Origin: a virus
Lineage: Duplodnaviria; Caudoviricetes
Virus record (IMG/VR): IMGVR_UViG_3300022930_000015
Coordinates: 1-40,467 of that record
Direction: 5' to 3' (one strand)
Length of the DNA stretch: 40,467 nucleotides
The translations under genes were made by a program, and so were the position numbers. This document shows, piece by piece, positions 1 through 40,467 of this stretch. Below the pieces are notes generated by a model. It was not told the origin of the DNA and searched no databases. It worked only from the letters and a program-made list of their open reading frames with translations. Numbering within the stretch: the stretch's first letter is position 1; each line of letters opens with the position of its first letter.

Positions 1-136
1 AAAAGGTAAAATGATAATTAAGAGTTCTTGCTTTTATATCTCCATCAGATAAATCATCGAACAAAATTAAATTTTTGTCCTGCTCAAGATTAAATAATAT
101 TGATGCATCACTCCTTAATGTTTCTTTTAATGCTTT
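1..136 (+). repeat. Terminal direct repeat / circular overlap, left copy
   Basis: Identical to 40334-40467 except for two extra T (tttcttttaatgc here, tttcttaatgc at the right end). Confidence 0.97.
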
Positions 137-409
137 TGATACAAATTGTTTAGCCTCTTTTAAAGAGAAGCAAATTGCCTGACAACCCGCCTTAGGCATT
201 GGTAAAAAACTTAATCTAATTTTAAATAAATCTTTGTATTGATGTATTTTGCACCATTCATCATTTACGCCATTGCGAAAAATATTTTTATAATTCTCTA
301 TTTTTTTAATCCATTCATTATCCCAATCGCAAAATAGACTAGGATTGTTTTTCTTCCAAATGAACTTAGAAATTAAGAATTTCCTTTTTTGTTTTAATAT
401 ATCTTTCAT
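1..409 (-). CDS. 5' part of an origin-spanning hypothetical protein (198 aa; continues at 40333-40146)
   Basis: ATG at 409 opens MKDILKQKRKFLISKFIWKKNNP..., with no stop down to base 1, and is in frame with the listed ORF 40146..40397 through the terminal repeat. Confidence 0.85.
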   Translation of the reverse strand, partial: MKDILKQKRKFLISKFIWKKNNPSLFCDWDNEWIKKIENYKNIFRNGVNDEWCKIHQYKDLFKIRLSFLPMPKAGCQAICFSLKEAKQFVSKALKETLRSDASILFNLEQDKNLILFDDLSDGDIKARTLNYHFTF

Positions 410-434
410 ATCATTTATATCATTTCCTTATATT

Positions 435-455
435 AAAAAAGCCCCAAAACGGGGC
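435..455 (-). terminator. Intrinsic terminator after the recombination operon
   Basis: Minus strand reads GCCCC-gtttt-GGGGC-TTTTTT just after the stop of 466..957. Confidence 0.8.
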
Positions 456-465
456 GGGGGTTAGT

Positions 466-957
466 TTATTTATATGTAATTCTTTGCTTTCGTTCGCCAA
501 ACTTAGCCCATTCTAGCACTTCGCCAGCTTCCAAAGCGTCTTTAATTTCTGTTTTATTAAAATCTTTAGTAATTTTAACAAATTCTTGAGGTATTGTTTC
601 AATATCTACATCATTAATAATTACAGGAATAGCACCGCCATTATTTATAATTTTAAGCTTAGCAAAAAATTTGCTTTTGATTTCTGTAATATGATTAAGT
701 TGCATTATTTCTAATGCGTAGGTTTCTAAACTATCGTTTTTAGCTTGGGCTTGCTTTAATGCTTCCTGTTGTTCTTTAATAGCATTTTTAATGCTTTCTA
801 AATGCTTGTTTTGTTCGTAAACATAAGCGCAAATATTATCTATTTTATCAGTTAAAATTAACTCTAAAGAATTTATTTGTTCTAGCTTTTGTTCAATTGT
901 TAATTCATCATTATTTGCAATTTCAGCTATTGCAGGAGCGATTTTATATAGTTGCAT
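466..957 (-). CDS. Siphovirus Gp157-family protein
   Basis: MQLYKIA start, coiled-coil middle with K.DNI..Y, and C-terminal IPQEF...NKTEIKDALEAGE..GE pattern; lies next to recombination genes. Confidence 0.8.
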   Translation of the reverse strand: MQLYKIAPAIAEIANNDELTIEQKLEQINSLELILTDKIDNICAYVYEQNKHLESIKNAIKEQQEALKQAQAKNDSLETYALEIMQLNHITEIKSKFFAKLKIINNGGAIPVIINDVDIETIPQEFVKITKDFNKTEIKDALEAGEVLEWAKFGERKQRITYK

Positions 958-1002
958 TATTTTATCCTAGATAAGCCATAATTAAATGGCTGTGTTGATT
1001 AT

Positions 1003-1605
1003 TTAAAATGGAAAATCGTCATCATCAAAAGCAGGCATTCCAGCAGTAGAATTTTGTAATTCTTTTTGTGATACTTGGCTATAAGTATTAGTTCTGCTGT
1101 GTCCATTTATTTTTTTATGTGTTAATTTTTCTACAAAACTATCATATAAATTGGCTTCTTTATTGTCTTTTATTTCACTGCTTAACCGTTTTGTTTTAGG
1201 GCAAAATGCTTCAAAAAATTCATATTTAGTATATGTTTTTTGTGTATCCTCTCTATCTGCTTCATCTTTCAAATTAAGCATTAAACCTAATAATTTGTTA
1301 TGTAGCCCAGCTAAAATTTCTTTGCCGTCTTTACCTTTCCCCGTGTGTAAATCTCCAGTAATTCCAGCACAATAAGCTATTTTATCTAAATTGCGTTTTT
1401 GAAATGTTTCTTTGCCGTCTTTACCAATTACGAACATTTGAAATTTAACTTCTTCTTTTGTTTCTTGATTAGTGGCAGTAAAGTTAAGCACTACTGAACC
1501 ACTATCAAACTTTTTGACTTCTGCCTCATTAATAATGAAAACTCCAGCTTGTGGCAATTTTTCAATTGAATTATTTAAATTCTTTTCATTTACATTAAAT
1601 ATCAT
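1003..1605 (-). CDS. Putative single-stranded DNA-binding protein (DUF669-like)
   Basis: Acidic SSB-type tail FDDDDFPF; directly downstream of the AAA_24/Sak4-like gene. Confidence 0.65.
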   Translation of the reverse strand: MIFNVNEKNLNNSIEKLPQAGVFIINEAEVKKFDSGSVVLNFTATNQETKEEVKFQMFVIGKDGKETFQKRNLDKIAYCAGITGDLHTGKGKDGKEILAGLHNKLLGLMLNLKDEADREDTQKTYTKYEFFEAFCPKTKRLSSEIKDNKEANLYDSFVEKLTHKKINGHSRTNTYSQVSQKELQNSTAGMPAFDDDDFPF

Positions 1606-1619
1606 TTTTCTATCCTTAG

Positions 1620-2294
1620 TTAAGCCGTTATTGGCTGGGTTTGCTGAATATCGTAATACTCACAGATTGCTTTATCTACCGCTAATAGGTCATTTTCTAT
1701 TTTAGCTTCTTGGAACATATCTATAGGACTTTTTACAGTATCATAATTATTATTTTTAGTAGAGAAATAATAATTATTATTTTCTATACTCGTTCTTAAG
1801 ACTATTGTTACCATTCCCTCTAAAACAATTTTTTCATCTAGTAATTTACCTAGAGTTTTTATTTTAACTTTGCCAAAATCATCAGTTTGAGTATGAGATA
1901 AAATATATATCCTTTTATTATCTGCTTGAGAACATGAATTTAATATATCCCATGCACTTTTTGCAATTTCATTATATTTTTGAAATGATTGATTACCACT
2001 TTCTTTATCTAATACTCTCCGCATAAATTCATTAGCTAAAATATACTGAAAATCATCTATAATAATTATTTCTTTATTAGTTCTCTGAATTGCTGTAGTA
2101 ATTGAACTAGATTTATCAGTTACTAGAATAGTCCCCTCGGGGTTTTCTTTATTACACAAAGACCAGCCCTTTGCTTTAAAGGGTAGTGGCTTTTTTAAAG
2201 CTTGAATTAGTAAAGTATTACTAGGATTTAAATTCCTTAAGCTGGTACTTTTGCCAGTACCACTATCGCCTAAAATCATTGTTGCTATTCCCAT
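1620..2294 (-). CDS. P-loop ATPase, AAA_24 / Sak4-like recombination protein
   Basis: Walker A GDSGTGKS, Walker B IIIDDFQY, KTLGKLLDEK and TVKSP..MF motifs typical of this phage family. Confidence 0.85.
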   Translation of the reverse strand: MGIATMILGDSGTGKSTSLRNLNPSNTLLIQALKKPLPFKAKGWSLCNKENPEGTILVTDKSSSITTAIQRTNKEIIIIDDFQYILANEFMRRVLDKESGNQSFQKYNEIAKSAWDILNSCSQADNKRIYILSHTQTDDFGKVKIKTLGKLLDEKIVLEGMVTIVLRTSIENNNYYFSTKNNNYDTVKSPIDMFQEAKIENDLLAVDKAICEYYDIQQTQPITA

Positions 2295-2595
2295 GTTTTT
2301 ACTCCTTTGCTATTGCAATAAAAATTTACAATAGCTATAATTGTGTTGATTTCTTATATAGTTACATTACATATGTAATTTTGGTAAAAAGAAACAAGAG
2401 CATCTAATTCATGCTCTTTTTCTTGTTCATAATGCCAATGTTCGGCCTCTGTAGGGTCATACTCCATAATATAAAGGCTCCCTGCCTTAAAATTAAATTA
2501 AGGCTATAATTTTGTTTCTCGGAATTAAAAAGCTAGTAAGCCTTGTTTGTCTCTTTACTAGCTTCCTTGATTAGGCTATTTTGCGATAGCCTTTT

Positions 2596-2847
2596 TTATT
2601 TTTGATTTAATGCATGTAGCTTATCTTGTGCCGTCTCTCTAACGTTAATATCATCATCAATCAGCGAGCTAGTAATAATTCCCCTTGTTACATTTTTGTG
2701 ATTAAGCACTTCTAATCTAACTAGATTATCAGGATTGTGACTTAGCTCGTGAAGTTCTTTAGCAGTTAAATTCTCATCCTTTAAGATATCTAAATACATT
2801 TGACGGTTAAAAATATAGAGATTGTGTTTATTTAGGATTAATCTCAT
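2596..2847 (-). CDS. Hypothetical protein with HEAT/LRV-like repeat
   Basis: L.ELSHNPDNLVRLEVLNHKN...DDDINVRETA repeat; GGAGG RBS upstream. Confidence 0.6.
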   Translation of the reverse strand: MRLILNKHNLYIFNRQMYLDILKDENLTAKELHELSHNPDNLVRLEVLNHKNVTRGIITSSLIDDDINVRETAQDKLHALNQK

Positions 2848-3135
2848 TGTTTACCCTCCATTTGTTTAGCAGTTTCTTGCACCTTGTCGTTTTGCTTAGT
2901 AATAAGCTTTATAAATTCATATTTGTTCATAGCTTACCCTTTCAAATTTACCTACAGAATTCCATAGTGTCGTATGGCATTTAAAGTATATATACTGCGG
3001 GTTTCTAGTTCTGCCTGTAGCTTGGCATTTACTCCTAAATTGGTTATATTTCATATTGTTATCTCCTTTATTATTTTATATACAATTTCAAAACAAAAGC
3101 AAAACAATTTAGTTCATTTTGCTTAAATGGTACGG

Positions 3136-3315
3136 TTATTTATTTTGTTCTTTTTCTAAGTCCTCTAAATTAGTTATTGCAACAATAAATGCCAATCTAA
3201 ACCCCTCAATTAATCCGCCTTGAAAATCATATGTTTTATCATGCCCAGCACTTACTTTTTTAAGTAAGTTTTGCAAGTGAATTTCAAATTTCTTTATGTC
3301 TACTGTAACAGTCAT
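3136..3315 (-). CDS. Hypothetical protein (start reassigned to ATG at 3315)
   Basis: GGGGGA RBS immediately before the in-frame ATG (MTVTVDIKK). Confidence 0.6.
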   Translation of the reverse strand: MTVTVDIKKFEIHLQNLLKKVSAGHDKTYDFQGGLIEGFRLAFIVAITNLEDLEKEQNK

Positions 3316-3385
3316 ATTCCCCCACTCAAAAACAAACACACACCATTGCGTGCTTGTGCTTGAATGCTGGCGAACCAGCTTGCGA

Positions 3386-3694
3386 TTATTGTTGGTTTGT
3401 ATAAAGTACTTTTAATTGAATAGTATTGTCGTAATTTCTTGAAAATACTATATCCAATGAAACTTTAAAGCCAATTTGTAACAATCCATTTTCAAGATTT
3501 ATTTCAATAATTTTACGTTTTAAAGAACTTTCATATAAAATATTTAAACCTATAGCATGTCCAAAAGAATTGCTCTTAATACTAAAAAATTCTAATTTAG
3601 CAATTTCAGTATTTTTAATATTAACTCCATCAACTTTTAAAGTTGATAAATCTTTATTTATTTTATTTAAAATATTTAATATTTCTACTTGCAT
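3386..3694 (-). CDS. Hypothetical protein, first gene of the leftward early operon
   Basis: 102-aa ORF with an AAGGA RBS. Confidence 0.65.
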   Translation of the reverse strand: MQVEILNILNKINKDLSTLKVDGVNIKNTEIAKLEFFSIKSNSFGHAIGLNILYESSLKRKIIEINLENGLLQIGFKVSLDIVFSRNYDNTIQLKVLYTNQQ

Positions 3695-3950
3695 GATATT
3701 TTCCTTTATTTAAAAACCTGTAAACTACAATTAATTTACATGTGCTTAAATAAGGGTGAGATGCCTTAAAATACGGCTACTATCATTTGTTTAGTAATTT
3801 TATACATAGTAGGTACAATACTAACAAACAGTCGTCAGCATCTCATTGTAATTAAAAAATCTAACTAAAAGGATTATTTTATGGTAACTTTTAGCTAGCA
3901 AAAACTTTATGTTTTTTGATAAATTGTTAAAGAACGTTTTTTATATTTGT

Positions 3951-3979
3951 AGTGTACACTGTACATATTATTATGTCAA
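3951..3979 (-). promoter_or_regulatory. Leftward sigma70-type promoter
   Basis: TTGACA-17 nt-TACACT on the minus strand. Confidence 0.75.
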
Positions 3980-3986
3980 TACCTTA

Positions 3987-4015
3987 TTGCAAATATATTT
4001 AATATGTAGTATTAT
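3987..4015 (+). promoter_or_regulatory. Rightward sigma70-type promoter for the HTH gene
   Basis: TTGCAA-17 nt-TATTAT, back to back with the leftward promoter. Confidence 0.65.
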
Positions 4016-4042
4016 TGCAATAAATAAATAAAAGCACTGTAC

Positions 4043-4270
4043 ATGAAAAAGTTATATATTAATGATGATTTATTAATTCAGGTATTAGACCTAATAAAAA
4101 GCGATAACAAAGCTAGTAAATCTACATTAGCTAGTATTTTAAAAGTATCTAGGGCAACGATTGATAGGGCTATAACCAAATTAAAATTACTAGGCTATAT
4201 TAAAACTAAAAAAAGAATTGGGATCGTGGAGCAGTATCAGGTAATTAATCAGATTTTGAAAAAGGATTAA
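4043..4270 (+). CDS. Winged helix-turn-helix DNA-binding protein (Cro/repressor position)
   Basis: SKSTLASILKVSRATIDRAITKLKLLGYI is a typical wHTH; it is the first gene after the divergent promoters. Confidence 0.8.
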   Translation: MKKLYINDDLLIQVLDLIKSDNKASKSTLASILKVSRATIDRAITKLKLLGYIKTKKRIGIVEQYQVINQILKKD

Positions 4271-4271
4271 T

Positions 4272-4496
4272 ATGTTTACTCTAGGGATACATTTAGGTAT
4301 ATTAATTGGCGTTCTTATTTGTTATATAGTCGTTCTAGATATAGAGTTATATGATCATACTGATGATGAAAAACAGCTTAAAATTTTAAAATCTAATATT
4401 GAAATGCAAAGAGAAATGTTTTATCAGCAACAAAAACAAGATGAGCCAAAGCCTGAGGCATGTCTTAATAGTTTAGATAAAATTAGAAAGGATTAA
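4272..4496 (+). CDS. Small membrane protein (one TM helix)
   Basis: Hydrophobic N-terminus; AAGGA RBS coupled to the upstream stop. Confidence 0.65.
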   Translation: MFTLGIHLGILIGVLICYIVVLDIELYDHTDDEKQLKILKSNIEMQREMFYQQQKQDEPKPEACLNSLDKIRKD

Positions 4497-4497
4497 T

Positions 4498-4689
4498 ATG
4501 TTACTAATATTTGGCGTGAATTTACTGATAGCACTGGTTGCGATTGGAAGCCTATTAGGCGTTGCATTATTAGCTGGCTGGGTATTTTCTAAGTTTGATA
4601 ATGGGCTTTTAGGCTTAATATCAGTTTTTGGAATATTTGCTATTTTTTTAGCTGGTTTTGTAACAATTTGTCAATATTTGGATAAATAA
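4498..4689 (+). CDS. Small membrane protein (two TM helices)
   Basis: Two long hydrophobic stretches; AAGGA RBS. Confidence 0.7.
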   Translation: MLLIFGVNLLIALVAIGSLLGVALLAGWVFSKFDNGLLGLISVFGIFAIFLAGFVTICQYLDK

Positions 4690-4694
4690 AGAAT

Positions 4695-4711
4695 AACCCA
4701 CTGAGTGGGTT
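4695..4711. terminator. Hairpin between convergent operons (probable bidirectional terminator)
   Basis: AACCCAC-tga-GTGGGTT with A/T-rich flanks. Confidence 0.65.
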
Positions 4712-4718
4712 TGCTGGT

Positions 4719-4883
4719 TTATTCCTTAGTACAAATAACTTGGTTATTGTCCACATCAATGCTTTTTATTTTGTAATTTACGCCATTCATTCGAATATTA
4801 GTAGCTGGCTCTCTGTATGGGTCATCATACAGCAAACTTTTAATATCTTTCTCTGATAGCTTAATGGTAAATTCATCACTCAT
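4719..4883 (-). CDS. Hypothetical protein, 54 aa (not in ORF track)
   Basis: MSDEFTIKLSEKDIKSLLYDDPYRE...; AAGGAGG RBS. Confidence 0.65.
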   Translation of the reverse strand: MSDEFTIKLSEKDIKSLLYDDPYREPATNIRMNGVNYKIKSIDVDNNQVICTKE

Positions 4884-5053
4884 CTTTACCCTCCTTTAAA
4901 TGGTTATCTTGATACAATGGAATATCAAAAAATATAACTGATAGCCATAATATAATCATTTCCTACCCTTTTTCTTTGTTAAAAAGCCATAAACTAACCC
5001 AGCAACTGAAATTGCGATTAGAATATAGCCTAGTTGGTTTAGTAAGTTAAGCA

Positions 5054-5260
5054 TTAATTTTGCTTGCTGTTTGTTGTTGTCCAATACTCTTTGCCATCAC
5101 AAATATATTTATATTTAGTCTCAAAGAGTTTTCTAATTAGATTGTATTCGGTTTTACTTTCATTGGTCTGCACACATTTTGCCTTATACAAATTTTCGTA
5201 TTCACTTTCATTTGAACACCCAGCCAATAAAATAAACATTACAAATAATATTTTTTTCAT
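5054..5260 (-). CDS. Predicted lipoprotein
   Basis: MKKILFVMFILLAG-C lipobox signal peptide. Confidence 0.75.
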   Translation of the reverse strand: MKKILFVMFILLAGCSNESEYENLYKAKCVQTNESKTEYNLIRKLFETKYKYICDGKEYWTTTNSKQN

Positions 5261-5273
5261 TAATACCCCGCCT

Positions 5274-5444
5274 TTATAATCTACAAATTTCTTTAATTTC
5301 TTTTAAAGAATATTCTTTGTTATTTTTAATGCATTCATTGTCAATTTGTTTACTGCCTAAAACATAGCCAGTAATGATTATACCTATTGCGATAATAAAC
5401 ATTGCTATCATATCCATAGTATCGCCCATAAATGTATTTCTCAT
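5274..5444 (-). CDS. Small membrane protein, 56 aa (not in ORF track)
   Basis: MRNTFMGDTMDMIAMFIIAIGIIITGYVLG...; fills the gap between two same-strand genes. Confidence 0.55.
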   Translation of the reverse strand: MRNTFMGDTMDMIAMFIIAIGIIITGYVLGSKQIDNECIKNNKEYSLKEIKEICRL

Positions 5445-5447
5445 TAT

Positions 5448-6062
5448 TTAATACCCCGCCTTTATTACGTTTTTCAAATTATTTTCTGCTACAATCGAGC
5501 CTATGCCGTCATGTTCCTGTTTAGGTTTCTTTAAAGCAGGCGGTGCTTTCTTTGCCTGCCAGCTAAAAGGATTATTAGGCGTTTTAACATGCTTTTTAGG
5601 CTCATGGTAAGCATTTTGTACTAATTGTAATGGATTGGCTTTCCTACCGCAATTTTTATCATCAGCGTTATATTTGCAGTAGTAAGCTAAGTTCTCTTGA
5701 TTAAGGTAGTTTTGTTGTTGGCTATAGCTGTTATTGTAATTTACTCTTAGATGTTCAACATCACGCATTGCGTACATATCAGCCTTGCCGTCTGTGAAGC
5801 TATTTTCTGCCGATTTATAGTAAGTTTTGAGTTTTGACCTAACTTCTTTTAAAATTGCTTGAGACTCATTAGGCTTTAATATCTGCCCATTGTCTACCTT
5901 ATTATCAACGGTATTGACACGCTTATCAAAAGTAGCAGTTGCTATCACACAGAATATTGCTATACCGCTAAAGCCTGCTATGACTGCCGTGTTTAGTATT
6001 GTGGTTGCTTTGCTTGGTTGCTTAACGTAAGTATCTACGCTTGAATGAATTTGTTTTGACAT
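5448..6062 (-). CDS. Membrane-anchored hypothetical protein (start reassigned to ATG at 6062, 204 aa)
   Basis: AAGGT RBS before MSKQIHSS; one TM segment (AVIAGFSGIAIFCVIATA). The upstream in-frame stretch is better explained as a structured RNA leader. Confidence 0.7.
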   Translation of the reverse strand: MSKQIHSSVDTYVKQPSKATTILNTAVIAGFSGIAIFCVIATATFDKRVNTVDNKVDNGQILKPNESQAILKEVRSKLKTYYKSAENSFTDGKADMYAMRDVEHLRVNYNNSYSQQQNYLNQENLAYYCKYNADDKNCGRKANPLQLVQNAYHEPKKHVKTPNNPFSWQAKKAPPALKKPKQEHDGIGSIVAENNLKNVIKAGY

Positions 6063-6093
6063 TTTACTTTTACCTTTCCAGTGGTTTTTAATT

Positions 6094-6161
6094 AAAAAAA
6101 GTGACGCTGGAAACAATGAAGTAAAACATTGTGAATAATTAAATATTCCGTCACTTTCTTT
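6094..6161 (-). ncRNA. C4-like antisense RNA
   Basis: Closing stem AAAGTGACG/CGTCACTTT, hairpin GAATA/TATTC, hairpin ACAATG/CATTGT with loop TTTTACTT, then single-stranded TTCCAG. Complementary target pairs lie both upstream and at the downstream RBS. Confidence 0.75.
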
Positions 6162-6222
6162 TATAAGTATATCACGAAATATTAACAATCTCTACTTTTT
6201 AACGCTTCCAGACGTTTTAAAT

Positions 6223-6251
6223 ATATTAGCAAAAAGCTTAAAACATTGCAA
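6223..6251 (-). promoter_or_regulatory. Sigma70-type promoter for the C4-like RNA operon
   Basis: TTGCAA-17 nt-TAATAT with TGn extended -10. Confidence 0.7.
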
Positions 6252-6272
6252 GCGTTTGTTTTTCAAATACAA

Positions 6273-6488
6273 CTAATTAGACTTCTCGCCTGTCAATTTA
6301 TCAATCTGTTGTTCAGCGGTTGCAATATGCCTTTCCATTTCAGCAATGGTCTTTTTTTGTTCCTCGTTAGGATTATTATTGCTTTTGGCATTAATCCTAT
6401 CGATTACAAATTTACATGATTGAATTACATTGTGAGATTTTACAATCGTGTCGATTACAAAATCGTTTAAATCGTTGTTATCAGTCAT
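6273..6488 (-). CDS. Hypothetical coiled-coil protein
   Basis: 71-aa ORF with an AAGGA RBS. Confidence 0.6.
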   Translation of the reverse strand: MTDNNDLNDFVIDTIVKSHNVIQSCKFVIDRINAKSNNNPNEEQKKTIAEMERHIATAEQQIDKLTGEKSN

Positions 6489-6552
6489 TTTTATATTTCC
6501 TTTGGTTTAGTGAGAAAAAATACACCACAATTGTGGTGCGAGTTAGATTTAA

Positions 6553-7389
6553 CTACTCTTGTTGATCTTTAATATTTTCAAATAATCCACATTTATGTAA
6601 ATTATCTTGGATAATACATACGCCCAAATAAGAAGTTCGGGCTTTTAAAGATATTAATTCTGCCTTTCTTTCTGTATATTCAGGATTAAAATACGATTCT
6701 CTATATAATCCAATTACATTATCTGATAAATTGATTATGCATGAATAATTAATATCAGATAAGATTGGTCTTTTATAACCTCTTTTCTGCACTTCAGAAT
6801 TAGTAGTTGCAGTTATTATTACAGGGCATTTTAAGATTTTAGCTAAATATTTTATTTCGCAATAAAATTTAGCGATTTGTTCTTCTCGACTTAAATTATC
6901 ATTTTTAAAATCAATATAATCACTACTATCAATAAAAATACAATCTATTTTATTGATATTTTTAATTTTTTCCTCTATATCATTAGAATTAATTTTTATA
7001 TCATCAATAATATAAAAAATTTTCTCAGAAATCGTGTTTATTGACTTTGATATATCTACCCATTCTGGATGGTCAATATTCCCAGTAGATAATCTCATGT
7101 GATTTATTCCAGATGCATTAGATATAATTCTATTAATCAAGGAGCTAGCATTAATTTCCCCTGATACATATACTATTGACAAATTTTGATAAAAAGACAT
7201 GTTTGTAGCTATATTTATAGCTAAAGCTGTTTTTCCAATGCCAGTTTCGCCAATTATTGTAGTTATCTCACCCTCTTTAAATCCTCCATTAATTATATCT
7301 AAATGAGTAAAACCGCTTGAGATTTTTGGAATAGTATTATCATTATCAATTTTATTAATAAAATTAATTATATTTTCTTTGGAATCCAT
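6553..7389 (-). CDS. DnaB-like helicase, C-terminal ATPase domain only
   Basis: ISSGFTHLD..NGGF, Walker A GETGIGKT, VSGE, LAKILKCPVI, RPILSD, D.VIGLYR and KAR motifs; only 278 aa, with no N-terminal DnaB domain. Confidence 0.85.
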   Translation of the reverse strand: MDSKENIINFINKIDNDNTIPKISSGFTHLDIINGGFKEGEITTIIGETGIGKTALAINIATNMSFYQNLSIVYVSGEINASSLINRIISNASGINHMRLSTGNIDHPEWVDISKSINTISEKIFYIIDDIKINSNDIEEKIKNINKIDCIFIDSSDYIDFKNDNLSREEQIAKFYCEIKYLAKILKCPVIITATTNSEVQKRGYKRPILSDINYSCIINLSDNVIGLYRESYFNPEYTERKAELISLKARTSYLGVCIIQDNLHKCGLFENIKDQQE

Positions 7390-7529
7390 ATTATCCTTTA
7401 ATAATAAGGGTGTGGGGGTTGTATTAACCCTAAAGGAGGTTACCCCACATTGATTTTTTAATTCACATACAACTATGAATAAGACTATTTTATAGATAAG
7501 TTTATATGTTGGCTATTGGTATTTATGCC

Positions 7530-7637
7530 TAGTTTTTTTAGGTATGCAAAGTAGTTTTTTTAGGTATGCAAAGTAGTTTTTTTAGGTATGCAAAGTAGTT
7601 TTTTTAGGTATGCAAAGTAGTTTTTTTAGGTATGCAA
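7530..7637 (+). repeat. Iteron array: TAGTTTTTTTAGGTATGCAAAG, four full copies plus one 20-bp copy
   Basis: Perfect head-to-tail 22-bp repeats without spacers, upstream of a Rep_3-like gene. Confidence 0.92.
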
Positions 7638-7680
7638 GAGTGCAAAAAACCTAGTAAAATCAAGGCTTGCCAGCCTAGAC

Positions 7681-7716
7681 AATATAGAGAATATAGAGAA
7701 TATATATAATATAGAC
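7681..7716 (+). repeat. AT-rich 9-mer repeats (probable origin unwinding region)
   Basis: AATATAGAG, AATATAGAG, AATATATAT, AATATAGAC in tandem next to the iterons. Confidence 0.7.
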
Positions 7717-7830
7717 AAACAAACAAGTTAAACAAAATCTCGATTAATTGAACATACAGGCGACCAATAAACATGTTTTTGTTTGTTTGTTTTTAGGTAA
7801 AAAGAATTTAAGAAGATGATTAAAAGGCAC

Positions 7831-7859
7831 TTGATTTTTAATTAATCATTAGTTACAAT
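7831..7859 (+). promoter_or_regulatory. Promoter of the rep operon
   Basis: TTGATT-17 nt-TACAAT. Confidence 0.7.
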
Positions 7860-7892
7860 TAGACATGCATTAAGCAATGTTTGTTTCTAGTT

Positions 7893-7975
7893 AAAGAAAA
7901 AGCCCATTTTAGAGATGGGCTTACAAGGAACAAGCAAGCTGTGCAACAAAGCCTTTAACCAATCCTGCACAGCAA
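7893..7975 (-). ncRNA. Putative counter-transcribed antisense RNA (about 80 nt) in the rep leader
   Basis: Minus-strand promoter at 8009-7981, hairpin GCTGTGCA/TGCACAGC, and terminator AAGCCCAT/ATGGGCTT followed by a T-run. Confidence 0.65.
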
Positions 7976-7980
7976 GGAAA

Positions 7981-8009
7981 ATTATAAATGCATAAGCAAG
8001 AAAAATCAA
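7981..8009 (-). promoter_or_regulatory. Antisense promoter in the rep leader
   Basis: TTGATT-17 nt-TATAAT on the minus strand. Confidence 0.7.
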
Positions 8010-8146
8010 TAGGGTATAAATACCAATTTACAAAAGAATGTAGCCAAATAGTTACATCAATCAAAAATCGATTTACAAAAACAAAGATTAAGAATAAATT
8101 AAAAGCTATTAATTTAACTAGCCTACAAGGGGTTAGATATGTATAG
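7988..8146 (+). CDS. Putative rep leader peptide, 52 aa (not in ORF track)
   Basis: AAGGA RBS at 7974-7978; MHKQEKSIGYKY...GVRYV*; its stop lies just past the rep ATG at 8139. Confidence 0.55.
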   Translation: MHKQEKSIGYKYQFTKECSQIVTSIKNRFTKTKIKNKLKAINLTSLQGVRYV

Positions 8147-9647
8147 TTCTACAGTTTTTCAAAAATCTAATTTTCTTATTAATTTAAAAAATCAACACAC
8201 AACTCTTGAACAAAAGTTCATTAATAATACGTTATACCATGTTTACAATATGGAAAATGCTTTAATTAATGCAGTTTATAGCAAAGAATTTATTAATATT
8301 TTGGGTAGCTATAAATCAACCCAACTAAAAGCTTATAAAATCTTTGACGGCATAATGAAAAAGCCTATGCATTTTATTGAGCCGACTGATGAAGAGTTTA
8401 ACATAGTACATATGTTCGCTAGTACAAAGCTAAGTAAACAAGAAAAATTAATATATTTTCAATTATCAGAAGAATATAAAAAGTATTGTTTTATCAAGAA
8501 CAAAAGTGATGATGAATTAATTAAACTTGGATTTACCAATTTGGACATTGAAAGTATAAATAATCTAAGTGGGAAGCACGCAATCAAAGGTTATGAGATA
8601 TTTAAGTCTGAATGTTTTGCAAGTAAAAAAATAGAAATTTGCCCAAAAGAACTGTATCAAAAATTAGGAATTGAAAGCAATTTTTATGATAGCTACTTTC
8701 AATTTAAGGCAAAATTATTAAAGCCAATGATAGAGCAAATAAATGACGTTTGCAAAGATTTTAAATTACTAAAATATGAGCCTATTAAAAATTTTGCTGG
8801 TAAAATCGTTAAAATAGAGCTTATTTGCCAAAAAATAGAGCCAAAAGAAACTACAATCTTTGCACCTAGTCAAGAAATAAAGCCAATAGCAACCCCAACA
8901 CCTAATCCAGTTGAGGCAGGAATCAACTTACCTAGCCCAGTTGCTTATATGATTAATTTAGGCGGTAAAAAAGCGGAATTAATGAGTTTTTGGAATGATG
9001 ATAAACAGGCTTATTTAACAGCATATAACGCCGTTAAATCATATAAAAAACCTGATCCATTAGTAAATCCAATAGGCTATTTTAAAAACTCTTACAACAA
9101 CATTATTCAATCAAAAGAGATTATAGTTGAAGAGGCTAAACCACAAGACCCAAAAGCCTCTTTTATATATCAAAACGATAAATATGCTGGAATACACAAA
9201 AATAATTGTGAAAATTCTTTAGGGCAAAAATACCAAACAGCCCAAGAATATAGTGAGTCTACTAAGCCAACAGAGGAAGATAAGGCTAATTTTGAGAGTC
9301 TAAAAGAGCAAGTAAAAAATAGATGGGAGGTATTGGCAGAAAATGAAAAAATTGATGTTTTAAATTCACTAGCTAAAGGTGAGAATATGCCTAAAAGTAT
9401 AATTACTTTGGCTAAACAGGCAATTGAACATAAAAAATTAGATTTTAATTATTTAAGTTCCAATGTACAATTTTTTGGATTTTTCAGCAATAGAGTAAAT
9501 GTAAAAACAGATAAATTGAAAGAGGTTTGTACAAATTCCTTACTCCAAATCCCCAATAAAACCCCCGCGAAGCCCCTGCTTGAACTAATAGAGGGCGGAT
9601 TAAGGGATTTGAACTGTGGTACTTGGACGGGGGAATTGGCTTTATGA
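8139..9647 (+). CDS. Plasmid-type replication initiator, Rep_3 family, with long C-terminal extension
   Basis: KSNFLI..LEQK, FT.LDIESINNLSGKHAIKGYE, EL..KLG...Y..FK..LLKP.IEQIN and YEPIK..G.IVKI match the Rep_3 pattern; adjacent to iterons. Confidence 0.85.
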   Translation: MYSSTVFQKSNFLINLKNQHTTLEQKFINNTLYHVYNMENALINAVYSKEFINILGSYKSTQLKAYKIFDGIMKKPMHFIEPTDEEFNIVHMFASTKLSKQEKLIYFQLSEEYKKYCFIKNKSDDELIKLGFTNLDIESINNLSGKHAIKGYEIFKSECFASKKIEICPKELYQKLGIESNFYDSYFQFKAKLLKPMIEQINDVCKDFKLLKYEPIKNFAGKIVKIELICQKIEPKETTIFAPSQEIKPIATPTPNPVEAGINLPSPVAYMINLGGKKAELMSFWNDDKQAYLTAYNAVKSYKKPDPLVNPIGYFKNSYNNIIQSKEIIVEEAKPQDPKASFIYQNDKYAGIHKNNCENSLGQKYQTAQEYSESTKPTEEDKANFESLKEQVKNRWEVLAENEKIDVLNSLAKGENMPKSIITLAKQAIEHKKLDFNYLSSNVQFFGFFSNRVNVKTDKLKEVCTNSLLQIPNKTPAKPLLELIEGGLRDLNCGTWTGELAL

Positions 9648-9862
9648 ACACCTATCATCAAAATTTAGTTAAAAAAATGGGTTTACTAAGCAAAATATTA
9701 CTAATTTATTTATATAGCCACGGCTTAAAAAGAAATATTTTATTTTTCAATGCCGTAAGTTTTCAAAAGTTTTGTTATGAGCTAGGCATGACAAAGATTG
9801 GATTTCCAAAAATTGAAAACTCTTTAAAAGAATGTAAAAATTTATTAAAGGGGTTTGCATGA
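9644..9862 (+). CDS. Hypothetical protein (probable start at ATG 9644)
   Basis: ATGA overlap with the rep stop codon. Confidence 0.55.
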   Translation: MNTYHQNLVKKMGLLSKILLIYLYSHGLKRNILFFNAVSFQKFCYELGMTKIGFPKIENSLKECKNLLKGFA

Positions 9863-10083
9863 GTCAAATAGAGCTATGCAAGTATTTCATAGAACACTGC
9901 ACGCTTGATTTGCCGAGAGAGCAGGTTAGACTATATTTAAAACAGTTAGAGGCAGAAAATGGATAATAAATTTATGGATAAAGTAGCTAAGGAGCTTGAG
10001 TATTTACTCCCTATTCCAAAAAAGCCTTTACAACAGCCTAAAAATCCTTGTCAGCAGTGTCAAAAAATGAAAGAGGGTAAACC

Positions 10084-10299
10084 ATGCCAACAACAGAGCT
10101 AACTAAAAGTGAGAAATGGGATTTTTTAAAAAGTAGAGGCTGGTATCAGTATTATAACGATGAATATTGGTGCAATGAAAAAATGAAAAATCACAATAAC
10201 TTTAAAGGCTTACAGGGGTTTTCTCCTGAGGACTGTGGTAAATCAACTGATGAAGCATACAATTATGAGGTTAAAGAATGCCAACAGCCCACGAACTAA
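10084..10299 (+). CDS. Hypothetical protein
   Basis: 71-aa ORF with a GAGGG RBS. Confidence 0.65.
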   Translation: MPTTELTKSEKWDFLKSRGWYQYYNDEYWCNEKMKNHNNFKGLQGFSPEDCGKSTDEAYNYEVKECQQPTN

Positions 10300-10436
10300 G
10301 AACAGAATACGTCTTTAACAAGGTTCGTATAAAAGAGTGTCAAGGCTTCTCAAAAGATGAAGCTAGAAACCTAGATGAGCGAAATTTTAGCATTCTAAAA
10401 GAGTTGGAAGTTATAAAACAAGAGGAAATGTCATAA
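10278..10436 (+). CDS. Hypothetical protein, 52 aa (not in ORF track)
   Basis: GAGGT RBS; MPTAHELRTEYVFNK... Confidence 0.5.
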   Translation: MPTAHELRTEYVFNKVRIKECQGFSKDEARNLDERNFSILKELEVIKQEEMS

Positions 10437-10715
10437 CTAAAAGTTAGTATATTAAACCAGCCAAGTTTAATTTTTTAACAATCTAAGACTTGAAATTTTA
10501 TAGGGTAGCTTGGCTGGTTTTATGTATTGAGATTTAGTATAATTTAAGAGCATATTATTTAGTTAAAAAATGACTGCTAGGAATAGACTAGCACCTAGAA
10601 TTAAAACGGTTTTCTTTCTCCCTTAAGTTGTTAGCCGTTTTTATTGTGGGTTTTTATAAATATTACTATTTTTATGGAGTAGCCCACTTTAATTATAAAA
10701 AGAAAGCGAGTAAAT

Positions 10716-11069
10716 ATGAGTGAAGTTGAACAGGTAGAAACACCGCAAGAATGGATAGAGGCTAGAAAAGTTATAGCCCTTAAATTAGAAAGCATAAGGG
10801 AGTATATCCAATTAGCAATTGAAGATGTTAAAGAATATCATAAACTAGATAAAAATTGGTATGTTGGCTTAGAGGATAGTTTAAACCATGCAAGACGCGT
10901 CACTTCACAATATCAAAATTATGACTATGATAAGAGGTCATACGCAATTTATGATGAAGAAACCTATAAACAAGATATTGAAGAAGAAAAAGAGGAATGT
11001 ACTGAAACAAAAGCACAAGAAGCTTTAGGACATCAGAGAACACAAGATGATATTAAACGTGCTAGTTAA
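10716..11069 (+). CDS. Hypothetical acidic protein
   Basis: 117-aa ORF after a structured intergenic leader. Confidence 0.65.
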   Translation: MSEVEQVETPQEWIEARKVIALKLESIREYIQLAIEDVKEYHKLDKNWYVGLEDSLNHARRVTSQYQNYDYDKRSYAIYDEETYKQDIEEEKEECTETKAQEALGHQRTQDDIKRAS

Positions 11070-11086
11070 TGCTTACCAAATAATAC

Positions 11087-11380
11087 ATGACTAACTACGC
11101 CAAAAAGGTAGACGCTAATCAAGCCTCAATTGTTAAAGTATTTAGACAAATGGGGTTTAGTGTCCAACACCTACATACTCAAGCATCAGGGTGTCCAGAT
11201 TTAATGATTGGTAAGGCTGGCGTAAATTACTTGGTAGAGATAAAAGACGGTTCTAAACCGCCCAGCAAGTCAAAGTTAAACGAGCTACAAGAGAAATGGT
11301 TTAAGGAATGGAACGGGCAGGCTATAGTGATAAAATCGATTGATGACGCGGTTAATTTTTGCAACCAGTTAAGTAAGTAA
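11087..11380 (+). CDS. PD-(D/E)xK nuclease, VRR-NUC / Holliday-junction-resolvase-like
   Basis: KVDANQ..IV, GCPDL, LVEIKDG and LNELQ..WF..W.GQ motifs. Confidence 0.85.
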   Translation: MTNYAKKVDANQASIVKVFRQMGFSVQHLHTQASGCPDLMIGKAGVNYLVEIKDGSKPPSKSKLNELQEKWFKEWNGQAIVIKSIDDAVNFCNQLSK

Positions 11381-11399
11381 GTTTTTATAGGATAAATTT

Positions 11400-11747
11400 A
11401 TGCCAAGTTATATGATGTCAGGTGCATTACCAGTAACACAAGATTATAAATACACTCCATATATTCCAAAAGACTGTGTTTATGACAAACCTAAACCAGT
11501 TAGACTGTTTGAAAGGCAGAAAACAAGCTATAAATCTTTAATAGCTTTCAAAAAGAATAATATGGATTTATTGCAAAGTAATGATGATTTGGCTTTACAG
11601 TATGCATTAGTGGCTAGTTGCTATACTTACGTGCATGAGCGTAATTTTAGCCTAGCTGAATCAGATAAAAAAGACTTAATTGATAGATTTATAAAGCATA
11701 GAAATAAATTTAATGGGTTTTTTAAAATAACCAAGTTTAGGGTTTGA
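11400..11747 (+). CDS. Hypothetical protein
   Basis: 115-aa ORF with an AGGA RBS. Confidence 0.6.
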   Translation: MPSYMMSGALPVTQDYKYTPYIPKDCVYDKPKPVRLFERQKTSYKSLIAFKKNNMDLLQSNDDLALQYALVASCYTYVHERNFSLAESDKKDLIDRFIKHRNKFNGFFKITKFRV

Positions 11748-11804
11748 AGCGGTGACAAAATGTGACCGTTTGAATTGAAGTGTCCGCAAAAAGCGGACTG
11801 TTGG

Positions 11805-12056
11805 TTATTTAGATTTTAATAATTCATCGATTTTAGGCTTAACATAATGATAAATAAAACTATCCTGATTATCTAAGTGCATACTATCGTAATCATCGCC
11901 GTATTCATCTTGTAGAAATCCATCTAATTTTTTTACTTTTTTATCCGTTTCTATTTTTAAACTTTGCAACTTTACAATGCTTAATTTTGATAATTGTTTT
12001 TGTAAAATATCTGTGCATAGTTGCGGATTTGTTTCTAGTAGTTTGTTAATTTTCAT
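11805..12056 (-). CDS. Hypothetical protein of the leftward moron-like cassette (probable start MKINK)
   Basis: GGAGA RBS and ATGA overlap with the upstream gene. Confidence 0.6.
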   Translation of the reverse strand: MKINKLLETNPQLCTDILQKQLSKLSIVKLQSLKIETDKKVKKLDGFLQDEYGDDYDSMHLDNQDSFIYHYVKPKIDELLKSK

Positions 12057-12265
12057 TTTATTTCTCCATGTTCGTTTAGTAATTTTAGGGCTTTTTTTAC
12101 CCAAATAGTTTTATTTGATATTTTACTCAACATCAAAATTAGTTCGGGTTCTTTTATATGTACTAAAAGAGTTTTAATTTCTCCATTTTTTCTTAATTTA
12201 TCATAAAATTTTTTAGAACTTAAAGCTCTAAGATTTTTGCTATGTTCTGTTTTTGCATTAGGCAT
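12053..12265 (-). CDS. Small basic protein, possibly DNA-binding (probable start MPNAK)
   Basis: GGAG RBS at the end of the upstream gene; lysine-rich. Confidence 0.55.
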   Translation of the reverse strand: MPNAKTEHSKNLRALSSKKFYDKLRKNGEIKTLLVHIKEPELILMLSKISNKTIWVKKALKLLNEHGEIK

Positions 12266-12266
12266 A

Positions 12267-12734
12267 TTATGCTCCATATTGTGCTAAAAATTTTACAACT
12301 AATCTTTTATTGATTAAATAATTTTTCTTAAAAATTAAAGGCTTAGTGGTATTTATGTTTGAATTTAAATTTCCTTGTAAAAATCCAGTATTTATATATT
12401 CTGTTACTTGAAATTTATTTTCGCACGATGAATTATGCCAATGATTGCTTACTCTAATATTTTTCAAATAAATAGATGTTTTAGATTTATTTATTGATAT
12501 AGGCTTATTTAAAATTTTAGTAAGTTTAATTTGTTTATTAATATTACTCTCTTTTATTGTGCAAGGGATTGTTAAAAACGACTTTTGCAAACTTGAGGTA
12601 ATTTTACATAATTCATTATTTTTGCTATTAAATTCTTTTACTATTTTTTTTCTGCCGTCAAAGTTTAATTTTTCTGCTTGAATTCTTAATGAATGAACTA
12701 TTTTTTTTATTTCAAAATATTTTACTGTATTCAT
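12267..12734 (-). CDS. Hypothetical basic protein, first gene of the leftward cassette
   Basis: 155 aa, contains IRVSNHW; AAGGCGG RBS; very AT-rich. Confidence 0.65.
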   Translation of the reverse strand: MNTVKYFEIKKIVHSLRIQAEKLNFDGRKKIVKEFNSKNNELCKITSSLQKSFLTIPCTIKESNINKQIKLTKILNKPISINKSKTSIYLKNIRVSNHWHNSSCENKFQVTEYINTGFLQGNLNSNINTTKPLIFKKNYLINKRLVVKFLAQYGA

Positions 12735-12768
12735 TTTGTCCGCCTTTTTTGTTTGTTTCTATATTTAA

Positions 12769-12797
12769 ATTATATTACTATATTCACAGTAATACAA
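12769..12797 (-). promoter_or_regulatory. Promoter of the leftward cassette with an internal palindrome
   Basis: TTGTAT-17 nt-TATAAT; TATTACT-N8-AGTAATA inverted repeat spans the spacer. Confidence 0.7.
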
Positions 12798-13077
12798 GTA
12801 ATATCTTAAATTAATCCAAAAATAAATTAAAAGCTATATTCCATAAGGGTTTGCTAAGGGATAATAACCTATTAATTGTGCGGTTATAAGCTTATCGAAC
12901 TTATCGAATAACTAGAATAGTTCAATCGGTGACAAATTGTCACTGGTTGAAATTGTGAACTATGCGTTTTGTGCATAATTCAAGATGTAATTTAAAAATA
13001 CAACAATTTATTTATTTAAATAGAACTTTATTAATAGCTAATTTAAACTTTAAGTACTATAACTATTGGGATAAACT

Positions 13078-13626
13078 ATGTCATTAACTACATCTTTACC
13101 ATTTGCAATATTTAACGGCGTTCCTGTAATTAGAATTAAAGAGACCCTTTGGAAAGTTAAAACCGCTTTTACGGGTGCGACAGTAGGCGATATTGTATTT
13201 AAATGTGATTTTGAAAGCTTTTTTAATACATCAGACGGCGGAACTGAAATAAAACCTTACTATACATATTACTGGAATGTTAATACTAAACAAGAACTTG
13301 CAGATAATGCTGTAGATTTGGCTAATTTAACATTTATTCAAGATACAACCGCAGGGGCAGGTTCTAGCGTTGTTACTAATGTAACACTAAACAATGCTAC
13401 TGTTGCAGGAAATACTACAGCTAATTATAGTAATGTTAAAAGTGCTATTGTTGCAGGAACTGGCAATCTTTTAAATCCTTTATTGCCTAGTACTGTAAAT
13501 ATAAACGGGGCTACATTTCCAACTAATGTGCCTATAATTGTACCTATTCCTAGCGGTTCAAAATTAACTAATAATCTTGTAATTAATCCTGTAAATATAG
13601 CCGTATCAGTTTTGTATACAACTTAA
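13078..13626 (+). CDS. Probable virion-associated beta-rich protein, paralogue of 29783..30601
   Basis: Thr/Val/Asn-rich; shares V.TAFTG...D and YY.N....L.D..V...N.T.I blocks with 29783..30601. Confidence 0.6.
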   Translation: MSLTTSLPFAIFNGVPVIRIKETLWKVKTAFTGATVGDIVFKCDFESFFNTSDGGTEIKPYYTYYWNVNTKQELADNAVDLANLTFIQDTTAGAGSSVVTNVTLNNATVAGNTTANYSNVKSAIVAGTGNLLNPLLPSTVNINGATFPTNVPIIVPIPSGSKLTNNLVINPVNIAVSVLYTT

Positions 13627-13660
13627 GTACAAAATTATTACAAATAAATTCATATGATTG

Positions 13661-13689
13661 TTGCATTTTATGAATTTATTTCATATAAT
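13661..13689 (+). promoter_or_regulatory. Sigma70-type promoter upstream of the terminase genes
   Basis: TTGCAT-17 nt-TATAAT. Confidence 0.6.
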
Positions 13690-13719
13690 TATTTTATAAT
13701 ATATATGAAAGGGTGTAAC

Positions 13720-14250
13720 GTGGCGAAAACTAAGGCTAAACCAAAAGTTGAAGCTACGAACGAGCCTAAAAATAAAGGTGGCAGACCTACAAAATATACT
13801 AAAGATGTTGGTGATGAAATTTGTGCAAGATTAATAGCCGATGAAACTTTAAGAAGTATCTGCCAAGATGAACATATGCCAGCTAGAGGAAATATTTTTG
13901 TTTGGTTAGCCAGTTCTAATGAGATATACAAAGGCTTTCAAGACCAATACGCTCGAGCTATGGAAATTCGCCTAGATTTAATGGAGCATGATTTACTTGA
14001 TATTGCAGATGATAGTAGGCTCGATACATTAACTAAAGAGGGTAAAAACGGCGAGCTTTATGAAGTAGCAAATGGTGAGTGGGTGGGTAGGGCTAGGCTG
14101 ATGGTTGATACCCGCAAATGGATTTTATCTAAACGTCGAGCTAAAAAATATGGCGATAAAGCAGGTGAAGAAGAAAACAAAGGCAACAAGCCAATAAATA
14201 TTAATATTTACAAAGGCGATAATCCAGATGTTGAGGTTAATAACGAATAA
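13720..14250 (+). CDS. terS: Terminase small subunit (Sf6 gp1-like); probable GTG start at 13720
   Basis: GRPTKYT, ETLRSIC.DEHMP, F.DQYARA, DIADD and R.RL.VDTRKW..SK..KKYGDK motifs; AAGGG RBS. Confidence 0.9.
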   Translation: MAKTKAKPKVEATNEPKNKGGRPTKYTKDVGDEICARLIADETLRSICQDEHMPARGNIFVWLASSNEIYKGFQDQYARAMEIRLDLMEHDLLDIADDSRLDTLTKEGKNGELYEVANGEWVGRARLMVDTRKWILSKRRAKKYGDKAGEEENKGNKPININIYKGDNPDVEVNNE

Positions 14251-15666
14251 ATGAACCTACCGCATAATTGGCGACCTAGACATTATCAAAAGCCGTCATG
14301 GAACTATTTAAACAGCAAGCGGTATGATATACATTGTGAGTTAGTACACCCTAGACAGCATGGCAAAGATGATATATTACTAAATTTTGAGGTGTGTTAT
14401 GCAGTACAACATCAAGGTAGTTATTTACATTTACTACCACAGCATAACCAAGTACGCAAAGCAATATGGAGTATGATAAATCCATTTACTGGTAAGCGTA
14501 GAATAGACGAACGTATACCGCATGAGATACGTAAAAAAACTCTAGAAACTGAAATGAAAATAATACTGTTTAATGATAGCAGTATACAGTTTAGCGGTTC
14601 AGACAATTACGATGCATTGGTAGGTGGTTCGTATAATGGCGTAGGTTGGTCGGAGTGGGCTTTAAGCAACCCTAACTCTAGTAGTTATTTAGAGCCGATA
14701 TTGGATATGAACGGCGGGTATCGTGTGTATGTTACCACTCCACGTGGTCGCAATCATGCATATACCAGCTTACAACTAGCCAAAGAAAGTAAGGGCAGTT
14801 TTGGCGAAGTACTAAGTGCTTATGACTGCGGAGTTTACAGCCATGAAAAGCTAGAAACGATAAAGCAAAGATATATAGCTAGTTATGGTTATGAATATGG
14901 TACGGCTAGATTTGAACAAGAATATTTATGTTCATTCGATGCTGCGAATTTAGGTGCAATTTTAGCTAGAGATTTAACAATAGCAGAACGTGAGGGGCGT
15001 GTAGCTGATGATGTAATTTATCAAAGACAACACGGTTCTATAATAGTTAGTAGTGATTTAGGGCATAGAGATGCTAGCACATGGTGGTTTTGGCAGGTTT
15101 ATAGAGATAGTTCGGGGCAAGCAAGGCGTAAAGTAATAGACTGCTTAGACGGCTGGGGTATTAAAGCCCATGAGTGGTGCGACAAGATACAGTTAATATT
15201 AGATAAGTACAGTAATGATTTAGGTTGTATTTGGCTACCTCATGACGGCAAGGCTGAAACTGCTAGTGCTGAAAATACTTGGCAAGAAACTTTTGCACGT
15301 AAATTTGGTTGGTCTAAAGTAAAGATTGTACCAAAGACTAGTATATTTGATAGGGTAAATTGTGCTAGAACTACAGTTAGTACAGTTGAATTTAATAAAA
15401 CTAACTGCAAAAAAGGTTTAGACGGCTTAACTTCTTGGAGCTATGATTATGATGATGAAAAGAAAGACTTTAGCGATAAACCTAGACATGATTGGGCTAG
15501 TCATTACGGCGACGGATTTAGTTATGGTTGCCAAGTAATGAGGGCTGATAATAGTATATTAATACCGAGTGGCAATGAAGTATCAAGCTATAATCAAATG
15601 ACGTACAACGACTTAAAAAATAGTTATAATAATGAATACAATTATGGCAATAACCGCAGAATATGA
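14251..15666 (+). CDS. terL: Terminase large subunit
   Basis: PRHYQ Q-motif, Walker A PRQHGKD, TTPRGRN, FEQEYLCSF, nuclease DLG..D, LPHD and P.HDWASH..D.F.Y motifs. Confidence 0.95.
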   Translation: MNLPHNWRPRHYQKPSWNYLNSKRYDIHCELVHPRQHGKDDILLNFEVCYAVQHQGSYLHLLPQHNQVRKAIWSMINPFTGKRRIDERIPHEIRKKTLETEMKIILFNDSSIQFSGSDNYDALVGGSYNGVGWSEWALSNPNSSSYLEPILDMNGGYRVYVTTPRGRNHAYTSLQLAKESKGSFGEVLSAYDCGVYSHEKLETIKQRYIASYGYEYGTARFEQEYLCSFDAANLGAILARDLTIAEREGRVADDVIYQRQHGSIIVSSDLGHRDASTWWFWQVYRDSSGQARRKVIDCLDGWGIKAHEWCDKIQLILDKYSNDLGCIWLPHDGKAETASAENTWQETFARKFGWSKVKIVPKTSIFDRVNCARTTVSTVEFNKTNCKKGLDGLTSWSYDYDDEKKDFSDKPRHDWASHYGDGFSYGCQVMRADNSILIPSGNEVSSYNQMTYNDLKNSYNNEYNYGNNRRI

Positions 15667-17975
15667 TTAAAAATAAAGACAAAAAAGATAAAATCGTTAG
15701 TCGTTGGCTTACAGAAATTGAGGCCTACGAGAACGAATATTCTGCATGGGTTTCACGTTGTAAAGACATTAATAAAATCTATAAATCACAATATTACGAT
15801 AATTTAAGTGGTAATAACAGACCTAAAAATATACCAAATGAAGTAAATATATTTTGGGCTAATATTCAAACAATGATACCTGAAATTTATGCTAAATTAC
15901 CAACACCGCAAATAGAGCGTAGATTTAAAGATAGCGATGCAGTAGCTAGAGTAGCAAGCGAAGTATTAGAAAACTGTTGTAACTTTATTTTAGACTGTAG
16001 CAATGCTAATGAAGCGTTTGATATGTGTAATTTAGACGGCTTATTGTACGCTAGAGCTACTTTATGGGCTAGGTATGATGCTGATTTTAAAGGTACAGGC
16101 TATAAAGAAAAGAATGAGGACGGCGAGGACGAAGAGGTTGAGGAACTAGACAACGAGTATGTAGAGTTAGATTATGTTAATTACTGTGACTTTGGGCATA
16201 ATGTAGCCAGCACGTGGGAAGAAGTACACGCAGTTTGGCGTAAGCTTTATTTATCACGCGGGGATATAATCCAGCGTTTTGGCAAAGAAGTAGCCAAAGA
16301 CATTAAAATGGACGCTTATTCCAGTGCTAAAAATGGTTCTGTATTAAAAAAACAAGATGATAAATGCGACAGGGTTTGCGTCTATGAAGTTTGGGATAAG
16401 TACAAAAAGCGTGTAATTTGGCTTACTAAAACACACGATAAACCATTAGACATTAAAGATGATTACTTAAATTTAAAAGACTTTTTCCCTTGTCCTAGAC
16501 CTTTGTACGTAACCAAAACAAATGACTGTTTAATTCCTGTGCCTGATTATGTAATTTATCAAGACCAGCTAACAACACTTAATCGCTTAAATCAACGTAT
16601 AAATATGATCACCGAAGCTGTTAAAGTGGTAGGCTTTTATAATTCTGAAATCCCTGCTTTAGCTAATGCCTTAAGAAGTTCAACTGATAACACAATGATA
16701 GCGGTTAATGCTTGGGGAATATATGCAGAAAAAGGCGGAGCTAAGGGTAATGTTGAATGGTTACCAATACAAGAAATAGCAGGCGTACTCGAAAATCTAT
16801 ACCAAGCGTTTGAGCGTCAAAAACAAATAATCTATGAATTAACGGGCATAAGCGATTTATTAAGAGGTCAAACAGACCCTAGCGAAACAGCAACAGGGCT
16901 TACAGAAAAACGAGAGAGTGCCAAGCAAAGGTTTGTTAGTAGGCGTAATAAATTCTCTCAATTCTTACGTAATGCTATAAATATTATTGTAGAAATCGTA
17001 GCTGAAAAGTTTGACACTGATACGCTGAAAAAGATGTCAAATGTTAAGTTATTTGATACTGAAAAAGAAAAACAGCAAGCAGAACAGCAGATGCAACAGG
17101 GTTTGCAAATTGATGAAGATATGCAGGATATGCTACTTAACCCAACATGGGAAGAGGTGGCTAAATTCCTTAAAAATGATGACTTAGTAAACTTTAGAAT
17201 AGATATTGAAACAGATAGCACAATTAGAGCCGATGAACAACAAGAAAAAGCTAGCAGATTAGAAATGCTTACAAGTGTAGGCGGTTTCTTGCAACAAGCA
17301 ATGCCAGCTATTCAACAATCCCCACAATTAGCACCAGTCTTAGGCGAAATGCTATTGTATGGATTACGGGCATTTAGGGCTGGTAAAGGTATTGAAGCTG
17401 AAATGGTGGCTTTAGTAGATAATGCTAGAAAAATGGCATTACAACCACAAGAGCCTCCGCCTAATCCTGAAATGATGAAAGTTGAGGCAGAACAACAGGC
17501 TAAACAAGCACAATTACAGCTAGAACAGCAAAGATTACAGTTTGAAGCACAAACACAACAACAACAATTCCAGTTAGAAATGGCTAAATTAGAGTTAGAA
17601 AAAGCTAAGTTGGCACAAATTCCACAGGTTAAACAAATGGAATTAGAACATAATGTTTACATGGATAATTTACAGTCTCAAAGAGAAACACAAGATAAAG
17701 CATTGCAGGCACAACTAGACCAGCAAACAACTTTAAATGAACAACAACAACAAAGTTTAGATACTTTAAGAACGGCACAAATTGAGTTAGAAAAAGATAT
17801 TCAATTAAAGCAGTTAGATATTCAAATGGATAGAGAAAATCAAGATTTAGAATTATATAAAATAGATAAGCAGGAAGATACTAAAAAACAACTAGCATTA
17901 CTAAGTGCTAATACTAGTATTGAACAGGCTAAACAGTCTAATAAGAATAAAGGTAAAAATAATGCAATGCGATAA
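15663..17975 (+). CDS. Portal protein (podovirus-type, long Gln-rich C-terminal coiled coil)
   Basis: Follows terL; NIFWANIQT, FFPCPRPL, IYELTGISDLLRG and FRIDIETDS motifs; 770 aa. Confidence 0.9.
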   Translation: MIKNKDKKDKIVSRWLTEIEAYENEYSAWVSRCKDINKIYKSQYYDNLSGNNRPKNIPNEVNIFWANIQTMIPEIYAKLPTPQIERRFKDSDAVARVASEVLENCCNFILDCSNANEAFDMCNLDGLLYARATLWARYDADFKGTGYKEKNEDGEDEEVEELDNEYVELDYVNYCDFGHNVASTWEEVHAVWRKLYLSRGDIIQRFGKEVAKDIKMDAYSSAKNGSVLKKQDDKCDRVCVYEVWDKYKKRVIWLTKTHDKPLDIKDDYLNLKDFFPCPRPLYVTKTNDCLIPVPDYVIYQDQLTTLNRLNQRINMITEAVKVVGFYNSEIPALANALRSSTDNTMIAVNAWGIYAEKGGAKGNVEWLPIQEIAGVLENLYQAFERQKQIIYELTGISDLLRGQTDPSETATGLTEKRESAKQRFVSRRNKFSQFLRNAINIIVEIVAEKFDTDTLKKMSNVKLFDTEKEKQQAEQQMQQGLQIDEDMQDMLLNPTWEEVAKFLKNDDLVNFRIDIETDSTIRADEQQEKASRLEMLTSVGGFLQQAMPAIQQSPQLAPVLGEMLLYGLRAFRAGKGIEAEMVALVDNARKMALQPQEPPPNPEMMKVEAEQQAKQAQLQLEQQRLQFEAQTQQQQFQLEMAKLELEKAKLAQIPQVKQMELEHNVYMDNLQSQRETQDKALQAQLDQQTTLNEQQQQSLDTLRTAQIELEKDIQLKQLDIQMDRENQDLELYKIDKQEDTKKQLALLSANTSIEQAKQSNKNKGKNNAMR

Positions 17976-18219
17976 ATGTTTTTCTTTATATACACAACAA
18001 ACTGGTTGTTTAAGTTGTTTTAATAAAGATAATCCTTTTTATAATCCTAAATATGCACATAAAGGATTATATACGGGCTTAATGAGTAGTAGGGATATGA
18101 TAGTTGAGGCAGACTATAGCGAAAAACAATTTGCCCGTGATGTAGACAAAAGACTAGACAAATCAGTTGAGGGATTTAAAAAAATATTAGGGACTGTAAT
18201 AAGTCAAAAAGGATACTAA
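17962..18219 (+). CDS. Small protein with CxxC...CxxC motif (start reassigned to 17962)
   Basis: AAGGT RBS; MQCDKC...CLSC; lies between portal and scaffold. Confidence 0.6.
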   Translation: MQCDKCFSLYTQQTGCLSCFNKDNPFYNPKYAHKGLYTGLMSSRDMIVEADYSEKQFARDVDKRLDKSVEGFKKILGTVISQKGY

Positions 18220-18220
18220 G

Positions 18221-19330
18221 ATGAGTATAGAAAACGAAAACCAAGCATTGCCTAATGATACTACACAAGATGTAGATAATGAAGCGACCAGCCCAAGTTT
18301 TGTTGAGATTTTAAAGCAAAAAGCCGATGAAACGGCTAACGATGACACGACAGCAGATAATACACTAGATGCGACGGCGGATAGTAAAACTGCAACTACT
18401 GATAATGCACAGGGTAAAACTCCCGATGTACCTCAAACTGCGGATAATGAAACTCAAGCACCAGCAGGACAAGCTGATAACACTGTACCAACAGAAAAAA
18501 TCAGTTCTCCGCATGCTTGGAATGCGGATTTAAAGCAGGTATGGGATAAAATCCCGATTGAGGCACAAAAAGCTATATCAGAACGTGAAAAACAAATGGT
18601 TGATAAACTAAATTCAACCAGTGAAGAAGTTGGGTTTGCAAGAGAAATCAAGCAAACATTACAGCCTTATGATGATGTAATTCATGGCTTAAATTCAACG
18701 CCTAAAGAGGTTGTAAGCACATTATTACCAGTAGCGAAAGTTTTATATACTGGCTCAACTCTTGATAAATTACAGTTGATTAATCAAATAGCACAACAGC
18801 ATAATATACCGTTGCAAATGCTATTTCAACAAGATAATCAAGAGGCATTAAATCAATTACAAATGCAACATTTACAGCATCAAAATAATTTAATGCAACA
18901 AAGTAACCAGCAAATAAAGCAACAACAGCAAGGCTACCAACAAGAGTTAAATAAAAATCAATTACTATCTGTTATAGACCAATTTAGAGCAGATAAACCT
19001 GATTTTGATACTCTTAGGGGCGATATGTCTAAGCTAGTTATTGGTATAACCGCTGAAAATCCAAATATAGGCGAGCTAGAAGCTCTACAGCAGGCTTATG
19101 AACAGGCTAAATGGCTTAATCCACAGGCTAGACAACAACAAATAGATAAAGAATATGAGCAAAAAGAGAAGCAAAGAATTGAGGCAGTTAAACAAAAAAC
19201 AGCCGATAAGAAAAATGCTACTCTTAGTTTAAAAAATAGTGGTGGGCAAAATGCACCCTCAAATATCAAAGGTAAATCTTTTGAGGACATAATGAGAGAA
19301 AAAGCCCAAGCATACAACAAAAGAATTTAA
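18221..19330 (+). CDS. Capsid scaffolding protein
   Basis: Acidic disordered N-terminus, P..W...W.K.P motif and helical Gln-rich body; directly before the capsid gene. Confidence 0.8.
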   Translation: MSIENENQALPNDTTQDVDNEATSPSFVEILKQKADETANDDTTADNTLDATADSKTATTDNAQGKTPDVPQTADNETQAPAGQADNTVPTEKISSPHAWNADLKQVWDKIPIEAQKAISEREKQMVDKLNSTSEEVGFAREIKQTLQPYDDVIHGLNSTPKEVVSTLLPVAKVLYTGSTLDKLQLINQIAQQHNIPLQMLFQQDNQEALNQLQMQHLQHQNNLMQQSNQQIKQQQQGYQQELNKNQLLSVIDQFRADKPDFDTLRGDMSKLVIGITAENPNIGELEALQQAYEQAKWLNPQARQQQIDKEYEQKEKQRIEAVKQKTADKKNATLSLKNSGGQNAPSNIKGKSFEDIMREKAQAYNKRI

Positions 19331-19343
19331 AGGATAATAAAAT

Positions 19344-20327
19344 ATGCCAAGTCCAAATCCAGGCGTGAGTGAAATCACAACCAGTGCGTTGTATGATTAC
19401 TCGTCAACAATTTATGACAATATGTCAAACAACGTTCCATTTTTCCAGTTTCTAAAAGAAAAGGGAAATATGGAATTAATCGACGGCGGAGAATTTATAC
19501 GTCGAAATATTGAATACGCAGAAAATGCAGGCGGACAATTCTATAGTGGTTATGAGCTACTTAATCCAGTTCGTAGCGATGTGTTTACTGCCGTTGATTA
19601 CGAATGGAAAGAATACGCTATCCCTATCATGATGAGCGCTTTAGAAAAATTGCAAAATGCAGGTGATAGCCGCATCTTTGAATTAGCAGGGGGTAGAATG
19701 AAAAATGCAGAAAAAACTATTGCCAACCGTTTTGGTGCAGCGGTTTTTTTAGATGGCACACAAGACGGTGGACGTTCATTTATTGGTTTAGGCGGTTTAG
19801 TTCCTAATAATCCTAATAGCGGTATTGTTGGCGGTATTGACAGCTCACAATGGGCGTTTTGGCGTAATCTTGGCATTAGTGCTACTGCCTTTTTTGGTGC
19901 TGCTAAATCGGCTACAAATATAGGCCAATACTTTGACTATATGATTACTAATACAACACGTGGCGGTGATGGTATAGATTTAATTGTTGCTGGTGCGAAT
20001 GATTATGCTAAGTTACAACAATATTTATGGACTAACACTCGCTTTATGCCTGAAAGTAGCAATAAAGTAAACGGCGGTATTAGAACTATTGAATATCAAG
20101 GCATTAGAGTAATGAACGGTGGCGGTGTGGGTTCAACAATGGATCCTGATACTAGCTATTTCTTAAATTTAGACTATATTAAATTTATTACAGCAAGTAG
20201 CCGTAACTTCAAGCCAATGGAAGGTGAAAGATATTCAAATAACCAAAATGCTTGGGTTAAATATTTAGACTGGGCAGGTGCTATGATTACAACTAACAGA
20301 CGCTTACAGGGCGTTCTTTACGCTTAA
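19344..20327 (+). CDS. Major capsid protein
   Basis: 327 aa after the scaffold gene; YSGYELLN, EYEWK-like, VGGID...W.FWRN, YFLN.DY and NRRLQG motifs. Confidence 0.88.
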   Translation: MPSPNPGVSEITTSALYDYSSTIYDNMSNNVPFFQFLKEKGNMELIDGGEFIRRNIEYAENAGGQFYSGYELLNPVRSDVFTAVDYEWKEYAIPIMMSALEKLQNAGDSRIFELAGGRMKNAEKTIANRFGAAVFLDGTQDGGRSFIGLGGLVPNNPNSGIVGGIDSSQWAFWRNLGISATAFFGAAKSATNIGQYFDYMITNTTRGGDGIDLIVAGANDYAKLQQYLWTNTRFMPESSNKVNGGIRTIEYQGIRVMNGGGVGSTMDPDTSYFLNLDYIKFITASSRNFKPMEGERYSNNQNAWVKYLDWAGAMITTNRRLQGVLYA

Positions 20328-20336
20328 GGGGGCAAT

Positions 20337-21161
20337 ATGGGAATACAAGAAGGAATTTTAGGCACTTTAGCCACAAATGGAGCTGATGATAATCCGCCCT
20401 ACGGAACGGTAAACTGTGATAATCAAATTATTGCTTATACCAATGAGACATTAAAGGGCGGAGAAGCTATTTATGTTCAAGCACCAAGCACGGATATAAC
20501 AGGTCAAACTATATCAAGCATTGCAGTAACCAGTAATGTTGCATTAGTAACAACCGCTGCACCGCATGGACTTTTAGCAGGCGGGCAAGTTAAATTAATA
20601 GGTCAAACACCTAGTACATTTAGCGGTCTTTATACAATCGCAACAGTACCAAGCACTACAACATTTACAATTCCATTAGTTGTAGCCAATAGCAGTGCTA
20701 CAGTTGTTGGAACTTATACCGCTGCACCAATTACAGCAGGCCAAGTAATTGAAAATGATTACAGTGTTGTAAGCGGTGTATTTACTAAACGTGCTAGAGT
20801 TTGGGACGGTACTGTTAATACTGGTAAAAATTTAGCAGTGGCGATACGTACAGTATGGGCTAGCCAATGGTTTTGGGGTAAAGTGCAGGGCTTAACAATT
20901 GTTCAAGCTACAGGAACTATTGCAGTTGGTGCGGTTTATTATAGCGGTATTGGTGCAGTTAGAAGCACAGTTACAGCAAGTAAACAGGTATTAGGTGCTG
21001 AATTTGTATATGCTGGGGTTATTAGTAACACAGCGGGATTTAATATAATTTTCTCTGAACCTACTAAACGCAATGCTAGTAATCAAATTACATTAGCAGT
21101 AGGTGCTGGTAGAACGTTAATGTATATTAATCGTCCAATTGCACAAGGTGCTATAACTTAA
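20337..21161 (+). CDS. Probable capsid decoration/auxiliary protein with an inserted beta-domain
   Basis: Follows the capsid gene; GGEAIYVQA and W.W..VQG motifs; internal TTAAPHGL..G..V...TTFT segment. Confidence 0.65.
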   Translation: MGIQEGILGTLATNGADDNPPYGTVNCDNQIIAYTNETLKGGEAIYVQAPSTDITGQTISSIAVTSNVALVTTAAPHGLLAGGQVKLIGQTPSTFSGLYTIATVPSTTTFTIPLVVANSSATVVGTYTAAPITAGQVIENDYSVVSGVFTKRARVWDGTVNTGKNLAVAIRTVWASQWFWGKVQGLTIVQATGTIAVGAVYYSGIGAVRSTVTASKQVLGAEFVYAGVISNTAGFNIIFSEPTKRNASNQITLAVGAGRTLMYINRPIAQGAIT

Positions 21162-21166
21162 ACGAT

Positions 21167-21189
21167 AAGTGGTCTACTAGACCACTTTA
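21167..21189 (+). terminator. Hairpin terminator after the head genes
   Basis: AAGTGGTCT-act-AGACCACTT. Confidence 0.6.
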
Positions 21190-21206
21190 ACAAAGGAATA
21201 ATAAAT

Positions 21207-21824
21207 ATGCAAAATCAAAATATGCAAAATCAAATACCAATAACACAATATAGATTTTCTGTAGGTGTAAAAGAAATTGGCAACGATGATAATAAAACTT
21301 TTGAAGATGTCGATATGGTACAAGTTATCACTTTAGGCGATAAAAATTATATGCCAGTTCATGAAGTAGACCATTACCGTAGCCTAATGAAAAGAATGTT
21401 AAATAATGAATTGATACCAGCTGAACAAGCAAAAATGTTTGAAGCTCAATATAAATTATTTAAAGAGGGTGCAGATTTTCAACATGAGGGGACTTCATTA
21501 GCTACAGTAGCGGTATTTAGCAAAGCTGATGTAATAAACTTAAACAATCAAAATATATTTACTGTAGAGCAGTTGTCTGGTGTTCCTGATAGTGCTATAC
21601 ATAGTTTAGGACGTGGCATTGCTATGTTAAAACAAAAAGCAATCACATATTTAGATAGTAAAACAGATGCTAATGCTATTAATAAAGTCATACAGCAAAA
21701 TGAAATGTTAATCAATGAAAGAAATCACGATAAACAAGCACTGGCAGAAATGCAGGCACAAATACAGCAATTATTAGCACAGCAAAACGCACAAACTCAA
21801 GAAACTAAATCTAAAAGTAAATAA
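21207..21824 (+). CDS. Conserved-type phage hypothetical protein (head module)
   Basis: EGT.L, IFTVEQL..V.D motifs and C-terminal coiled coil; AAGGA RBS. Confidence 0.7.
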   Translation: MQNQNMQNQIPITQYRFSVGVKEIGNDDNKTFEDVDMVQVITLGDKNYMPVHEVDHYRSLMKRMLNNELIPAEQAKMFEAQYKLFKEGADFQHEGTSLATVAVFSKADVINLNNQNIFTVEQLSGVPDSAIHSLGRGIAMLKQKAITYLDSKTDANAINKVIQQNEMLINERNHDKQALAEMQAQIQQLLAQQNAQTQETKSKSK

Positions 21825-22750
21825 TGACATTATTAACTGTAGTACAAAATGCATGCCTAAGTTTAGGAATAAATAAGCCTAATGAAGCAGTAACTAGCTA
21901 TGATAAGCAAATATTAAAGCTCGTAGCTTATGCAAATAAGGGTGGTAAGGAAATAATACGCTATCCAGCTAAAGATGCGGGGTGGAGCTTTTTACGCAAG
22001 TCATTTAGTTTTAATAGTTATTTTTTACAAGTAACCGCTAGCACTACTTTAGGCAGTAATATTTTAACTTTAGCTGACACTACAGGTATTATAGTTGGAT
22101 ATGGCGTTACAGGCTTAAATATACCAGCCTATGCTATAGTTACAGCAGTTACGCCAACTACAGTGACATTGGGTAATATTCAAAATGCAACAGCTACAGG
22201 CAGTAGTACATATACTTTTAGTCAAATAAGTTATGATTTACCAGTTGATTATTCTAGTCTAATACCAAACACGTACTTTCCCTTAAATAATACGCAGTGG
22301 TATTCATGGCAGATTACACCAGCACAAGCACAATGGATAAAAGCACGTAATGGCTTATATGCTGGTTTTTCTAATAGATTTATGATACAAAGTAAATCAA
22401 TTATTTTAGACCCATACCCGCAAAGCGTTAACCCATATAGTTTACTGTATCGCTCAAATGCTTATGTGATAGACGGCGAAAATCAGAATTATAAAACTGA
22501 ATTTACTAAAGATGTAGATACTACTTTGATTGATGAAGAATTATTAACTGAAAGTCTTATTTGGCGGTTCAAAGCTGATAGAGGCTTACCTTATGATGAA
22601 GATTATAATATTTATGAAAATCATCTAAGCCAATTAGCAGGTGAGGACGGCGGAGGCGGACAAGATATTATTATGGGTAGTGATTATCTATTAAATGACT
22701 ATTATGGTTTAAATATCGCTGAGGGTAGCTGGGGTTATTATGGTGGTTAG
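21824..22750 (+). CDS. Probable head-to-tail adaptor (tail tubular protein A-like)
   Basis: MTLLTVVQ..C, W..L, YDLP.DY, F..D.DT..IDEELL....WRFK...GL.Y pattern; position in module. Confidence 0.7.
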   Translation: MTLLTVVQNACLSLGINKPNEAVTSYDKQILKLVAYANKGGKEIIRYPAKDAGWSFLRKSFSFNSYFLQVTASTTLGSNILTLADTTGIIVGYGVTGLNIPAYAIVTAVTPTTVTLGNIQNATATGSSTYTFSQISYDLPVDYSSLIPNTYFPLNNTQWYSWQITPAQAQWIKARNGLYAGFSNRFMIQSKSIILDPYPQSVNPYSLLYRSNAYVIDGENQNYKTEFTKDVDTTLIDEELLTESLIWRFKADRGLPYDEDYNIYENHLSQLAGEDGGGGQDIIMGSDYLLNDYYGLNIAEGSWGYYGG

Positions 22751-24299
22751 AAGCGGATATAAACCTATAAGCCCTAGACAAATAAATAGAAGCGGTAATT
22801 CTAGGAGTGCTAGTTTGCCAGTTCCAAATAAAGGCTTAAATAGTAGAGATAATATCGCTAATTTAAAACCTGAATATGCCTCTAAGTTAATTAATTGGTT
22901 TCCGACCACATCAGATTTAATGGTTAGAAACGGTTATAAAGAGTACAGTTTAGATATAACAGGTCAAGTAAATAGCTTAATGGGCTATAACGGACTTAGT
23001 AAAAAGATGTTTGCAGTAGCAGGGGATATAATTTATGATGCAACCGCTAGCGGAAGTGCTACAGTTAGCTATACACCAGTTGCTAGTGATAAATTTATAT
23101 CTCAAAATATAACTACTAGCGGAGGTACTTTTTTAGTTGCAGTTAATGGCGTAGATGATTTATTACTTTATGACGGTACTACATGGACGCCAATAAACGG
23201 GGCTAGCACACCAGCTATAACAGGGGTTACAACTGCTAATTTAAGCTATGTAACTTTAGCTAAACGCCGTCTTTGGTTCGTAGAAAAATCTACTACCAAA
23301 GCATGGTATTTAGATGTAAATTCTATTGGCGGAGTTGCGAAAAGCTTGGATTTAGGGGCGTCTTTTATTAAAGGCGGATATTTAAAAGCTATTAGTTCAT
23401 GGAGTATTACGGGCGGATTTGGCACTCAAGATTTAACCGTATTTCTAAGCACTGAGGGTGATATAGTAGTTTATCAAGGCGACGACCCTGATACAGCTAG
23501 CGATTGGAAAATAGCAGGAATATATAACTTAGGCTCGCCTATTGGACATATGCCGTTTTGCAGGCTTGGAACTGATTTATTAGTGCTTACACAACAAGGA
23601 TTATCTGCACTTAGTCAAGGTCAATTCTTTGCAGATACTGCTAGGGCAAAAACTGCTTTAACTGATAATATAGCACCTGATATTAACCGAGATACTACAA
23701 GTTACGCATTAAATTATGGCTGGCAAACGATAGCATATCCTAATGAAAATATGTTACTTCTTAATATTCCCGTAGCAGTTGGACAGCAAAAACAGTATGT
23801 AATGAATACGATTACAGGGGCATGGGCTGAATTTAATCAGATATATGCAAATTGTTTTTTACTTTTTGATGAAGTCATGTATTTTGGGGGAGCTGGTAAA
23901 ACATTTACATTTTGGCAAAACACTACAGATAATAGTGCAGTAATTAATGCAGAAGTCATTACATCATTTAATCAATTTGGAACGCCAGCAGAAAAAGCTT
24001 TTAAATTAGCTAGACTTACTTTAAGTACATATTCTACTAATCAAGTAAATGTAGGCATAGAATTAAATTATAAAATTACTAATCAATTAAGTACGCCAAC
24101 TTTACCAAATACAGGCGATGGAATATGGGACGAGGCAACTTGGGATAGTAATGTATGGGCTGGCGAAGATTTTATTTCTGATTGGTTTGATATAGACGGC
24201 ATGGGATTTGCAGGCGCTTTACATATAAAAGTAGCTTGCCGTGAGCCGTTTAGGTGGGCGAATACTCAATATATTTATCAAGTTGGGAATACTTTTTAA
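22740..24299 (+). CDS. Tail nozzle / packaged-DNA stabilisation protein (P22 gp10-like)
   Basis: P.P..GLNSRD, KRRLWFVE...T.AWYL, Y.G.DP and QYVMNT.TGAW motifs; beta-propeller-like composition. Confidence 0.8.
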   Translation: MVVRSGYKPISPRQINRSGNSRSASLPVPNKGLNSRDNIANLKPEYASKLINWFPTTSDLMVRNGYKEYSLDITGQVNSLMGYNGLSKKMFAVAGDIIYDATASGSATVSYTPVASDKFISQNITTSGGTFLVAVNGVDDLLLYDGTTWTPINGASTPAITGVTTANLSYVTLAKRRLWFVEKSTTKAWYLDVNSIGGVAKSLDLGASFIKGGYLKAISSWSITGGFGTQDLTVFLSTEGDIVVYQGDDPDTASDWKIAGIYNLGSPIGHMPFCRLGTDLLVLTQQGLSALSQGQFFADTARAKTALTDNIAPDINRDTTSYALNYGWQTIAYPNENMLLLNIPVAVGQQKQYVMNTITGAWAEFNQIYANCFLLFDEVMYFGGAGKTFTFWQNTTDNSAVINAEVITSFNQFGTPAEKAFKLARLTLSTYSTNQVNVGIELNYKITNQLSTPTLPNTGDGIWDEATWDSNVWAGEDFISDWFDIDGMGFAGALHIKVACREPFRWANTQYIYQVGNTF

Positions 24300-24703
24300 T
24301 GTTGCAAATCATCTTTGGACAAGATTTAAGAGTAGGCACATGGGTTTTTGAAAAAACTGGCGGATTGTATACTAAAAAAGACAGTACAACAATTGGCTTA
24401 GAAAAAAATGGCGAGTTAGTAGCAGGTTTTGTTTATAATAATTATATTCCCAATCGTTCTATCGCCATGCATGTAGCTGGTAATTTATTTACCAAAAAAT
24501 TTATAAAGGCAGGCTTTAGATACCCATTTAAGCAATTAAAAGTATTAAAAACCATAGCATTTATTGATAGTACAAATATTAAAAGTGTTAAATTTACATC
24601 AAAACTAGGTGCTATACATGAAGCTACGATTAAAGATGCGGGTAGGCATGGCGATTTGTTAATATACACAATGACACAAGAACAATTTAGATTTAAGGAT
24701 TAA
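24299..24703 (+). CDS. GNAT-fold acetyltransferase-like protein (start reassigned to 24299)
   Basis: F.YPF.QL, N.KS..F..KLG...E pattern; typical position after the nozzle gene; TAATG overlap. Confidence 0.75.
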   Translation: MLQIIFGQDLRVGTWVFEKTGGLYTKKDSTTIGLEKNGELVAGFVYNNYIPNRSIAMHVAGNLFTKKFIKAGFRYPFKQLKVLKTIAFIDSTNIKSVKFTSKLGAIHEATIKDAGRHGDLLIYTMTQEQFRFKD

Positions 24704-24706
24704 CTA

Positions 24707-25192
24707 ATGGGTAATTTATATAAAAAAGCTCAACAACCGCAAGGAATGAGCCAGCCTACACAGCCAATGTACCCTACTAATAGTAGTTCAAACTGGGCAG
24801 ATAATCAATATGCACAGCAATTAGGAAAATATAATCAAGAATTACCACAGTGGCAAATGAAGCAGGATAGCATTAGACAGTTACAAACACAGCAACAACA
24901 AGCTATGCAACAAGCACAGAATATGCAGTTACAACAACAAGCTAATATGAATAGGCAAAGGAATGGAAGTACACAAATTCCACAAGTCGTGATTGATAGA
25001 CGTATGGCTAATCCTAATCAATATACAAACAACTTGCAACAGTACCAAAATAGGCAACTACAACAAGCACAAAATACGCCATATACTCAATTTAGTCAAA
25101 ATGGCTATAATCCTGTTTTGCGTACAACACCACAGCAAAGTAATGGCTTAAGCAATAGTTTATTAGCTGAACTTTTAAAGAAAAAAGGATAA
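24707..25192 (+). CDS. Gln-rich low-complexity protein, possible internal virion protein
   Basis: AAGGA RBS; Q/N/P-rich; lies in the ejection-protein cluster. Confidence 0.6.
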   Translation: MGNLYKKAQQPQGMSQPTQPMYPTNSSSNWADNQYAQQLGKYNQELPQWQMKQDSIRQLQTQQQQAMQQAQNMQLQQQANMNRQRNGSTQIPQVVIDRRMANPNQYTNNLQQYQNRQLQQAQNTPYTQFSQNGYNPVLRTTPQQSNGLSNSLLAELLKKKG

Positions 25193-25193
25193 T

Positions 25194-26123
25194 ATGGGTA
25201 AATCATCATCAGCGCCAGAAGCACCAGACCCATATATGGTACAAGATGCTAACTTTCAAGGGCAAGTAAAAGCAAGTAATTATAATGCTGCAAGCAGACC
25301 TAGTGTTTTTACTCCTTACGGTTCACAAACCTATGAGCAATATGGTTACGACCCTACAACAGGAGCGCCTCTTTATAATGAATTTATAGACTTATCGCCA
25401 ACAGCTCAAAGAACTGTAGACCAAAATATACAAAATCAATATGATACTTCAGTTACTGCTAATAAATTTTTAAAGAATGCGGAAAGCAGTTTATCTAATC
25501 CAATAAATACCAGTGATTTAAATTATCAAACTAGTTTAAATACTGGTGGTAATGCTGAATTGTCTAAAAAAGCCCAAGACGCTATTTATGGTAAACAAAC
25601 TGCACTATTAGACCCGCAATATCAGCAGAACCAAGATGCTTTAAATACAAGATTGGCTAATCAAGGTATAAATATAGGTAGTGAAGCTTATGATAGAGAA
25701 ATGAATAATTTTGCTAGGCAGAAAGATTATGCATATGGTAATGCTAGAAATGACAGTATTTTAGGCGGTATTCAATATGAAAACCAATTATTTAACCAAA
25801 GCGGACAGGAACAACAAGCATATAACAATGCTATAAGTGCAGAATTAAACAAACGTTTTGCTGGCAATAATCAAGCCTTAAACCAATATACGGCACTTGC
25901 CAGCGGTTCACAGGTTCAGACACCACAATTTGCTAACCAACCTATACAAAATGTTCAACCAACAGATATGAGCCAATTATTCCAAAACCAATATAATAGC
26001 CAATTAGCGGGATATAACGCAGATGTTGCAGGTGGTAATTCTTTATTGGGCGGAGTATTTGGCTTAGGTTCGGCGGCTCTAGGTTCACCAGTGGGTACAT
26101 TTGCTAAACTTTTTGGAGGTTAA
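25194..26123 (+). CDS. Probable DNA ejection (internal virion) protein
   Basis: MGKSSSAP.APDP start, TPYGS, LANQGI..GSEAY and hydrophobic Gly-rich C-terminus. Confidence 0.7.
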   Translation: MGKSSSAPEAPDPYMVQDANFQGQVKASNYNAASRPSVFTPYGSQTYEQYGYDPTTGAPLYNEFIDLSPTAQRTVDQNIQNQYDTSVTANKFLKNAESSLSNPINTSDLNYQTSLNTGGNAELSKKAQDAIYGKQTALLDPQYQQNQDALNTRLANQGINIGSEAYDREMNNFARQKDYAYGNARNDSILGGIQYENQLFNQSGQEQQAYNNAISAELNKRFAGNNQALNQYTALASGSQVQTPQFANQPIQNVQPTDMSQLFQNQYNSQLAGYNADVAGGNSLLGGVFGLGSAALGSPVGTFAKLFGG

Positions 26124-26126
26124 ATA

Positions 26127-27953
26127 ATGGCAAAAAACACAGTAAGTTTTATAGACCCAACAGATGCTAATGCTTTACAGTTATTGCAGGATAGCCAAAA
26201 AGCACAGCGTAACCAAGAATTAGCTTTATTACTCAAAAAAAGGCAAATAGAGCAAGGTAATACTCTAGGTAACACGCAAATGGTTAGCGGTATAGCAATT
26301 CGCAATAGTCCATTAGCAGGTTTAGCTCAATTATTACAGACCTATAATGCGGATAAAAACTTAGAAAACGCAGATACTGCTTTAGCTAAACAACAATTAG
26401 CACAAGAGACCGCCGCCTATAATAGATTTGCACCAACGACAGAACAACCGCAGGCTATGCCAACACAACAGCCAATAGCTCAAGATACGGCAATTACTGC
26501 CCTAATTCCTGAACCACAAGTACAAAGTCAAGTAATGCCAGCTCAACAAGAACAAACAACACAAAGCTTTACGCCTCCGCCTACAGGATTAAAAAGCCCA
26601 TTTAGTTTTGATGCCAATGTACCGCCTCCAAATTATGGCGGTCAGCCAATTAATATTGCTAATCAAAATGGGCAAATTTCTCAATTAAGCCAAATGCTTA
26701 AACCTCCTGTAAATGATGTTAGACCATTACCAATAGCAGAAAATCAACAGCAACAAATGCCAATGGCTCAAGGACAATCGCCTTTAGCTCAATTAATAGC
26801 TAATCCAAATGTTAATATACAAGCACCGCAACCACAAAGGCAAATTAACCCATACAATGCTTTAGGCTTAGACCAAAAAACAGCGTATGCATATAGTAAA
26901 TTTGCACCCGATGCATTTTATAAAGCTAATTTAGAGGCTTTATCGCCTACTAATTTACAAAAAGAAAACCAATATTTAGGCATTCCAACTGAACAAGCAA
27001 GGCAGTTTTATATAGATAAAGCTAAAAAAGATAGTTATATTGCTCCAAATGAATTAAAAGGCGGAAGTTATTACGACAATCCAATGACTGGACAACGTGA
27101 ATTTGTAGCACCTACACAATTTGATAATGATAAAACATACTTTAATCCAAATACTGGACAAACTTTTTATAATACTTCGCCCGCTAATAATCCTGAAATA
27201 CAAGGAAAAATAGCAGGGGCTAGAAAGCAAGCAGAAGCAAGTATTGAAAATAGAAATAGCTTTATTGATACTATAGACCCAGCGACAGGGAATAAAAAAT
27301 CTATTACTAAGGAACAAGCTTTAAATCAAGGCGGAATAGTTACAGGTTTAGGAGAGGCTAATACACAACTACAAAAAGATTATGCTAAACACTATGCGGA
27401 TACTCAAAAAGACGCTTTTGAAGCCAGAAGAATTTTACCAAAAGTTATAGAAACCGCTAAACTAGCTTTGCAAACTCCAACAGGTCAAGGTACTGTAAGC
27501 CGTAATGAAATAGCAAATAAATTAGCAGTTTATGGAATAAAACTGCCAAATAAAGATTTATCTAAACAACAATTATTGCAAGCACGTTTAGCAACAAATT
27601 TAATAGACTATATGCAGAAAAGCGGAGGGGCAAGAGGATTCACAGAAACTGAAACTAAACAGGTTTTAAATAAAGCGATTGGCGATTTAGATACTAATCC
27701 AAGTGCGTTATTTAAACTTATTACTGATACAGCGGGCGAATTAATACAACGTGATAAATATGGCTCAAGTGTAAATGATAACTTTACTAAAAATAATGGA
27801 TTTGGTAAGTATAACGAAGTCTTTAATCCTAAACAGGCTAATAAAAACGCTTTATTATTGAATGCTTTTAGTGGCGATAAAAGTTTAAGAAATGCTTTTT
27901 TCATGAGTTTAAGCCCTGAGGAAAGAAAACAACTACTTAATAAAGGCAAATAA
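26127..27953 (+). CDS. Probable DNA ejection (internal virion) protein
   Basis: 608 aa, G..QMVSG and SPL.GLAQ motifs, Q/P-rich linker; position in module. Confidence 0.65.
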   Translation: MAKNTVSFIDPTDANALQLLQDSQKAQRNQELALLLKKRQIEQGNTLGNTQMVSGIAIRNSPLAGLAQLLQTYNADKNLENADTALAKQQLAQETAAYNRFAPTTEQPQAMPTQQPIAQDTAITALIPEPQVQSQVMPAQQEQTTQSFTPPPTGLKSPFSFDANVPPPNYGGQPINIANQNGQISQLSQMLKPPVNDVRPLPIAENQQQQMPMAQGQSPLAQLIANPNVNIQAPQPQRQINPYNALGLDQKTAYAYSKFAPDAFYKANLEALSPTNLQKENQYLGIPTEQARQFYIDKAKKDSYIAPNELKGGSYYDNPMTGQREFVAPTQFDNDKTYFNPNTGQTFYNTSPANNPEIQGKIAGARKQAEASIENRNSFIDTIDPATGNKKSITKEQALNQGGIVTGLGEANTQLQKDYAKHYADTQKDAFEARRILPKVIETAKLALQTPTGQGTVSRNEIANKLAVYGIKLPNKDLSKQQLLQARLATNLIDYMQKSGGARGFTETETKQVLNKAIGDLDTNPSALFKLITDTAGELIQRDKYGSSVNDNFTKNNGFGKYNEVFNPKQANKNALLLNAFSGDKSLRNAFFMSLSPEERKQLLNKGK

Positions 27954-29779
27954 TGGACGAATTAGACGCTCAAACATTAGCAGAATTACAAGCGTTAGAT
28001 AAAGAAATTATAGCTAAAGAGCAATTACAGACGCAAAAAGCACAGCAGGGAACGCCTATATTAGAAACTTTAGGGCGGATTGCTAAAGCACCAGCTAATA
28101 TAGGCGCTGGATTATTTAAAGGTGGATTAGTAGACCCATTAATAGGCTTAAGTCAACTAGGTGCTGATAGTATAGACGCTTTAGCACAAACTAATTTAGC
28201 AGAACCTACTAATAAATTTGCTGATACAGTAAATAATTATTTTAAAAAATATACAGATACTCCCGAGGGGTTTGCTGGTCAAATAGGTGGCGGAATAGGC
28301 GGTGCTTTATTAGCACCTCAAGTCTTACCAGCTAAACTGGCAGGCGGAAGCAGTGCATTAGCTAATATCTTAAAAGGTGCAGGCATTGGAGCGGTACAAG
28401 GCTTAGCACAACCTATTTATGATAATGAAAATCATGCTAGTGCTAGGTTTACTAATTCAGCATTAGGAGCTGGTTTTGGTGGAGCTTTACCAGCAGTTGC
28501 AAAGACTTTAGGGGCTTTTGGAGTTGGTAAAAAAGCTAGTACAGCTAATGAAATTGCTAGAAACTCTAATATGCCAAATTCCGAACTAGCTAATTTGTTA
28601 AGGCAAAATCATACTTTAGTTGAGGGTAGTAAGCCAACAGTTACAGAAATTGTACCAACGCCTGCAAATATAGGGCAGTACAATAGACTTAAAAACAAAG
28701 GTGCAAATATTGATGAAACATTCCCTTTAGCAGTTAGGCAGTCTGATAATAATTTAGCTAGAGTTAATTCATTAAGAGGGCAGGCAGGAACTCCGCAGGA
28801 ATTAGAAGCGTTAAGGCAATTTAGAGCCAATGAAGCACAAAATACCTATAGCCAATTAAAGCCCATACCTCTTACTGATGAGATTAAATATGCATTAGAC
28901 CAGCCTTACACTCAATCAGAACTAGGATTAGCACAAAGAGATTTTAACGCTAATATCAATCCGCTAGATAGGGTAAATGCCGTACAAGATAATAAATTAA
29001 ATCCGCAGGCAGTTAGGCTTATTTCTACAGGATTAAATTCAAAAACCAACCCTAATTTAAATATTACACCAGATGAAGCACGTATTTTTGGCAAAGAAGC
29101 TAATTTATTTGATACTACAATTGATGATTTAGACCCAGCATATAAAGAGGCTAAGGCACAATATAGAGCAAATAGCCAACCCATAACAGACGCAGAAACG
29201 GCATACCAATTATTAGGGCATAAAAAGAATAATGACGGCACTATAAATTATGAGATTGATAAAAAAACTTTAGATTTACAAGGCAATCCTCAGTTAACAT
29301 TTAGTGGTTATACTAGCGATTTATCACGCCTATTAAATGAAAAATATCCGCCTAGTCAAAGTGCTTTAGAGGATACTTTTAATCCTATACAAAAAGATTT
29401 GCAAAGAGAAACGCCATTATTTAAAAGTACAGGTTCAGCAGGTAGTCAAACCAATGCTAATGAGCAAAACGCTAATGTAGGAGAATTGGCAGGCGGTAAA
29501 ATTGGATTATTAAGTAGATTAATAGGTAAGTTAGGCGGAGATGCAAAAGCTAAACAATCAATTAATTACTTACTAGATAAAGACGCTTTAGCTAATCAAT
29601 TATCATCAGGCGGACAAAGAGCATACGATACTTTAGGGGCTAGTCAGCCATTTATGGGCAGTCAATTATCCCAAGCATTAATAAATTATATGAATGCCGA
29701 CCAATTAGACCCTATAGAAGTAGAAGCACCTAAAAACTTAACCAAAGAAGAATTACAATTCATTCAAAACCAAAGGTAG
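27953..29779 (+). CDS. Probable DNA ejection protein with Gly/Ala-rich hydrophobic helices
   Basis: 608 aa; GAGIGAVQG and ALGAGFGGALP segments. Confidence 0.65.
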   Translation: MDELDAQTLAELQALDKEIIAKEQLQTQKAQQGTPILETLGRIAKAPANIGAGLFKGGLVDPLIGLSQLGADSIDALAQTNLAEPTNKFADTVNNYFKKYTDTPEGFAGQIGGGIGGALLAPQVLPAKLAGGSSALANILKGAGIGAVQGLAQPIYDNENHASARFTNSALGAGFGGALPAVAKTLGAFGVGKKASTANEIARNSNMPNSELANLLRQNHTLVEGSKPTVTEIVPTPANIGQYNRLKNKGANIDETFPLAVRQSDNNLARVNSLRGQAGTPQELEALRQFRANEAQNTYSQLKPIPLTDEIKYALDQPYTQSELGLAQRDFNANINPLDRVNAVQDNKLNPQAVRLISTGLNSKTNPNLNITPDEARIFGKEANLFDTTIDDLDPAYKEAKAQYRANSQPITDAETAYQLLGHKKNNDGTINYEIDKKTLDLQGNPQLTFSGYTSDLSRLLNEKYPPSQSALEDTFNPIQKDLQRETPLFKSTGSAGSQTNANEQNANVGELAGGKIGLLSRLIGKLGGDAKAKQSINYLLDKDALANQLSSGGQRAYDTLGASQPFMGSQLSQALINYMNADQLDPIEVEAPKNLTKEELQFIQNQR

Positions 29780-29782
29780 ATT

Positions 29783-30601
29783 ATGAGCGACCCAGTATTC
29801 AATAAACCAATTCCGCAAGGAATAGAAAGCACAGTAGGTTACTATCTTGTGACTACTGCTTTTACAGGCGGAGTTTTAAACGATGTTTTAGAGAAAAAAA
29901 TAGCAGTAGATTTGAGTAAATCAAGTCAAACTGAAAGCAAAGCAACATTACTTGGCGTATATTACGTTAATTTAACGCAAGGTACATTACTTCAAGATAG
30001 CGAAGTATTAGCGGGTAATATTACATATATTGGAGGCAGTGCAAGCGGAGGCGGAAGTAGTGGAACTGCCCAATTTGTAAGGATTACGGACGGAACTAAT
30101 AATTTAGGGTTGGGTAGTACAGCTGTAGGTACAGCACCAAGCAATACAATTCTTGGTGGAACTGTTTATAATTCAGGAACTCAAACCTTAACTAATGGGC
30201 AAACTATAGCGGTTCAATGCGATGTCAACGGCAAAGCATTAGTAAGTATTCAAAAAAGTATATTCCCAGTTACCCAGCATCAAAGTTTAGCTTTAACTAA
30301 TACAGCGGTTTCAGTAAAAGCAACTAGCGGTCAACTTTTTGGCTTTAACTTTGTAAACCAATCAGCAACGGTTGCATATGTTAAATTTTATAATATAGTA
30401 AGTGGAAGCGTAACAGTTGGTACAAGTGCAGTAGCAAAAAAAGTCATAGTACCAGCTACAGGCAGTCTTTTTATACCAGTACAAATAATGATACAGCATA
30501 ATTTTACAACAGCTATTAGTATGGCGGCGACACTAAATTATATTGATACTGATAATACAGCACCAACAAATACAATTTATGCAGATGTTTATTACAATTA
30601 A
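29783..30601 (+). CDS. Probable virion structural protein (beta-sandwich C-terminus)
   Basis: VKATSGQLFG....N......YVKFYN pattern; N-terminal domain shared with 13078..13626. Confidence 0.65.
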   Translation: MSDPVFNKPIPQGIESTVGYYLVTTAFTGGVLNDVLEKKIAVDLSKSSQTESKATLLGVYYVNLTQGTLLQDSEVLAGNITYIGGSASGGGSSGTAQFVRITDGTNNLGLGSTAVGTAPSNTILGGTVYNSGTQTLTNGQTIAVQCDVNGKALVSIQKSIFPVTQHQSLALTNTAVSVKATSGQLFGFNFVNQSATVAYVKFYNIVSGSVTVGTSAVAKKVIVPATGSLFIPVQIMIQHNFTTAISMAATLNYIDTDNTAPTNTIYADVYYN

Positions 30602-30609
30602 AGGAATAT

Positions 30610-32310
30610 ATGAAATTTATTAGATATTTATTATTAACATTATTAGCAGTAACCAGCATTGCAAATAGTGCTAGAGACGGCAACGGCAATTATAATTTAC
30701 CAGCGGGCAACCCTGTTCAAAGTGGAACTACAATTAGCAGTTCATGGGCTAATGGTACATTAAGCGATGTAGCTAGTGCCTTAACTGGTAGCATCTCAAG
30801 AGATGGACAAAGTCCCGCTACTGGTAATTTGGCTATGGGTGGATATGTACTTAAAAACTTAGGTAATGGTACATTAAGAAATCATAGTGTTAATGTAGGT
30901 CAAATACAAGATAGTTCATTAACATTATTAACTAGTGTAAGCGGGGTTGATACTATAACGGCTAGTTTGGCTAATTTAACAGCTTATGCAAATGGGCAAT
31001 TATTTTCATTTAAAGCAGTTGGGGCAAATACTGGTGCAGTTACCATTAATATAAATGGTATTGGTGCAAAATCCGTGCTAAATAATGGCTTAGCTTTAAC
31101 AGCTGGTACATTTCAAAACGGTAGATTTTATCAAATAATTTATGACGGTACGCAGTTTAATTTATCAGGCGGGGCAGGCGGATTATCAAAAAATGGCGAT
31201 ACAGGAGCAGGTGCATATACTTTTGATACTACAACAGCAAGCGGAATAATGCCGTTTAGAGTTACAAATTCAAGTATATTTACAAATTTAGACCCATATA
31301 GGAGTAGTAGTTTTTCTGTTCTTTCTACAGGATTAAATAATAATCAGCCAATAGGATATTTAGAAACTAATGTAAATACAACAAGCTTAGGTAATCATTC
31401 ATTAGTTATAAAAAATGTCGCCGCACCTGTAGGCGGAGCATCTGATTTTATTAGTCAAGGCGTGGAATTATTAGCAACTAATTTAAATACTGGTACAGCT
31501 AATGCCCTTTCAAATGGTAAAGCTAAAATTGAGATAGTAAGCGGAAATAATAGCTTAACTAATGATAATAGAGATGGGCAATTACGCTTAATGTCAAGAA
31601 AGCTAGATAATAGCGGATTTGAACCAAATGTAGAAATTAATGCGTTAAGTGCGGAGGGTTTGGTTAGCTTTAAAGGGAATGCTATCGAGCAAGACCCAGC
31701 AAGCGGTAATGCCGACCACTATTTAAGAACAAGTAATAATGATTGGCACATTCAAGCAAATGCTACCAGCAATAGATTTCAAGTTAGAGATGCCAGCAAT
31801 GGCGATGTTACAGCTTGGGATATATCAGCGAATGATGACGGCTTAATGTCTATTTATCAGCGTTCAGATTTAAGTATTGGGCGTTTACGTTTTGGTAATA
31901 GTTCGCCAAGTAAGATTTTAAGTGTAGGGGCAGGAAATACATATAACTTTGCAGGCGACACAAATGTTAGTCTAACCACTCAAGGTGGTAAATATGTTGA
32001 TGTAACTGATTTACAAGCAGTATCAGCAGTAGACGGCGGAAGCACGGCAATTACTCAACTAGCATCAAAAGTTAGATTATTATTAAATACTGGTACAGCC
32101 TTAGCAACTTATGGCGTAGGATTACCAACAACACCAATTAATAGTCAAGAAGTGTGTGTAAGTGGTAGAAGCACAGTTACAGCACTAACAGCAAGCAGTG
32201 CAGACGGTGGAGCTACAATATTTAATAATGTTGCTAATAATTTACTATCTGGACAAAGTGCATGTTGGATATATAGAACCACTGGTAATGCATGGTGGCG
32301 TATTCAGTAA
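30610..32310 (+). CDS. Tail fibre/spike protein with an apparent N-terminal signal peptide
   Basis: RDGNGNYNLPAGNPV.SGTTISSSWAN.TLSD.ASALTGS..RDGQ virion-anchoring domain and NTGAVTININGIGAK domain; preceded by MKFIRYLLLTLLAVTSIANSA. Confidence 0.8.
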   Translation: MKFIRYLLLTLLAVTSIANSARDGNGNYNLPAGNPVQSGTTISSSWANGTLSDVASALTGSISRDGQSPATGNLAMGGYVLKNLGNGTLRNHSVNVGQIQDSSLTLLTSVSGVDTITASLANLTAYANGQLFSFKAVGANTGAVTININGIGAKSVLNNGLALTAGTFQNGRFYQIIYDGTQFNLSGGAGGLSKNGDTGAGAYTFDTTTASGIMPFRVTNSSIFTNLDPYRSSSFSVLSTGLNNNQPIGYLETNVNTTSLGNHSLVIKNVAAPVGGASDFISQGVELLATNLNTGTANALSNGKAKIEIVSGNNSLTNDNRDGQLRLMSRKLDNSGFEPNVEINALSAEGLVSFKGNAIEQDPASGNADHYLRTSNNDWHIQANATSNRFQVRDASNGDVTAWDISANDDGLMSIYQRSDLSIGRLRFGNSSPSKILSVGAGNTYNFAGDTNVSLTTQGGKYVDVTDLQAVSAVDGGSTAITQLASKVRLLLNTGTALATYGVGLPTTPINSQEVCVSGRSTVTALTASSADGGATIFNNVANNLLSGQSACWIYRTTGNAWWRIQ

Positions 32311-32346
32311 TTTGTGTTAAACTATAAAGAAAAAAGGTAGTAATAT

Positions 32347-32484
32347 ATGAATAAAGAGCAGTGTGATAATTTAATTAATTTGATTAAATCTATTATGAAA
32401 AATAACGGCAGTTCTGAATTAATACCTAAGTTAGAAGTTACATTTGAGCAATTAGAGGATATATTAACGGCTACAAAGGAATAA
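32347..32484 (+). CDS. Hypothetical protein, 45 aa (not in ORF track)
   Basis: AAGGT RBS; MNKEQCDNLINLIK... Confidence 0.5.
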   Translation: MNKEQCDNLINLIKSIMKNNGSSELIPKLEVTFEQLEDILTATKE

Positions 32485-32487
32485 AAA

Positions 32488-32712
32488 ATGACAAAAGAAA
32501 CTAAATCAATCCCAGTTGAAGAATTACATAAGCACCCTGATGAACAGTCAGATGAAGCAAAAGCATTTTTAAAGAAAGACCAAGACGGATATTGGGCAGA
32601 CGTTACCAAAGATGATAAAGAGGATAGCAAAGATGTGCTTAAAAAAGATGATGAGGAAAAATTACCAGCTAAACAAAGTAATTCTTTTAAGCCAAGACCT
32701 GAAAATAATTAA
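32488..32712 (+). CDS. Small highly charged hypothetical protein
   Basis: AAGGA RBS; rich in D, E and K. Confidence 0.6.
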   Translation: MTKETKSIPVEELHKHPDEQSDEAKAFLKKDQDGYWADVTKDDKEDSKDVLKKDDEEKLPAKQSNSFKPRPENN

Positions 32713-32721
32713 AGGTATTTT

Positions 32722-32940
32722 ATGAGAAATTTTAGGGCTACAAAAGAAACTTATCAAAGATTGCCAAACGAATGTCAAAAAAGATATTTAATTCAAAAAC
32801 AACAAGATGAGATTGATTTGAATAATTCTTTTAAAGAAGTAGAGAAAGCATTTAAAATAAAATTACACCATGATTTTGACATAATGTTTAATGTTCGTGG
32901 CAATGATTTCAAGTCTGGGCTAGCATCATTAATAAAATAG
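32722..32940 (+). CDS. Hypothetical protein
   Basis: AAGGT RBS; 72 aa. Confidence 0.6.
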   Translation: MRNFRATKETYQRLPNECQKRYLIQKQQDEIDLNNSFKEVEKAFKIKLHHDFDIMFNVRGNDFKSGLASLIK

Positions 32941-33058
32941 TCTTTACTTTCTCTAAATTTGTACTAAACTAAAGTATCACAATATAAAAGGTAAGGTGAT
33001 TTCATAAAAAACAGTCGAGAGACTGCAAATTCCTAAAATATTAATTATGATGTACACT

Positions 33059-33089
33059 TTAGCCCCTTAATTGGGGCTAATTTCATTTT
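33059..33089 (+). terminator. Intrinsic terminator
   Basis: TTAGCCCC-ttaatt-GGGGCTAA followed by TTTCATTTT. Confidence 0.75.
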
Positions 33090-33219
33090 AAAGCATTGAA
33101 ATGTACAAACACATATCTAACATTAAAATAATGCAGTACAAGACATTTAAACACGTCGATTTTTTAGCAATTTGTACTAAAATGTAATATAATGAATTAT
33201 TGAAATAAATTAAATAAAT

Positions 33220-33420
33220 ATGAAAAATCAAGACCAAAAAGACCAATTAAGAGCAGAAATTGCAGAACTCCATAAAAAAATTACACTATTAGTTAGTGAA
33301 AATCTACCGCAAATAGTAGGTATAGATGCAAATAACCTTCACATTGAACAGGCTTTATTTAGACATAAAGAGGTTTTATTTTGGATTGATGAGGCAATAT
33401 ATAATTCTTTAGAGGACTAA
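33220..33420 (+). CDS. Hypothetical protein
   Basis: 66-aa ORF downstream of a TATAAT box. Confidence 0.55.
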   Translation: MKNQDQKDQLRAEIAELHKKITLLVSENLPQIVGIDANNLHIEQALFRHKEVLFWIDEAIYNSLED

Positions 33421-33427
33421 ACTATTC

Positions 33428-33610
33428 ATGAAACAATTAGCAATGCGGACTTGCTTAATTATTTTTCTAACTGGTTGTACTTCTATAGAAAAAGTAGCAA
33501 CCATTCAAAACGATAAACTACAAATAAGCTTAAGCGATAAAATAATTCAAAACGTGTCTAAGGTTAAGGCATTGTATGATTTAGCTTTGATTGCTAGGGG
33601 GTTGATATGA
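33428..33610 (+). CDS. Small predicted lipoprotein (possible lysis accessory)
   Basis: MKQLAMRTCLIIFLTG-C lipobox. Confidence 0.55.
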   Translation: MKQLAMRTCLIIFLTGCTSIEKVATIQNDKLQISLSDKIIQNVSKVKALYDLALIARGLI

Positions 33611-33834
33611 AATGGGAATATGATATAAAAACAGGACATTATAATTTAAGAAAAAATGATGCTACTATTTCTATTTGTACAAAATGGCAAGGTCGTTATA
33701 ATGCTAGCGTAGTATTTGACAATGAACCAAATACCCATAAATTACTGATGAAAAACGGAGGGGTTGGCAATTATACGTGTTTAGAACATTGTAAAATGGC
33801 GGCGGAGCTATTTGATTTAGAGGTCTTAAAATGA
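33607..33834 (+). CDS. Hypothetical protein (W...LExxK family)
   Basis: ATGA overlaps at both ends; YTCLEHCKMAAE motif. Confidence 0.6.
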   Translation: MKWEYDIKTGHYNLRKNDATISICTKWQGRYNASVVFDNEPNTHKLLMKNGGVGNYTCLEHCKMAAELFDLEVLK

Positions 33835-34259
33835 GCTTAGGAACTATGCTATTTGAGGACAACGACGAAATAGACGACACGCTATATCAAACCTATAAAA
33901 TCAAACTAGGCAAGTACAATATAGAAATACCAGCAGGGTTTAAAACTGATTATGCTAGTATTCCTAGATTTCTATTACCTTTTTTTGTTAAATACCAAAA
34001 AGCATATAAAAAGGCTTCTGTAATTCATGATTGGCTTTACTGGTTGCAAAAACCACATACAAGAGCAGTAGCAGATAAGATATTTTACGATGCGATGTAT
34101 CTTGGCGAAATACCAAGTTTTAAGCGTAATTTTATCTATTGGGGCGTGCGTTGTTTTGGTGCTAAAGCATGGAATAGAAACAAAAAATTACGTGAACTTA
34201 GAGGCTTAGAATATAGAATAACAAAAGTAAATAAAGATTTAGGGGTTTGTAGTGTATGA
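33831..34259 (+). CDS. DUF1353-family protein
   Basis: IPAGFKTDYASIP, ASVIHDWLY, R..AD.IF..AM and Y.GVR.FG motifs. Confidence 0.88.
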   Translation: MSLGTMLFEDNDEIDDTLYQTYKIKLGKYNIEIPAGFKTDYASIPRFLLPFFVKYQKAYKKASVIHDWLYWLQKPHTRAVADKIFYDAMYLGEIPSFKRNFIYWGVRCFGAKAWNRNKKLRELRGLEYRITKVNKDLGVCSV

Positions 34260-34825
34260 ATAAATTTATTATGCCATGTGGAGCTGAAATTAATCATAAT
34301 ATAAATTCACACAACGATTTGCTTAATTTTTTGGATATGAAAAATATAATTACTAAAAAACAAATACTTGGTTTTTATAATTTTTTTGCAAATTTAAGTA
34401 TTATAGGCAAAGTAAATAAAATGGAGGCTTTATTAAAATATTTAGAAATGCTTAATTTACCTAAAATGACTTTTGATGAAATAGAAGCAAAACAGAATAA
34501 GATATTTCAAATATCTATTAAGGATTATATAAAAATACAAGCAAAATTTAAAAATAAACAAAATAAAGACATAGTAGATAAATTTATTAAATATGCAGAA
34601 TATGCTAAAACTGTACAAATAGATTTTGCTAAATTAGCTCAAAAATTATATCCTAGAAAAGATTATAAATTTAATAAAATTAATAAATTAAAAGTAAAAA
34701 GTAGGTCGCAATATTTTAGATTTAAATTACGTAATAGATTTATTGAAAGAAATAAAAATATATTTATAATCATCACTCAAAAAAGATATGACTATGTTAA
34801 AAGAAAAATGGATATTTTTATATAA
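34256..34825 (+). CDS. Lysine-rich hypothetical protein
   Basis: 189 aa; extremely AT-rich; ATGA overlap with the upstream gene. Confidence 0.6.
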   Translation: MNKFIMPCGAEINHNINSHNDLLNFLDMKNIITKKQILGFYNFFANLSIIGKVNKMEALLKYLEMLNLPKMTFDEIEAKQNKIFQISIKDYIKIQAKFKNKQNKDIVDKFIKYAEYAKTVQIDFAKLAQKLYPRKDYKFNKINKLKVKSRSQYFRFKLRNRFIERNKNIFIIITQKRYDYVKRKMDIFI

Positions 34826-34922
34826 TGCCTAAACCAACAATACTAAGCCCATACTTCAAGCCATATTCAAAGCCTAGAGTTACGTTTTTAGATAGATTAA
34901 AACAGATTTTTAAGGGTAAATA

Positions 34923-35450
34923 ATGAGATATTTTTTTGATACGGAATTTTTAGAAAATGGTAAAACTATTGATTTAATCAGTATAGGTATAGTTTGCGAA
35001 GACGGCAGAGAGTTATATTTGCAAAATTCAGGTTTTAATTTCCATTCTGCTGATACGTGGCTTAAACAAAATGTTTTATCCAAATTAACAGAGTTTGATA
35101 TAGAATCTGGTAGATTTACTGTAGAAAAATATAATACCGATATTTGGAAACAAAAACATGAAATAGCACACGAAGTTAATCAATTTATAACAGGCGATGA
35201 TATAGAGCTATGGGGCGAATATTGTGCTTATGACTTTGTAGCATTATGCCAGTTATGGGGTAAGGCAATAGATAAACCTAGTAATATACCTTGGTTAGCA
35301 AAAGATATACAGCAACTTATAATAGATAAGGCTATATTACCAGCATTGCCTACAAACGAAAATCCACATAATGCACTTGATGACGCTAAACATATATTTA
35401 ACAAGTATAAATTTATTACTGAATTTAAAAGACTTGGGATAACAAAATAA
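34923..35450 (+). CDS. DEDDh 3'-5' exoribonuclease (Rv2179c/DUF5051-like)
   Basis: FFDTEF, LISIGIV.EDG.E.Y, AYD.V.L.QLWG and HNALDDA motifs. Confidence 0.88.
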   Translation: MRYFFDTEFLENGKTIDLISIGIVCEDGRELYLQNSGFNFHSADTWLKQNVLSKLTEFDIESGRFTVEKYNTDIWKQKHEIAHEVNQFITGDDIELWGEYCAYDFVALCQLWGKAIDKPSNIPWLAKDIQQLIIDKAILPALPTNENPHNALDDAKHIFNKYKFITEFKRLGITK

Positions 35451-35917
35451 TGAACCTATCCGCACACTTCACACTAGCAGAATTTACCCGCTCAGAACGT
35501 GCGGAAAGATTAGGCTTGGATAATTCTATACCTAATAATCTAATGTCCAATGCTAATCGCATGGCTATGTTAATGGAACAAGTGCGTTCAATTCTAGGCA
35601 ATAAAATCATTGTTGTAAATTCTATGTACCGTAGCCCAGCAGTAAATAAAGCAGTCGGCGGAAGTAGAACGAGCTATCATTTAAAGGCGTTGGCGTGTGA
35701 TTTTGTATGCCCTAGTTTTGGCAGTCCGTATGATATAGCAACTAAATTAAGTAATTTGCCATTAGTATATGGATTTGTATTCGACCAGTTAATATACGAG
35801 GGTTCATGGGTGCATATTGGCTTAGCTGATGAGAATAAAACGCCTAGAATGCAGGTAATGACTATGATGATAATTAATAAAAAAGTAGTTTATCCAAAAG
35901 GGATTATTTTAAAATGA
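35450..35917 (+). CDS. Endolysin candidate, peptidase M15A family
   Basis: LS.HFTL.EF, S.YRS..VN.AVGG...S.H....A.D and DQLI.E..WVHI zinc-peptidase motifs. Confidence 0.9.
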   Translation: MNLSAHFTLAEFTRSERAERLGLDNSIPNNLMSNANRMAMLMEQVRSILGNKIIVVNSMYRSPAVNKAVGGSRTSYHLKALACDFVCPSFGSPYDIATKLSNLPLVYGFVFDQLIYEGSWVHIGLADENKTPRMQVMTMMIINKKVVYPKGIILK

Positions 35918-36156
35918 GTGAGCAAAACTTAATTACTTGGGAGCAGACAAGGCTTGATTATTGGTATGGAAGTTGTAAATTTGATTGTTCTTTAGGTATT
36001 ATTAGAGATTCAGATAATAAGTATATATGCTATTTTAGATTAACCAATATTGGAGAATTTGACACTTTAGAACAAGCAAAACAACACTGTGAAACCTTCC
36101 TTGTGATTTCAGCAGAAGAAAGAGCTTTGATTGTAGAAAATTTGATAAATAAATAA
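35914..36156 (+). CDS. Hypothetical protein (W...LExxK family)
   Basis: FDTLEQAKQHCE motif; ATGA overlap. Confidence 0.6.
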   Translation: MSEQNLITWEQTRLDYWYGSCKFDCSLGIIRDSDNKYICYFRLTNIGEFDTLEQAKQHCETFLVISAEERALIVENLINK

Positions 36157-36170
36157 TAAAATGCTATAAT
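36142..36170 (+). promoter_or_regulatory. Sigma70-type promoter for the Rha operon
   Basis: TTGATA-17 nt-TATAAT with TGn extension. Confidence 0.75.
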
Positions 36171-36221
36171 ATACTGCTAATCAATAAAATACTTAATACG
36201 GTATTTGCGGTTAGTTTTAAG

Positions 36222-36328
36222 ATGTTTTATCTTTGCAATGAACAAGATTGTACAAAAGATAAACCATTTTTTTAATCGAAGCCAGTTCTTAGGTACTTGT
36301 TCTACCTATTTACTGGCTTTTGTTTTTA
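36222..36328 (+). promoter_or_regulatory. Structured leader with complementary loops (kissing-loop attenuator candidate)
   Basis: Hairpin with loop GAACAAG (36240-36246) and terminator-like hairpin with loop CTTGTTC (36296-36302) followed by a T-run. Confidence 0.65.
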
Positions 36329-36339
36329 AAGATTGAATT

Positions 36340-36975
36340 ATGAAAAAGAATGAACTAATTTCTATAGAAAGTTTGAGAATGACGAGTTTAGAAATTGCCG
36401 AGCTTACAAATAAAGAGCATTTTCATGTATTAAGAGATATTGAAAAAATGTGTAGTGATTTAGAAATAGATGTGCAATTATTTGGAGACATCTATTTAGA
36501 TAAATACAAGAGGAAACAAAAGCTTTATGAACTGCCAAAACGTGAAACTTTAATTTTAGTATCAGGTTATAGTATACAATTAAGAGCTAAAATAATTGAT
36601 AAATGGCAATTTCTAGAAAAAGAACTACAAACACGCCAAGCATTAAAATTAGAATATCCATCATACCAAGATGCAATTAAATACGCCATAGAAAATAGCG
36701 ATAGTGCTAATTATAAGAAGTTTGGATTTACCCAAGAAAATAATTTAATTTACGTTATAGCATTAGGAATGAATGCCAAGAAATTTAGAGAAATACACGG
36801 CTTACAAGAAAAGCAATCAATAAGACCATATATTACAACAGAACAGGCGGAAGCAGTCCTTGAACTGCAAGCTATGAATGCTACATTTTTAAAAATAGGC
36901 ATGGAATACGATGACCGCAAATTACAATTAAAAAAGTATTTTGACGCTAAATATAAAGCCAAACAAATGCACTAA
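36340..36975 (+). CDS. Rha-family phage regulatory protein
   Basis: MTSLEIAELT.K.H.HVLRDI, Y.LPKRE.LILVSGYS..LRAKIIDKW..LE motifs. Confidence 0.9.
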   Translation: MKKNELISIESLRMTSLEIAELTNKEHFHVLRDIEKMCSDLEIDVQLFGDIYLDKYKRKQKLYELPKRETLILVSGYSIQLRAKIIDKWQFLEKELQTRQALKLEYPSYQDAIKYAIENSDSANYKKFGFTQENNLIYVIALGMNAKKFREIHGLQEKQSIRPYITTEQAEAVLELQAMNATFLKIGMEYDDRKLQLKKYFDAKYKAKQMH

Positions 36976-36985
36976 GGAAAAGTAA

Positions 36986-37393
36986 ATGTCAAATCTTGAA
37001 AAACTCGATAATCAATACCATTTTAGGGATAAAGCTGAAAAAATCTTATGCTCAATTAAGGAAAATAGGCAAGATGATGTATTTTTAAATGAATTATATC
37101 AATTTATGTCTACTCTCATAGAGTGTGACTCTCTTTATGCTGGCATTATCGTGTTTACAAATCCATTCGTCAAACACTGCAAATACAGCACTAAAACACA
37201 ATATATATTGCAGTTGGGTGATATATTTGTTTCTATTTGGTATTCTATAGCAGACCCTGACCAAAGCCCAGATGTGTGCAATTATATTGATAATTATAAA
37301 ATAATTGATGATTATTCTAATTTATATAAAGAATATAATATTTTATTAAGCAATATACTTGCCAACCTTGACACCCCCCCGTATTTACCCTAA
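36986..37393 (+). CDS. Hypothetical protein
   Basis: AAGGA RBS; 135 aa. Confidence 0.65.
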   Translation: MSNLEKLDNQYHFRDKAEKILCSIKENRQDDVFLNELYQFMSTLIECDSLYAGIIVFTNPFVKHCKYSTKTQYILQLGDIFVSIWYSIADPDQSPDVCNYIDNYKIIDDYSNLYKEYNILLSNILANLDTPPYLP

Positions 37394-37408
37394 AATCAAT
37401 GCACCAGT

Positions 37409-37438
37409 AAGCCATATTGCGGAATGTGGCTTTTATTG
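37409..37438 (+). terminator. Intrinsic terminator
   Basis: AAGCCATATT-gcgg-AATGTGGCTT followed by TTATT. Confidence 0.6.
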
Positions 37439-37511
37439 TTTCCTATGTAGCCCGTAGTCTTTTAATGAAACATTAGCAGGCTTCCGCACGGGCTACACCT
37501 AAAACTATAAT

Positions 37512-37871
37512 ATGGCAAATACGACCAACCAACGGCAAAGTAAAAAAGATAATCAAATTGGCATAGTAACACCAATAAAACAGTATATTGATGATGGCAA
37601 TAAAGAGCTGTTGGAGTTCATGAAAGATTTCAAGTGGAATACCGAGGGCTGGCGTGATGAGCTAGATGCTAAAATAGCTTTATTACTTGGAATGAAAGCG
37701 GATATTGAGAAATTAAAGGAAGATAATATAGCTTTTAATGCTTTTAAGGAAGAAATAACCAGCACCATAAAATACATGAAATGGACGTATAAAATTGCTG
37801 GTTTTGTAGCAGGCTCTATTGTAGGATTGATTGCTTTTTCTGAAAAAATCAAAATACTATTTTTCAAATAA
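37512..37871 (+). CDS. Coiled-coil protein with C-terminal TM helix (holin/XhlA-like candidate)
   Basis: Helical N-terminus, then W.YKIAGFVAGSIVGLIAF. Confidence 0.55.
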   Translation: MANTTNQRQSKKDNQIGIVTPIKQYIDDGNKELLEFMKDFKWNTEGWRDELDAKIALLLGMKADIEKLKEDNIAFNAFKEEITSTIKYMKWTYKIAGFVAGSIVGLIAFSEKIKILFFK

Positions 37872-37884
37872 AGCCTACAAGACA

Positions 37885-37908
37885 TAAAAAAAGCCCACAA
37901 AGTAGGCT
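37885..37908 (-). terminator. Terminator of the leftward operon
   Basis: Minus strand reads AGCCTAC-ttt-GTGGGCT-TTTTT. Confidence 0.65.
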
Positions 37909-37942
37909 ATGATTGCTAGTATAATTAAGGCTTCAATTAGTG

Positions 37943-38263
37943 TCATTTTACCCCTCTAGGAAGAACCGCACCCCACGATTGCGGAACTATCGCATCAAAT
38001 CTATTCTGATGATTTAAGTTCTTGATAAACCTAGTTAATACGCTAATAATATATTCTTTATTGGCACTGATAAGATTATCTAATGCGTACCTCTCGTTTG
38101 TTTCAAGGCTATCAAGCCTTAAATTGCATGTAGTATATTCATCATGCCTTATCTTGATAAAGCTACCTCCTTTGACAAATTGAATTTGTTTTTCTCTATA
38201 AGTAAAACTAATCTCTCGGTTTTCTATTAGATTTATTTGAGATGCGTGGTAAGTTTTAGTCAT
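37943..38263 (-). CDS. Hypothetical protein
   Basis: 106 aa; ATGA overlap and AGGAG RBS. Confidence 0.65.
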   Translation of the reverse strand: MTKTYHASQINLIENREISFTYREKQIQFVKGGSFIKIRHDEYTTCNLRLDSLETNERYALDNLISANKEYIISVLTRFIKNLNHQNRFDAIVPQSWGAVLPRGVK

Positions 38264-38589
38264 TTAAATACTCCTAATTTTAATCTTATTTTCCCCCTGA
38301 AATCACATAAAAATTTATAACCAGCATCATTATTTAAAATATCTATCCGTTCTTGCCAAGATTTTTTATTCCATTCTTTTTTGTAAAAATCTTCAAGAAG
38401 TAAGTTACCTAATAAATAAATTTCTTTACTGATTATTTCTAATGTCATTGATAAATATTCATTAATTAGCATTGGTTTTGGACGCTCGGGGCAGGTTAAA
38501 AATAATGTAACAAGTCTAACCCCTCCAAATTCCGTCTTACCGTCTCTCGCCATCTGAATTACAGTATCTTGATATAAAGTATTCCGCAT
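38260..38589 (-). CDS. Hypothetical protein (probable start MRNTL)
   Basis: GGGG RBS at the end of the upstream gene. Confidence 0.6.
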   Translation of the reverse strand: MRNTLYQDTVIQMARDGKTEFGGVRLVTLFLTCPERPKPMLINEYLSMTLEIISKEIYLLGNLLLEDFYKKEWNKKSWQERIDILNNDAGYKFLCDFRGKIRLKLGVFK

Positions 38590-38590
38590 A

Positions 38591-39196
38591 TCAACCCCAC
38601 ACAATCTCTAGGCAGTCGCCTATTAGTTCCATATTAAACATCATGTTTACAGTGTACCCAGCTTGTTCTAATGGTTTTGATATATCTTTTTCAAACTTAT
38701 ATCTTTCTTTATCTCCTTGCCTCCTTAATGTTAAGCCATTAATGCCTATCTCATTTAATGGTATTCTACACCCTTTCTTACCCCTGCTATATTCATATGC
38801 TACGGTTCGGAAAATCCATACTAAGCGTGTTGCCGTGTCTGTTGGCTTATCTAAAACCTTGAGTTGTTTTAGATCGTCTTTGGTTATTATTAGGTGTTGT
38901 AAGTCATCTTTTGTTTTTTGTACCTCCAACTTTGGTCTGTAATTTTCGTTCATTTCTATATCCTTTAAATTAAAATATAGGTGTATTCTACTTAAATATT
39001 CTTCACATTCTTTTTTTGCCTCATCTAAACCAATTTCTTTATATCTACTTAAATTAGACATCAAAGGCTGATGATACTTGTTATAAAATGTAGTTATTCC
39101 GTTTATTGTATTTATTTCAGCGGTTGCTGATATATCATCACAACTGCAAATATGTATAGTATCTCTATAGCCATTAAGCCATGTAAACTTTGTCAT
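38591..39196 (-). CDS. Hypothetical protein with N-terminal W...LExxK domain (start reassigned to 39196)
   Basis: GAGGAG RBS before MTKFTW; IGLDEAKKECEEYL motif. Confidence 0.65.
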   Translation of the reverse strand: MTKFTWLNGYRDTIHICSCDDISATAEINTINGITTFYNKYHQPLMSNLSRYKEIGLDEAKKECEEYLSRIHLYFNLKDIEMNENYRPKLEVQKTKDDLQHLIITKDDLKQLKVLDKPTDTATRLVWIFRTVAYEYSRGKKGCRIPLNEIGINGLTLRRQGDKERYKFEKDISKPLEQAGYTVNMMFNMELIGDCLEIVWG

Positions 39197-39200
39197 TTCT

Positions 39201-39338
39201 CTACTCCTCACCGTTAAAAACCGTCAAGCCGTGATATATATCTTTTTTGCACTGCTCGCATTCTATTGTTTCGCTGTCTAATATTTCAGAATTTATTAAA
39301 TTAAATGCAAAACAATGAGGACAATTTAGTTCTAGCAT
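39201..39338 (-). CDS. Small zinc-ribbon protein, 45 aa (not in ORF track)
   Basis: MLELNCPHC...IECEQCKK; AGGA RBS; fills the gap in the operon. Confidence 0.65.
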   Translation of the reverse strand: MLELNCPHCFAFNLINSEILDSETIECEQCKKDIYHGLTVFNGEE

Positions 39339-39622
39339 TTTTTTATTCCTAAAAATACTTCTTTAAAAAAATTATAGTGTTCCTCGCAATGCTCTTTGCA
39401 ATAATCTAAATCCTTAAATTTTTCGTTTCTAATATGAAATCCCCAACCAATAAAAATCTTTTCATCTTGGTTATTTTTTACAAGAATTCTATAAAAATCT
39501 TGAGTATTAGTTTCTCTTGCTGAAAGTAAGGCAGTTTTTAACTTATAAATTTCATAAGTTATTTTATCGTTTGGACAAAAACTATAGCTTTCACGTATGT
39601 TATTTGATGTATCAATCCACAT
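39332..39622 (-). CDS. Hypothetical protein (W...LExxK family)
   Basis: FKDLDYCKEHCEEHY motif; TAATG overlap. Confidence 0.65.
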   Translation of the reverse strand: MWIDTSNNIRESYSFCPNDKITYEIYKLKTALLSARETNTQDFYRILVKNNQDEKIFIGWGFHIRNEKFKDLDYCKEHCEEHYNFFKEVFLGIKKC

Positions 39623-39966
39623 TATTTTTTAACTCCTAAAAATCTTTTAATCTTTTGTAACAGGGTTTGCTTTGGTTTAATTTCTATAGCTAAAGAGTTT
39701 TCTAATTTAAACATGCAATAGTCAAAAGCATATTCTAAATTTTTAAATCTTTGGCTTCCATTTTCTCCTTTAAAAATCCAATCATTTAAACTGGTTTCAA
39801 AATGATATTTAACATCACACTGAATACTGAATAATTGCTTATTGCCTTTTTTGATATAAAAACATTTGTCTTGGAGGTTATTTTCGTAACCAAAATTTGG
39901 CTCATTTACAATCAAAGTGCAATTATATGCTTGTATTTTTTTAGCAAAATCTTTTATATAATCCAT
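39622..39966 (-). CDS. Hypothetical protein
   Basis: 114 aa; FKNLEYAFDYC motif; TAATG overlap. Confidence 0.65.
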   Translation of the reverse strand: MDYIKDFAKKIQAYNCTLIVNEPNFGYENNLQDKCFYIKKGNKQLFSIQCDVKYHFETSLNDWIFKGENGSQRFKNLEYAFDYCMFKLENSLAIEIKPKQTLLQKIKRFLGVKK

Positions 39967-40139
39967 TAATCTTTACCTTTGGCTAGACAATATAATTTAG
40001 GCACAGAATGGAATTTTAATTTATCTTGCAAAATTAGATTACTAGCACTTTGACAAGCTTCTAAATTATTAAATTCTTGATTTATTGCAAAATCTCCATG
40101 ATGCCCTCTTAATACTATTATTAATATGAACTTCATCAT
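39966..40139 (-). CDS. Hypothetical protein, 57 aa (not in ORF track)
   Basis: AAGGAG RBS; MMKFILIIVL...QEFNNLEACQSA...YCLAK. Confidence 0.6.
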   Translation of the reverse strand: MMKFILIIVLRGHHGDFAINQEFNNLEACQSASNLILQDKLKFHSVPKLYCLAKGKD

Positions 40140-40145
40140 CACTCC

Positions 40146-40333
40146 TTATTGTGGGCTGGTTTGCATAAAACCATTTATTAATGATAATACTACGTTTGAT
40201 TTTTCATGTTGTAAAAACGTGGTTTTATTTTCAAAAACCCTTTGCCTGCATGAAGTAAAGCTGTATTTATCATCGCATTCAACACGGAAATAGCAAATAT
40301 AATTATCATTATGTCTACTTTCCTTAAGAAAAG
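40146..40333 (-). CDS. 3' part of the origin-spanning hypothetical protein
   Basis: In frame with 409..1 through the terminal repeat. Confidence 0.8.
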
Positions 40334-40467
40334 AAAAGGTAAAATGATAATTAAGAGTTCTTGCTTTTATATCTCCATCAGATAAATCATCGAACAAAAT
40401 TAAATTTTTGTCCTGCTCAAGATTAAATAATATTGATGCATCACTCCTTAATGTTTCTTAATGCTTT
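40334..40467 (+). repeat. Terminal direct repeat / circular overlap, right copy
   Basis: Matches 1-136 with a 2-nt deletion near its end. Confidence 0.97.

Follow-up and report, generated by a model that had tools for sequence, protein, structure and literature searches.

A putative C4-like antisense RNA switch ahead of a membrane-protein operon in a plausible phage-plasmid

The viral genome studied here (40,467 nt, analysed at full length and called the window in the following) carries on its minus strand a short structured RNA flanked on both sides by segments that are complementary to its unpaired parts. Does this locus encode an antisense RNA switch of the kind known from the C4 RNA of phage P1, and if so, how is it wired, which genes does it control and does it provide the immunity of its phage? 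A sequence-only reading had proposed a C4-like system connected to a membrane-protein operon. We studied this proposal by means of folding models, shuffling statistics, homology searches and genome comparison.

With its first bases reappearing at 40334, the window represents a complete circular phage genome (32% G+C). Its gene content includes head and tail genes, Sak4, SSB, a Gam-like gene and Rha, and the best matches of Sak4, portal and capsid are mostly to Proteobacteria or their phages (39-54% identity). Since a Rep3 initiator (8139-9647) is accompanied by 22-bp iterons (7530-7637, 4.9 copies) and no integrase was found among the 62 window ORFs scanned, we infer a plasmid prophage state, i.e., the phage is plausibly a phage-plasmid. 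Genome comparisons are based on three related complete genomes, namely the window, G001 (without its last 338 bases) and G002. The Rep3 slot differs among these sister genomes, which hold different Rep3 N-terminal parts or genes there, and a stand-alone DnaB C-terminal helicase domain (window 6553-7389) is missing in both sister genomes of the window.

The small RNA and its target pairs

The minus-strand segment 6160-6094 is predicted to fold into a C4-shaped small RNA of 67 nt, i.e., a three-way junction with a folding energy of -19.9 kcal/mol (z = -5.55; equally stable shuffles 0/200). Its 12-bp closing stem (6160-6149/6106-6095) carries hairpin P2 (6148-6133) and hairpin P3 (6132-6113), the latter with seed b' TTTTACTT in its loop (6126-6119). 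The second seed, a' (TTCCAG, 6112-6107), is located in the single-stranded 3' junction strand, and a U7 run (6100-6094) directly follows the closing stem. The multi-stem RNA and the loop seed of the sequence-only reading are recovered by this fold, while TTCCAG, which was said to lie in a bulge, belongs to the unpaired 3' strand of the three-way junction. The G+C content of the RNA is 25%, which sets it apart from P1/P7 C4.

Both seeds find a counterpart on either side of the RNA. Upstream, target a1 (6201..6215, minus strand; based on sequence and folding) presents CTGGAA (6211-6206) in the loop of a 5-bp hairpin of the nascent leader; a predicted duplex of about 12 bp joins this target to the junction seed and the closing stem's 3' strand. 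Target b1 (6185..6197, minus strand) consists of AAGTAGAG (6197-6190) with the extension ATTGT and overlaps the -35 element of the inner promoter candidate introduced below. Downstream, target pair 2 (6062..6081, minus strand) is formed by a2 (CTGGAA, 6081-6076) and b2 (AAGTAAAA, 6069-6062). All four words are found on the minus strand exactly where they had been reported. The same holds for the claim that pair 2 spans the ribosome-binding site and reaches the start codon, i.e., the Shine-Dalgarno-like AAGGT (6076-6072) lies inside the pair and b2 extends to the A of the ATG at 6062-6060. Both a1 and a2 fold into hairpin loops, in the window as in P1.

The bipartite target word CTGGAA-N(4-12)-AAGTARAR occurs on the minus strand of the whole window at 6211 and 6081 only, and its sole plus-strand occurrence is the complement of the RNA itself. 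When only the unpaired parts of the fold are used as seeds, the upstream flank reaches a complementarity score of 30 (reached by 0/3000 dinucleotide shuffles) and the downstream flank a score of 32 (1/3000), such that the p-value per flank is about 3e-4 or lower. Not a single one of 2673 other 60-nt windows of the genome scores above 28. That is, the feature is real and far beyond chance. The seed duplexes are AU-rich and weak (-7.1 to -7.5 and -5.0 kcal/mol), and net binding amounts to about -0.7 kcal/mol for target pair 2 and -3.9 kcal/mol for pair 1 in a nested-structure model, which does not include loop-loop pairing. We consider it very likely that the locus is a C4-like antisense switch.

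Comparison with known RNAs and search for relatives

With regard to architecture, the predicted fold of the window RNA arranges the stems P1, P2 and P3 around a three-way junction whose 3' strand is single-stranded; b' is located in the loop of P3 and a' in that 3' strand. On the same strand, a1/b1 are found upstream and a2/b2 downstream at the ribosome-binding site. P1 C4 likewise stacks P2 and P3 on its closing stem, with b' and a' at the same two positions. Both loci follow the order a1-b1-RNA-a2-b2-start codon, use seeds of 6-8 nt and belong to a plasmid prophage genome (plausibly so for the window). The three stems of P1 C4, its processing by RNase P and the occlusion of the ribosome site by b' are described in the accessible part of PMC5320573.

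The layout proposed earlier is therefore supported in terms of topology, seed positions and a-then-b order, which are those of P1 C4 and N15 CA, but not as a divergent member of the family. The Rfam C4 clan (RF01695, CL00128) gives no match in the window at E <=5 and none in the 351-nt and 86-nt stretches at E <=10, where the weak rows are unrelated families far under their cut-offs, although the controls P1 (68.8 bits), P4 (74.9 bits) and N15 (78.8 bits) are detected. The check by Rfam C4 models that had been suggested was thus negative, and we state that the RNA works like C4 and do not claim family membership. Neither c4-a1b1 (RF03163) nor an isrK-type leader is matched by Rfam in the window, a leader of one or the other type being found in P1, P4 and N15; of the P1-type leader, only the a1-presenting hairpin is common to the window. 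Local alignments of the RNA to the P1, N15 and P4 regions yield scraps of 15-19 bases only.

A sequence-free descriptor (junction shape plus colinear targets on both sides) returned 720 candidates in 12 sources. The top four are N15 (35), P1 (35), the window (31) and the copy in G001 (31), and all others score at most 28. Since the descriptor was written with P1 and the window RNA known and leaves P4 CI outside its top 25, this ranking supports the likeness and is no blind test.

The differences concern promoters, RNA ends and controlled genes. The annotated P1 record has the order P2c4, P1c4, a1, b1, c4, a2, b2, icd, i.e., both annotated promoters are upstream of a1, whereas the window has a promoter-like site between b1 and the RNA. 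The closing stem has 12 bp compared to 17 bp in P1/N15, and the 5' GG of the P1/N15 cleavage context is absent. The window RNA has its U7 run, whereas in the fetched records the 3' ends of the P1, N15 and P4 RNAs are free of such a run. Unlike P1 immI, the window operon has no icd or ant directly downstream, and none of the ORFs downstream of the RNA matches icd, kil or an antirepressor.

N15 CA, the top descriptor match, has the same fold and flanking target pairs as the window RNA, but it matches RF01695 at 78.8 bits, has an isrK-like leader and controls icd and antirepressor genes (immA: icd, antA, antB), none of which holds for the window. As far as the available part of PMC4488713 goes, immA is a secondary and not the primary control region of N15. 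P4 CI is, like the window RNA, a same-strand small RNA with targets on both sides, and is described to act via premature transcription termination (PMC4825925, PMC10111431, accessible parts). In P4, an isrK-like leader with its own structure is found upstream of CI and CI is processed, whereas the predicted terminator of the window is the closing stem of the RNA. The P4 RNA protects replication genes, of which the window operon has none, and confers full immunity. Because P4 CI controls replication genes and P4 immunity rests on this RNA according to the accessible part of PMC4825925, the control of non-antirepressor genes is not new. Further C4/CI sources, each in the part available, are PMC2864571 and PMC8198154; c4-2 is described in PMC5737381. 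In the literature searched, which covers subscription papers thinly and is thus weak evidence of novelty, we found no C4-shaped RNA described as having both a promoter and a terminator of its own.

Attenuators offer another point of reference. In pT181 and pIP501, a small RNA on the nascent leader prevents the anti-terminator, which leads to termination; this antisense RNA is an opposite-strand transcript with full complementarity. The window RNA, in contrast, is from the same strand, has two short seeds and would itself be the terminator.

The only other full copy of the RNA that we found is the identical one in G001, such that the two copies show no covariation of seeds and targets, and the following searches returned no divergent relative. 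Searching phages and plasmids by blastn gave chance pieces of 26-39 nt only, and pattern scans of viral sequences returned G001 only. A scan for the closing stem identified 39 loci, among which the layout, judged from folds, matches in the G001 locus only. Scanning for target 1 plus seeds gave two loci, namely G001 and a chance match in a long polymerase-like ORF (z = 0.18). A one-sequence covariance model yielded nothing below E 0.1 in 165 kb apart from the two identical copies and the reverse strands of both. No RNA holder is listed among 4 sequencing runs. Contigs that match in part at 6142-6179 (7 differences in 38 AT-rich bases) were set aside as chance, while a single record of 151 bases in run X4 spans 6125-6262 and deviates at 3 positions.

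Two other structured elements were observed. Many related viral contigs (L016 601-650 and about 16 loci of this kind, e.g., L017, L018, L020, L024, L026) share a conserved two-hairpin element of 50 nt. It has a GGTTCGATTCC loop resembling that of a tRNA T-arm, after which come a second hairpin and a ribosome site, and it is unrelated to the C4-like RNA. In L022, L029 and L035 (about 601-666), a conserved structured element hides AGGAGG in a stem and ends in a U run, which we take to resemble a type I toxin-antitoxin leader.

Could the C4-like locus be just an ordinary terminator or the relic of an inverted duplication, with complementarities that have no regulatory role? The DNA is AT-rich, the leader repeats the RNA imperfectly in inverted orientation, and the identity of the sole other full copy leaves this reading uncontradicted by covariation. 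Yet both flanks match the unpaired seeds exactly, pair 2 does not match the stems, and the arrangement was recovered alongside two known C4 RNAs. Furthermore, a plain terminator 30 nt ahead of a gene, with no escape route, would silence that gene. We consider a terminator or relic without regulatory role highly improbable.

Promoters, leader folding and the proposed switch

We identified two promoter candidates ahead of the RNA. The outer one (6223..6251, minus strand; inferred from sequence) consists of -35 TTGCAA (6251-6246), a 17-nt spacer, TG (6231-6230) and -10 TAATAT (6228-6223), with the start expected near 6216. The promoter noticed earlier is indeed in the sequence, as TTGCAA-17-TAATAT, but agrees with the consensus in 8/12 bases only and is not listed by the promoter scanner because this falls under its threshold. 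Its TTGCAA is reused as -35 at two scanner-listed sites (3987-4015 and 4020-3992). A 10-nt inverted repeat links its -35 region (6257-6247) with target a1 (6210-6201, minus strand) and might serve as an operator or keep a1 sequestered when transcripts read through.

The inner candidate (6166..6194, minus strand; promoter scan) has -35 TAGAGA (6194-6189), a 17-nt spacer and the extended -10 TG-A-TATACT (6174-6166). Transcription is expected to start 6-8 nt past a -10 hexamer, and the predicted start at about 6160-6158 coincides with the 5' end of the RNA. Sites with TG and at least 5/6 of the -10 element are found 30 times in the whole window (both strands; frequency 3.7e-4 per position), and the inner promoter is the only minus-strand extended -10 of that quality between 3000 and 8200. 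The promoter scan of the window as such shows no excess (35 promoter-like sites vs. a shuffle mean of 35.3).

The closing stem has a 6-bp core with 4 G-C pairs followed by 7 T. Its loop is the 42-nt domain, which is outside the rule of the terminator scanner, and the scanner does not call the stem plus U7 as a terminator. A terminator with a 42-nt two-hairpin domain as its loop is unusual. In view of the extended -10, the U7 run and the missing 5' GG, we regard a primary transcript, made from a promoter of its own and ended by its own terminator, as more likely than the processed RNA of 60-75 nt that had been expected before. The sequence-only reading had missed this promoter and the U7 run, as well as the pairing of the leader with the RNA in three helices.

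This pairing emerges from equilibrium folding without pseudoknots, where the transcript from the outer promoter forms a long rod of -31.3 kcal/mol vs. -26.4 kcal/mol with the cloverleaf forced. In these models, the three leader-RNA helices abolish the closing stem. One of them involves a third complementary segment, TAATATTTCG (6175..6184, minus strand), which had not been mentioned earlier; in co-transcriptional folding snapshots it pairs with 6150-6141 of the RNA and is predicted to nucleate the anti-terminator rod, which begins to form before P3 is transcribed. The closing stem has a predicted probability of 0.00 when transcription starts at 6250-6212 and of 0.99 when it starts at 6208-6160, i.e., the switch point falls between 6212 and 6208. 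For the starts 6216 and 6160, the prediction is unchanged at 15, 25 and 37 C. When a1, or a1 together with b1, is held unpaired, the closing stem returns to about 1.0, compared to 0.27 for b1 alone. For more upstream starts, values of 0.99 (6275-6260), 0.01 (6300) and 0.34 (6330) result. The prediction of an insulation against upstream read-through is therefore unstable, and this idea was dropped.

Based on these models, we propose the following wiring. Transcripts from the inner promoter (6194-6166) would start at about 6160 and fold into the three-way junction, whose closing stem and U7 would act as intrinsic terminator and release the 67-nt RNA without RNase P. Transcripts from the outer promoter would start at about 6216, and their leader would zip up with the RNA in three nested helices, such that the closing stem is blocked and polymerase reads through. 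In this ON state, the seeds would be buried in the read-through transcript and the ribosome site of the downstream gene, which encodes a 204-aa protein, would be free. Once accumulated, the small RNA would bind a1/b1 of new long transcripts, which would restore the closing stem and stop transcription at the U run; it would also cover a2/b2 on read-through messages and block their translation (OFF state). In a newly infected cell, membrane proteins would consequently appear in a short pulse, whereas the operon would stay silent wherever a plasmid prophage with identical seeds is already present. With regard to the role of such a pulse, we can only guess at an envelope change, e.g., one that causes entry exclusion or that arrests growth in the way of P1 Icd and P4 Kil. 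Given the folding models, we consider this combination, i.e., a self-terminating RNA from the inner promoter with attenuation and ribosome-site cover of the outer-promoter transcript, moderately likely.

A classical P1 mode would do with one outer-promoter transcript from which the RNA is excised by RNase P or other nucleases and mainly blocks translation at a2/b2, the inner promoter and U run being incidental. Fold and target layout are those of P1 C4, b2 extends to the start codon, and C4 and CI are RNase P substrates according to the available parts of PMC5320573 and PMC5499578. The long transcript, however, prefers the rod over the cloverleaf by the energies given above, which would leave little substrate for cutting. 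The cleavage context of P1/N15 with its 5' GG and 17-bp stem is not present, and a rare extended -10 is aimed at the 5' end of the RNA. Excision from a single long transcript is thus rather unlikely in our view.

Alternatively, ribosomes might decide on read-through, as known from P4, where CI lies within eta and translation of eta prevents termination (PMC10111431, accessible part). Here, the frame starting at TTG 6188, possibly coupled to upstream ORFs of the same frame, would be translated through the RNA. The respective in-frame extension (6063..6188, minus strand) comprises 42 codons, and the 43 codons before ATG 6062 are free of stops, as in 98/5000 shuffles. Between 6488 and 5448 (minus strand), a 71-aa gene, a 26-codon TTG ORF and the extension share one frame that is broken by TAG 6275 and 6194 only; one stop in 70 codons is seen in 42/4000 shuffles. 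Moreover, gene callers picked the resulting 246-aa form. On the other hand, TTG 6188 has no Shine-Dalgarno sequence (score -0.6 vs. -5.2 kcal/mol for ATG 6062), and in the rod, b1 as well as the TTG is engaged in base pairs. The codon score of the extension is not significant (equalled by 39/400 stop-free shuffles and 11/78 intergenic stop-free stretches), and no homologue has the extension. TAG is an ordinary stop in this genome (6/61 genes), and a recoding of TAG was dropped for that reason.

The position of ATG 6062 is the start of all 10 homologous proteins, with starts set by gene callers. Because these homologues begin there and a Shine-Dalgarno sequence is present, with none at TTG 6188, ATG 6062 is likely the start of the 204-aa gene, and the extension is probably not translated. 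Translation from TTG 6188, which the sequence-only reading had named as speaking against its proposal, thus lacks a ribosome site and conservation, but the frame is unusually open. We judge a translation-controlled read-through to be quite unlikely.

Returning to the self-terminating RNA, one may tentatively view the locus as a processing-free C4, i.e., a possible variant with the fold and two-seed logic of P1 C4 and no detectable sequence kinship, in which promoter choice sets an attenuator, the antisense RNA serves as a separate transcription unit and also as the terminator, and the whole is a swappable timer cassette for envelope genes that moves between otherwise different phages. If so, RNase P processing and a separate terminator are dispensable for a C4/CI switch, which would then fit into about 190 bases as a compact and re-targetable two-seed RNA timer, and a small family of phage membrane proteins would have its expression confined to a pulse. 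Such switches would then exist in AT-rich phages where covariance models miss them, and a sequence-free search for the fold with flanking targets would find them. If the C4-like fold arose independently, it would be a convergent design, with a class of such switches invisible to Rfam.

The controlled operon and the immunity question

As proposed earlier, the gene behind the RNA encodes a membrane-anchored protein of no known family. The 204-aa protein (5448..6062, minus strand) has one hydrophobic segment near its N terminus (about residues 22-40), which suggests a single-pass membrane protein, and no Pfam, PHROGs, NCBIfam or PADLOC family match; PADLOC matches none of the operon's proteins. 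Its family comprises at least 11 sequences, and two Cys (129, 138) are invariant in 11 aligned ones. The structure model is poor (pLDDT 55.7, pTM 0.28), with no Foldseek match at E <=0.001 and no usable Atlas match. A 56-aa membrane protein (5274..5444, minus strand) follows, which among the three genomes is found in the window only and is bounded by an 18-nt direct repeat. The next gene encodes a 68-aa lipoprotein-like protein with a LAGC motif (5054..5260, minus strand) and weak matches only (Cor, Rz-like, TrsH; E 6e-5 to 0.01). A spanin pair of the 204-aa protein and the lipoprotein was considered and dropped, since the genes are outside the lysis region and G002 retains the lipoprotein alone. 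A terminator-like site called by the scanner (4695..4711, minus strand) is the likely operon end.

Relatives of the 204-aa protein were found in three metagenome loci with context, i.e., the window's own contig, G001 and L011. None was found in the viral collection (short-form alignment) and tblastn gave no match in annotated phages; one genome match was discarded as an unrelated gene in a sugar-modification locus. The L011 homologue (45% identity) is the only distant one with context. It sits downstream of an ORF6C antirepressor and has no such RNA ahead, i.e., the link between RNA and membrane gene is not constant. In detail, L011 1-967 shows the ORF6C antirepressor, a Cys-rich 78-aa gene, a 66-aa membrane gene and then the homologue.

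Does the RNA provide the main immunity of the phage, as CI does for P4? This had been suggested for a phage with no recognisable CI, and indeed no CI/LexA-type repressor is found among the 62 ORFs; the role of the RNA in P4 immunity (PMC4825925, in the part available) provides a precedent. In the whole genome, however, no target pair is found ahead of Rep3, Rha (36340) or any other gene, and neither replication nor antirepressor genes are part of the operon, which probably ends at 4695. The cassette is missing from G002, the closer relative, where a 70-aa gene takes its place. G001 has identical seeds, yet it has only 23% of the window in common and a winged-HTH protein that is 47% identical (96% in G002). 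The winged-HTH gene itself (4043-4270) is divergent from the early recombination operon, from which it faces away across back-to-back promoter-like sites, and is by its position a candidate for the repressor of the primary lysis-lysogeny switch. The RNA as main immunity determinant is hence very improbable, and the case for an RNA-based immunity of this phage is weak. Nevertheless, when a phage with identical seeds enters, G001-type phages among them, the RNA could silence this one operon. The general view of phage immunity is unchanged by the locus, since such RNA switches, including ones guarding non-antirepressor genes, are already known.

The divergent control region around the winged-HTH gene (3695-4270) shows back-to-back TTGCAA promoters and a CACTGTACAT repeat in addition to this gene of 75 aa.

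Finally, we compared the cassette among the three genomes. RNA and all targets are unchanged in G001, where the non-coding stretch differs from the window in 1/210 bases compared to 30/1038 in the three flanking genes (Fisher p = 0.048). G002 shares 74% of the window at 94% identity and has no RNA cassette; its slot holds the different 70-aa gene with its own promoter-like site (L004 3389-3601). Since the cassette is present in G001, replaced in G002 and missing ahead of the L011 homologue, the switch is most likely an exchangeable accessory cassette and not the main immunity system. By eye, the 70-aa gene of G002 is HTH-like, and it has no family match.

The 18-nt direct repeat is located at window 5463-5448 and 5275-5260 (minus strand) as well as at L004 3614-3629. 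It contains the ribosome site of the next gene, encodes the K-A-G-Y end of the 204-aa protein and closes three genes, namely those of the 204-aa and 56-aa proteins and the one that replaces the cassette in G002. Judged from these junctions, genes appear to be swapped at the repeat, and contigs of run X2 display both alternative joins there.

Follow-up and report, generated by a model that had tools for sequence, protein, structure and literature searches.

The stretch of viral DNA analysed here (hereafter the window, 40,467 bp) is a complete podovirus-type genome that carries a plasmid replicon of the iteron/Rep_3 kind. Our analysis suggests that this replicon probably keeps the prophage as a plasmid, at a copy number predicted to be capped by an antisense RNA directed at a leader coupled to rep. 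The initial annotation had proposed that the prophage persists as a plasmid; the iteron/Rep_3 replicon, the podovirus module and the lack of an integrase on which it relied all stand, while the plasmid state itself is a probable reading. It had missed a predicted control module, which lies between the iterons and rep and is kept in three of the four alleles that we compared.

CheckV rates the window 100% complete, and IMG/VR classes it as linear. Since its first 50 nt recur at 40334 and both of its ends match one continuous stretch of a related phage (G002, described below), we take it to be a full circle, in agreement with the circular genome first described. Pfam and PHROGs searches covered 60 window ORFs, and another 24 small ORFs were compared with Pfam. 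The podovirus-like virion genes noted at the outset were borne out by capsid, tube B and module order: a packaging and virion module of Mx8/Pr type spans 13654..32310 on the plus strand and encodes a small terminase, portal (15663-17975), capsid (19344-20327), tube A-like (21824-22750) and tube B-like (22740-24299) proteins, all on that strand, and internal virion proteins. The capsid passes the NF033394 cut-off and is 24-41% identical to those of Mx8, Brucella Tb/Pr and allied phages (among the 40 of 52 matches listed). Tubular tail B proteins are markers for recognising ejectosome podoviruses (PMC10386132), and the product of 22740-24299 shares 32% identity with the tubular tail B protein of phiGT1 and up to 34% with Mx8/Pr-clade counterparts. 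Its gene is followed by those of candidate internal virion proteins, and neither tape measure nor sheath appeared among the scanned ORFs.

Gene order in the window is lambdoid, in that nin-like and late genes come after rep, and the recognisable products include Sak4, SSB, Gp157, a DnaB C-terminal domain, a small winged-HTH (wHTH) protein, Rha and an M15 endolysin. As in phage-plasmids, a plasmid initiator accompanies a complete set of virion and lysis genes. The wHTH regulator (4043..4270, plus strand) is a candidate repressor that sits between divergent promoters and is found in all three complete genomes considered here; TGTACA palindromes near its gene are not enriched genome-wide (10 versus 10.9). 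The Rha-family regulator (36340..36975, plus strand) occupies the slot held in G002 by an AntA/AntB antirepressor. Every one of the three complete genomes has either Rha or an AntA/AntB antirepressor, genes that we take to be markers of a temperate phage.

The Rep_3-like ORF at 8139..9647 (plus strand, 502 aa) passed both Pfam cut-offs, so that its proposed identity held under the profile check: Rep3_N matches aa 8-156 (WH1; E 5.9e-6, 27.2 bits against a cut-off of 22.4) and Rep3_C matches aa 171-228 (WH2; E 8.9e-7, 29.5 bits against 21.1). The remaining ~270 aa form a C-terminal extension with no family match, although its last 173 aa (aa 330-502) are 95% identical in another relative, G001. 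A search of 1.84 billion representatives with the C-terminal part returned itself, the G001 protein and two repeat-like matches, and the atlas gave only leads below 0.9. PDB sequence searches found no match. Single-sequence AlphaFold models (pLDDT 32 and 44) were unusable. Compared with plasmid records (PLSDB) and phage records (INPHARED), the window Rep weakly matches 17 of 72,556 plasmid records, at 24-38% identity to any plasmid Rep, and the G002 Rep matches 306; neither matches any of the 50,697 phage records. Matches to Rep and DnaB are taxonomically scattered, and cluster look-ups led to metagenome proteins. The DnaB C-terminal-domain helicase gene (6553..7389, minus strand) is divergent from rep and is missing from G001 and G002. 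No second initiator is recognisable in the window or in G001, and the Rep_3 protein must or may therefore serve lytic growth in these two phages.

Upstream of rep, the initial annotation had reported five tandem 22-bp repeats, AT-rich 9-mers and an inverted pair, and we located each of them. The 22-bp unit occurs in four exact copies starting at 7530, 7552, 7574 and 7596 and in a fifth with two mismatches at 7618-7639; no further copy with fewer than six mismatches exists on either strand of the whole window. These five units (7530..7639, plus strand) are likely Rep-binding sites, as judged from comparison of alleles. AT-rich repeats with a 9-nt period at 7676..7712 are a candidate unwinding element by analogy with the layout of iteron origins, and the inverted pair lies at 7710-7726 and 7779-7795 (17 nt, 88%). 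A near-invariant block of ~69 bp (7728..7796) is common to three alleles with differing iterons and is lacking in G002. A search of the origin with a relaxed DnaA-box consensus found no such box, which is common but not universal in Rep_3 iteron origins. GC skew reaches its minimum at 7299, where gene direction switches, and we gave this no weight as evidence.

The right-hand arm of the inverted pair falls within the ~69-bp block, as does the partial iteron that the initial annotation had placed near the rep promoter. The partial iteron is present (10 nt at 7790), but we rejected a role for it as an autorepression operator: two relatives that have other iterons keep the site with one substitution, and the predicted -35 box is ~30 bp further downstream. 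An allele-specific operator at this place is therefore improbable.

The relatives that we identified are two complete phages and a 1,447-bp contig (L008), three in all. In IMG/VR, a capsid scan (8 of 9 loci distant) and an exonuclease scan (6 of 7 distant) yielded no further close relatives. The head module of G001 (39,837 bp) is P22-like, and its recombination genes are of the ERF/YqaJ kind. G002 (39,023 bp, with terminal repeats) covers 74% of the window at 72-98% identity, and its portal and large terminase are identical to those of the window. The Reps of both phages likewise pass as Rep_3, yet BLAST gives no alignment between the N-terminal Rep_3 half of the G001 protein and the window Rep, and the G001 repeats (locus L001) are 21 bp long and different from the window's. 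L008 has a third repeat type (22 bp) and a third Rep start, its 125-aa Rep fragment matching no Pfam family, and it retains one copy of the window-type repeat upstream of its own array. In G002, window positions 6526-9644 are replaced by a 244-aa Rep_3 protein and three 22-bp repeats of its own (locus L019).

Across these alleles, the repeat units share just 10-13 of 21-22 positions, the other three Rep N-termini are 9-25% identical to the window's, and the repeats change together with the Rep N-terminus in 4 of 4 cases. The window and G002 share a 96% identical wHTH protein and differ in their repeats, indicating that the repeats track Rep and not the wHTH regulator. Because the repeats follow Rep in all four alleles, this covariation makes the strongest case at hand for their being cognate iterons, and we consider it likely that they belong to a swappable cassette. 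A Rep_3 iteron replicon is expected to have tandem repeats of ~22 bp that sit next to AT-rich DNA, are linked to rep and are specific for it, and the window conforms to this.

The G002 replacement also contains a leftward pair of genes (207 and 210 aa) behind a promoter scoring 11/12. In the ESM Atlas, the 210-aa protein shows a resemblance to clusters of the lambda P family (0.93, 194 of 256 features), and PF06992 occurs in 32% of the top cluster, with a structure score below the bar; BLAST, Pfam and PHROG searches lent this lead no support, and searches with the 207-aa protein yielded no family. As a lead, a Rep_3 initiator beside a lambda-P-like protein is what would be expected of a two-replicon phage-plasmid.

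The ~430 bp between the origin and rep are conserved in the window, G001 and L008 and are absent from G002. In this interval, a predicted promoter of sigma-70 type at 7831..7859 (plus strand, score 9/12) would produce the leader-rep transcript; its hexamers are identical at 11 of 12 positions across the three alleles and its spacer at 5 of 17. A predicted antisense promoter at 7981..8009 (minus strand, 10/12) overlaps the leader start, is conserved in G001 and L008, and is the top-scoring site within 7380-8200. A strict promoter pattern, drawn up after the sites were known, occurs three times in the whole window, and two of these occurrences are the convergent pair; promoter-like sites in general are not enriched in the region (6 versus 4.2 +/- 2.1).

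From the minus-strand promoter, we predict an antisense RNA of ~80 nt with approximate ends at 7893..7974, consisting of a first hairpin with a variable loop (7938-7973) and then a terminator hairpin with a U-run (7900-7922). Fold z-scores of this RNA are -3.0, -4.7 and -4.0 in the three alleles, the stem of the first hairpin is kept although sequence, length and loop differ, and terminator-like sites number 2 where 0.2 are expected. The sense strand folds about equally well, and covariation in the terminator is not significant with only three sequences (one two-sided change, 158 of 500 shuffles). Rfam, which includes CopA and other known antisense RNA families, gave no match at the gathering score (0 in 81,751 bases). 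Searches of the spacer against plasmids returned no real match (best E 0.1).

Downstream, a 52-codon leader ORF (7988..8146, plus strand) ends within rep, its stop overlapping the rep start by 8 nt. The leader is 52, 48 and 51 aa long in the three alleles, and all indels are in-frame (3 and 12 nt). Its stop lies at the same offset but is spelled TAG, TGA or TAA, in a frame with 13-16% stop triplets. The leader itself is free of stops, as are just 33-59 of 5000 shuffles. A scan of the genome collection with the aligned leaders gave one 15-aa match, which we took as chance. A small mRNA hairpin over the rep Shine-Dalgarno sequence (8118..8136, plus strand) is predicted in both the MFE and centroid structures of all three alleles, though z-scores of its region are weak (-2.4, +1.0 and -1.3). 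Since G001 and L008 are near-identical over part of the module, these comparisons represent only two or three independent versions. Convergent promoters that frame a short, terminated countertranscript, together with a leader ORF that overlaps the rep start, are predicted to constitute the CopA/tap anatomy of plasmid R1 on an iteron Rep_3 origin.

These features suggest how replication might be set. Rep would bind the 22-bp repeats and open the adjacent AT-rich DNA, while a transcript from the 7831 promoter would cross two hairpins, the leader and rep. Translation of rep would occur only if ribosomes completing the leader opened the hairpin that masks the ribosome-binding site of rep. As copy number increases, so would the countertranscript that starts at the 8009 promoter; it would pair with the hairpins beside the leader start and block leader translation, closing a negative feedback loop. 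During lytic amplification, the window and G001 would use the same Rep after this control is overridden, and G002 would use its separate lambda-P-like pair. That one Rep serves both states in the window and G001 is a speculation prompted by a long Rep with a control module and no second initiator.

The initial annotation had recognised no integrase, an enzyme that a phage-plasmid does not require, and HMM searches agreed: six-frame searches with tyrosine integrase (PF00589) and serine resolvase (PF00239) profiles found nothing in the three complete genomes, while PF00589 matched both of two P22-type control records. The same kind of search found ParA, ParB and a CI-type (HTH_3) repressor in none of the three genomes, with two P22-type controls matched by HTH_3, and no toxin-antitoxin family occurred among the scanned ORFs. 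The partition and addiction systems typical of model phage-plasmids were accordingly not found here. Because no Par system was found, several copies per cell would be needed for inheritance; mycobacteriophage origins are described as replicating without parABS, some then being more stable at higher copy number (PMC7157519).

A plasmid prophage is nonetheless the best reading of the combined evidence. Negative feedback on copy number mainly suits steady-state maintenance; in addition, no integrase was found, antirepressor-type genes are present, and G002 has a second replication lead. Against this reading, the search for a host or a cellular contig came up empty. The most serious competitor, to which we give a minor share of the probability, is that the iteron replicon is real but is used only for lytic or induced replication in a virulent or formerly temperate phage, the antisense/leader module either timing Rep synthesis or being a relic of a donor plasmid. 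In its favour, Par, toxin-antitoxin and CI genes are missing from all three genomes, no other initiator accompanies Rep in the window and G001, gene order is lambdoid, and all three complete records come from a virus-contig collection. SGI1 also provides a case in which Rep_3, iterons and a leader peptide drive induced and not constitutive replication (PMC7826253). However, the module bears signs of selection in three alleles, and its predicted feedback fits maintenance better than a burst; G002 retains Rep_3 beside its second replication lead, and Rha or antirepressor genes persist in all three genomes.

We consider it unlikely that the phage instead integrates, be it through a host recombinase or through one that went unrecognised, and that the Rep_3 origin works only in the excised form. 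Precedents exist: F116, though reported as a plasmid, encodes an integrase and carries attP, and phiC725A occurs in integrated as well as episomal form (PMC5217972); D3 and phiSG1 encode homologues of plasmid replicases, with their plasmid state unproven (PMC7969092). Moreover, two P22-type records deposited as plasmids carry integrases (the G001 coat matches 13 PLSDB records, with integrases in both of the two examined). Against this stand the empty six-frame integrase and resolvase searches of our three genomes and, in the window, the lack of a tRNA gene and the chance-level count of a dif core (4 versus 4.7 expected). That the plasmid state is real but controlled by the iterons alone, the hairpins and short ORF being an attenuator, a primer-assembly signal or chance structure, seems very improbable: G002 does have iterons and Rep_3 without the module, and the Rfam, sense-strand and covariation results would fit, but a conserved minus-strand promoter faces a minus-strand U-tailed terminator ~80 nt off, and the leader still overlaps the rep start in alleles whose rep genes are unrelated.

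Extending the plasmid-prophage reading, we tentatively envisage, as a scenario that we would not yet favour as a whole, a lineage of 39-40-kb podovirus phage-plasmids without integrase, Par or CI. A hitherto undescribed antisense RNA and a leader peptide would set Rep_3 output and, through it, both plasmid copy number and a run-away lytic switch, and the iterons and DNA-binding half of Rep would be exchanged on either side of the constant module to escape incompatibility with sibling elements already resident in the cell.

The novelty first claimed for a podovirus-like phage-plasmid is weaker than it appeared, as such elements are rare but already reported: few Podoviridae cases are listed, the F116 community among them (PMC7969092, Pfeifer 2021), and F116 itself was reported as a plasmid even though an integrase is present (PMC5217972). 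Each element of the control scheme also has a precedent, in exchangeable antisense/leader modules, in the potential iterons of pRA2 and in the Rep_3, iterons and leader of SGI1. We found no phage with an iteron Rep_3 under antisense/leader control in open-licence PMC and bioRxiv texts; subscription papers and supplements (such as the Pfeifer tables) may hold cases. Control by iterons and control by antisense RNA are usually treated as alternatives, and here iterons and a predicted antisense RNA meet at a single origin in a phage genome. Phage-plasmids with short tails are scarce: the window capsid matches just 1 of 72,556 PLSDB records (a 3.2-Mb replicon). Should the element persist with neither Par nor CI, phages of this kind would tend to be labelled lytic in screens. 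The four natural alleles offer a ready set for work on Rep-iteron specificity, incompatibility and RNA control, and the control module may represent a new family of small RNAs and could supply orthogonal replicons.

With iteron Rep_3 theta replicons (PF01051 and PF21205, such as the RepM plasmids of Acinetobacter), the window shares a WH1-WH2 initiator and tandem 21-22-bp repeats with an AT-rich stretch upstream of rep. It differs in its low Rep identity (24-38%), ~270-aa C-terminal part, lack of a detected DnaA box, additional antisense/leader module and location in a phage. Plasmid R1 (IncFII) has the arrangement that is predicted here, in which an antisense RNA lies upstream of a leader ORF and translation of rep is coupled to that of the leader. 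The R1 Rep belongs to another family than Rep_3, and in the window no Rfam match and no CopB-like gene were seen. In R1, CopA blocks tap translation, to which repA is coupled, and the origin lies downstream of repA (PMC12361487), in contrast to the upstream iteron array of the window.

The REx-C/REx-R elements of Pseudomonas plasmids (RepJ, RepA-PFP, pRA2) are described as a stem-loop/antisense/leader module placed on unrelated rep genes, and pRA2 has potential iterons upstream of such stem-loops (PMC5304414). Here, a constant module lies between two replaced parts, the iterons to its left and the Rep N-terminus to its right, and does so in a phage. For SGI1 and IncN2-N3 replicons, experiments have shown Rep_3 and iterons together with a leader peptide coupled to rep and a hairpin that covers the rep start (PMC7826253). 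SGI1 differs in being an integrative element controlled by an activator, with its origin downstream of rep, and the word 'antisense' is absent from the accessible text of that report (PMC7826253).

Among phages, the window shares capsid and tube B with the Mx8/Pr-clade podoviruses (Mx8, Brucella Tb/Pr, 45A6 and the phiGT1 tail), though the window and G002 Reps match no INPHARED phage. The combination of a phage genome with a plasmid initiator is common to P1, N15, SSU5, the F116 community and Carjivirus communis. The crAssphage morphology is short-tailed. A phage-plasmid life has been argued for this phage (PMC10983915). A 42-kb Tritonibacter element is long-tailed and carries ParAB and a toxin-antitoxin system (PMC10090143), elements from a glacier were defined through their Par and toxin-antitoxin genes (PMC4490671), and the accessible text of one review contains neither 'podo' nor 'iteron' (PMC11652158). 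Compared with these phage-plasmids, the window lineage has no recognisable Par, toxin-antitoxin or CI genes, has genomes of 39-40 kb with Mx8/Pr- or P22-type short-tail modules, and is predicted to control its copy number through RNA; within it, G002 may follow a two-replicon logic like that of P1.

Single leftover copies of the window iteron, each lying upstream of a different array, were found in two relatives: an intact copy in the 1,447-bp contig L008 (1048–1068) and a degenerate one in L001 (7148–7170), a locus of the complete 39,837-bp phage G001. These solitary copies suggest that window-type iterons were formerly present in both lineages and have since been replaced.

The C-terminal 173 aa of Rep (window 9126–9647), which are 95% identical to those of G001, have no known counterpart outside the window and G001. 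This part of Rep and the invariant block at 7728–7796 occur together, and G002, another complete relative (39,023 bp), contains neither. In G002, the stretch from the iterons to rep (L019, 8990–9090) carries, in place of the antisense/leader module, three copies of a short GCTACG repeat along with an imperfect inverted repeat. Window 6553–7389 (25% GC) encodes a DnaB cut down to its C-terminal ATPase domain, with Walker A intact; the same slot in G002 holds a lambda-P-like pair.

Promoter-like sites in divergent orientation lie at the wHTH gene (window 3900–4045), along with three copies of the palindrome TGTACA, and may represent an immunity region without CI; the palindrome showed no genome-wide enrichment in the window. 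Three leftward ORFs of low GC content (23%; window 11805–12734, minus strand) lie between the Q-position gene and terminase; G002 carries identical copies, G001 has none, and family searches gave no match except phrog_27481. On visual inspection, one of them (74 aa) resembles a ribbon-helix-helix protein, and is possibly an addiction or defence moron. In G001, L005 9169–9663 has a weak Tad2-like (anti-Thoeris) Pfam match (E 4e-4, under the cut-off).

The window's last 134 nt (40334–40467) overlap the record start, with a short indel near the overlap's end, which is probably why IMG/VR classed the record as linear.

Early genes of the window and G001 reach 99–100% identity. Their head-tail modules, both of podovirus type, differ, being Mx8/Pr-like in the window (13654–32310) versus P22-like in G001 (L001, 12964–18581), as do their recombination sets (Sak4/SSB/Gp157 versus ERF/YqaJ, respectively).
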